From: Eledone cirrhosa
Lineage: Eukaryota
Reading direction: 5' to 3'
Assembly (NCBI GenBank): GCA_964016885.1
Contig: OZ024740.1
Coordinates: 235,972,001 to 236,036,000 of the forward strand
DNA length: 64,000 nt
Shown: piece after piece, positions 1-64,000 of the stretch
Position numbering within the stretch: the stretch's first letter is position 1
Layout of the letters: each line of letters begins with the position of its first letter
Translations under genes and position numbers: made by a program
The notes under the pieces: model-generated
What the model was told of the DNA's origin: nothing
What the model saw: only the letters and a program-made list of their open reading frames with translations
Database searches by the model: none

Positions 1-65
1 GTTTCATAGTAAAGGTCTTGATGTTACCTTAGAACGACTAACAAACTCATTGATTGCTGTTCAAG
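1..65 (+). CDS. AMT: Aminomethyltransferase (glycine cleavage T protein), internal exon, 5' end outside window
   Basis: Frame from nt 2 reads FHSKGLDVTLERLTNSLIAVQ-G, matching the GcvT 'LIAVQGP' motif. GTAAG donor at 66 (phase 1) joins to 3689. Confidence 0.9.
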
Positions 66-299
66 GTAAGTAGGACCACCCTTCCACCCCTTCAGCACTC
101 TAGGCCATATTTAAAATGTATGCTCCTGAAAAACTAAGACTGAAAAAGAAAAACACTCTATAAACACATTTCTATCCCATACTTAATCCTTGCTTCACTT
201 TTTATTCGACAAATATGTACATCATAATACAAGAAAAATCTGATAATTAGGATATAGAAAAACGATTTCAACTCGGTCTGGCAAGACAAAGAATTAAGT

Positions 300-480
300 T
301 TTTACATCCATTTTTCCATGCTTGAGTTAGACAAGTCCTTCTCAGCACCGTATCTCTCCACTCGCCATGTTCCTTCGTCATTTCCTCTGTGAGTCTCAGC
401 AATTTATGGTCAGCTCTCACCCCCTCTGCACAGTTTTTTTTGGGTTTATCTCTACTTGTGTGTGTTTGTGTGAGGTCACC
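300..480 (-). mobile_element. RTE LINE 3' end fragment
   Basis: ORF 268..570 contains KPKKN.AEGVRADHKLLRLTEEMTKEHGEWRDTVL, homologous to the RTE C-terminus at 14850-14960. Confidence 0.75.
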
Positions 481-1404
481 ATACAAGATAATTGAGATAC
501 TTTTTCCTTTGACTACAGTCAGGAAATTACTGAGCCTGTATTTCCCACTCCTTAGTCCACACGCATCCATGCTAAATCATGTGGTAGGTCATAACATTAC
601 ACGATCCTTTCATTTTCCATGCCACTGCACTGCTGTTCATCATCCTCTTCTGTTCTGGCAGTGATCTCACATGTTCTTTTTATAACTTAAGTTTCATGTT
701 TTTAGTTGGATCAAGACATTTGTCTTAAGTTGCTCAGAATTTGAGTGGCACCTATAGATTTTAGTGTCCTATGTGATCATCTTTGCCTAGTGTGTAGTGT
801 TGCCTCTGGATGGTAAATATTCAGGAAGTTGTTGCTTGTGTTGGGAATGGAGAATTTATTTGTGCAAAAAACAAAACCAAGCAAAGCTGCAATTGTCAAG
901 CGTGTAATACCTGTCTCTTTTTTTCTCTTTTGCATTGAGAAACTCTTCAATAGCTGACACAAACAACTCCCTGAAATTCTCCAACCCCTTCTTTACACAA
1001 ACTATTAAAAAAAGAAAAACATTGAATAAATGTAATCCTGAATAAACTTTATCTGAAAACTACAGAATGGTTATCATTGAAATGATTTTGATAATGCCAC
1101 CAGGTTCAACTGCTACATGGTATTGAAACATGGTACGGGACACAGAATGTGAAATAATCGTTGGACAGGATATAATGAAAGGAGGAGAAAAAGAAGTTCA
1201 GAGATTTGTTACAATGTGTTGGGAATGAAAAGTTTCTCTGTTAAAAAAGGAAATCATTATAATGTATAAGGAGTATTATGGAAACGGACACTGAATGTGG
1301 ATCAATATTGTTATACAATATTCTGTTATAACGAAATTCACGGGGTATAAAAAATAATTTGTTGTAACCAAAAATTCATTATAACGAGATCGACTCAACA
1401 CATC

Positions 1405-1680
1405 GAACGTGTGGCTGGGGATTTGGCTGGCAATCATAAGATTTGGAGTTCGATTCCTAGTGGCATGTTGTGTCCTTGAGCAAAATATTTTATTTCACAT
1501 TGCTCCAGTTCACTCAGCTGGCAAAAATAAGTTGTATCTGTGTTGTACTTGAATCTCTTTGAGAGCTACGCTTTGGGTGCACGTGTCTGTGGAATGCTCA
1601 GCCATCTGCTTGTTAATTTCATGAGCCGGGAGTTCTGGTGTTCGAATAATTGAAAAACTTGTTGAAACAGATGAAAATCT
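1405..1680 (+). mobile_element. Old tRNA-derived SINE (Meta-domain type); related copies at 3925-4245 and 30910-31190
   Basis: B-box-like GAGTTCGATTCC followed by TGTGTCCTTGAGCAAAATATTTTATTTCACATTGCTCCAG central domain shared with the younger SINEs. Confidence 0.7.
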
Positions 1681-1850
1681 AACAAGATCACCAATGTTTA
1701 AGTATTGTTAATTCTTAGAAGAATGGATTGGTAGAGGCTTTTCTGCCCTGGTTATAACTTTTTCCAGATGGTTGGTATGGAACATTGAAAAGTGTATCTA
1801 AGCATCCTTTAAAAGTCTGAAGAAACTTTTGTTAAGATTCTCAGCCTATT

Positions 1851-2386
1851 TGAAAAGCAGCAGGCTTCCCTTCCCAGCTCTAGCCGGTGGGGGTGGATTG
1901 AGGGGACGGCAAAAGGCCAGATGGCATGACCATCTTCCCGTTCCGCGGTGGCAAACTCCTCGTCTGGGATGCCACTTGCACCGACACTTTCTGCAGCCGC
2001 AACCTGGTGCAGTCTGAGACTGACCCAGGTTCTGCTGCACGTTTGGCTGAGGGGGCCAAACTCCTCAAATACCGGTTGCTCTCCGACAGGTTTGCGGTCG
2101 TTCCCCAGGCAGTGGAAACTTCTGGTGTCCTCGGCCCCAGGGCTACCTCCTTACTCACCACCATAGGCGCTGAGCTGGCCAGCCGCAGGTGTGAGCCCTG
2201 TGAGTTGGAGTGGCTTTTCCAGCACGTCTCCCTTGCCGTCCTCCGGGGAAACGCCTTCTCCATTCTGTCTGCCGGGGCTGTGGGTGGGCCCCATCGCGTA
2301 CCAATACATTAGTTAAATACCATTCTTTCATCTGATGCAACACAATAAACCCATCCTTGTCTAAAAAAAAAAAAAAAAAAAAAAAA
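1851..2386 (+). mobile_element. 5'-truncated CRE-like non-LTR retrotransposon (RLE C-terminus) with poly(A) tail, in AMT intron
   Basis: [41 protein letters not shown]...KY...VPQAVETSGVLG...QHVSLAVLRGNAFSIL is a restriction-like endonuclease end typical of the CRE clade. AATAAA at 2344 and A24 at 2363-2386. Confidence 0.75.
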
Positions 2387-3199
2387 TATCGCGCATACAT
2401 AAGGTCACACGTTTTTCTGAGTGCATTTTATCATGGCACCAGCACTAAGGAGGTTATCATGATTTTGATACAATTTATATTTATCTAAAACCCTTCCATC
2501 ATAATTTTATATAAGAATCTTTAAGTTATGCTCCAAAAACCAGTTTGCTAATGAGAAATTTAGTTATAATTCTAAATTTCTCAAAGCTATTTATTATTTT
2601 CAAAATTATTTGAAAATCATAGGCATCATCTTTCATTAGAAATGTGGTAATGAAAGAGTAACCAACTGAATATCACTTATATTTTAGTAGATTAACTATC
2701 ATTGTTAAATTTGCCAGCCACTGTGTTTTCTACAAGTAGAACTAACAGCTTATGAATGTGATTAGAGAGAGATGCATCTGCAGAAAGACATAATTCAAAT
2801 CAATTTTTTAAATTTTCTTTATTGTTCATTTATACCAGGCAAGATATATTTCCTTAGGAGTTTTTTGTCTGTAATAGAATTTATATAATTTTGCAACACT
2901 GAAAGTACATTTTGTTAGTCATTTTCTTAATTGTATATGGCATCTACGGTTTGTAGAGTGTATAGATTGATTCTTTAATCCTAATTTCCAGCATTACTTA
3001 ACTGTTTTCAGCATAGCCATTGACAATGGACAATTGTAAAGTTGTGTCTAGTCTCTAGTACTACAAATAAAGTACCAGTAATGCACTGGGGTTGATTTAA
3101 TCGATTTTTCCCTTCCCAAAAATTGTTGGCCTTGTTCCTAAATTAGAAATCATTATTAAATAATTTTCACACTTTTTTTTTGTCAGTCATGTCTCTAGA

Positions 3200-3668
3200 T
3201 TTGTAGATATTTCCAACCTGAGCACCTTTTTGATCTCCATGTCTCTAACACACGTGGACATGCCTACAAAATCAGAAAACAGCACAGCTCCCATGACTTT
3301 CATAGACATTTTTTCACGCTCAGAGTTGCTGAAGCATGGAACAAACTGCCTGCATCAGTTGTTAGCTGCTGAGACACTGCATCCTTTAAGACACTCATGC
3401 TTCCCGAAATACGCCAAAACTACACCTGATGTACCCCTTCCATACACATGCACACGTGTGTATCATGACTCGTGCACTGTTCATTTTCCTGATGTTTGTG
3501 CATTGCCCTATGTACTTATTTTATTATTATTATTATTATTATTATATCATGACTCATACACTGTTCATTTTCCTGACATTTATACATTATTCTATGTACT
3601 ATACATGCACCTTTGATGAGTTGTAGTGCACCTGAGCACTACACAATAATTTTATTATTATTATTATA
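3200..3668 (+). mobile_element. CR1-like LINE 3' end with (ATT)n tail
   Basis: FFTLRVAEAWNKLPASVV...SFK motif at ~3310-3390; internal duplication of ~55 bp (3461/3545); (TTA)n ends. Confidence 0.6.
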
Positions 3669-3688
3669 TATTTCTCCTCCATCAACAG

Positions 3689-3834
3689 GTCCTTCAGCTG
3701 CCAAGGTGTTACAGCCAGGTTTAAACTTTGATTATACCAGTCTCCCTTTCATGCGAAGTGTTTTGACTTCAGTGTTTGGTATTCCTGACTGCCGAATCAC
3801 TAGGTGTGGCTATACAGGTGAAGATGGTTTTGAG
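3689..3834 (+). CDS. AMT: AMT/gcvT exon
   Basis: CAG acceptor; GPSAAKVLQ...[15 protein letters not shown] (GcvT signature [11 protein letters not shown]); GT donor at 3835. Confidence 0.95.
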
Positions 3835-5573
3835 GTATTTCTTATCTTTTCACTTATTAATATTGTTGTTACTGTTGCAGGCTGACACCCAGTGAATTAC
3901 AATGCAGTATATTAACCCCTGTGAAGGTGTGTAGCTTTGTAGTTGGGGTGTTTGGGTCATGGGCATAATGTAAGGAGTTAGATTCCCAGTGGCACGTTGT
4001 GCTCTTGAGCAAAACACTTTATTTCACATTGCTTCTGTCCTCTCAGCTGGCAAAATGAGTAGTTCCTGTAATTTAAAGGGTCAGTCTTGTCACACAGTGT
4101 GTCACATTGAATCTTCCTGAGAACAGTGTTAAGTGTATATGTGTCTGTGGAATGCTAAGTCACTAGCACATTAATTTTATGAGCAGGCAGTTCTATTATT
4201 TAATACCAAGAACACTCATTAGAGCCAATGGAGGTCCAACAATAATAACAACACAACATATTAACTCTAGTTTCAGCCATTAAACTACCTCTCTTTACAC
4301 TGTAATAAATACCCAGATATCCAAACTGCTGCATTGTACCAAAATATCTGAGCCTTACATGATTTTTTTACCTGTTTCTCTTTCATGTTGTCATCTCTAT
4401 CAGATCCTACATGCCACTTTACTTCTGGTTTAGCCCCATGTCTACCCTAGAAAACCAAAAACTAGTATCGTCACCATTTAACATCTATTTTCCACACCTG
4501 TATTGGTTAGATAGTTTATTACTTTATGCAGCCAGATAGACCAGGTAACCAAGTCTTGATCATACTCTCCATTTCTGGCTTGGTTTTATACAGCTAGATG
4601 CCCTCCCAAACTAATCACTTTACAGTGCGAACTGGTAGTATTTTATTTGTGGCACCTGCGCTACAAGTTTGCATAGTGGACTGGGTGTTTTTGTTGTGAC
4701 ACCAATACAACCACATTACAGGATAGACTAGGTAATTTTCTACATCGCACCAGTACTACCATCATACAAAGTGGACTAGGTATTGGTGCCACGATAAAAA
4801 GCACCCAGTCCACCTTGTATGGTGGTAGTACTGGTGCCATGTTGAAAATTACCCAGTCTATCTTGTATTGGTGCCACAACAAAAACACCCAATCCACTAA
4901 TCAATGTTATACACTTTTGTCTACATACTTTGTTCAATGTTCACTTGATGCTGTTTGTCTAGGCATAAAAACACTAAAGAATAAGCAGTTTAACTCTTAA
5001 ATGATTTAATGTCACATTTGCCTAAAATATACATTCATACAATGATTTTAGAGGCTGCACACTACATCAGATTTTATCAGTAGATTATATCCATAGAAAA
5101 ATGAGCTATAATGACTGATTAAAAAAGAGCAGTTTTTCTGTTTCATTTTGTTTATCATCTCATATTCACCTACTGTTAAAATTTTCCATGCTACATTTTC
5201 TCTATGAGAAGATATATTATGTATTCTTGGCTGATGATTAAATCAATTAAGTTAAGGGTTTTGTTTACATGATATGAGATATTTTCACTTTGAAGTGATA
5301 TGGCCCACTTTGAAGTGATATATTCTCATTTTGAAATCCTTATTTTCACTTTGATCTGACATGTGGCTACTTTGAATTCATATATCCTCAATAGCACACA
5401 CACACACACACATACAGATGTTGAAAAAGCAGAAATATAAGCAGGCAAAACAGGATACAGGTGCATATAAATAAGGTAGTGCTACAAAATGACCAGAATT
5501 GACAATGGTTTAAACCCAGTAAAAAAAAGAAAAACCTACATTGCAACTTCTGTTTTTTTTCTTCTGTTTTTAG

Positions 5574-5760
5574 ATCTCTGTGACCTGTGAACGTGTTATA
5601 GAACTGCTAGAAACTTTACTCAACTCCAACATTGATGAAGTCAGACTCGCTGGCCTTGGTGCTCGTGATACACTTCGTCTAGAGGCTGGACTCTGTCTCT
5701 ATGGCAATGATATGGATGAAACTACGACTCCAATTGAAGCCTCTCTAGGATGGTTGTTAG
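5574..5760 (+). CDS. AMT: AMT/gcvT exon
   Basis: Polypyrimidine tract plus TAG acceptor; ISV...[37 protein letters not shown]; GTTAG donor at 5761; phases consistent with neighbours. Confidence 0.96.
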
Positions 5761-6259
5761 GTTAGTCTTTTGTTATATTTTATTAGCATTATATAATGTA
5801 GATAGGGAGATTAGTTATATTTTATTAGTATTATATAATTGATGGGGAGATAAGTACAAGTAGTGATGTTGATTTTGAATTGACATGGACTAAACCACTT
5901 GATGTTGTCTACAAATACTTATAGTAGAAATATACTAGGTTGGTCGTAGAAGCAATAAATCTAATGGATCATTTGTTTCTCCATTATATAATCCCTATTA
6001 GGTCACTGACAAAACCTGTATGATATTCTTAGAGGTGAGACTGTAAAGTGTGGTACCATCAGCAAGTATGTCAATAAAGGATCTTATTACTTTGTTAACT
6101 AAATCATTGATAAACAGCAGGAATAGTGTAGTTTTCAGGGCAGATCCCTGTGGTATGCCTGTATTGATTTAATAAAGGCCAGAAGACTGATTGTTGATTG
6201 CAACTCTACAAATGTATGTATTATAAAAAGGAATATGTATGCAAAGAGCCTAGTTGTTA

Positions 6260-6880
6260 TTTTCTTTTTGCCCTAGAACAGCCCTGATAGGGGCAGACCT
6301 ATAGTTAAAGGAGTTCTAGTCATGTCATTTCTTAAGACAGTGAGTTTCAGATTGGCTCAACTTCTGTTAGTTCTCACCAAATGAACTCCATGGCACCTTA
6401 CTCAGCTCATAGAGAAAAAACAATCAATAATGAGCCAATATGAAAACCTTTGTATTGTTACTTGATCTAATGAAAATAGCAGTCTAATCTTTCTCAAATT
6501 GCACCCTACCATCTTTAATTAGAAAAGACACATTAGATGTTGTAGTTTTAGATATATTATGTCTGGAGTTGGTCATGGCTAAAACACTTTTGATCATAGG
6601 CTTGCTGTATCACGATTTAACCTGAGTTAAATAATGCAGAAATACTACTATCTACTATAAAGTCAATGAGAGAGCCTCTATGTGGTTACTTGACCTGTCA
6701 GAAATATCAGCCAAATCTCTGTCAAATCTCACATTATTATCTTTAAAAAAGGACACATTTGGGTATTGTAGTCCTTGTTATATTATGCCTGAATAAAAGA
6801 TGAGAGGGTCATGGCTGGAAATATTTTTATCATAGGTCTGCAGTATTATGGCTGATCTGAGGATAAGCTATGATTGCAAT
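6260..6880. repeat. Dispersed SINE-like repeat family (2-3 copies here; more at 53330-54040 and 62660-63150)
   Basis: Recurring GAGAGCCTCTATGTGGTTACTTGACC...GGTCATGGCTGGAA...GATCATAGGTCTG blocks in both orientations. Confidence 0.5.
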
Positions 6881-7105
6881 TTAACTCTTAACACCTTGTA
6901 ATGATTTAACAGAAAATATTTAAAATCAGGTTTGTTAATTCAGGTGATTGTGAAAATATGTAGTATCAGAGTACAGACTTCAATTTTTAATGTGAGGCAG
7001 TCATAGCACTGTTTTGTACTTATTTTAAAGAATTTCTTGTTAATGTGGTCACATCTGGTACAGGACATTAAAAGTTAAAGAATATTCTCTGGTTTTATTT
7101 TTCAG

Positions 7106-7222
7106 GTAAACGTCGGCGCCAGCTTGCAAACTTCCCTGGAGCATCTCACATACTTGAACATCTGAAGAATCCTCCTCAGAGACTTAGAGTTGGCTTCACA
7201 TCAACGGGACCTTCTCCAAGAC
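7106..7222 (+). CDS. AMT: AMT/gcvT exon
   Basis: TTTCAG acceptor; GKRRRQLANFPGASHILEHLKNPPQRLRVGFTSTGPSPR; GTAAGT donor at 7223. Confidence 0.93.
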
Positions 7223-7569
7223 GTAAGTCTCAGTACATCATCTTGTTCTTCACCATTCTCATCTCCATCCTCTATTTTTCACGGCATCACTGCATTTCTT
7301 TAATTTATCATAACCATTGTCATTCAAACCATTTCTCTTGTGGTTGAGTTTATGTAGATTGCTCATAGCTATAGTAATCATCTAATGTGGATACTAACTG
7401 ATTACTCCCATTCCGGATTATGCCATTGTAGCCATCAACATTGGTCGTTTTCCCCTTTTGACTGCATTCATCTTTCCCTCAGCACAGGGAAAGAATCAGT
7501 AGGGCATTAGATAAAATAGCATTTAGTTATATTTTGAGTTCAAACTCCACCCAGATTCACTTTACCCAT

Positions 7570-7792
7570 AACCCTTTAGCATTTACATTACTCTATATTT
7601 ACTATTGTATTTTTGTGGTTAAGGCTTTATCTTACATGATTATCACACATATTGAATCTACGAGATTTTGATGTTATGTATTTTGAGAACAATACCCTAA
7701 CGTCAGTATGAGTGGCCAGTTACAGCCAGTTGAACAGAAAGAGGTGAGAGAATTCTGGCTGGATATGGCCAGTTTAAATGCTAAAGAGTTAA
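7570..7792. mobile_element. piggyBac-type MITE; further copies 25008-25201 (partial), 26386-29704 (split by LINE), 51181-51812 (split by SINE)
   Basis: Termini (T)AACCCTTTAGCATTT...AAATGCTAAAG(A/G)GTTAA: TTAA-flanked CCC...GGG inverted repeats; same internal sequence in four places. Confidence 0.65.
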
Positions 7793-8013
7793 TCCTTTTG
7801 AAGGCTGAACCAAATCTAGAAAAAGGTGACCCAAACATTTTTGTACAATACTATTTCATCTACTGTATGCATGCACACACATACATGTTGATTGCTACTT
7901 ATTTTTCAGAAGAGTGCCATCTCTTCATTGAACATTGCATGAAAATGTTTGGGTCACCTTTTCTAGATTTGGGTGAGCAAATGTATGTATGTATAAATTT
8001 CATTTGTCATATT

Positions 8014-9296
8014 CCATGAGAGTATTTTGGTCGGCCTATTAACTTTTCAGCTGATCAAGATACTCTCATGGAATGTGACAAAATGAGATTTATTTTTCAA
8101 CACAGTTCCTCTTGCTGTCCACACACTTCTTCCATCGGTGTTGCAGTATTTGGATGCCATTGATGAAGATGTTTTCATCCTGTTGGTAAAAAAAAGTCAT
8201 CAACAACAGATACGACCTCATCATCACTGTGAGACTGGTTCCCAGCCTAGTGTGTTTCATGTTGCGGAACATATGATAGTCAGATGGGGCCAAATCAGGA
8301 GAATAGGAAGGCACAGTCACACACAAGTCATTGAAACCAAGGACTTGTGTGCTGGGATATTGTCCTGATGAAACATGATCCCTTTTGTCAGTTTTCTTGG
8401 GTGTTTGGTCTTGATAGCCTTTCATAACTACCTCAACAAGTTGGCATAGTACTCTCCATTGATGGTGTGACTCTTTTGAAGGTAGTTGAGAAACACAATG
8501 CCTTTTACATCCCCCAAAATTGAGGCCATCTCCTTCCTTGCAGATGAAACAACCTTGGCTTCCTTTGGAGCAGGTAAGCAGGGGTGTTTTCACTGCATGG
8601 ATTGTCTCTTTATCTCTGGCTCAAAGTAATGAACCCAACACTTATCCTGGGTTAGGAAACTTTCAAGGAAACCAGCTGAATCTGCCTTAAACAATGTCAA
8701 ATTTTCCCATGGTGATCAACCTGATGTGCTTTTGATCAGGTGTCAGAAGACGTGGCACCTACCGACCGAGCAGAAACCTTCATCATGCTAAGTTCATTGT
8801 GCAGAATATTCTCAATTTTCTCACAGGATATGCTAATAGCATTGGATATTTGATTTATAGTCAATCACCTGTCATCCATCACCATGGTGAACACTTTCAA
8901 TCTTTTCCTTGGTGGTGATAGTTGCAGGTCGTTCAGACCTTGGGTTATCTTCAAGACTCTCTCTTCCCCTCCTAAATTCAGCTGCTCACTTTTGCACTGT
9001 TGATAAAGCTGGATCATCAATCCCTAATGTAGCAGCCATGTCTGCATGAATATCCTTGGGTGCTAAACCCTTTTTCTGCAGGTACTTGATAACACCATGA
9101 TACTACATTTTGTCCATTTTCAAGAGAATTTGCTACTAGTTACTTTTGAATTCTTCTTCAAACAGTCAGATGTCAGTTTACCTGGAAAGAAACAATGTAG
9201 TTATTAATAAGAAGAGCTTAAATTAATGCATGCAAGATTTCACAGCTCTGGCATCACTCCTTCATAGTCAACCTATGAAATTTTCAGTCCACTCTT
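8014..9296 (-). mobile_element. Mariner transposon, decayed (transposase pseudogene ~8090-9117)
   Basis: N-terminus MDKM*YHGVIKYLQKKG...ESLEDNPRSERP; C-terminal YSPDLAPSDYHMF and RWKKCVDSKRNCVEK; TIR-like GTCAACCTATGAAATTTTCAGTC near 9270-9292. Confidence 0.88.
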
Positions 9297-10209
9297 TCAA
9301 TCTTACATTCCAACTAGCATGACTGATGCAAAGCCAAGGAACAGTTACCTATTACATCTAGTTTCCAGTTAGGGGGATTGGTACCTCATCATGGTACCTA
9401 CTTGTATGCTGTTGAACTGGGTATAATATGGAATTGTATGTCATCATAGTACTTATTTGTAGTTCGACTGAGTACAACAAGCAACTGTACCTAATCACTT
9501 TTTCTATATACAGTTAAGTGAATGGGTACAAAAGGCTAGCTACAGAATATTTACTATTAATGAGCATTACAAGAGTTTGGCTGAGGATACTCTACAGTGA
9601 TGTTGACAAATCATGACTGTCATTTGAAATATTTGTTTGTCAGCTAGCACCCTGTTAACCCCCCTCCCCCCATTGTGTCCTTTTCTAAGTAATATTAAAC
9701 TGTATGTAATACTAATGCTTTTATGTTCACCATCAATGCCTTCACATCTATCATAACAATTATTTAAAATATTGTGGGAACCAAAAAATTATAGAAAACT
9801 ATTAATGAATTAAAGAATTTGATAAAACTAGTAGTGTCCATCAGCTAAAAGCCATTAATAAAAGTCATAAATTGAGATAAATTCATTTATCAGAATTCTT
9901 ATGACACATCATCATCGCTGTTTAACATCTATTTTCTATGTTTGCATGGGTTAAGCAGGTTGTCATGTTATGAGGCCAGACAGGTTAGGTGGCCATATCT
10001 TGCTCATACGATTCAATTTTGGCTTGGTTTTCTATGGCTGAATGCCATTCCTAACACCAACCACATTACAGCTTGTTCTGGGAGCTTTTTTTCTTGGCAC
10101 AACCACTACCATTTTTTAGAGTAGATTGGGTGCTTTTTTGTCATGGCACCAGAACTGGCAGAGTAAACGACATGTCTACCCAAAATATCACAATTGTTCT
10201 CTTATGAGA

Positions 10210-10785
10210 CATCATCATCATCATTTAACATCTATCTTCCATGCTAGCATGGGTTTAGGCGGGAATTATCCCACTTGAGGCAAGATTGGTTGTCTTGTTC
10301 ATATAGGACTGTCTGGCAGGTTTTCTACGGCTGGATGCCCTTCCTAACATCAACCACGTTTACAGTGTGGACTGGGGGGTTTTTACTGTGTTACCTACAC
10401 GGTCACATTACAGCGTGGACTGTGTGTTTTTTTTTTGTTGTGACACCTACACGACCTCATTTATTTAGGACTGGATGTTGTTGTACCAACATAACTTTAC
10501 AGAGAAAGGGTGGTGTAGATGGGGGAGGGGGTAGTGGGATGTGTGTGTATTTTTGGTTAAGGGGTGCCTACTGACTATATGTTTCGCTTTGTACTTAGGC
10601 AAGGCGGGTCTTCTGTATTACTGCATAGCGCCAAAGATCTCGGTCCAGTGACATTGTCTTGGAGAGGTGTAAGTGTGTAAGGTCGGAATTTATTAAATCG
10701 TCTCAGGTTTTTCTGGGTCTGCCTACTCCGTAGCTTCCATCAATTTTGATCGACCGTAGCTTCCATCAATTTTGATCGCCGACAT
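10210..10785 (-). mobile_element. RTE (family B) 3' end fragment in AMT intron
   Basis: Homologous to 20555-21100: (CAT)n tail, 3' UTR and end of ORF. Confidence 0.85.
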
Positions 10786-10886
10786 TAATTTATATTATAT
10801 ATATTATTTCTTATCTTTATGCTTGGAAAATATATATGAAATTAATATTATTTTTTGTATTGTCTTTTTAATTTCCTAAATTTCAG

Positions 10887-11110
10887 AAGGTTCAAATATT
10901 TATGATGACAAGTGTGAAAATGTTATTGGTGTCATAACTAGTGGCTGTCCTTCACCAACACTGAAAAAGAATATTTCCATGGGTTATGTGAAACCTGACT
11001 ACACTGCAACTGGTACCAATATAGTCTTTGATATTCGTAAAAAGATGGTTCCTGGTCAAGTAGCTAAAATGCCATTCGTGCCTACAAATTATTTTGTTAT
11101 AAAGAAATAA
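10887..11110 (+). CDS. AMT: AMT/gcvT last coding exon
   Basis: TTTCAG acceptor; QGSNIYDDKCENVIGVITSGCPSPTLKKNISMGYV...AKMPFVPTNYFVIKK* (TAA 11108-11110), a typical AMT C-terminus. Confidence 0.95.
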
Positions 11111-11199
11111 AAATATTTTTCAGTTCAGATTTATAAAGTTTAACTTTGTTTTATTTTTTGTATCCCTGCATTACCCTTTTTTTTTTATATAATCTCTTT

Positions 11200-11770
11200 T
11201 GGGTTCACCTGTATTAGGATCAGCTGGTGTTAGTCATCTGTGCTGAGTCCACCTGTATTGGGTTCATCTATGTTGGGATCACCTGTGTGCTGGGTTCACG
11301 TGTGTGTTAAGGTTCACTTGCCTTAAGATCACCTGAACATTGGGTCCACCTGTGTGTTAGGATCACCTGAATATTGGGTCCACCTGTGTGTTAGGATCAC
11401 CTGAACATTGGGTCCACCTGTGTGTTAGGATCACCTGAATATTGGGTCCACCTGTGTGTTAGGATCACCTGAACATTGGGTCCACCTGTGTGTTAGGATC
11501 ACCCGAGCATTGGGTTCACCTGTGTGTTAGGATCACCTGAGCATTGGGTTCACCTGTGTGTTAGGATGACCTGTACATTAGGGTTCACTTGTGTGTTGGG
11601 TTCACCTGCTTTGGGATCACTTGCGTGTTGGGTTCAACTGGGTTAGGATAATCTGTGTTGGGTTCACCAGTGCATTAGGGTTCATCTATGTGTTGGGTTC
11701 ACCTGCATGTTAGGGTTCACCTGTTGGGCTCCTATGTTGGGTCACCTGTATATTGGGTTCACCTGTAGGT
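11200..11770. repeat. Minisatellite, 34-bp period built from ~17-bp subunits, downstream of AMT stop
   Basis: TGGGTCCACCTGTGTGTTAGGATCACCTGAA(C/T)AT repeats at 11341, 11375, etc., degenerate at both ends. Confidence 0.9.
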
Positions 11771-12245
11771 CTGTGATCATGCTAGAAAGGATACTATCAA
11801 CTGTAGAACCTCAATACTGTAAACAAAGATGTCAACTGCCACAGATATTAACACTCCACAAGGTCTCAAATAAACTTCATTGTTGTTTGATGTTCTCATG
11901 TCTGGGATAGGCGCAACAAGCCGCACTATATTTTTGTCAGCCATGACTTCATAGAAAAAGGAACCATATAAACAATAAATCTTCTATTCCTATACTGTTC
12001 TCTTTTTAAACAGAGTACAATCTGAAATAGCTTGAATGACCATGTAAAATTTCCATTAATCTTCTATGGTGACCTCACACACACAAGTAAAGGTAAACCA
12101 AGAAAAACCTGAGCAGAGTAAGTGAGAGCTGATCACAAATTGCTGAGACTCACAGAGGAAATGACGAAGGAACATGGCAAGTGGAGAGATACTCGTCCAA
12201 CTCATGCAAGTGTGGAAAAATAGATGAAAAATTGATGATGATGAC

Positions 12246-13131
12246 GGAAGCTGAGAATAGGAACTTTGCCAATGTTTTGCGCCGAGAGGATCAGAAACAT
12301 GAGGTGTTCTACATTGCAAAGCAGTGTGTCAGTGTAAATCAGAATGTTGTTGAAGATAATTGTATCTGAAATGATGCTGGTGCACTTAGCGTCACTGATG
12401 CTCAGAAAAAGGAGGCCTGGAAATGTCACTATGAGAGACTGATGAATAGGAGAGAGAAATTACCCCAGCAGACCCAGAAGAGGGACCAGCTATTGAGGTT
12501 GACAACTATAAGATCAAAGAGGCAATTAAAGGAATGAAAAGTGGTAAGGCCGCTTGACCGTCAGGGACAGTTGCTGAGATGTTGAAGGCATCATGAGAAG
12601 TAGGTACTAAACTAGTTACACACAGTCAATCAAATTATATATGGCGGAGTCATACCCAAAGAGTGGTACAGCAGTATTCTTGTTAATTGTTACAAAGGTA
12701 AAGGGGATGCTCTGGAGAGGAGCAATTATAGGGGCATAAAACTGATGGATCAGGTTATGAAAGTGACTGAAAGACTGTTAGCACAACTAATTAGAGAAAG
12801 AGTCAAATTAGATGAGATGCAGTTTGGTTTTGTGCTTGGGAAAAGTACAACAGATGCCCTCTTCTTAGTGAGACAATTACAAAAGAGGTTCTTAGAGAAG
12901 AATAAGCCACTATATTTAGCTTTTGTTGACCTAGAGAAGGCCTTTGATAGGGTACCCCGATCTGTCATCTGGTTGTCCCTAAGGAAATTAGATGTAGAGG
13001 AATGGCTTGTGAGGACTACTATGTACAGAAGAGTTGTCAGTAAAGTGAAAGTAGGAATAAAGTTTAGTGAGGAATTCCAGATACAAGTAGGAATTCATCA
13101 GGGTTCGGTCCTCAGCAGACTTTTATTCATT
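12246..13131 (+). mobile_element. RTE (family A) fragment: linker and N-terminal RT half
   Basis: ORF 12745..13146: QFGFVLGKSTTDALF...DLEKAFDRVP...GIHQGSVLS; homologous to 15850-16760. Preceded by a separate 3'-end fragment at 12060-12245. Confidence 0.9.
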
Positions 13132-13319
13132 TTAAACCACCTGTGACCTGTTGGGTCATGTTCACTTCAAAATATAAAAAAAAAAATCATGTTCACTTAA
13201 AAATAATTAAAGAATGTATATACTTTGAGCTGATCGATCATGAACCTTGTGTCACATGTGAATAAACATAATGATGTATTTATACTTCATTCCTGCTACT
13301 TGTTATTCTATATATACAT

Positions 13320-14331
13320 ATCATCATCATCATTATCATTTTATGTCTCCTTTTCCCTGCTTGCAAGGGTGGGACGGGTCCTCCTCATTACAGCATCTCT
13401 CCACTTGTCACTGTCCTTCATCATCTCTGTGAGCTTCAGCGATCTGAGGTCAGCTCTCACCACCTCCGCCGATGTTTTTTGTGGTCTTCCTCCACTGTGT
13501 CTTCCTTCCACTGGAATTTCTTGGCACTTCTTCACCCAGCAGTCATCATCCATGCGTATCACATGACCATACCAACACAGTCTTCACTCCTGCACACTAC
13601 AGTTTATTCCTCTTATACACCTCAACTCATCCATGCTGCCTCTTTCACGCACATTGACATTGTACATCCATTGGAGCATGCTTGCTTCATTTCTCTCCAA
13701 CCTTTGCATATCCTCCACAGTTGCTGCCCATGTTTCACTACCGTGCAGCATCATGCATCTCACACAGGCATCATACAACCGACCTTTTGTTCACAGGGAG
13801 AAACCCTTTGTTGTCACCAGAAGAGGCAGCTCCCTAAACTTCTTCCATTCTGTCCTTATCCTCCCTTGCTAATCTGATCACCTAGATATCGGAAGCTATC
13901 AACCACCTCTATAGATCCTACCTTCATTTGAAAAATGTGCCTATCATTGACACTTATACTATCAATTTTCCTTGAACATCTATTACATATGAAGTTTTCC
14001 TTTCCTGTTAGTTTGCCTGCTATCCCACTACACCTCTTGTGTACCCAAGATCTGTATTGTGTACATTCTATAGAGTTTATTCCAACTGCTTTTCTACATA
14101 TCGAGCATGGCCATTTCCCTGATCGAATCAGTCTTGTCCTCTTTCCCACTTATCAATACTTAGTCTTTACGAGGTTCACTCTCAGTCCCTTTGATTCCAA
14201 CTGCTGTTTCCACAGCTGGAAATTATTCTCTAGTTCCTCTACTGATTCTGCTATAAGTACTAGATCATCAGCATAGAGAAGTTCCCATGGGCAGCCAATC
14301 TTAAACTCCTCTGTTATGGCTTGAAGAACTA
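13320..14331 (-). mobile_element. RTE (family A) fragment: C-terminal RT half, PHD-like finger, (ATG)n tail
   Basis: IVLQAITEE...LYADD...CSIC...WVHKRC...C..C; tail (CAT)n at 13320. Confidence 0.9.
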
Positions 14332-14760
14332 TCTATCTATATACTACTAAAATTCTGTGATTGCTTGCTTGCTTGTCTGTAATGTAATACAGCCAAAAGG
14401 GCGCATAATGGGAAAATACTTTGAAAGGAGGTTGGCCCTGAAATGTGAATACAAATGGAATACAAGTTTTGCGTAAATCGGTGCACAGGTTACCGAGATA
14501 TGGGGTTTTCCTGGGTACCTTCATAAATAGAGAGAGAGAAGGAGAAAGAGATAGTGGTTGTGAGAGAGTAGATTGAAAGAGAGACATAGAGAGAGAAAGA
14601 AAATGGAAGAGAGAGAGAGCTGGTAGTGTTGTTGAATGAAATTATAACTGGTGACTTCAAAGAAACGAATACAGCATTACTGTATCCTGCTAAATACAAA
14701 GGGTTTCTAAGTGTATGTGTGTGTGTGACCAGTGTATATAGGTAACAGACACAACGCATA
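14332..14760 (+). mobile_element. Helitron/HINE-like non-autonomous repeat; second copy 18528-18830
   Basis: Starts A|TCTATCTATATA...AAAATTC, then (GCTT)n/GTCT microsatellite and AAATCGGTGCA...CCGAGATA motif; two copies clearly homologous. Class assignment is inference. Confidence 0.45.
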
Positions 14761-14789
14761 TATATATATATATATATATGTGTATACAC

Positions 14790-17700
14790 ATCATCATCAT
14801 CATCATCATCATTTAACGTCCGCTCTTCCCTGCTTGCAAGGGTGGGACGGGTCTTATTCAGCACAGCATCTCTCCACTCGTCACGGTCCCTCGTCATCTC
14901 CACCGTGAGCTTCAATGATCTGAGGTCTGTTCTCACCACTTCCGCCCATGTTTTTCGTGGTCTACCTCTACCACGTCTTCCTTCAACTGGCAATTCCTGG
15001 CATTTCTTCACCCATCGGTCATCCTCCATGCGCATCACATGTCCATTCCACCTCAGTCTCCTCTCCCGTACACTACATTCTATCCCTCTCAGACACAGTT
15101 TCTCTCTCAACACATTTATGCTGGGTCGTTCACGGACATTTACACTGCACATCCAATGGAGCATGCTTGCCTCATTTCTCTCCAGCCGTCGCATATCCTC
15201 TGCAGTTGCTGCCCATGTCTCACTACCATGCAGCATCGCGCTCCTCACACAGGCATCATACAACCATCCTTTCGTACGCAGGGAGAAACCCTTCTTCGTC
15301 AACAGAGGAAGCAGCTCCCTAAACTTCTTCCAACCCGTCCTTATTCTAGATACTATGGCCTCGGAACACCCTCCTCCCATGCTAATCTGATCTCCTAGGT
15401 ACCGGAAGCTATCCACCACTTCTATAGTGCCCTCCTGCATTTGAAAAATGTGTCTATCAATGCGACTTCTACTGTCTAATTTCCCTGTACATCTACTGCA
15501 TACATATTTCTCCCTACCTGTTAGTTTGCCTGCTATCCCGCTACATCTCTTGTGTACCCAGGATCTGCATTGTGTGCATTTTATAGAATTTATGCCAGTT
15601 CTTTTTCTGCATATCGAACATGGCCATTTCCCTGACGGAATCAGGGTTTTGTCCTCTTTTCTACTCATCAACACTTTTGTCTTAGCTAGATTCACTCTCA
15701 GTCCTCTTGCTTCCAACTGCTGTTTCCATAGCTAGAATTTATTCTCTAGCTCCTCTACTGATTCTGCTATAAGAACCAGATCGTCAGCATAGAGAAGTTC
15801 CCATGGACAGCCAGTCTTAAACTCCTCTGTTACGGCTTGGAGGACTATAATGAACAAGAGCGGGCTGAGGACCGAACCCTGATGTACTCCTACTTGTATC
15901 TGGAATTCCTCACTAAACTCCATTCCTACCCTGACTTTACTGAGAGTACCTCTGTACAAAGTTTGCACTGTCCTCACAAGCCATTCCTCAACACCTAGCT
16001 TCCTTAGGGACCACCAGATGACAGATCGAGGTACCCTATCAAAGGCCTTCTCTTGGTCAACAAAGGCTAAGTATAGTGGCTTATTCTTCTCTAAGAACCT
16101 CTCTTGCAATTGTCTCACCAAGAAGAGGGCATCTGTTGTACTCTTCCCAGGCACAAAACCAAACTGCATCTCATCTAGTTTGACCCTTTCTCTAATTAGT
16201 TGTGCTAAAATCCTTTCTGCCACTTTCATAACCTGATCTATCAGTTTTATACCCCTATAATTGCTTCTCTCCAAAGCATCCCCTTTACCTTTGTAGCAAT
16301 TTATGAGAATACTGCTGCACCAGTCTTTGGGTATGACACCACCATATATAGCCTGATTGATGATGCGTGCAACCAGTTTAGTGCCTACGTCACCTGATGC
16401 CTTCAGCATCTCAGCAACTATTCCCGATGGTCCGGCAGCCTTACCATTTTTCATTTCCCTAATCGCCTCTTGGACCCTATATTCGTCACTCTCAATAGCT
16501 GGTCCCTCTGTCGGATCTACCAAGGGTAATTTCTCTCTCTCTCATTCGTTCTCCACATTCATCAGTCTCTCATATAGACATTTCCAGGCCTCCTTTTTCT
16601 GATCATTCGTGACACTAAGTACACCGGCATCATCCCGGACACATTTATCTCCAACAACATCCTGATTTGCATTGACACACTGCCTTGCAATGTGGAACAC
16701 TGCACGCCTCTGATCTTCCCGTCGCAGAACATTGGCAAACCTCCTACTCTCTGCCTCCCTGCATGCTAAGTACACCTGACGTCTAGCTTCTCTCTTAGTG
16801 GCTGTATATTCTTCCCTACTCCCACCCTTTTTCCAAGCCTTCCATGCTAGTCTTTTGTCTCTAATAGCCTTATCTACTGTGCTGTTCCACCACCAGGTCA
16901 CTCTCTGTCTGGTTGGAGCTCTGCTCCAGCCACAGGTTTCATCAGTAGCCTGCAGCAAGTTGTCACGTAAGAAATTCCAGTTATTATCTATGTCATACGT
17001 CTCTAAATCGTCTTCTTTTTCGTCATATACATCTTGAAGGGCTTTCCTAAATTTGTATTTTAGTGAAAGGTCTTTCAGCTTCCAGACCTTTCTTCTCCAC
17101 ACCTTCCTATATGTCTCATTCCATCTCTTGCTTACTGAGATATCACTAATGACTAACCTATGCTGTGGGGTACATTCTTCCCCAGGGTATGCCTTGGTAT
17201 TAGACACTATCTGCTTGTCCTGCTGCCTAACTAGTAAGAAGTCAATCTGGCTTATGTGCTCACCAGATTTGTAGGTTATTAGGTGATTGGCAGGTTTCTG
17301 GAAGTTTGTGTTGCAAATAGTCAATGTACCCGCATCACAAAATTCAAGAAGTCTCACTCCTTCTTCATTTCTTGAACCGTAATCGTGCCTACCATGTACC
17401 CCAGTGTAACCATCCTGGAGCTGTCCAACATGACCATTGAAGTCTCCTGCTAGCATAACGATGTCTCCGTCCTCTGTCATTGCGGTTGTTTGCAAAAGTT
17501 GCTCATAAAAGCAGTTTTTCTCATCTTTGCCTAGGCCTGCTTGGGGAGCATGAGATGATTGTCAGTAGTCTCCTACCTACAACTAATCTAAGCTTAATTA
17601 TTCGATTACTAACTCGAACTACCTCTATTGTCTTATTGATCCATTTCTCAGCCAGGAAAATGCCTACTCCCCCTAGCCCATCATCCTTACCTACCCAGAA

Positions 17701-17900
17701 TAGCTTATAGCTAAGACGCTTGCCTACGACTAGTCTCGCAGAGGCACCTCTCCATCTCACCTCTTGCACGCAGCACACACCCACATGCCTTCTCTCCAGC
17801 ATCTCCGCTATTTCAGCAGATCTACCTCTGAGAGTGCCAACATTAAGTGTTGCAACTCTGAGATGCGACGTCTTCATATTTTGTTGTTATTCCTATTTGT
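14790..17900 (-). mobile_element. Near full-length RTE-clade LINE (family A): APE, RT, PHD-like finger; inactivated
   Basis: LRVATLNVGTL...VQEVRW...GDFNGHVG...QHRLV (APE); GVHQGSVLSPLLF...LYADD (RT); C4HC3-like finger; (ATG)n tail. One frameshift near 17510 and in-frame stops at 16542 and 15732. Confidence 0.95.
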
Positions 17901-18340
17901 TGCTGTGCTGATAAGCGTTTTGGCATTGATACACTGGTTGGATGCCCTTCCTAACACCACCGCCACTTTACAGCATGGACTGGGTGCTTTTATTTGTGCC
18001 ACCAGCACTAGAGAGGATGTCTTACTAGACTCAAGGGCCCTCTCTACCCCTCCATTTTACAGCATGGTCATAAAAAAAACAAACTTATTGACACGACGTA
18101 CACACACACACCAACACTCATGCATACAAACCACAACCACACACACGCCACTCACATACCAACACTCATTCATGCATACAATCACACACACCACTCACAA
18201 ACACACATATATATATATTACCGACAGTACTGATACAAATACAAAATCAAAATCAATATCATACACACGTATATATAATATATATATATGGGCCTTCCAA
18301 TTTCATTTTACATTATATACATGTCTATGTATATTTTAAT

Positions 18341-18502
18341 TACCGTATTTCAGGTCATCGAAGATGCTACTTTTTTCCTAAAATAAGTCTCAAAAATCTA
18401 CCATGTGTCCTAGAGGCCGAAGGTTGTTTATTATATTTTTTTTGTCAAAATTAGAGTACATCCTTGAGGACAAAAGCGTCTTCAGTGCCTGGAAATACAG
18501 TA
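18341..18502. mobile_element. Small pogo/Tc2-like MITE
   Basis: TA-CCGTATTTC...GAAATACAG-TA imperfect terminal inverted repeats. Confidence 0.5.
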
Positions 18503-18837
18503 TTTTAAAATTATTTTTAAGTGAACGTCTAGTATACTTCTAAAATTCTATGATTGCTTGCTTGCTTGTCTGTAATGTAATACAGCTAAAAGGGTGCATG
18601 ATGGGAAAATACTTTGACAGGAAGTTGATCCTGAAATTCGAATACAAATGGAATAAATCATGTTTCACGTAAATCGGTGCATGGGTTCCCGAGATACAGG
18701 GTTTTTATGGGTACCTTCCTAAATAGAGAGGGTGAAGGATGGAGAGGAAGAGATAGTGGTTGTGAGAGAGTAGATTGAAAGAGAGACATAGAAGGAGAAT
18801 AGAAGAGATGTGGTGTTGTTGTGTATATATATATATA

Positions 18838-19603
18838 TATATGCGGTGCAGACGGTATTTGAGGGCAGATTTATGGTTTAAAAAAAACGCTTATATAATA
18901 ACAGAAAAAAACCTGTATTCTTATAAAAATAACATAAACATAAAAGTAAATTATCAATTTAATAATTTCATTCAATAAAACCACCATAAGCATCAATAAC
19001 TACCTCTACGTGTGGTTGAAATCGTTTACAAGCTCGGATTAAGTGGTCCTTGTACATATCGGACATGACTCGAATTATGGCGGCTTTCAAAGAATCTTTG
19101 GTGCTATGGGGGTGTTCATTGCCATTTTTCTCAACATGCTCCATACATAGTAGTCCAGTGGATTGAGATCTGGAGAATTAGGAGGCCAAATGTTGGGGAT
19201 GATGTGATCATGCAATTTTACGGTCATCTATTCTTGTGTCATTTGAGCATTCAAAGCCACAATCACAGCATACTTTTTCATTTCATTAGTAAGCATAGTT
19301 ATTTTCATTGTTATTTTCTGAAATAGAAGTTCAATAAAAATTAGTCAAATAAAATAATTGTTTCTACTTTTGGCACAAGGCCAGCAATTACCCAGTGCAT
19401 TACTGGTACTTTATTTTATTGACCCCGTAAGGATGAAAGGCAAAGTAAACCTTGGCGGGATTTGAACTCAGAATGGCAAGGACCGTAACTCTATGCGTCA
19501 AAGCATGGCGTCCGACCCTCTACCGATACTACCAATCCACCATTAGTCAAATAAAATAATGACTAAAAATGCATGTGTCCTCAAATACCGTCCACACCCT
19601 GTA
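18838..19603 (-). mobile_element. Internally deleted Tc1/mariner (maT/DD37D-like) element
   Basis: TIRs GGTGCAGACGGTATTTGAGGGCA / TGTCCTCAAATACCGTCCACACC; minus-strand remnant IWPPNSPDLNPLDYYVWS at ~19140-19192. Confidence 0.75.
19359..19541 (-). mobile_element. tRNA-derived SINE with Deu/Nin-like domain, inserted in the maT-like element; other copies 25555-25762 and 31257-31445
   Basis: Minus strand GAGTTCAAATCCCGCC...GCCTTTCATCC...GGGGTC(A/G)ATAAAATAAAGTACCAG. TSD ATTAGTCAAATAAAATAAT at 19340-19358 and 19542-19560. The 31.3-kb copy has TSD TAATTATGAATAAT. Confidence 0.8.
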
Positions 19604-19834
19604 TATATATGTCTATGACCAGTATATATAGATCACAGACACCCATATATATATATATATACACATACATACACACATATATACATGTTTACACACATAC
19701 ACATTTATATATATATATATATACATACACACACGTATATCTATGGGCCTTCCAGTTTCATTTCACATTATATACATTTTTTAATTGACTCTGGAATCAA
19801 CAACTCATCAGTCTTGTGGATTCTCATATATATA

Positions 19835-19867
<33 letters not shown>

Positions 19868-20207
19868 GGAGGCACATGGCTTAGTGGTTAGAGCATTGGC
19901 CTTGCAATCGAAAGGTTGTGAGTTCAATTCTCAGACCGGGTGATGTGTTGTTTCCTTGAGCAAGACACTTTATTTCACATTGCTCGAGTTTACTCAGCTG
20001 TAGAAATGAGATGATAGGGACTGGGGTCCCTATCATTCCACTGCAAAGTGGTCGTGGAGGTGCCACGGAAAAAAAGTACCCAGCACTCACTGTAAATGAG
20101 GTTGGTGTTAGGAAGGGCATCCAGCTGTAGAAATCAAGCCAGAATCAGTTCCCGTCCCACCCTTGCAAGCAGGGAAAAGTGGACGTAAAATGAAATGATG
20201 ATGATGA

Positions 20208-20210
<3 letters not shown>
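19868..20210 (+). mobile_element. Young tRNA-derived SINE with Meta-like domain and RTE-derived tail; copies 49388-49838, 51206-51602, 52844-53195 (+), 60590-60953 (-)
   Basis: A box TGGCTTAGTGG, B box GAGTTCAATTCT; five near-identical copies; (GAT)n tails matching RTE 3' ends. Confidence 0.9.
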
Positions 20211-20236
<26 letters not shown>

Positions 20237-20241
<5 letters not shown>

Positions 20242-20548
20242 TTGTCCCCCGGTATTTCTCATGGGTTACGTTCCTAGAGCACCCGCGAATATTGGATGTA
20301 GTCCAAAAAAATGCCTATAAAAGCATCAAAACATAATGTAAAATATAGGCCAGCAACTACGGTATATTAATGATTTAGCATTAAAGAGTGTGGAAAAGTA
20401 TATATTGCCATGAAGAAAGCATAATAAAAATCGTGGAAGATATTTACGACCCCGCGAATATGCGGTGTTTTCCACGAACAATTATTAGTTAGTTTCTGAG
20501 GAAAATTCTGCGAATAACTGGGGTCATGAATGCCGGGGTTACACTGTA
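20237..20548. mobile_element. Tigger/pogo-like MITE
   Basis: TA-CAGTTGTCCCCCGGTATT...GAATGCCGGGGTTACACTG-TA. Confidence 0.65.
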
Positions 20549-20554
20549 TATCAT

Positions 20555-22355
20555 CATCATCATCATCATCAACGTTTAACGTCCGTGTTCCACGCTTGCA
20601 TGGGTTTGGACGGGGGTAGTCCCACTTGAGGCAAGAGTGATTGTCTTGCTCGCATAGGACTGTCTGGCAGGTTTTCTACAGTTGGATGCCCTTCCTAACA
20701 CCAACCACATTTACAGTGTGGGACTGGGAGGTTTTTACCGTGTTGCCTACACGGCCACATTACAGCGTGGACTGTGTGTTTTTTTGTCGTGACACCTACA
20801 CGATCTCATTTGTTTCGGCCTGGATGGCGCGGCACCAACATAACTTTACATAGAACGGGGTGGTGTGGATGGGGTGGGGGTGGTGGTGGTGGGACGGGGT
20901 GTATTTTGTTAGAGATGCCTACTGGCTGGAGTAGGTTTTACTATATATTTAGGTAAGGCGGGTCTTCTCTGTTACTGAGTACCGCCAAAGGTCTCGGTCC
21001 AGTGACATTGTCTTGGAGAGGTGTAAGTGTGTGATGTCGGAGTTTATCAGCTCGTCCCAGGTTTTTCTAGGTCTGCCTATTCCGTGACTACCGTCTATCT
21101 TTATTGCCCTGCACTTTGTTATACAGCTATCGACTTTCATGCGCATCACGTGTCCATACCAACGTAGCCTTCTCTCGAGTAAACAACATCTGATCCCTCT
21201 TATCTCTAATTTTTTCCTTAGTTCGTTTATGCTTTGCCGTTCACGTATATTACTGTTACACATCCAGCGGAGCATGCAAGCTTCGTTCCTCTCTAGTCTG
21301 CGTATATCCTCTGCACACAATGCCCAGGTCTCACCGCCATGCAGCATTGCTGTTCGTATGCAGGCATCGTACAACCTGCCTTTCATTTTTAGGGAGAACC
21401 CTTTAGCAGCTAATAGTGGTATAAGCTCTCTGAACTTTTTCCAACCAGTTCTGACTCTAGCTACAGTACTTTCAGAGCACCCTCCCCCACTGCTGATTTT
21501 ATCGCCCAGGTAACGGAAGCTGTCCACTATTTCTATAGAACCCTCTGCGCAATTGAAAGAGCTAGTATTTTGTGGGCACTTGCTGCTACTTATTGCACCA
21601 GAACACCGGCCACATGTAAAATCTATGTTCTTAGTTAGCTTACCTGTGATCCCACTACATCTTTTATGCACCCATACTTTGCATTTAGGACATAAAATGG
21701 AGTTTCTACCTACGCCTTTCCTACACACCGAGCACGACCATTTCCCAGAAGGGATCGCCGCCTTGTTTTCTTTCCTACAAACTAGAACTTTGGTCTTAGC
21801 CAGGTTAATTTTAAGTCCTTTTGACTCTAGGCCGTGCTTCCATGTTTGGAATTTCTTCTCTAGCTCGGTCATTGATTCCGCTATGAGTGTCAGGTCGTCT
21901 GCGTATAGGAGTTCCCATGGGCAGCCTGTCTTGAACTCCTCTGTTATAGCCTGAAGGGCAATAATAAATAGTAGGGGGCTGAGAACAGAGCCCTGATGGA
22001 CGCCAACTTTTACGCTAAACTCTTCACTATATTCGTTGTTAATTCTAACCTTGCTGACTGTTTCTTTATACATGGCTTGTATAGCCCTCACAAGCCATTC
22101 GTCAACGCCTAGTTTTCTAAGAGCCCACCAGATAATGGAGCGGGGGACTCTGTCGAAGGCTTTCTCCAAGTCGACAAAAGCTAAGTAGAGGGGTTTACCT
22201 TTAGCTAGGTACTTCTCCTGTAGTTGTCGTACTATGAAAAGAGCGTCTGTGGTACTTTTGCCTGACACAAACCCGAACTGCATTTCATCTAGGTCAATTC
22301 TCTCTCTGATTAGTTGCGCTATTACTTTTTCCGTGACCTTCATGACCTGGTCGAT
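20555..22355 (-). mobile_element. 5'-truncated RTE LINE (family B) with uninterrupted 464-aa RT-PHD ORF
   Basis: ORF 20949..22343 with DLEKAFD, GVHQGSVLSP, YADD and CSVC...WVHKRC...C..C; ~390-nt 3' UTR; (ATG)n tail. Confidence 0.93.
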
Positions 22356-22526
22356 TAATTATATATATATATGTGTGTGTGTGTATATAAATATATATAA
22401 ATGTAATCTGAGTTTTTCAAATATCAATAATAACATTCGTTTACAATTATACAAACAAGCCTCGATTTTATAGCCATGTCAGTAGAATGAACCCTTCATT
22501 CTTGCTCTTATGCTGGCATGCGAACA

Positions 22527-22576
22527 GAACTGCAGACACTAATGTTTCTGGGTATCATCCTTCATCAGTACAGCTC
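22527..22576 (-). ncRNA. Type I hammerhead ribozyme in (TA)-flanked element 22400-22870
   Basis: Minus strand GAGCTGTA-CTGATGA-AGGATGATACCCA-GAAA-CATTAGTG-TC-TGCAGTTC: 8-bp stem I (2 GU), intact core, short stem II, near-palindromic stem III, GUC cleavage triplet. Confidence 0.8.
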
Positions 22577-22941
22577 ACTGTTCACCTGCCAAACTGTCAG
22601 AGCTAGTGAAAATATATGCTATTTTCAAAAATACACAGTGACTGATCTGCCTGATTTGCATATTAGCAGACTAGCTGACCAGTCAGATCTGCATATTAGC
22701 AGATCCACTGATCAGCCAGATTTGCATATCAGCAGACTAGCCAGTCGGTTTCCTGTATACGAGCGATAAATGGCCGGCTTTGCCAAATTCAAATAAAAAA
22801 GAAAATTTTCACTCTACATGGCTGAATATAATAACTGTATCAGCCATGTAGAGCGAACATTTTCTTTTATATATATATATATATATGAAAAACAAGGTTA
22901 GAGGTTGCGTGGTTGCACATGGGTTACATATTATACAATTA

Positions 22942-23043
22942 GTCCCTCATCAGTGATTTGCCAACCATCATTGGTATTTCATCGCATTAAAAATCAGATA
23001 CCTCAGGTTGGTGCGAGCAATAACTAAAATAAGCTATTGGGAC
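22942..23043 (-). ncRNA. Candidate non-circularly permuted hammerhead ribozyme in element 22885-23502
   Basis: Minus strand GTCCC...TCGCA-CCAACC-tga-GGTAT-C-TGATTT-ttaa-TGCGA-T-GAAA-TACC-aatgat-GGTTGG-c-AAATCA-CTGATGA-G-GGAC. All core elements and complementary stems are present in a non-canonical order. Confidence 0.65.
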
Positions 23044-23496
23044 AAGTGAGTCGCGTAAAGCGAATGAGACAAGTGAACAACATAGAAGGATAAAAGCAAA
23101 CCGAAGATAGGAAAAAAAACAAGCAACATGGTTATCCATTCAGCATAAGCTGGGTGAATTTCATGAGCGGTCAGAAAAACAGACCATACGCCATGGATGA
23201 GGTGTGAGAAAGAAGGAACCCCACTACTAACGAACGGGAGGAAGTGAGAAGGGGAGAAACAGAGAGTGAGTGAGTGGAAGTGCGAGGAAGAGGTCAGTCG
23301 AGAGAAAGTGTAACTGACAGAGGGGGCGAAAGAAGGTAAGAGAAACAGAGAGAACGGGGGAGCAGTCAGAGAGAAAGAGAGAAACAGATAATCGTAGTCT
23401 AGGTAAATATATATGAAAAACAAGGTTAGAGGAATACTGCGTGGTTGCACATGGGTTACATATTATAAAATGAGTCCCTCATCAGTGATTTGTCAA

Positions 23497-23558
<62 letters not shown>

Positions 23559-23949
23559 GGATGATCGAATTTAAAGTCTGTTAAAGGTTCTTAGCACTAC
23601 CATTGTTACCATCACTTTCCTCTAACCATGGGGCCTGGAGACATGAACTGAATGCTACCATTCTATTTTATATCAATGTTAACTGCTATTGCTAATAGCC
23701 ATCTTTTTACCCCTGATAATTTATGTGTGAGACACGTTGGCTGAGGGCTTCTGACAGGAACTAAAAGATTGATTCTTTTTAGCTTCCCGTCCCCACGTAA
23801 AATTTGTAAATCAGTGGCTAGTTGAGAGATAGAGTCCTATCGGTTGCCAGTTGCTAATAGCTTTACCGTGTCGGTTATCACAAACAGTTATGACCGGCAT
23901 GGGCCGGTGTTTGGATTCTGTCGATCGATTGGTTATTGATTAGGCGATA

Positions 23950-24059
23950 CCCGCTGATGAAGCCGCATAAGCCGATTGTGCATTGTTGCATAATATATGC
24001 AGACAGATGGTGCAGTGCACCTTACTGCTGCATTAGTGCGGCAGAAACTCGAGTCCGGG
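23950..24059 (+). ncRNA. Type I hammerhead ribozyme with long stem II in (TA)-flanked element 23556-24210
   Basis: CCCG-CTGATGA-A-GCCGCAT...GTGCGGC-A-GAAA-CTCGAG-TC-CGGG; palindromic stem III; GUC triplet ending at 24055. Confidence 0.85.
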
Positions 24060-26583
24060 AACCTTATAGGCACCCGTTTTACGTGTGTTGTGTTGAGGCA
24101 AATAACTATGTGGATACTCTGGTAATTTATCTTACATTGCCCATGGAGTGCGCTGAGATACAACTGGTACTGGCATTGATAAATATGCTGGGTCCGTCAA
24201 CCCTTATTATTATTATATATATATATAACATTGCCAAAACTGCATCAGATGGACAATGCCCCTTTTTAGATCCAGGAGATACTTCAGTCCTGATCAGTTA
24301 TTAACACTCCACAAAGCTCAAGTAAGTAATGCCTACATTAGAATATTGTTCACATGTATGTAACAGTGCTGCTGCTAAACACTCAAACATCTTAAATGAC
24401 ATCCCCCAAAAAGGCCATTTGACTGATTGATAAAGGCTCACAGCCATGCAGTTTTCCCATTTTCATCTTTTATAATGGTCTCTACACTTCTGAACTATTT
24501 AGCTACATACATTCACTATTCAGTATACTCGACCTAGCTGAGTTTTCTTCTTCCACCACTTTTATATCACAGAATCATACTTTTTTTTCTTTGTTATCAA
24601 GTCTCAAACAACACCTGATGAGTTCCTTGAAAATTATTTCATGGAAATTTTAATGGAACATTGAGTGGACTCTTCAGTTATATCAAGGGCTCAACAGCCA
24701 TTCTGGTGTTGGTGTCATGATAAAACACACCCAGTACACCCTGTTAAGTGGTTTGTGATACAAAGTGCACTCAGCTATAGAAAACTTGTCAAACAAAACA
24801 AGATAGATAGCACTCTTCAGTTGTGTCAAAGATGTGATGACCTCTCCTGTGCTGGACCCACAATAGAATGTTCAGTGCACTCAGTAGAGTGTATGTAAAT
24901 GAGATGTAGCCCTGGCCCATCTGAGAGAACAGCGACTCTGATTAAGTACTGACTTGGTCTGTGATAATCCATTCAACTCTTGCTTGCAGGGAAAATGGAC
25001 ATTAACTAGAATTCTCTTACCACTTTCTGTTCAAACCGGCTGTAACCAGCCACTCATACTGATGTTAAGGTATTGTTCTCAAAATAAATAGCATCAAAAT
25101 CTCATAGATTCGATATTATGCAAGATAATTATATGTGGTAAAGGCTTTACCATAAAAATACAACAGTATATATAGAGTAATGTAAATGATAAAGGGTTAA
25201 ATAATGATGATGACACTAAAGTGAAATCCCTCTGTCTTCCTTAAGGTACTTTTTTTATGAGAGACCATTATGTTAAGTTTGACTGAGTTGTTAAAGAATT
25301 CACTTTGCAACAACATGGTTTCAGCTCAGTCTCACTGCATGGCACTTTGGGTAGTAATTGTTTTGTAATTGTTTTGTACTATAGCCTTTGGTTCACCAAT
25401 ACCTTGTGAGTGAAATTTGTTAGACAGAAATTGTGGGGAAGCCTGTTGGATATATATAGGTTTGTTAAAATAAAGTACCAGTCAAATATTGAAGTCAATA
25501 TCATTGACTAACCCCTACCCCCAAAATTTCTGGTCTTGTGCCTATATTGTTTCTAACATATACACAAGGCCAGTAATTTTGGGGGAGGTGAAAGTTGATT
25601 AAATTGACACCAGTACTTTATGTGTATTCTATTTTATTCATCCTAGAAGGATGAAAGGCAGAGATGACCTTACTAAGGTTTGAACTCAGAATGTAAGGAG
25701 TTGTAATTAAATGCTATAAAGCATTTTGTCTGATGCTGCAATAATTCTGCCAATCCATCACCCCCCCTTGTGCCTATATTAGAAACAATTCTTTGTATTA
25801 TACATTTTCTTAAGAAATTCTTAGCCTCAGTGTTGAACATTGTCGATGATAGTATTGGCGTCGATGATGGTGCTGTTGCCATTAATAGTGGTGTGGTGCC
25901 AGAAGATGTGAGATCTAGAAAAAGCTGTGATATTGGAATATTGGATTATTGAATTATGGACACATATTCCTCGTTCACCACCCAGCCTGATATAAAATGT
26001 CTTTGACAGGAATGGCACGGTAGGAGGTAGGTTTGGCCTCTGGCTTCTCACAGCTGTTTATAGTGCTTAGTAACATTAGAGCAATGAAAAGGTTTGAGAG
26101 GGATAGAGGATTTAGAACAACATGGTAATGGCGGTGGGGAGATACAGACAGGCTGAGTGAGAAAATAAAAGATATAAATGGATATAGACATATATACATA
26201 TACATATAGATTATATTTATATATTTTGTATATAAATTTTTTAAATGTTTTTGTCTGTCTGTGTGTAGTGTTTGGACACACACATATATACATAATAGAT
26301 CATTGCGGTTTCACAATGCAGTAAATTGCAATTAAGCAAAAAAGTAGTACTCAATACTGTTAAGTAGAGTAGAATAACATTTAGTTAACCCTTAAGAATT
26401 TAAACTGGCCATATCTGTGAATGTTGATGTTATTTATTTTGAGAACAATGGCTGCTTATGGCCGGTTTGAACAGAATTCTCTCACCTCTTTCTGCTCAAA
26501 CCAGCTATAAGCAGCCGCTCATACCGATGTTAAGGTATTATTCTCAAAATAAATAACATCAAAACTCATAGATTCAATATTAT

Positions 26584-29500
26584 ATCTAGGGCGGGTAAAA
26601 TTCCCGAGATCTATGGACGAGTTCTCTCCAGTGGTCTCTGTCCCTCATTATCGTTGCCATGTCCTGCGTCTCCAAGAGACCAGTGTCTGTCCTTATGTTT
26701 AACCACAGTCTTCATCTTCCAGTGTGTCCACACAGGGGCTACCACAGGAGCACTGAGTGCAGTGCCAACTCTGGATGTCGGTGACCATGTCCAGCTAACC
26801 TCAATCTGATCTGTGCTACTCTCGAGCTGACTTTTGGGAGGCTCCCGTACAGCTCTGAGTTCTTCATCCTGATTAATGTTCAGAGCCATCCTCAGCATTC
26901 TTGTGTAGTGCCCATCCACCATCTGAGTGTGTTTCTTGGTCAGTATCATAGTCTCAGACCCGTACAGCAGCACAGACTCTACTGCAGCAACGAAGAGACG
27001 GATCTTTCGGTCTTTATGAAGGTCCGACTTCCACACCGATCTCAAGCTGTGGCACGCCGCCCAGGCTTTGCTCTTCCTCTCGACCACATCATCTTCCATA
27101 TTCCCAATCTCTGCTCCCAAATAGAGGAAGTCCTCAACCAATTCTAGCGGCTTCCCGCCTACATTAGTAATCTTCTCTGGCTTCTTAATATTCTCTACCA
27201 GATATTTTGTCTTAATCTCATTCATTCTCAGCCCCACACTCATCGACACAGTCTCCACCTCCTGCATCAAATCCTCTGCCTCCTTCACTGTGTTTGTCAC
27301 CAAAACTATGTTGTCGGCAAATTCAGCATCCAATATCTTTTTCGTCTTAACTCTCCTGCTCTGAGCTGGTGTTACAGTAAAGCCAGAGTCCTGGTGTTTC
27401 TCCAGTGCAAGGTGCATACAATAGTCCACTGCGATGATAAAAAGGTAGGGAGCCAATGTATCTCCCTGGAGTACTCCAGCCAGTATCTCAAAGACCTCTG
27501 TCATCCCATCAGGTGTAATGACTTGGGCTTTGGTGTTGGTGTAGAGCAGTGATATCAGGTCCATAAGCCTGTAAGATCTTCATCAGGCAGTGACGGTCCA
27601 CAGAATCAAAAGCCCTCCTAAAGTCAATGAAAACCATGACTGCAGGAAGGCACTTTGCTCTAGCTCCCTCTAATATCCTCCTCAGCATCAGGATGTGACT
27701 GGTGTTGATCTTCCCTCTCTGAAGCCATTCTGGTTGTCCCTGAGCTTCTCCATCTCAGGCTGGATCCTGTTAAGAATCATCCTGTTGAAGGTCTTTGTCA
27801 CAAGTGACATCAGTGAGATCTCCCTGTAGTTGTTGGTGTTAGAGAGATCTCCCTTCTTTGGCACTGGGACGATATTACTGATCCTCCACTGATTCGGGGC
27901 AACTCCTTTCTCCAGTGCCTGGTTACAGAACTCTAGGATGATATCATCAAAATCACACCTCTTCATCACCTCTGATGCCACTCCATCTTCTCCATGAGCC
28001 TTGCCCTCCTTGATCTTCTTCTTGGCTCTCTGAAGCTCCTCTGTGGTGAAGGTCTTGTCTCAATATCCAGTTCCTCAAACAGCTGCCTGATCTCCCCAGT
28101 GTTCTGGGCTGTGGAGGACGGCTCTCCTAGTAGGGTCCTAAAATGGTCTAGCCATTTCCTCTTCCTATCCTCGGGCCCTGTTCTCTGGATCTGGTTCGAA
28201 CACCTTCTCTTCTTCCCTGTGATCTCGATGATTGTCCAGCTCTCCTTACATCTAGACCTGTCAACCGCTCTCTCCAAACTTCTGATCTTCTCTATCAGCA
28301 CCTCCTCTCTGGCCTCAGTGTAAGCGGTACAGAGTTCTGCTCACATCACCTCCATATTCTCCTTCCTCTCCTCCATAGGATCAGCATAGAATTGGTCCTT
28401 GGCAGCTTTCAGGTGTTCTCTGGCTGCACACACTTTTGGGTCTGCAGAGCTGACGTGCTTCCTCTTGATCTTTCTCCTCAGCACCAGGATCTCACTTGCT
28501 TCTGCCACTGCATTGGTGAAATGCCCGTACCTCCTCGTCACACTCTCCTCAGTCCATCCAATCTCTCTCTCCTCTGACTCTCCACACAGAGCACTGAACC
28601 TGTACCTCACTTCTACTTTGAACCTCTCCTGCAGCTTATCATCTTCCTTGAAAGCTCCCCAGTTGTAGATTGCTCTCCGGGGCTGAACCTTGCTCTTTCA
28701 TAAGCTCACCCAGACCTCACTCATAACAAGCCGGTGGTCACTGCCCAGTGTACTGAAATAGTTGTATGGTTCTGTGTTCAGAACACTATTCCGCCACTTT
28801 TTCCTCACCGGAATGAAATCAATCTGGGACTTGGACAGGTGCATATCTGAGATGTAGGTCCACATCTTCCCTGGATTCTTCCTAAACCTTGGGTTGGTTG
28901 CCATCAAGTTCGCCTCCAGCAGGGTGTCTCTCAGTAATCTTCCATTTTGGTTGGTGTTGTTATGGAAGTACCAGCAAGGATCTTCACTGCTCTCCTTATT
29001 CAGATGTGCATTGAAGTCCCCCAGAACAAGTAGGATGTTGTGAGCTTATGTGGTGTTGACAGCTCTACACACCTCCTCATGGAACTCCTTTGCACTCACA
29101 TCACTGTCTCCCTCGGTTGGACTATAGGCTGAGATGACTGTCAGTCTTGGGTTTCCATTGAAGGTCACTCTCAACACTTGCGGGGAGACAGGTATTATTT
29201 ACCTCACCAATAGATTGGTTTTTGCACTGAAAACAAAACCCACTCCTCCTACTGCAGTATTCCTCGTGTTCCTTACTGCTGAGGTGGTAATGAGCTGGCT
29301 CCTCTTCCCGATCATCATTCTCTTCATGGGCTCATCATGTAGGATCCTGTGTTCTTGGATTGCAAGTATCTGCATACCACTCTCCTCGAACAGATGACCC
29401 AACTCCTCCCTCTTCTCCAGCGTCCGAATAGTCCTCACATTCAGAGTGCCTAGTTTAATGGCTCTTCTGTAGGACAAAACTGCATTCTTTATATTTGTCT

Positions 29501-29612
29501 CAGAGACAGCTGATCCATCATCCATTAGCCCTCCCTGTGGCTCTAAGCCTGCAGAGTCATAACGACCAGGCTGCTCTTTGACAGTGTAGTTAGGGGCTCT
29601 AACCCTAGTGCT
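26584..29612 (-). mobile_element. Full-length-size RTE-like LINE (third family), decayed, inserted in a piggyBac-type MITE
   Basis: APE IKLGTLNVRT...AIQEHR...GDFNAH...SDHRLV; RT GVLQGDTLAPYLFII...FADN; 13-bp TSD GATTCAATATTAT at 26571-26583 and 29613-29625. Confidence 0.9.
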
Positions 29613-29906
29613 GATTCAATATTATGTGAGATAATTATGTAAGATAAAGCCTTTACTGTGAAAATACAATAGTAAATATAAAGTAATGTAAATGCTAAAG
29701 GGTCATAGCTGAGTTTGGCAAATCACCTCGCTGATAGTTCATTCTGCCTTTATTCAGAGTTTCTGGCTGTGTGGGTTCATTAAAGATATGAATGGGTGGA
29801 TTGAGATTGAGCTTTGAAATGGTGTTGAAGTTGTATTGAAGGAATGTGAAATAATAAATCAAGTTTTTAGCAGACCTTTGAATCTTGAGAACTTCACAGG
29901 CTGAGT

Positions 29907-30110
29907 ATACAGGAGTTGGCTGAAAAGTTCATAGGCTGACCATCATACTCTAATGGAATGACCAAATGAGGTTTATTTTTCAACATAGTCTCTGGAAAGA
30001 GACAATGCAATTATTAATAAGAAGAGTTGAAATTAATGTTTACAAGATTTCACAGTCTTAGCATCATTCCTTCATCGTCAGCTTATGAACTTTTCAGCCA
30101 ACCTTCATAC
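29907..30110. mobile_element. Mariner-derived MITE; related copy 62766-62928 in the opposite orientation
   Basis: TIRs GTTGGCTGAAAAGTTCATAGGCTGAC / GTCAGCTTATGAACTTTTCAGCCAAC; internal sequence matches both ends of the 8.0-9.3 kb mariner. Confidence 0.8.
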
Positions 30111-31491
30111 AACCTATAGGTGAGATTATAGAAGAGACAAGATCACCTAACTAAATTCTTCTGATACAGACTACCACCATGTTCCTTGTTTTGCAACCTT
30201 GTGGATACTAGATAACAGATTTTAATAGGCAATATAAAACCATACCAAAGCGACTGTTGATTCTATAAATGGATAAATTATCAATATATTTGATGGAGAA
30301 ACAGTCACATTGATTCCTGCAATAATGAAGACAAGTTGTATAATTATCTAATGGGCTACTTAAATAGCTGCAACGCCAATAGCTACTCCTTTCCCTATAC
30401 TTTGACCACGGAACAGGGATGTATTGTAATGTCATTGCAAAATTTAAATATGGCTAATGGACTTAGCAATAAAACATGAATTTGAATAAGTCATGTACAT
30501 AAATGTATGATTGAAGGCCACATTATAAGAGAATACAAAACATGCCATTGTAAGAAGGATTAACCTGAGACTTCTGACACCACTGCTTGTCACTCTTACA
30601 TGATTACAGTTTCAAGTTTGATTGGCTTCTGCCATGACAGTCAATAAATCTCAATGTCAATCATTAAGTAAAATAACAGACTCACAATTGGATTCCCCAG
30701 TTTCTTGATTTTATATTCTGCAAAATAGGTCTGTTCTCCCAAACTGATTTACTTCTGCATAGATGCATAGACAATTGCATATTGCTGTCAAAAACTACAC
30801 ACGGTATTGTAGGTATAGTAAAAAAGTAAAAAATAACTCAACAACATTGTGTATACTGAAGTACTTTTTAGAGTAAAAATGTTTTTCCTAACATTTATTC
30901 AGATATATATGTTGTGGTAAGGGTGTTAGACTTACAACCATAATGTCATGGCTTCAATTCCTGGACTGGGTTGTGTGTGTGTTCTTGAACAAAATATTTC
31001 ATTTCATGTTGCTCCAAGTATACTCAGCTTAAAATGAGTACCACCAGTAGCTGGGGGTTTAACCTTGTGATAGGCTGGCATCCTGTCCAGGGGAAGTCTT
31101 GTACTCACAGTCACTTAATGCCACATAAACCAAGATAAATACTGGCCTGACGAGCCTCAAAGCCAAAGAAACACTTTAGACTTTTAGATTTGTTTTAGTA
31201 CTAATTTTACAGTATATCCTATTCTTTTTTATTATCATTCCTTAATTATGAATAATTGTTTCTACTTTTGGTACAAGGCAGAGCAATTATCCCAGTGTAT
31301 TACTGGTACTTTATTTTATCGACCCCATAAGGATGAAAGGCAAAGTTAACCTCGGCGGGATTTGAACTCAGACCATAAAGGGCCGTAACTCTTTGCTGCA
31401 AAGCATAGTGTCCGACTCTCTACCGATACTGCCAATCCACCACCCTAATTATGAATAATGATAGCAACTACTGCATACACATAGACTTGTA

Positions 31492-31537
<46 letters not shown>

Positions 31538-32000
31538 TGTGTGTGATTGCGTGTGTATGTGTTTGTCTGTGTGTGAGTGTGTGTACTCAGTTTTACTTAC
31601 ATTCAGTAAGGATGCACAAGAACATTTCTTTTCTCAATGTAGGACTTTGTCTGAAACATCAAAAGCCTTTCCTCACAACAGCATACCAACTTTAGTAATT
31701 TTAATTTTACACATAAATACTTTCACCATGTATATTCTGTTTGATTGTTTGTGAAACTGAGTAACAATATATATATATATATATATATATAAATGTTGGT
31801 AGAAATCCGTAGATGAAAGATCAAGGAAAACAGTGCTCGATCTGTTGGAAGAGAGCTTATTTAGTGTAAACAGATTGGCAAATTGATGAATGGGACATCA
31901 AGATTACATCACACTGCCACCCACGAACACACAGACATTCAGCCTCTTATATCTCAGATCTTATAATTGGTAAAAATATGTATGCACACACACACATATA

Positions 32001-32076
<76 letters not shown>

Positions 32077-32967
32077 TTATTAAAATTTGCTCTTCGGTTT
32101 TTATATATTTGATATATATTTATCCTTATCGAGCCCTCTTTGGATTTTAGTCTTCAAATTTATTATTATTACTATGTATATATATATATATGTGTGTGTG
32201 TGTATACATATATATGCATGTTTGTATGTGTATGTGCATACATTGTGTCTGCGTATGTATATTTGCATGTATGCATATATAGCTACCCATACAGTTGCAT
32301 GCAAAGTTATATATGTGTGAGTACATGTATGTGCACAAATGAATGTCTATTATATTTTAAAATCTTAATTATTCATCATCTGTGTCCGTGTGTGTACGTG
32401 TGTCCCTTTATATACATCAGATTTACTAGCAGATAAAAGCACCGGCCTGATGAGTTTCAGGGCTTGAAACAGACCTTAGAGATTGTGTAGAGTGCCATGT
32501 TGTTAAACATAAACAACATAACATTAAGAAAACCCTTAGTACTACCAAGGGTACAACAACCTCTCAAGTGCTGGTACCACTATAAAGTGCACCAAGTACA
32601 CTCTGTAAAGTAGTTCCTGTTAGGAAAGATATCTAGCCATAAAAACTATACCAAACAAGGAATTTACAATTGAGACATGATTTTTTTACCCATCTTGGAT
32701 AACAATGATGATAATTATGTTTTCATAGGGTGGCTTAATAATACCAACATTAAATTTATTTTATGTGTGTCTGGGTGTGTGGTGAGTGGTGTGTGTTGTC
32801 ATCATCATCATCATCACTGTTTAACATCCATTTTTTCATGTTAGCATGAATTAGACAAGTTGTCCTGTTGTGAGCAATGCCAAGTCAGGTGACCATGTCT
32901 CACTCATACAGAACTGATTTTTGGCTTGGTTTCTACAGCTGGATGCCCTTCCTAATGCCAACGACAT

Positions 32968-35900
32968 TCACAGTGAGCACTGGGTGTGTTTTGTTGTGAC
33001 TCCTATACAACCACTTTACAGTGTGGACTGGGTGCTTTTTGTCGTGACTCCTACACAACCACTTAACAGTGTGGACTGGGTGCTTTTTGTCGTGACTCCT
33101 ACACAACCACTTAACAGTGTGGACTGCGTGCTTTTTGTTGTGACTCCTACACAACCACTTAACAGTGTGGAGTGGGTGCTTTTTGTCGTGACTCCTACAC
33201 AACCACTTAACAGTGTGGACTGGGTGCTTTTTGTCATGACTCCTACACAACCACTTAACAGTGTGGACTGGGTTCTTTTTGTTGTGACACCTACACAACC
33301 ACTTAACAGTGTGGACTGGGTGCTTTTTGTTGTGACACCTACATGACCTCTCTACAGTGTGGACTAGGTGCTTTTTGTTGTGACACCTACATGACCTTTC
33401 TACAGGGTGGACTAGGTGCATTTTGTTGTGATACCTACATGACCTTTCTACAGTGTGGACTAGGTGCATTTTGTTGTGATACCTACATGACCTTTCTACA
33501 GTGTGGACTAGGTGCGTTTTGTTGTGACACCTACATGACCTTTCTACAGTGTGGACTGGGTGCTTTTTGTTGTGACACCTACATGACCTTTCTACAGTGT
33601 GGACTAGATGTTTTTTGTTGTGACACCTACATGACCTCTCTACAGTGTGGACTGGGTGCTTTTTGTTGTGACACCTACATGATCTTTCTACAGTGTGGAC
33701 TAGGTGCTTTTTGTTGTGATACCTACATGACTTTTCTACAGTGTGGACTGGGTGCTTTTTGTTGTGACACCTACATGACCTTTCTACAGTGTAGACTAGG
33801 TGCTTTTTGTTGTGACACCTACATGACCTCTCTACAGTGTGGACTGGGTGCTTTTTGTTGTGACACCTACATGATCTTTCTACAGTGTGGACTAGGTGCT
33901 TTTTGTTGTGACACCTACATGACCTTTCAACAGTGTGGACTGGGTGCTTTTTGTTGTGACACCTACATGACCTTTCAACAGTGTGGACTGGGTGCTTTTT
34001 GTTGTGACACCTACATGACCTTTCTACAGTGGGGACTGGGTGCTTTTTGTTGTGACACCTACATGACCTTTCTACAGTGTGGACTGGGTGCTTTTTGTTG
34101 TGACACCTACATGACCTTTCAACAGTGTGGACTGGGTGCTTTTTGTTGTGACACCTACATGACCTTTCAACAGTGTGGACTGGGTGCTTTTTGTTGTGAC
34201 ACCTACATGACCTCTCTACAGTGTGGACTGGGTGCTTTTTGTTGTGACACCTACATGACCTTTCTACAGTGTGGACTAGGTGCTTTTTGTTGTGACACCT
34301 ACATGACCTTTCAACAGTGTGGACTGGGTGCTTTTTGTTGTGACACCTACATGACCTTTCTACAGTGTGGACTAGGTGCTTTTTGTTGTGACACCTACAT
34401 GACCTTTCTACAGTGTGGACTGGGTGCTTTTTGTTGTGACACCTAGATGACCTCTCTACAGTGTGGACTAGGTGCTTTTTGTTGTGACACCTACATGACC
34501 TTTCTACAGTGTGGACTGGGTGCTTTTTGTTGTGACACCTACATGACCTCTCTACAGTGTGGACTAGATGTTTTTTGTTGTGACACCTACATGACCTCTC
34601 TACAGTGTGGACTAGATGTTTTTTGTTGTGACACCTACATGACCTTTCTACAGTGTGGACTGGGTGCTTTTTGTTGTGACACCTACATGACCTCTCTACA
34701 GTGTGGACTGGGTGCTTTTTGTTGTGACACCTACATGACCTTTCTACAGTGTGGACTGGGTGCTTTTTGTTGTGACACCTACATGACCTTTCTACAGTGT
34801 GGACTAGGTGCTTTTTGTTGTGACACCTACATGACCTTTCTACAGTGTGGACTGGGTGCTTTTTGTTGTGACACCTACATGACCTTTCAACAGTGTGGAC
34901 TGGGTGCTTTTTGTTGTGACACCTACATGACCTTTCTACAGTGTGGACTAGGTGCTTTTTGTTGTGACACCTACATGACCTTTCAACAGTGTGGACTGGG
35001 TGCTTTTTGTTGTGACACCTACATGACCTTTCTACAGTGTGGACTAGGTGCTTTTTGTTGTGACACCTACATGACCTTTCTACAGTGTGGACTGGGTGCT
35101 TTTTGTTGTGACACCTAGATGACCTCTCTACAGTGTGGACTAGGTGCTTTTTGTTGTGACACCTACATGACCTTTCTACAGTGTGGACTGGGTGCTTTTT
35201 GTTGTGACACCTACATGACCTCTCTACAGTGTGGACTAGATGTTTTTTGTTGTGACACCTACATGACCTCTCTACAGTGTGGACTAGATGTTTTTTGTTG
35301 TGACACCTACATGACCTTTCTACAGTGTGCACTGGGTGCTTTTTGTTGTGACACCTACATGACCTCTCTACAGTGTGGACTGGGTGCTTTTTGTTGTGAC
35401 ACCTACATGACCTTTCTACAGTGTGGACTGGGTGCTTTTTGTTGTGACACCTACATGACCTTTCTACAGTGTGGACTAGGTGCTTTTTGTTGTGACACCT
35501 ACATGACCTTTCTACAGTGTGGACTGGGTGCTTTTTGTTGTGACACCTACATGACCTTTCAACAGTGTGGACTGGGTGCTTTTTGTTGTGACACCTACAT
35601 GACCTTTCAACAGTGTGGACTGGGTGCTTTTTGTTGTGACACCTACATGACCTTTCTACAGTGTGGACTAGGTGCTTTTTGTTGTGACACCTACATGACC
35701 TTTCTACAGTGTGGACTGGGTGCTTTTTGTTGTGACACCTACATGACCTTTCTACAGTGTGGACTGGGTGCTTTTTGTTGTGACACCTACATGACCTTTC
35801 TACAGTGTGGACTGGGTGCTTTTTGTTGTGACACCTACATGACCTTTCTACAGTGTGGACTAGGTGCTTTTTGTTGTGACACCTACATGACCTTTCAACA

Positions 35901-36415
35901 GTGTGGACTGGGTGCTTTTTGTTGTGACACCTACATGACCTTTCTACAGTGTGGACTAGGTGCTTTTTGTTGTGACACCTACATGACCTTTCTACAGTGT
36001 GGACTGGGTGCTTTTTGTTGTGACACCTACATGACCTCTCTACAGTGTGGACTAGATGTTTTTTGTTGTGACACCTACATGACCTCTCTACAGTGTGGAC
36101 TAGATGTTTTTTGTTGTGACACCTACATGACCTTTCTACAGTGTGGACTGGGTGCTTTTTGTTGTGACACCTACATGACCTTTCTACAGTGTGGACTGGG
36201 TGCTTTTTGTTGTGACACCTACATGACCTTTCTACAGTGTGGACTGGGTGCTTTTTGTTGTGATACCTATATGACTTTTCTACAGTGTGGACTGGGTGCT
36301 TTTTGTTGTGACACCTACATGACCTTTCTACAGGGTTGACTAGGTCCTTTTTGTTGTGACACCTACATGACCTTTCTACAGTGTGGACTGGGAGCGTTTT
36401 GTTGTGATACCTACA
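32968..36415. repeat. 48-bp minisatellite, ~72 copies, expanded inside an RTE 3' UTR (32800-36590, minus)
   Basis: Unit GTGACACCTACATGACCTTTCTACAGTGTGGACT(G/A)GGTGCTTTTTGTT. Left flank is the (CAT)n tail and UTR; right flank is the end of an RTE ORF. Confidence 0.95.
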
Positions 36416-36584
36416 CCTACACATACACATACACATATATATTGTATTTTGGGTATATGATTGGGGATGTAGTGATGGTGAGAATAACTAAGCAGTGGTA
36501 GTGGAGGTGGGGCATGGGAATGGATCAGGTCACATTTTATGTTGGTAGGCGGGTCCTCTCCAGTACAGCTTTACTTCGTGTGGT

Positions 36585-36629
<45 letters not shown>

Positions 36630-36633
<4 letters not shown>

Positions 36634-37245
36634 TAGAATTGGTGCTCTGAAATAACGATATATATTTGAATGTATATGTAGTGTATTTTGCAATACACTG
36701 TATGCTTAATTAAAAGCATTTTGGAGACTTTACGCTATTGTTTTAAAGTAGTGACAGTGTCACTTACTTCTATTTTCAGCAAACAAGGGGAGATAAGCTG
36801 ATAAGTACTTGTTGGTACTTATCAAAGCTCAGCACTCCTCCTATTTGCTGAAAATTATGAATGTTGGATTCTTATAGAATTCCAGTAATAATCAGGAACT
36901 GATTATACAGAGCGGTTGCCAGTCCAGCAAAAATTGAAAATTTCAGAGCACCAATTCTAATTTTCAATTTTTGCTGGACCGGCAACCGCTCTGTATAATC
37001 AGTTCCTGATTATTACTGGAATTCTATAAGAATCCAACATTCATAATTTTCAGCAAATAGGAGGAGTCCTGAGCTTTGATAAGTACCAACAAGTACGAAA
37101 CAGAGCCCTGTCAGCTTATCTCCCCGTGTTTGCTGAAAATAGAAGTAAGTGACATTGTCATTACTTTAAAACAATAGCGTAAGGTCTTCAAAATGCTTTT
37201 AATTAAGCATACATAGTATTGCAAAATACACTATATATACATTCA
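36630..37245. mobile_element. (TA)n-flanked palindromic non-coding element (inverted pair of ~300-nt monomers)
   Basis: Arms 36667-36942 and 36959-37245 are imperfect reverse complements; 16-bp spacer. Confidence 0.9.
37071..37117 (+). ncRNA. Type I hammerhead ribozyme, U3-A8 core variant
   Basis: GAGCT-TTGATAA-GTAC-caacaa-GTAC-GAAA-CAG-agcc-CTG-TC-AGCTT; stem I extended by ATTTTCAGCAAA/TTTGCTGAAAAT. Confidence 0.75.
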
Positions 37246-37261
37246 TATATATATATATATA

Positions 37262-50428: not shown

Positions 50429-53162
50429 TGTGAAATGGAACTGAATTTGGAACCACATGATTGTGAAGGGAACTTCTTAAGCACACAGCCATACATGCTC
50501 CCACCACTTGCCCTCTCTAGTTTTATCCCTGACATAATCAACTACAAAAGATATTTTGACTGAACATTAACATCATTGCTGCTTTCAATATTTGTATCGT
50601 TTTTTGTCCAACAGTTGTTTCTCCTTCTTTGTATAGCTCAGTTATCTCTCACAACTTTCTTTTTATTTGTGCCACCTTCTTTCATATTCCTGTTAACAAA
50701 CCTGCTTCCTGATCAATTAGGTGTGAGAACTTCAATTAAACTCATGGCAGCTTACATCGATGTAATTTGTTGAGATCATTACATTAACTCTGTTTTACTG
50801 GAGAGTGAAATGACCAAGTGTTAAAGAAACCATTTTTATAAATTAGTCATTGATTTTTCTTTACTTCACACTCAAATACAAATGGAGAAGGAAGAAAGAT
50901 ATTCTGAACGAAAATAATTAGTTCCATAGCTAATATGAATACAATAAAACCAAGAATTGTAGATGTGATAGAGTTCTGTTTTATTTCCCTGTCAATTTGC
51001 TTATTGCTGGTGTTAGGAAAGTGTCTTATATGTCTTGTCTAGTTCACAATAATATTGTAGTTATTTATTTGCAGGCTAACCCTTCTGGATACGACCTTTG
51101 ATCAAAGACATTCTAACCATGAACATCTCATTCTGTTTTCTTGGAGGTTTTGTAGAACTCTTCAATTGTGTCAGACATTACAACTCTTTAGCATTTACAA
51201 TATGAAGGTGCATGGCTTAGTGGTTAGAGCATTGGGCTTGCAATCGAAAGTTTGTGAGTTCAATTCTCAGACCGGGTGATGTGTTGTTTCCTTGAGCAAG
51301 ACACTTTATTTCACATTGCTCCAGTTTACTCAGCTGTAGAAATGAGATGATAGGACTGGGGTCTCTATCATTCCACTGCAAAGTGGTCGTGGAGGTGCCA
51401 CGGCAAAAAAGCACCCAGCACTCACTGTAAATGAGGTTGGTGTTAGGAAGGGCATCCAGCTGTAGAAATCTAGCCAGAATCAGTTCCCGTATGAGCAAGA
51501 GAAGGTTAGCCGACTGGACACTGCCCACAACAGGACAACCCGTCTAACCCATGCTAGCGTGGAAGAACGGGCGTAAAACGGTGATGATGATGATGATGAT
51601 GAATACTCTATATATACTATTGTATTTTTATGGTAAAATACTTTACCTCACATAATTATCTCACATAATATCAAATCTATGCGATTCTGATGTTATTTAT
51701 TTTGAGAACAATACTTTAACATCAGTATGAGTGACCAGTTACGGCTGGTTTGATCAGAAAGAGGTGAGAGAATTCTGGCTGGATATGGCCGGTTTAAATG
51801 CCAAAGGGTTAAGCAAACCCTTGAAAAAAAGTATTCTATCTATCACCTATAATCAAAAGCATTTTAGCTGAATCAATAGTCCTATGGTATGCAAACAATC
51901 AGCTGAGTAATGAGGCATCATTTACAGATCCACCTGCCCATTTATATGATGTCTATACCTGGTTGAGGACTACACTGCACATTCTAACATGCAGTGAGGA
52001 ATTGTATGCAATGCAGTGTGATAGTCTAGACATGTTGGACTCTCACCACTGTCCACTCTATTCTTTTACATCTGTAGATTCTGGTGTTCATTACAGAAGA
52101 GGTAGGTAAGGTGGAATCAGTCTAAGTGCATGAGTTGCTATTCCTCTGCAGATATTGTTGGTGGTGTACATCCCAGCACAATGATTGGCAGCTGGTGAGG
52201 CCATTTATTCCATAGTTGTTTGGGGTTGTATGTGTTTTTTAAGCTTATCTGGGCTTAATGAGAGAGATATTGCTTTTATAGGATGCTGTAGTAGTGTTTA
52301 GATATAGTTTTTCAGGTAGTAACAAGGACTATGACAGTTGAAGTTTGCTCTGGAAACAAAGTGTGTCTTTCACATGTCAAGGAAGTATTCAAATTTTTGT
52401 ATTTTTGTTTCATTGTGTGGGCCTGTTATGGTGTTTAGTCAGTAGCATGTAGATGTTTGGTGATTCCTGCGACCAAATTCTTGATTGTATTCCTCTAAAA
52501 CTCATGTGAGTAAGGTTGAAAACCCCCATCACCTACCCCGATATGGGCATCTGGGCCATCACACCCTCTTCCCTCCTCTCAGTACATTACTGTGTACAAT
52601 GCATTTCTCTGTGTCTTTGCAGTTTCTTTTTGTGGATAGGAACCTGTGTAAGACTAGCAAAGTCCACAGATATTTTGCTTATATGCTATTATTGCTGTTT
52701 GTTTCTGTTGTTGGCCAAATAGGGTAGCTGTGATTATTCTAAGTCTGTTTGTACATCATTGTGTTTTCTTGAATATATCTTCTTTGTATGTTGTGAATGT
52801 TATAAAGGTGCTGTATGTAACTACTTGAATTTTTTACTCTTGTGGAGGCACATGGCTTAGTGGTTAGAGCATTGGCCTTGCAATCGAAAGGTTGTGAATT
52901 CAATTCTCAGACCGGGTGATGTGTTGTTTTCTTGAGCAAGACACTTTATTTCACATTGCTCCAGTTTACTCAGCTGTAGAAATGAGATGATAGGGACTGG
53001 GGTCCATATTCCACTGTAAAGTGATCATGGAGGTGCCACGGAAAAAAAGCACCCAGCACTCACTGTAAATGAGGCTGGTGTTAGGAAGGGCATCCAGCTG
53101 TAGAAATCAAGCCAGAATCAGTTTCCGTCCTACCCTTGCAAGCAGGGAAAAGCGGATGTAAA

Positions 53163-53195
<33 letters not shown>

Positions 53196-54149
53196 TATGT
53201 AGTATGTTTATGTTGTGAGTTATATTTGATTTTCTTAGCTGCTGTTAAAAAAATAGATGGTGGATTTGATAGTTTTTACCTTAAGTCTGTTGTGGAGCCA
53301 AGCTTCTAGGTGATTTAACTATGAGAGCTAATATAAGGAAGCTGCTCTATGTGGTTGCTCAAGCTGCAGGAATTTGCAGCCAAATTTCCTTCAGATACAA
53401 ACCCTGCAATCTTAGAAAATGGTTAAATATCTTTTGTTGTTTGTACCGTACATATCTTATATGTATTGTTTAACTCCAGGTTAACCCTAATCAATTAGAC
53501 TTATGATCAAAGGCATTTTAACCATAACCATCTGTCTTCTATTTTTCATACTTAGTGTATCAAGAACTATGTTATCCAATGTTTGTTTTCACCTATAAAA
53601 CAGGTCACATGACAACATGGAAGCTCTTTAATTTGGTGAATGATGCTGTAGTGAAGTACAATGCTATATCATTAAACTGATAAAAAAAAATGATCTGTTA
53701 TTGTAGTTCCTTTGAACCATCAACATAAAAATGTGTAACATGATGTTGCACTTTACAGTTAGCTATAGACCTTAGAAGTTAGATTTCATATCTGAATATA
53801 TCATATGAAATACAATGGATGGTAGATGGCAAGACAGCAGATAGCTGCAGTAGAGGTCGCTGTTGCTATTATACTTTAGCATTAGGTTACTTCTGATCAA
53901 GAACAACTATGATCAAAGGCACTTCAGCTGTGACCATCCAAACTTTTTAACATAGTAATCTAGTGCGTTCTTTCTTTAGTTAAGATGATAGTGTGATTTG
54001 AAGATGTGGTTACTATTTTTGTCGGCTAAGTGGCTTGGTAGGATAGATGAGGTTAAAAGTATTACAACTGAAAGAGTCTGAAATGTGAATGGTATGGCTT
54101 ATGGGTCTAGTGAGGTTGTTGGTGTAGACGATATTTCTTTCTAATTTTC

Positions 54150-55210
54150 AGTCAAGACCCATGTCTCACTGCTATGTAGCATTTTCAATCTGCACATACG
54201 CATCATACAGTCTACCATTTCTTCTGGGAAAGAAGTCCTAATACACTTTCAAAACATTCTTCCCTGCTGTTAATTAGATCACCTTGGTAAAAAAGTTGTC
54301 ATCACCTAGGAAGCCTTCTGGGCAACCGACGGAATCTATTTCACATGCTTTCTTAGGGCTTACTTTTCCTGTGCATGTGCCACATACAAAGATTACTTTC
54401 TCCGTTAACCGATCTGTAATCCCACTACATCTCTTGTGTGTTCATAGATTATACTGTATTCACCTTATGAAATTTCTGCTCACTGATTTTTTACATATCA
54501 AACAAGGCAATTTTTGACAGTATCAGAATCTTGTCATCTTTTCTACATATTAAGAATTTTGTCTTTGCTAAGTTTACTTTTAGGCCTTTCAATTCTAGAT
54601 TTTGCCTCTTGCTCTTCCATAGATTCAGTTATAAGAATCAGATCATCAGCATACAGGAGTTTCCATGGACAGCTAGTCTTAAATGCCTCTGTTATAGCCT
54701 GAAGTACAATAATAAACAGAAAGGAACTGAGGAATGATTCCACGAGGACTCCCACATCCACTTCAAATCCATCACTGAACTCATTGTCAACTTTCATCTT
54801 GCTGGTTGTATCTCTATACATTGCTTGTATGGTCCTTGGGATCCATTCTTCTACATCTAGCTCCCTTAGTGCTCATCACTTTACAGAGTGGAGGACCCTG
54901 TCAAAGGCCTTCTCCACATCCACAAATACCAGGTACAGGGGCTTACTCTTAGCTAAATATTTCTAGAGTTGTCTCACAAAAAAGAGAGCATTGGTAGTAC
55001 ACCTATTTGGCATAAAGACAAACTGTATCTCATCTACGTTGATTCTATCCCTAATTAATTGTGCTGTAACCCTATCAGTAACTTTCATGATCTGGTCAAT
55101 CAATTTGATCTCTTTGAAGTTAACTCTCACTAGGGTATTACCCCTGCCCTTGTAAAAGTTTACAATGATACTGCCATGCTAGTCATTCAGTATGACACCA
55201 TTCTGTACTA
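54150..55210 (-). mobile_element. Old degraded RTE RT fragment
   Basis: LFIIVLQAITEAFKTSCPWKLLYADDLILI in ORF 54543..54821 plus flanking homology. Confidence 0.85.
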
Positions 55211-55611
55211 TTAATGATGAATTTGACTAGATTGCAATCTACCAGATGTTCTTAGTAGTTTGGAAACTATACCAAATGGTCCAGGCTTAGTAGAGTCATC
55301 ACTGGAGATGAATGGATGTTTGAGTATGACCCAAAAATTAGAAGTGCATAGAAGTGTGTGTGGCAGAGAAGGATGGAAAAATGCATTAGACTCAAAGGGG
55401 ATTACTTTGGAGGGGAAACCATGTAGTTTGTTGTTTGGAATTGAAATAAATTGTTTGTAACACCAGTCCTGTTACTTTTCAGACATACCTTTCTCTATAT
55501 ATATGTAGAGAGAAAGAGCTATAAATCATTACAGAAACACAGTATTTGTACATATAGATAGAACATAATATTTAGGAAAAGGTACATACTTTAAGATGGA
55601 AAAGTTCGTAT

Positions 55612-55736
55612 TTCCTTACAGTACCGTTTCATAATTCGTAAACTGGAGCAAAAAAAGATCTAAACAGTCGATTATCAATTACCAACTATCGATTTTGGTA
55701 AATCTATGAAAGAAGCAAAACTAATCATCAGAGGAA
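55612..55736 (-). ncRNA. Type I hammerhead ribozyme with long stem II insert in element ~55500-56286
   Basis: Minus strand TTCCT-CTGATGA-T-TAGTTT...GAATTA-T-GAAA-CGGTACTG-TA-AGGAA. Confidence 0.7.
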
Positions 55737-56279
55737 TCGTCTTTGGATAAGTTCTAGTAAAGTACAAAATACCTTTATATCTGCCGGGAACCTATAGTCA
55801 GCCAAACTATAGACTGCATGGCATGAAGAATGTTTTAACTGTGACAGCAGATACAAATAGGACTGGACATCATGTCTGCTAGAAAAAGAAGCAAAGTACT
55901 AGTCAGTATTAGTTACAGCTTAACAACTTAAGAATTTGGAACAGTTATATACACTAATTTAAGGTATCATAACATATATAATATGTATGATGATTATATT
56001 TCTCAGTAAAAAAGTTCAATGGACATTTGCCCAAGGTAACAATAATTCAAATTAAAAGGTATATGTATATACCTTTTCATAAATATTATATGCTTTTTAT
56101 ATATATGTACAAAAATACTATATGTTTTCTCTAATGATATATGGCTCTTTTTCTCTCTCTATATATAAATAAATATTTTAATTATTGATATTGATGCTCT
56201 GGACAGACATCCATCAAGTTTTTCTACTGAGAAACATAATCATCATACATGCTATATATGTTATGATACCTTAACTTAG

Positions 56280-56311
<32 letters not shown>

Positions 56312-56312
56312 C

Positions 56313-56369
<57 letters not shown>

Positions 56370-56849
56370 AAGAAATACCAATGACAGCTGGAAGATCACT
56401 GATGATGGACGCCCTGTCCTCTCGCTCTAATTTTATTCATATGTATCCCATTTGCAACAACGCAGCACGCCATTTTTCATTTATATTTTTCCCTCCGCTG
56501 TGACCAGTCTGTTTCTTTCTTACTGCTATCCCCTTCTCTCCCCCTGTATCTCTCACCTTCATTTCACCCCTTCTGCCAGTCACTCTCTCTCAGCTGGCTT
56601 CTTCCTCACACTTTCATTCACTCACTCTCTGCTACTCCCCCTCTCTCAATTCCTCCCGTCAGACCTGTGCGAAATCCTTTTCTCGCTTACATCTCACATG
56701 GCTCGGACGCGTCTGTGTCTCTCCTCGCCCATGATTCATCGAACTTAAGTTCATAGATATCACGGACTTGTTTCCGCTCTTCCTCTCTTTCTGTCACAAT
56801 ACCATCTCTGTTTGTTTACATGTCTCGCTCGCTTCACCCTATTCTACGT

Positions 56850-56951
56850 GTCCCAATAACTTATTTTAGTTATTGCTCGCACCAGCCAGAGGTATATGAT
56901 CTTTAATGCGAAGAAATACCAACAACGGCTGGAAGATCACTGATGACAGAC
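56850..56951 (+). ncRNA. Candidate non-circularly permuted hammerhead ribozyme in element 56367-56970
   Basis: GTCC...TCGCA-CCAGCC-aga-GGTAT-A-TGATCTT-taa-TGCGA-A-GAAA-TACC-aacaac-GGCTGG-AAGATCA-CTGATGA; homolog of 22942-23043 with compensatory changes. Confidence 0.65.
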
Positions 56952-57194
56952 GCCTTATCTTCGGCTCTAATGCATCGTCATCATTTTTAGTTCATATAAA
57001 AATGTTGATGAGGATGATGGGGATGTATATAATACTTCCATCACTGCATTTATCACTATTAACACTAATCAGCACTCACACACACACATACACAGACACA
57101 TACACACATACACACATACACACATACACACACACATACACACACACACACACACACAGACACACACACACATACATACACATATATATTTATA

Positions 57195-58705
57195 TGTACA
57201 GTAAGGTTAGAATTAACAATGAATATTGTGAAGAATTTAGTGTAAAAGTTGGTGTTCATCAAGGCTCTGTCCTTAGCCCCCTCCTATTTATTATTGCCCT
57301 TCAGGCTATAACAGAGGAGTTCAAGACCGGCTGCCCATGGGAACTCCTATACACAGATGATCTAACGCTCATAGCTGAATCAATGGCTGAACTAGAGAAG
57401 AAATTCCAAACATTGAAGCATGGCCTAGAATCAAAAGGCCTTAAAGTTAACTTGTCTAAGACTAAAGTTCTAGTTTGTAGAAAGGAAAATAGGGCACAGG
57501 AGCCCTCAGGGAAATGGCCATGCTCAGTGTGTAGGAGAGGAGTAGGCAGAAATTCCATTTTATGTCCCAAATGCAAAGTATGGGTACATAAAAGATGTAG
57601 TAGGATCACAGGTAAGCTATCTAAGAATGTAGATTTTATATGTGCCCGATGCTCAGGTGCAATAAGTAGCAAGTGTCCACAGGATACTAGCTCCTTCTAT
57701 TGCCCAGATGGTTCTATAGAAATAGTGGACATTTTCCGTTACCTGGGTGACGAAATCAGAAGTGGTGGAGGGTGTTCTGAAAGTACAGTAGCCAGAGTCA
57801 GAACGGGATGGAAAAAGTTCAGAGAGCTTATACCGCTGTTGGCCACAAAAGGTTTCTCTCTAAAAATGAAAGGCAGATTGTATGATGCCTGTATATGAAC
57901 AGCAATGCTACATGGCAGTGAGACATGGGCATTATGTGCAGAGGACCTGCGCAGACTGGAAAGGAACGAAGCATGCATGCTCCATTGGATGTGTAATAGT
58001 AATATACGTGAACGGCAAAGCATAAATGAACTAAGTGAGAAATTAGGAATAAGAGGGATCAGATGTTGTTTACTTGAGAGAAGAATAAGTTGGTATGGTC
58101 ACGTGATGCGCACGAAAGACGACAGCCATATAAAAAAGTGCAGGGCGATCAAAATTGATGGTAGTTATGGAGTAGGTAGACCCAGAAAAACCTGGGACGA
58201 TCTGATAAATTCCGACCTTGCACACTTGCACCTCTCTAAGACAATGCCACTGGATGAGATCTTTGGCGCTACGCAGTAATACAGAAGACCTGCCTTGCCT
58301 ACAGTCAGTAGGCACCTCTTAACCAAATATACACCCCAATCCACTACCCCTACCCTATCCTCCCACTCCCACCAACACCACCCTCTCTCTGTAAAGTTGG
58401 TACCACAACATCCAGTTCAAATAAATGAGATAATGAGATCGAGATCGTGTAGGTGTCATGACAAAAAACACACAGTCCACGCTGTAATGTGGCCGTGAAG
58501 GTAACACGATAAAAAGTTCCCAGTTCCACATTGTAAATGTGGTTGGTGTTAGGAAGGGCATCCAGCAGTAGAAAACCTGCCAAATAGTCCTATATGAGCG
58601 AGACACGGTCACCCGACCAACCTTGCCTCAAGTGGGTCAACTCCCGTCTAACCCATGCTAGCGTGGAAGATGGATGTTAAACGAAGATGATGATGATGAT
58701 GATGA
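57195..58705 (+). mobile_element. 5'-truncated RTE (family B)
   Basis: KVRINNEYCEEFSVKVGVHQGSVLSP...YTDD...PHD-like finger...; same 3' UTR; (GAT)n tail. Confidence 0.9.
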
Positions 58706-59005
58706 TATATATATATGTGTGTGTGTGTGTCTGTGTGTGTACTGATTGGTTTAATATTGGTAACAGCAGTGATGGAAGTGTTAGTGAAAGTAACTGAGAG
58801 AACACAGTACATTTATCCTGGCTGCAGTAATTACAAATTAATCCACCAAAGCCAGAGTAATCCGTTCTGGAATGATCTACACTAATCCAGAATATAATCA
58901 ACAATTCTCATAAGTATTCCCTTCCTATACAATAGCTTTAACAGAATTTTTAGTGCCTCTTGTCCATCTAAAATACTGTCACATTTTACTGATCACTTAT
59001 TACGT

Positions 59006-59470
59006 TTGATTTATTTAAATACCAATTTGATTTATCAAACTACTAATTTGATTTATCAAACTACCAATTTAATTTATCAAACTTCAAATTTGATTTATCA
59101 AAATACCAATTTGATTTATCAAACTAACAATTTGATTTATCAAATTTCCAATTTGATTTATCAAACTACCAATTTAATTTATAAAACTACTAATTTCATT
59201 TATCAAACAACCAATTTTATTTATGAAACTTCCAATTTGATTTATCAAAGCAACAATTTGATTTATCAAACTACCAATTTGATTTATCAAAGCAACAACT
59301 TGATTTTTCAAAACAACAATTTGATTTTATTGAATTACATATTTGATTTTATCAAAGTACTAATCTGATTTGATCAAACTACCAATTTGATTATAAAATC
59401 ACACATTTGATATATCAAAATATCAATTTGAATTATTAAACAACCAATTTGATTTATCAAACCTCCAATT
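59006..59470. repeat. 21-bp AT-rich minisatellite (~22 copies)
   Basis: Unit AATTTGATTTATCAAACTACC; translates as TNLIYQT repeats. Confidence 0.9.
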
Positions 59471-59856
59471 AAAATTGGTGTTTAAAGAGAAAAAAAAAAC
59501 ATTTTAGAAAGAAATTCAATCAATTGATAGAAAACTGTAATATTTCAAATGATTTAAAAATTTCTGCCATCGTGTGTCCATCAAGCGTGACTAATATGCT
59601 ACTTTACTCAAATTTCCAATTCAATAATTCTGTTAGAGGAATTGGAAAAATCAGACTTTTAGATTTTTTAGAAATTTCCCCCATAGAAGATGGAACCAGA
59701 TAATTAACAATGAATTTGGTTCAGTTTTGTTCTGGAGAGGTTATTGTTAAATATGCCAGCTTTTCTTCAGTAAAAGCAAAATGTCAGGTTATGCTCAATT
59801 TCCTGATTATGAATGTTTTTTTTCTGGGGAGAGTGGGATAGCTGTTGTTTGTTGTT

Positions 59857-59895
<39 letters not shown>

Positions 59896-61034
59896 CTATT
59901 TATTTATCATGGGAGAAATGAATGGTTCCAGAATTATTAATGTATTACTTTTGTATTAACATTGTTTTATATTATTCTTGTCTTGTAATGTATATTGTAT
60001 ACTGTATTGTATATTGTAATGTATTGTTTTGGTGTTCTACAGCGACAAGTGGAAGTGGAGGGGGTGGGGTGGGGCAGCATGAGGAAGGAGTGTGTTATAA
60101 TTCCAATGGATCGGAAATCCATTCTATTCATTTTCATCTCCTTCACTGTGTAACCATGGGGAAATGGTGGGACTCAGTTTCATGGATTCATGTTGTTATT
60201 GTTATTTGGGAGGTTGTATGGTTATCTCACTTTGTACTGGGTATCATATATTCCTTCAACCATGTTTATGTCTTCTGATAACAATATACACATTCATGCA
60301 TACAGATACCCATACTCACATACATACAAACACATACATGCATATACATCATACATATCTATGTACATATATAGAGTTACACACACACACCTACATATGA
60401 TAAAGTATTCATATAAGATAAACAATACAAAATAGAAAGGGTTTTATATATTTATTTGTTACACACACACACAAACACACTCCTCCCCCACACACAGTCA
60501 CATACATACATACACACATATAAACACACTCACACAGACACAAAAATACTCACTTTATAGCATAAAAATAAAGACTATATACATGTAATCATCATTTTTA
60601 CATCCGCTTTTCCCTGCTTGCAAGGGTGGGACGAGAACTGATTCTGGCTTGATTTCTACAGCTGGATGCCCTTCCTAACACCAACCTCATTTACAGTGAG
60701 TGCTGGGTGCTTTTTTTTTCCGTGGCGCCTACACGTCCACTTTACAGTGTGGGCTGGGTGCTTTTTTGCCGTGGCACCTCGACAACCACTTTGCAGTGGA
60801 ATGATAGGGACTCATTTCTACAGCTGCGTAAACTGGAGCAATGTGAAATAAAGTGTCTTGTTCAAGGAAACAACACATCACCCGGTCTGAGAATTGAACT
60901 CACAACCTTTCGATTGCAAGGCCAATGCTCTAACCACTAAGCCATGTGCCTCCATTATAGTGACATAATGGTGTGTATATGTTGGAGGAAGAAAGATAAA
61001 AATACATACACACATACACACACATATTTTTAAA

Positions 61035-61335
61035 GAATGATGGAGCATAGATAAGTTGAGATAAAAACAAAGTATAAGAGGAATCAGATATAGTGTAGAA
61101 CGGAGATAGAAGGCTTTGCTGGTATGGACATGTGATGTGTACAGAGGATATCAGTTGTATAAATAAGTGCCGAAAGCTTGAAGCTGACAGAGGCAGTGGA
61201 AAAAGACCTAAAACGACATGGGATGATATGGTGAAGTCTACTGAGCTCAAGAAGCTGAACCTTATGATAAAGATGACAATGGACTGTGATGATTGGTGGC
61301 ATATGATGCTGAAAAAGACTCACCATTACAAGTAA
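61035..61335 (+). mobile_element. RTE 3' fragment, old
   Basis: W.GHVM...CRKLEADRGSGKRPKTTWDDMV...DDWWHMM. Confidence 0.7.
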
Positions 61336-63296
61336 AGTGTTCAATTTGCTTCTGTTAAGTCCTCTTCTCCTTCTACTGCTTCATCCTCTCATCTAATTTC
61401 CTCTTTCATCCTCTGTGCACCATGTAGTAAGGTGTGGCACCTGATCAGACTATAATCTAATTTTCCACGGTCATTCTTGTTATTATTCTTACTGTTATTA
61501 TTTTTGCTGTGAGCAAGACACGGTCATCTAATCTAACTTGTCTCACAATGGGACAACCTGTTTAACCCCTGCTAGCATGGAAAATGGACGAAAACGATGA
61601 TGATGATGATGATAATGAAGTACCTTTCCCACAACCATCCTTATACAAGGACCTTGGAATAAGCACAATGGAAGTATAACATTCTGAGTTTGTTAAAGAA
61701 CTGAACAAAACCATTAAAAAAAACACATAGCAAGATTAACAAATCTTTACACAGTAAAAAAAGTCTTGCTAGGCACAGTTGACATTCTAGATACTCATAC
61801 GTTATGCAGAATTATATTTCTCAATACATTTGTACAATTGACACAGTGCACTTTCTATACAATTATCTCCTAACATCATCATCATCATCATCATCATCAT
61901 TTTATGTCCGCTTTTCCCTTAACACAATTAATATTCTAAACAATCACCACTCAACAGTATAGTACAACTTACGCAGTACACAGGCAACATCAATTACCAT
62001 TCAATAAAATAAAACAATTTGCACATCACAGACAAACAAAACACTAAAATAACAGCAGAAACATCAAAGCAACTTCAACAACACACCAATAGGTTCATCT
62101 TGAGAACATTTATATGCTGGTCATTTGGTTCTTATTATTGAATTTCTCAAAGAGTTGCAGAAAAGTCTAATTGCTTCTGGAAGTCATTGTAGAACTGTGA
62201 AATCAATGAATATGGGTAGATATTTATCATTTGGAACGGTTAGTGTCTTGACATGAATCCTCCACCTTTCTGCCAGAATTTGACATCTTACCCACACAGC
62301 CAGCATGTGAATAGCTATACAAATTACATTATTGAAATTCTCTTGAAATTTAAATGGATGTCTCTTATTACTCTCTCTTGGTGTTTGTTCAAGAAATATT
62401 TACACACAATGATTGTATTTCAATCAGTTTGATTAGAATTCCATAGGAAATTTTTGCCAGAGAGAAAATCATATTTGTTTTCAGATGAGTGAGGAGTGGA
62501 AGAGAAGGGAGAAACAATCTAAGCTAAATATTGCATTGATGCTGACAAATATATTCTGTAGCTGCAACATCAGGTGTAAATAATCCCTGTGCTAACTAAA
62601 TCTAGGACTAAAATTTGATTCACTTTCTGATGCACTTATTCTGCTAAAGCTTTTGCTGTTGCTGTTTAGCCTTGAGTTAGCTCTGATCCAGCAGACCTAT
62701 AACGAAAGATGTTCCATCTATCACCAACCTGTCTTTTAGCCAGACAGCACTGTCCAATATACAGTATGAGGGTGAGCTGAAAAATACATAGGCTGACTAT
62801 GAAGGAGTGATGCTAGAGCTGTGAAATCTTGCATGGAGTAATTTTAACTGATTATATTAATAATCTCATTTGGTCAATCCATGGAAGTATGTTGGTCAGT
62901 CTATGATCTTTTAAGCTGACCCTCATATATTAGTTGGTATTAGTGGCAATAGTTGTTGTTTAGCCCCAGATCAGCTCTGATCCAACAAATTTATGATCAA
63001 AGGTCTTTCAGCTATATGACTACATTGCACAGTATGTCTTTCTTTGTTCTTGTTTAACCCCAAATCATCCCTAAGTCAGCAGATCTATGATTAAAAATCC
63101 TCCAAACATGACTATCCAACTTTTTTCAGACAAAGTGTATCTAGAATAACATTATGTATTGCTTTCTTCTTTTTTTTTATGATGTGAGTTCAAGATTTGA
63201 TTGTTATTTCTTTCAGGTCAAGTGTTCATGCAGAGATTCCTTTGTTGGTTTGCAGGAGAAAAGGTTAGTGTATCAGGTGGGCTTGGGTAAAGATAA

Positions 63297-63626
63297 TACA
63301 GTGGAACCTCAGTTCACGAACTTAATTCATTCCTGAAGGCCATTCGTCATCCAAAATGTTCGTAAACCGAAATTATTTTCCCCATATGAAATGTTGAGAG
63401 AAATATAGTGAGAGAAAGACTGTGTGTGAAAGACAGATAGATTCCACCTTAGTAATTAACTACACAGCAAGTGACACTTTCCTACCCAAACCCCTAGCTT
63501 GTCACCAACTGTTGTTACCAGCTTGTGTGTTCGTTACTTGAGACACGGTTCGTCAACTGAGATATTTTATGTTCGGAAAAATTGTTCTTGAACCGATTTG
63601 TTTATGATGAGAAGCATTCCACTGTA
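63297..63626. mobile_element. Tigger/pogo-like MITE
   Basis: TA-CAGTGGAACCTC...GCATTCCACTG-TA with internal TTTTCCCCAT motif. Confidence 0.7.
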
Positions 63627-64000
63627 CCTAGCTTACCAGTCTGGATTCTGGAAGAGCAAAAGTTTGTTGTAGTGATAAAGAGACAAAGAAGATAAGGTGC
63701 ATTTGTGGCTTTATGATTGTAATATATTGGATGAACTGTCACCGCCACACCATCACTAGACCACTACTATATTATTATTAGAGCAACACCACATTCTATA
63801 ACTGACTATACCACTCTTATACCACTACTACATCACCACTATAGCACAACATTTCCACTATGCTATTACTACCACAATACCACTACAATAGCACCACATT
63901 ATCACTACTGCATTACTATATTACCACACTACCACTCATTACTATATCATTACTACTACTATATCATTACTACTCAGTTGCAAAGTACTGTTCACCAGTC

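Follow-up and report, generated by a model that had tools for sequence, protein, structure and literature searches.

Non-coding retroelements of Penelope-like anatomy in Eledone cirrhosa carry a likely self-cleaving S-G-C hammerhead with a predicted split stem II, probably of Naiad origin

The analyzed DNA of Eledone cirrhosa, a stretch of 64,000 nt of contig OZ024740.1 (hereafter, the window), contains eight hammerhead motifs, which a sequence-only reading had noted and all of which proved complete. A strict descriptor comprising both core blocks, a UH cleavage site, and stems I and III returned exactly these eight motifs in the window, with cores at 22568(-), 22953(-), 23954(+), 37076(+), 48842(-), 49181(+), 55731(-), and 56940(+), against a mean of 0.11 and a maximum of 2 matches in 200 dinucleotide shuffles. 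According to the Rfam search, there was no hammerhead among the 39 matches to the window at E ≤ 1, nor at the gathering score in 12 loci of the families. The motifs are spread over seven insertions of six multi-copy non-coding families, the number proposed earlier: the elements at 22.9 kb (B) and 56.9 kb (G) form one family, being 71.5% identical over 551 nt, and the remaining five (A, C, D, E, and F) show no match to any other family. The elements are as small as had been stated (469–781 bp; 0.45–0.8 kb in the claim), with a GC content of 0.29–0.45 and a longest ATG-started frame of 85 codons. They also lack RT or endonuclease ORFs, as supposed; RVT_1 matches were found in 5 of 16 ORFs scanned in the window, all of them beyond the element bounds, and no match to a Penelope-type protein was obtained anywhere in the window. 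A first look at the genome gave 882–5352 candidates per family, figures that bear out the claimed abundance and are not copy numbers.

Elements A, B, and C are stacked within one TA-rich site (22360–24227). The family A element (22400..22868, minus strand; monomer 437–440 bp) lies between TA runs and contains a type I hammerhead (22527..22576, minus strand) with an 8-bp stem I, an A·A at the foot of a short stem II, a self-complementary 10-nt stem III, and a predicted cut after C22535. The family B element (22887..23501, minus strand), with TA runs on both sides, consists of a monomer of ~532 bp and a terminal repeat of ~85 bp. Its S-G-C hammerhead domain (22942..23043, minus strand; site U22998-C22997, GAAA 22980–22977, core 22953–22947) comprises Pa, hairpin Pb, Pc, P0, a k-turn-like loop, stem III, the cleavage site, stem I, GAAA, and the core. 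The 5′ terminal repeat of this element (23412..23501, minus strand) is an incomplete ribozyme with the C block only (core 23485–23479). A (TA)27 tract (23503..23556) separates B from the 5′-truncated family C element (23557..24213, plus strand; monomer 832–851 bp), which has TA runs on both sides and a type I hammerhead (23950..24059, plus strand; predicted cut after C24055) with A·A followed by a branched stem II and with a palindromic 8-nt stem III.

The family D element (36631..37245, plus strand), again with TA runs on both sides, has an inverted 5′ arm (36648–36942) without the GAAA block and a type I hammerhead (37070..37118, plus strand) with a U3-A8 core and a predicted cut after C37112; its stem III is palindromic in 21 motifs of the sampled loci, the window copy being a variant. 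In the family E element (48690..49330, plus strand; monomer 485 bp), the inverted 5′ arm of 242 bp is 100% identical, and the type I hammerhead is present both within this arm (48765..48847, minus strand) and at 49176..49258 (plus strand; predicted cut after A49253), where stem II is long and stem III is a 10-nt palindrome. The family F element (55500..56280, minus strand), which is older (best copies 75–84% identical) and has an internal inverted part, contains a type I hammerhead (55612..55736, minus strand; predicted cut after A55617) with U·U followed by a long stem II and with a self-complementary 10-nt stem III. A TA tract (56280..56365) is common to the ends of F and G. The family G element (56366..56995, plus strand; monomer 541 bp here), a subfamily of B, has a long TA run on the left and a decayed 3′ end. 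It contains a 5′ terminal repeat with G and C blocks and without the cleavage-site block (56372..56412, plus strand) and an S-G-C hammerhead domain (56848..56953, plus strand; site U56895-A56896, GAAA 56913–56916, core 56940–56946) with the same six helices as in B. The palindromic stem III noted for the type I motifs is present, in five families and not in four, since family D has to be added. For minimal hammerheads of this palindromic kind in Penelope-like pseudo-LTRs, Lunse et al. 2017 is reportedly a reference.

The motifs at 22942 and 56850 are neither type I, type II, nor type III. Nor do they vary the minimal type I design: the blocks of both the B and G domains follow the non-circular order S-G-C (cleavage site, GAAA, core), with a predicted split stem II, a point that the sequence-only reading had missed. 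A stretch of 52 nt holds all three blocks, the spacings being 18 and 27 nt in 126 of 166 S-G-C motifs, and the G-to-C block pattern has 12,829 exact matches in the genome versus 0 for the reversed control. Pairing was surveyed in matches to a sequence-only anchor (162 unique of 188, truncated copies included). In these 162 motifs, the paired fraction was 0.90 for stem I, 0.86 for stem III, 0.85 for P0, and 0.72 for Pc, compared with 0.15–0.55 for slid controls, and the ordinary stem II of B/G reached 0.34, no better than its slid controls. Combining two different B/G copies does not allow an ordinary stem II either. Nor is there an extra helix in B/G that connects stems I and II at their free sides; the strands that precede stem I′ and follow the core have other pairing partners, in P0 and Pa, respectively. 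The core CUGANGA, GAAA, the A15.1-U16.1 pair, and H17 are present in B/G. U16 occurs in 148 of 162 motifs and position 17 is not G in 156 of 162, neither position having been used by the anchor. One S-G-C subfamily has U at position 17, which we take to be a weak cleavage site by the NUH rules.

Two-sided pair changes amounted to 4/6 in stem I and 2/5 in stem III. In an alignment of 37 motifs chosen beforehand for their stems I and III, both partners vary in 23 of 34 pairs, with a covariation of 0.43 versus 0.20 after shuffling, and compensatory changes occur across S-G-C subfamilies. Pa is 77% paired in this alignment, where the S2 and S3 rows are out of register; the helix is short, and its own strand gives 3.6–5.5 bp versus 2.5–4.8 bp for swapped controls, a modest gain in this genome. 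Plain folding of B and G gives Pa, Pb, P0, and stem III unprompted; in the nested folds of four other S-G-C motifs, P0 or stem III was missed in three. The k-turn-like loop has A·G at the first position in 120 of 162 motifs and G·A at the second in 102 of 162, and other subfamilies have A-U or Watson-Crick pairs at these positions. The stem III bulge of B/G, 3 nt followed by tandem G·A and A·G, fits the kink-turn consensus; a true kink-turn would also bend sharply and bind L7Ae-family proteins.

The claim that all elements are inserted in (TA)n tracts is nearly correct: long TA runs flank A–D on both sides and E, F, and G on one side, the other side having 3–4 TA units or fewer. The suggested check for TA enrichment was made with family-wide loci. 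TATATA adjoins 175 of 210 3′ ends and 129 of 210 5′ ends, compared with 9.5% of flank positions and 1.9% of window positions; in family F, the count is only 12 of 30. The anatomy is Penelope-like, with partial tandem monomers, variable 5′ ends with inversions, and fixed 3′ ends at TA. Inversions of the 5′ part were detected in 75 of 210 loci and in none of the 30 loci each of B and C. Partial tandems were observed, and monomer periods were obtained for families other than D; in family E, as many as six 485-bp units form an array. In B, 18 of 30 loci have two S-G-C cores in the same orientation; in G, 4 of 30 do. Families C and D have one 3′ end only, and two alternative 3′ ends exist in G (40 nt apart) and B (19 nt apart). 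The latter resemble the Penelope ‘tail’, which lies between two RT start sites (PMC11167929). Neptune-like elements of this genome that have long open frames also terminate in TA and contain palindromic type I motifs.

Parsing of the published Naiad consensus set by eye revealed the split-stem-II S-G-C layout at the 3′ ends of 8 of 54 sequences, namely, Naiad_Amil, Aacu, Anas, Obim, Ovul, and three further records (PMC8557442, File S5). Also by eye, Naiad Esco in the same file has the core helices only, and Naiad_Obim and Ovul have the k-turn-like form. Naiad RT copies of the Eledone genome are decayed, and 6 of 23 such loci contain a homologous S-G-C motif with a U3-A8 core, in which the C3-G8 pair is swapped for U3-A8, and with the identical 27-nt G-to-C spacing. 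Since the Naiad copies are only 70–85% identical to one another while B copies are 91–95% identical, Naiad should not be taken for granted as the current helper. The B/G ribozyme likely derives from the 3′ ribozyme of Naiad elements, and the S-G-C design is likely the self-cleaving RNA supposedly missing from Naiad retrotransposons.

The best explanation, to which we assign a probability of roughly 0.7, is that these are non-coding families of Penelope anatomy served by helper Penelope-like proteins, and that B/G possesses an S-G-C, split-stem-II, monomer-cleaving ribozyme of Naiad origin. B/G likely self-cleaves as a monomer. We lean, somewhat less firmly, towards a broader statement, namely, that this is an active four-stranded seventh hammerhead architecture, the missing ribozyme of many Naiads from cnidarians to cephalopods, with >12,000 non-autonomous copies in one genome.

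A competing possibility, which appears unlikely, is that the B/G motif is a hammerhead-derived fold that does not cut and serves as a recognition or start signal for the Penelope-like RT. Such a fold would agree with the poor pairing of the ordinary stem II (0.34) and with the fixed distance of 3′ ends from the motif, but all core letters and the UH site are conserved among subfamilies and, as read by eye, in the Naiads of cnidarians and cephalopods. In the biased sample of loci, no pile-up of 5′ ends was seen at the predicted cut site in B, G, C, and E, and 6 of 54 family A 5′ ends lie within 6 nt of it. Hammerhead cleavage was dispensable for insertion in vitro in the case of an Anolis element (PMC11167929); however, the exchange of C3-G8 for U3-A8 in the Naiad copies and the helices abutting positions 10.1 and 11.1 within 0–1 nt speak against a non-cutting fold.

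It is considerably less probable that the elements are only detached pseudo-LTRs or 5′-truncated ends of autonomous Penelope-like elements and not independent families. Anatomy and TA target are indeed common to autonomous elements, and with 40 copies scored per query, picked by likeness, rare full-length parents could escape. Nevertheless, the check for copies attached to Penelope RT/GIY-YIG frames showed that no family is the fixed 3′ repeat of the sampled autonomous elements. RT/GIY-YIG frames were present within 6 kb upstream of 0 of 18 old S-G-C loci. Of 210 and 90 flanks, 15 and 3, respectively, contain a Penelope protein match, with no fixed place or strand. At their 5′ ends, the copies continue into a second stretch of the monomer's 3′ part and not into coding sequence, and the 3′ UTRs of the inspected autonomous families are different sequences from the six monomers. 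The idea that the S-G-C blocks act only across neighboring monomers or molecules as ordinary type I/II hammerheads, the local knotted fold being incidental, is hardly credible: tandem units occur and the five type I families have a dimer design (PMC4209133), but the B/G blocks are compact and almost fixed in spacing, P0, Pc, and stem III covary locally, and no two copies can make an ordinary stem II.

As non-autonomous retroelements of Penelope anatomy, the elements are probably moved in trans, and copying into TA repeats is likely performed by Penelope-like RT/GIY-YIG proteins. Against this stands that 50 GIY-YIG loci, 23 Naiad loci, and 18 upstream stretches yielded no autonomous element with sequence in common with one of the six families; with the GIY-YIG and Naiad loci, the elements have only the ribozyme design in common. 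A copy with two ribozymes would be transcribed and then cut to unit-length RNA; the five type I families would need two motifs pairing via the palindromic stem III, and B/G would not. The unit RNA would be circularized or kept multimeric. A Penelope-like protein would nick (TA)n and begin reverse transcription at a single internal site or at either of two, roughly 70–190 nt downstream of the cut (about 90–130 nt in B/G). Reverse transcription would run past one unit, which is proposed as the cause of the terminal repeats. In the B/G fold, the upstream strand would pair with the strand after CUGAUGA (Pa), then form a hairpin (Pb), and then pair with the strand before GAAA (Pc), so that Pc would stand in for stem II; pairing of the upstream strand with both stem II halves gives a predicted four-way junction. 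Stem III would run through the 3-nt bulge with G·A pairs (k-turn-like) into P0, which would bend back and reach stem I over a 1-nt link.

No ribozyme has been studied better than the hammerhead, and all six of its block orders presuppose a stem II between the C and G blocks. These structural rules would be widened by a natural hammerhead with covarying helices and no ordinary stem II. The bend in stem III of B/G bears on the geometric puzzle raised by Eckert et al. (PMC10085705), in which far-apart helix ends are joined by almost no linker. In addition, non-circularly permuted hammerheads would be placed in animal genomes at a high copy number, and the statement that Naiads have no hammerheads would be revised; the idea that hammerheads are dispensable or merely parasitic in Penelope-like elements rests in part on that statement.

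As for known systems, the non-LTR retrozymes of animals are described as non-coding, with type I hammerhead units and expression as circular RNA (PMC7229834), and a Penelope origin has been proposed for them (bioRxiv 10.64898/2026.07.22.740005). Families A, C, D, E, and F fit this description in their type I motif, low GC, non-coding nature, and partial or full tandems, whereas B/G, being S-G-C, falls outside the definition by type I hammerheads (PMC7229834). Compared with these retrozymes, the units found here are 440–850 bp long, mostly dispersed, and TA-bound (PMC7229834; bioRxiv 10.64898/2026.07.22.740005), and octopus is not mentioned in the available text of either description. Minimal type I hammerheads of Penelope-like pseudo-LTRs have a palindromic stem III for dimer cleavage (PMC4209133). 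The families described here share this feature and the extra unpaired base at the foot of stem II, but differ in stem III palindromes of 8–12 nt, in a stem II that is often long or branched, and, in family D, in the U3-A8 core (PMC4209133). The sequence-only reading was right in proposing abundant non-coding ribozyme retroelements and not in the novelty of the five type I families, which belong to an already described class (PMC7229834; bioRxiv 10.64898/2026.07.22.740005; PMC4209133) and contribute hardly more than a new and very rich host of retrozymes already known.

For Naiads, the available text of Craig et al. 2021 (PMC8557442) reports no canonical hammerhead, only ‘HHR_core’ or ‘HHR_half_core’ flags. 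B/G resemble Naiads in the (TA)n target, partial tandems, inverted 5′ copies, and, by eye, the split-stem-II S-G-C layout; unlike Naiads, they encode no protein and match none of the Naiad sequences compared (PMC8557442). The non-circularly permuted type-SGC hammerheads comprise HRIMA-1 and its variants (Eckert et al. 2023, PMC10085705), and in the available text of that report the S-G-C order comes only from outside animals, from metatranscriptomes. Stem II is needed in the type-SGC RNA and is required by the CSG descriptor used there (PMC10085705). B/G share with type-SGC the S-G-C order, the full core, the short link from stem I to the G block, and a distal stem III joined back towards stem I, with at least two pseudoknots (PMC10085705). 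They differ in having, in place of stem II, two predicted helices with an upstream strand plus a hairpin, in the bulge or k-turn-like loop that would bend stem III, and in being hosted by an animal retroelement (PMC10085705).

The window, part of a genome of 3.0 Gb in 1,796 contigs, was scanned with a hammerhead descriptor that accepted the C block (the CUGANGA core or its U3-A8 variant), the G block (GAAA) and the S block (the UH cleavage site) in any order. The strict form of the descriptor found exactly eight motifs, the same eight listed by the sequence-only reading and no others; 200 shuffles gave 0.11 motifs per window, with a maximum of 2. Six motifs, located in the short non-coding elements A, C, D, E (two motifs) and F, have the type I order C-G-S. 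The remaining two, in elements B and G of one family (71.5% identity over 551 nt), have the order S-G-C. Rfam, whose models do not cover such forms, matched no hammerhead either within the window or at 12 loci. Hammerhead-like matches in a 21-bp repeat (59.0-59.5 kb), as well as others from a laxer scan, were lost under the strict descriptor. Two short CUGANGA ... GAAA arrangements (31147-31180 and 32447-32475), which do not pass it either, may be type I motifs that have decayed within a SINE-like repeat. Other repeats of the window include a 48-bp minisatellite of ~72 copies (32970-36415), whose unit recurs within the body of a SINE with a tRNA head (49559-49666 and 60682-60798), the tRNA-like heads of a repeated SINE (19877-19934, 49397-49456, 51213-51270 and 60887-60944), and LINE fragments in which a PHD finger comes after the RT (14490-17561, 20949-22358 and 56900-57898).

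Since types I to III cannot be turned into S-G-C by circular permutation, block order rules out the assignment of B/G to type II or III. Two further, very different S-G-C families were detected in the scanned loci, and pattern searches revealed many more S-G-C subfamilies (265 matches vs. 59 in the control, 1,686 vs. 0, and 57 vs. 1). A general G-to-C pattern gave 12,829 exact matches in the genome and 0 in the control.

Pairing was assessed in 162 unique motifs, found with an anchor that holds no pairing information and retained from 188 matches after removal of duplicates, matches near locus ends and matches without GCG before GAAA. Stem I is paired at 0.90, stem III at 0.86, its extension P0 at 0.85, and Pc, a helix of the strand before GAAA with an upstream strand, at 0.72, compared with 0.15-0.55 in slid controls; the ordinary stem II, at 0.34, falls inside this control range. 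The strands of these four helices covary: when they were swapped between 12 clusters, Watson-Crick pairing decreased from 0.88 to 0.63 (I), from 0.86 to 0.77 (III), from 0.80 to 0.44 (P0) and from 0.71 to 0.58 (Pc). In addition, 37 motifs chosen by hand from 144 gave 34 pairs in six helices, 89% paired, with 23 pairs changed on both sides; shuffle counts for this set are not probabilities, because its rows are related to one another and were picked for stems I and III. The strand that follows the core also pairs upstream, forming Pa, the weakest helix in the E. cirrhosa motifs, and hairpin Pb lies between Pa and Pc. Free folding of B and G returned Pa, Pb, P0 and III and left I and Pc as two crossing helices. 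At the III/P0 junction, G.A pairs come after a bulge of 3 nt, an arrangement that fits the k-turn consensus; in other subfamilies the bulge, of 3 or 5 nt, is plain. Loci L402-L449 contain older S-G-C families, decayed and differing in stem sequence, in some of which Pb is apparently absent; 11 matches of this set lie on one contig, recurring every 7-18 kb.

In the predicted fold, Pc would take over the role of stem II, a four-way junction around the core would be completed by Pa and Pb, and through the bend P0 would come back to stem I across a link of 0-1 nt, or of 6 nt in a single family. Counted against cleavage of B/G are the lack of an ordinary stem II, the lack of 5' ends at the predicted site, U17 in one S-G-C subfamily, and the Anolis system, in which hammerhead cleavage is dispensable according to the available part of PMC11167929.

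As for the anatomy of the elements, they had been described as non-coding and abundant, and both descriptions hold: the longest ATG-started frame in any window element has 85 codons, and DNA searches of the genome gave, for each family, between 882 and 5,352 first-look candidates, of which 40 were scored and 30 fetched. The copies consist of a monomer in partial tandem, and among the matches listed this monomer measures 437-440 nt in A, ~532 nt in B, 832-851 nt in C, 479-485 nt in E, mostly 515-547 nt in G, and ~550 nt in one locus of F; E arrays reach six units. TATATA adjoins the 3' end in 175/210 loci and the 5' end in 129/210, compared with 9.5% of flank positions; F stands out as weak in this respect (12/30). 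The 5' part is inverted in 75/210 loci. Two 3' ends were found in A, B, E and G, spaced by 40 nt in G and 19 nt in B, and 5' ends of B, G and C do not cluster at the predicted cut site; counts for E were set aside, since TA flank contaminated its reference. The word AACCTTGTTT occurs at or near 3' ends of the unrelated families B, E and L168 (window 22887-22900 and 49320-49330; L168:2330-2345) and is a possible RT start signal. Family A contains three 33-bp repeats (22642-22741) and a long hairpin at its end (22800-22866).

According to an alternative reading, the elements are LTRs of autonomous Penelope elements. GIY-YIG domains are plentiful in the genome (10,596 candidates, 150 scored), and some of 50 GIY-YIG loci are Neptune-like elements with long open frames and their own 3' UTRs ending in TA. 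These UTRs bear palindromic type I motifs, with U3-A8 cores in two families. No UTR of the Neptune-like elements in the 50 loci is one of the six window families, and Penelope protein matches were found in only 15/210 family flanks, at no fixed place; the six families are therefore best read as non-autonomous. Two candidate autonomous parents of S-G-C elements were rejected: at both L247 and L259 an S-G-C element is close to a Neptune-like frame, but at L247 it is situated past the TA end of the Neptune-like element, and at L259 it is on the opposite strand. No RT was detected within 6 kb upstream of 18 older S-G-C loci. Young Neptune-like elements (L242:1788-4319 with its 3' UTR, L247 and L253) show 97% protein identity among copies and carry type I hammerheads with the U3-A8 core; GAAA is apparently replaced by GCAA in one young Neptune-like family.

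For the non-autonomous families, we infer a cycle in which copies with two ribozymes (18/30 B loci and 4/30 G loci) would be processed to unit RNA. The template would be circular or multimeric, since insertions, although they begin downstream of the cut site, are longer than one unit, and a Penelope-like protein would prime at nicked (TA)n. Among the possible helpers, Naiads share the ribozyme design and are decayed here, whereas Neptune-like elements are young and have the same target.

In the available part of PMC8557442, Craig et al. describe Naiads, another group of Penelope-like elements, as targeting (TA)n and as being without canonical hammerheads, with 8 "half cores" flagged. The accessible Naiad records of its File S5 were searched for core words, and the layouts were parsed by eye. 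The Pa-Pb-Pc-P0-S-G-C layout is present at the 3' ends of Naiad_Amil, Naiad_Aacu and Naiad_Anas, with helices of 6, 6, 6 and 9 bp (Pa, Pb, Pc and P0), III of 9 bp and I of 6 bp, and in two records of part 12 and one of part 9 (cnidarian or ctenophore stretch). Naiad_Obim and Naiad_Ovul have the same layout in a k-turn-like form, with a hairpin loop identical to that of B/G; Naiad_Esco has III, I and P0 only, and no such layout was seen by eye in the Omin and Adux records. The complete layout occurs in at least 8 of 54 Naiad records; motifs broken across two lines, motifs with a U3-A8 core and 13 of the 43 CTGAAGA rows fall outside this count. Several records of parts 13-16 (nematode and arthropod stretch) have C before G; by eye, these stretches show type I-like hammerheads whose stem II loops are long, some of them seeming to pair upstream of stem I.

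In the E. cirrhosa genome, a degenerate RT motif search revealed three decayed Naiad RTs. The Naiad remnants resemble published Octopus Naiads, and ~200 candidates were found at 70-85% identity. In 6/23 Naiad loci, the 3' UTR contains a homologous motif in S-G-C order, its core being U3-A8 (stem III 4-6/6, stem I 5-7/7), with the G-to-C spacing of 27 nt as in B/G; its periphery differs from that of B/G, with no sequence likeness. Three further sense and two antisense matches in Naiad loci, unrelated to the aligned motif, were treated as chance. Searches for the Naiad_Obim 3' motif in the genome (2 mismatches allowed) and for the PMGT motif pattern each gave 0 matches. The S-G-C pattern gave 0 matches in viral contigs, and a single metagenome match, in an apparent protein-coding frame and without stem I, was judged to be chance. 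No report of the S-G-C form in animals or Naiads was found in the open-access literature.

The type I families belong to a class already described. A self-complementary stem III is present in the window motifs of A, C, E and F and in 21 motifs of D among the loci examined, and a mismatched pair occupies the foot of stem II in A, C and F. This is the dimer design given in the available part of PMC4209133, and the elements fit the non-LTR retrozymes as presented in the accessible parts of PMC7229834 and bioRxiv 10.64898/2026.07.22.740005. The genome is very rich in type I hammerhead elements: flanks of L001-L260 contain dozens of further families with palindromic stem III of 6-12 nt and A.A, U.U or C.A at the stem II foot. 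The partial tandem and inverted copies agree with the layout of elements in PMC8557442, and the two 3' ends fit the internal priming at two sites reported for Penelope (PMC11167929), as far as these sources are available. As for B/G, the closest known system is the type-SGC hammerhead of Eckert et al., which, in the available part of PMC10085705, was found in metatranscriptomes; apart from a single bacterial GCS case, these authors state, no genome of a known organism has yielded one, and stem II was shown to be needed in their RNA. B/G has the same S-G-C order but fails the stem II feature, so it is a variant rather than a member of type-SGC, and would work like a type-SGC hammerhead.

Follow-up and report, generated by a model that had tools for sequence, protein, structure and literature searches.

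The locus studied here raises the question of how two copies of a short non-coding repeat came to lie head to head within a (TA)n run, and of whether a sequence that closes on itself points to a circular RNA template. It is located in a 64,000-nt stretch of the Eledone cirrhosa genome, which was analysed at its full length and is called the window below. A reading made from the letters alone (the sequence-only reading) had described a palindromic element with a monomer of ~308 nt, and had explained it by reverse transcription of a circular or concatemeric RNA of retrozyme size followed by a fold-back. The locus, two inverted arms in (TA)n, comprises the following features.

36587..36630, no strand: (TA)n microsatellite, the left target (TRF: 22 copies, 100%)
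36630..36942, minus strand: left arm, unit positions 20-319 and then 1-24, with a tailed (b) 3' end (locus label L045)
36630..36666, minus strand: tail of the left arm, formed by an AT-rich linker of 13 nt and by the 24 nt with which the next unit begins (sequence match)
36796..36828, minus strand: left hammerhead, no longer intact: an 11-nt deletion has taken out GAAA and helix III, so that a perfect hairpin remains
36940..36942, no strand: head-to-head (5'-5') junction, a 3-nt overlap common to both arms
36940..37260, plus strand: right arm, unit positions 1-315, with an untailed (a) 3' end running into (TA)n
37046..37139, plus strand: long predicted stem around the hammerhead (fold z -6.27, 0/100 shuffles equally stable)
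37073..37115, plus strand: type I hammerhead motif, U3-A8 core variant (Rfam HH9 and compensatory changes)
37261..38302, minus strand: LINE 3' end with an (ATC)n tail, outside the element and abutting the right (TA)n

The two arms are inverted repeats with 92% and 97% complementarity, they carry common sublineage variants, and they are flanked by (TA)22 on the left and by a shorter (TA)n followed by the LINE tail on the right. Followed on the minus strand from 36942, the left arm reaches ...TACATTCA and continues through the 13-nt linker (36666-36654) and the 24 nt into (TA)n. The reverse complement of 36630-36653 equals 36940-36963 at all 24 nt (BLAST against the window, E 1.5e-6), and each orientation of this sequence is present once in the window. 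The palindrome does close on itself, as had been read, and the same junction is found family-wide. The monomer length, instead, had to be corrected: the unit is ~319 nt long, and 308 nt had been obtained because the left arm is without 11 nt of its hammerhead, a deletion private to this locus among 286 loci (PLE loci and overlapping duplicates included). The near-monomer length of the left copy is a coincidence, since arms of 309-329 nt show no excess (12/255, with 13 and 9 in the neighbouring bins), and we rejected it as an exact-monomer signature.

Within the element, the ORF check found only overlapping frames of at most 59 aa and no ORF with RT and GIY-YIG. The neighbouring LINE, putatively of the RTE type, contains a 213-aa frame (37661-38302) and recurs elsewhere in the window. 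The miRNA-like matches in the window (Rfam) were discarded, being the palindrome centre only.

The unit of ~319 nt, non-coding, belongs to a large repeat family. An exact 29-mer from the unit end has at least 3,105 matches in the genome and its reversed control has 0, while the 3.0-Gb genome, searched at the DNA level, yielded 2,814 candidates, 40 of which were scored. Counts were made on two samples: sample A (71 loci) derives from the first 100 of the 3,105 29-mer matches, in order over the first 92 Mb of contig 1, whereas sample B (84 loci), anchored on b ends, was drawn from a tailed-end pattern with 124 matches, of which the first 90 were taken. The sets L001-L060, biased because composed of top BLAST matches and anchored on the hammerhead, were used for divergence, covariation and flank tests only. 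Overlapping duplicate loci, the array loci L154/L121, and sample B loci already in A or equal to the window were left out of the counts, as was L231, a duplicate of L230, although it is still in one junction/tail-to-tail count. Alignments shorter than 40 nt were left out, with a limit of 30 nt for the locus count and one junction count. L230 and L231 (G000:C2:384644900-384967300) are separated by 320 kb and have one arm structure, oriented in opposite ways; they are a segmental inverted duplication or an assembly duplicate.

The ends of the copies were then mapped on the unit. Among 280 arms of at least 40 nt (samples A and B, the latter anchored on b), 116 end 3' at a site a, 139 at a site b and 25 elsewhere; in the unanchored sample A the values are 60, 53 and 12 (n=125 arms). 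Site a is the internal (TA)n of the unit, and site b lies 16-31 nt into the next unit. Conversely, the 255 terminal arms have 146 distinct 5' positions, with a median length of 255 and a maximum of 728. The expectation that start and end points would be scattered around a circle holds for the 5' ends and fails for the 3' ends, which are fixed at two sites in 255/280 arms, so that the copies are not permuted at both ends.

The arms are also paired in a regular way. Head-to-head pairs occur at 112 of the 155 loci, and a tail-to-tail arrangement was seen once. One tailed arm faces one untailed arm in 85/92 pairs (36/39 in sample A alone, p 4e-8), (TA)3 is present within 12 nt after the tailed end in 51/53 cases of sample A, and most head-to-head junctions consist of overlaps or short gaps. 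Palindromes beside (TA)n are hard to assemble, which would suit an assembly artefact, or satellite and palindrome formation at the DNA level. We regard this explanation as scarcely credible, given that over 155 dispersed loci the 3' ends are fixed, the 5' ends vary and the arms have diverged. Furthermore, the head-to-tail junction, which lies inside 175 of the 255 arms, is also found in contigs of the public runs X1 and X2 (these come from one sample, possibly the assembly's own, and contigs cannot show RNA ends).

Continuity with further units is evident in the untailed arms as well, 36/116 of which run into the previous unit. A head-to-tail array of 17-18 units lies at C1:82,390,455-82,395,957 (L154/L181), its units being 3-18% apart, mostly 7-18%. 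Hammerhead variants recur in non-adjacent units of this array, which is a candidate old source locus. The family presents several of the traits by which non-LTR retrozymes are recognised: a short non-coding unit (about 150-450 bp), a type I hammerhead motif, head-to-tail repeats with at least two hammerheads, high copy number, and variable 5' ends in place of LTR-type fixed termini.

The hammerhead has stem I at 37073-75/37113-15, UUGAUAA at 37076-82 where CUGAUGA is usual, stem II at 37083-86/37093-96, GAAA at 37097-100 and stem III at 37101-03/37108-10; cleavage is predicted between 37112 and 37113. The Rfam model HH9 gives 20.9 bits (E 0.021) on this motif, below the gathering score of 52, and no ribozyme was found in the window at the gathering score. 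Across 169 loci, the 3-8 core pair is U3-A8 in 147 and C3-G8 in 14. Stems I-III present 139 double Watson-Crick changes, against 4, 0, 0 and 0 when the partners are slid, counts which refer to related sequences and not to independent events. The monomer fold has a z score of -6.27 against shuffles; in the window copy, the most stable fold is favoured over the hammerhead fold by 3.1 kcal/mol. The covariation argues that the unit carries a predicted self-cutting type I hammerhead with a conserved fold. The C3-G8 sublineage (L062, L076, L144, L159, L197 and 9 more loci) combines the canonical core with a shorter loop 2.

The substitution of U3-A8 for C3-G8 has been published for a hammerhead of Schistosoma Penelope-like elements (PLEs), as reported in the available text of Cervera and de la Pena 2014 (PMC4209133). 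Unlike in those elements, as far as that text describes them, both states segregate here in one family (147 vs 14 in 169 loci), and in the retrozyme instead of the pLTR.

Resident PLEs are abundant in this genome: GIY-YIG matches gave 10,596 candidates, of which 150 were scored and 50 PLE loci were read. Among the resident elements, L161:773-6815 (G000:C1:145870000-145877500) is a near-intact autonomous PLE with direct terminal repeats of ~1.07 kb, 97.8% alike. Its 938-aa frame matches RVT_1 and GIY-YIG and contains a CX4CxxC linker; a CX2-5CxxC linker is associated with Neptune in the accessible parts of Craig et al. 2021 (PMC8557442), and the element is Neptune-like by linker alone. Its terminal repeats bear a minimal U3-A8 hammerhead, and its 3' end, TTCTAAT(AT)n, is like the b end of the unit. 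Other resident PLE families have U3-A8 or canonical C3-G8 motifs. Helix III is real in the retrozyme hammerhead, whereas in the motifs of the resident PLEs it is short and palindromic.

At inverted PLE loci with both ends captured, one tailed and one untailed end were found in 7/7. An autonomous EN+ PLE with matching end behaviour (L161) is present in the same genome, and the repeat family carries the footprint of PLE insertion, namely a tail, an inverted 5'-truncated copy and a microsatellite target. As described in the available text of Craig et al. 2021 and Arkhipova et al. 2013 (PMC3846280), PLE insertions are partial tandems truncated at the 5' side; an inverted copy lies next to them, a tail of 30-40 bp is often present at a single end, and there is a bias towards microsatellites. 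Self-priming was proposed in the latter work. Our family is like EN+ PLEs in each of these traits (5' truncation, partial tandems, inverted 5'-truncated copy, one-end tail of 30-40 bp, microsatellite targets), and also in having a hammerhead near the end and two internal RT start sites. In vitro, according to the accessible text of Frangieh et al. 2024 (PMC11167929), an anole PLE cleaves and extends both strands, with a dimer predicted, and uses two adjacent internal RT start sites whose interval equals the tail, the dominant substrate being uncleaved RNA. Unlike EN+ PLEs, the retrozyme unit is without an ORF, wholly non-coding, and closes on itself; the family is not an autonomous PLE. The pairing of tailed and untailed ends, as in the resident PLEs, together with the start-site interval of the anole element, identifies the closure of the unit as the known Penelope tail of 30-40 bp; closure alone is therefore no proof of a circle.

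Since all structural features are those of PLE ends in the consulted sections of PMC8557442 and PMC3846280, the copies could be pLTR fragments of an autonomous PLE family outside our sample, inserted in the ordinary 5'-truncated way. The sampling (150 of 10,596 candidates scored, 50 loci read) leaves room for such a family. What lies upstream of the unit, however, is more unit and not an ORF, as in the untailed arms and in the 17-18-unit array, and same-strand PLE coding sequence was found upstream at 1 of the 74 free 5' ends (207 loci), broken mid-frame (L253). We consider this origin improbable. Against the terminal repeats of the 50 sampled PLE loci, from families sampled partially, the unit gave no BLAST match at E 1e-3 except for the nested insertion L092.

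Retrozyme and PLE sequences also meet directly. A tailed retrozyme arm is joined head to head with a PLE arm at three loci (L203, L192, L129), involving three different PLE families; at L203, the PLE is truncated in its RT and ends at its untailed site. Two of the 74 free 5' ends (207 loci) have a different repeat joined to them head to head, namely a truncated LINE at L122 and a SINE-like repeat at L051. As the PLE joins involve three families and the LINE and SINE joins have a like geometry, a later insertion with deletion is possible. At L156/L284, L241/L285 and L253/L286, retrozyme ends are joined directly to a mid-frame PLE of the L161 family, without a long (TA)n, and at L156 the RT seems to have switched template, from PLE RNA to retrozyme site a. 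At L129:683-1310 (G000:C1:56078382-56079009), a 166-nt deletion derivative devoid of the hammerhead (unit 227 to 73) is present in four copies in tandem, which have a normal tailed end and lie head to head with the PLE arm; a G/C variant alternates between the copies.

How the palindrome itself arose can be addressed by comparing the arms. Within a locus they are closer than between loci (4.5% vs 10.3%, in 46/46 cases of sample A; in a second comparison 5.7% vs 11.4%, closer in 32/35), which, together with the common sublineage variants, indicates one source for both arms. Gene conversion between inverted arms could inflate this likeness. The same likeness would be produced if a single cDNA folded back and the second arm was copied from the first, and indeed the untailed arm is within reach of the tailed one at 43/85 paired loci, and a few junctions are exact palindromes. 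At 34/85 loci, however, including that of the window, neither arm is contained in the other; moreover, the untailed arm reaches further in 22/52 and the tailed in 26/52, arm lengths are uncorrelated, and the joins between retrozyme and PLE arms need two templates. The fold-back proposed in the sequence-only reading is largely refuted as a general rule, and we judge it slightly more improbable still than a pLTR origin, even if it may account for a subset of loci.

Twin priming of the L1 type yields complementary, non-overlapping arms. It was rejected because the arms here cover common parts of the template and each of them has its end at a terminal site. We infer from the arm structures that priming took place twice, at site a on one target strand and at site b on the other, with the cDNA ends joined via short overlaps.

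Then, we asked what template the two primings would have read. Tandem units within an arm differ at 350/5473 positions and in-register inverted arms at 466/7678 (p 0.93, rho 0.66, 38 arms). Source variants common to both arms recur in the upstream unit in 161/175 cases, with 26% expected (62/67 in sample B alone), against 108/292 variants common to neighbouring units of one long array. These identities favour one monomer RNA read repeatedly, that is, a circle, although of the rare variants (<5%) only 14/23 recur upstream (45/196 in the array). Because the predicted cleavage site is crossed once by 148/255 arms and twice by 22, the template is not as a rule a cleaved linear monomer. Of the retrozyme-size circular or concatemeric template postulated from the letters, the repeated reading of the unit is borne out by the tandem junctions, by the double crossings and by the long array; the circular form is favoured only, and on evidence other than the closure.

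The principal competing template is an RNA multimer in linear form, in part uncleaved, which would come from young homogeneous arrays or from insertions of several units and be used by PLE two-strand priming with no circle. Around the cleavage site the stop rate is approximately doubled on both passes (5.4 vs 2.7-2.9 per 1000 on the first, 15.4 vs 7.1-9.8 on the second), and both arms stop near it together at 7/92 loci (Fisher p 8e-4). These stops fit linear RNAs whose 5' ends were made by the ribozyme, or a pausing of the RT at the stem that encloses it. Coherently with a linear multimer, no arm (0/255) crosses the site three times, a tandem array exists in the genome, and the anole PLE, according to the available text of PMC11167929, works mainly on uncleaved RNA. 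On the other hand, the sole long array sampled has units mostly 7-18% apart, its neighbours have far fewer variants in common than the units of dispersed arms (a comparison made with one long array), and each of many sublineages would need its own homogeneous array, although homogeneous source arrays may lie outside the sample. Overall, we find this alternative rather unlikely, if worth keeping in mind.

The explanation that we prefer, and consider reasonably probable, is that the window locus is an insertion of a non-LTR retrozyme (~319 nt, thousands of copies) produced when PLE RT/GIY-YIG nicked both (TA)n strands and primed two cDNAs on a likely circular monomer RNA. Transcripts would be cut by the hammerhead and ligated into circles, and the RT/GIY-YIG endonuclease of a resident PLE would nick a (TA)n run on its two strands. 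One strand would prime at the internal (UA)n (site a) and the other at site b, ~26-30 nt beyond it, so that the tail is formed. The distance covered by each RT would vary, sometimes exceeding one round, and the two cDNA ends would join by short overlaps into a palindrome; in a minority of events, a linear RNA cut at the ribozyme site may serve as template. Judged on its sequences, the family is likely a new non-LTR retrozyme family mobilised by Penelope.

More tentatively, and with less confidence than we place in the account of the single locus, the copies could be read as fossils of a process of rolling-circle reverse transcription in an animal germ line, in which a PLE dimer primes both (TA)n strands in two fixed registers on one circular ribozyme RNA, for more than one pass, the halves occasionally being made on different RNAs, with retrozyme-PLE chimeras as the outcome. 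If this is true, two-ended priming, and not self-priming, would account for the tandem and inverted structures of Penelope elements generally, and for those with a tail on one side.

The kind of element is already known. Metazoan retrozymes yield circles, according to the available text of Cervera and de la Pena 2020 (PMC7229834), and circle-templated tandem cDNA with PLE mobilisation has already been proposed for non-LTR retrozymes, there and in the accessible parts of Li, Clavereau and Pollet 2026 (bioRxiv 10.64898/2026.07.22.740005). As in the metazoan non-LTR retrozymes of these two sources, the unit is non-coding and within 170-400 nt, with a type I hammerhead, low GC and a strongly self-paired RNA, and it occurs as monomers to multimers, in thousands of copies, together with PLEs. 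Unlike the metazoan retrozymes that they describe, this family consists mostly of dispersed head-to-head pairs in (TA)n that follow a strict tailed/untailed rule, with mostly a U3-A8 core and occasional joins to PLE arms. It also differs from 21 Xenopus cases described in these sources, as no homology to a sampled pLTR was found here among 50 PLE loci.

A further parallel is given by the non-autonomous Chlamys PLEs such as MRC1, which, in the available text of PMC8557442, are likewise PLE passengers with multicopy head-to-tail insertions. Elements of the MRC1 type are described there as without canonical hammerheads and generally like the 3' end of their partner, whereas this unit has a hammerhead and no detected homology to a partner.

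In the open-access literature, supplements aside, we found no report of the pairing rule, of variant sharing between arms and tandem units, or of retrozyme-PLE joins. Both the movement of retrozymes and the tandem, inverted, one-tail insertions of Penelope are treated as open in the consulted sections of PMC7229834, PMC8557442 and the 2026 preprint. Countable predictions (the tailed/untailed rule, non-nested arms, identical tandem units) can be drawn from a 319-nt family whose two-armed copies number in the thousands, and its unit is a minimal RNA substrate for an in vitro PLE assay.

Other repeats were observed in the window. A 48-nt minisatellite at 33017-36415 (70.8 copies, 95% matches) contains a stop-free frame of 1184 aa on the minus strand, which is probably a by-product of the period. 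Its unit resembles part of the 3' end of the adjacent LINE (~37430-37520), and the minisatellite may therefore be an expanded repeat of the LINE 3' end. An inverted repeat at 48686-49337 has 242-nt arms, 100% complementary and 168 nt apart. Dispersed tRNA-like repeats, probably a SINE family, lie at 49397-49456, 51213-51270, ~19853-20205, 52836-53163 and 60596-60961.
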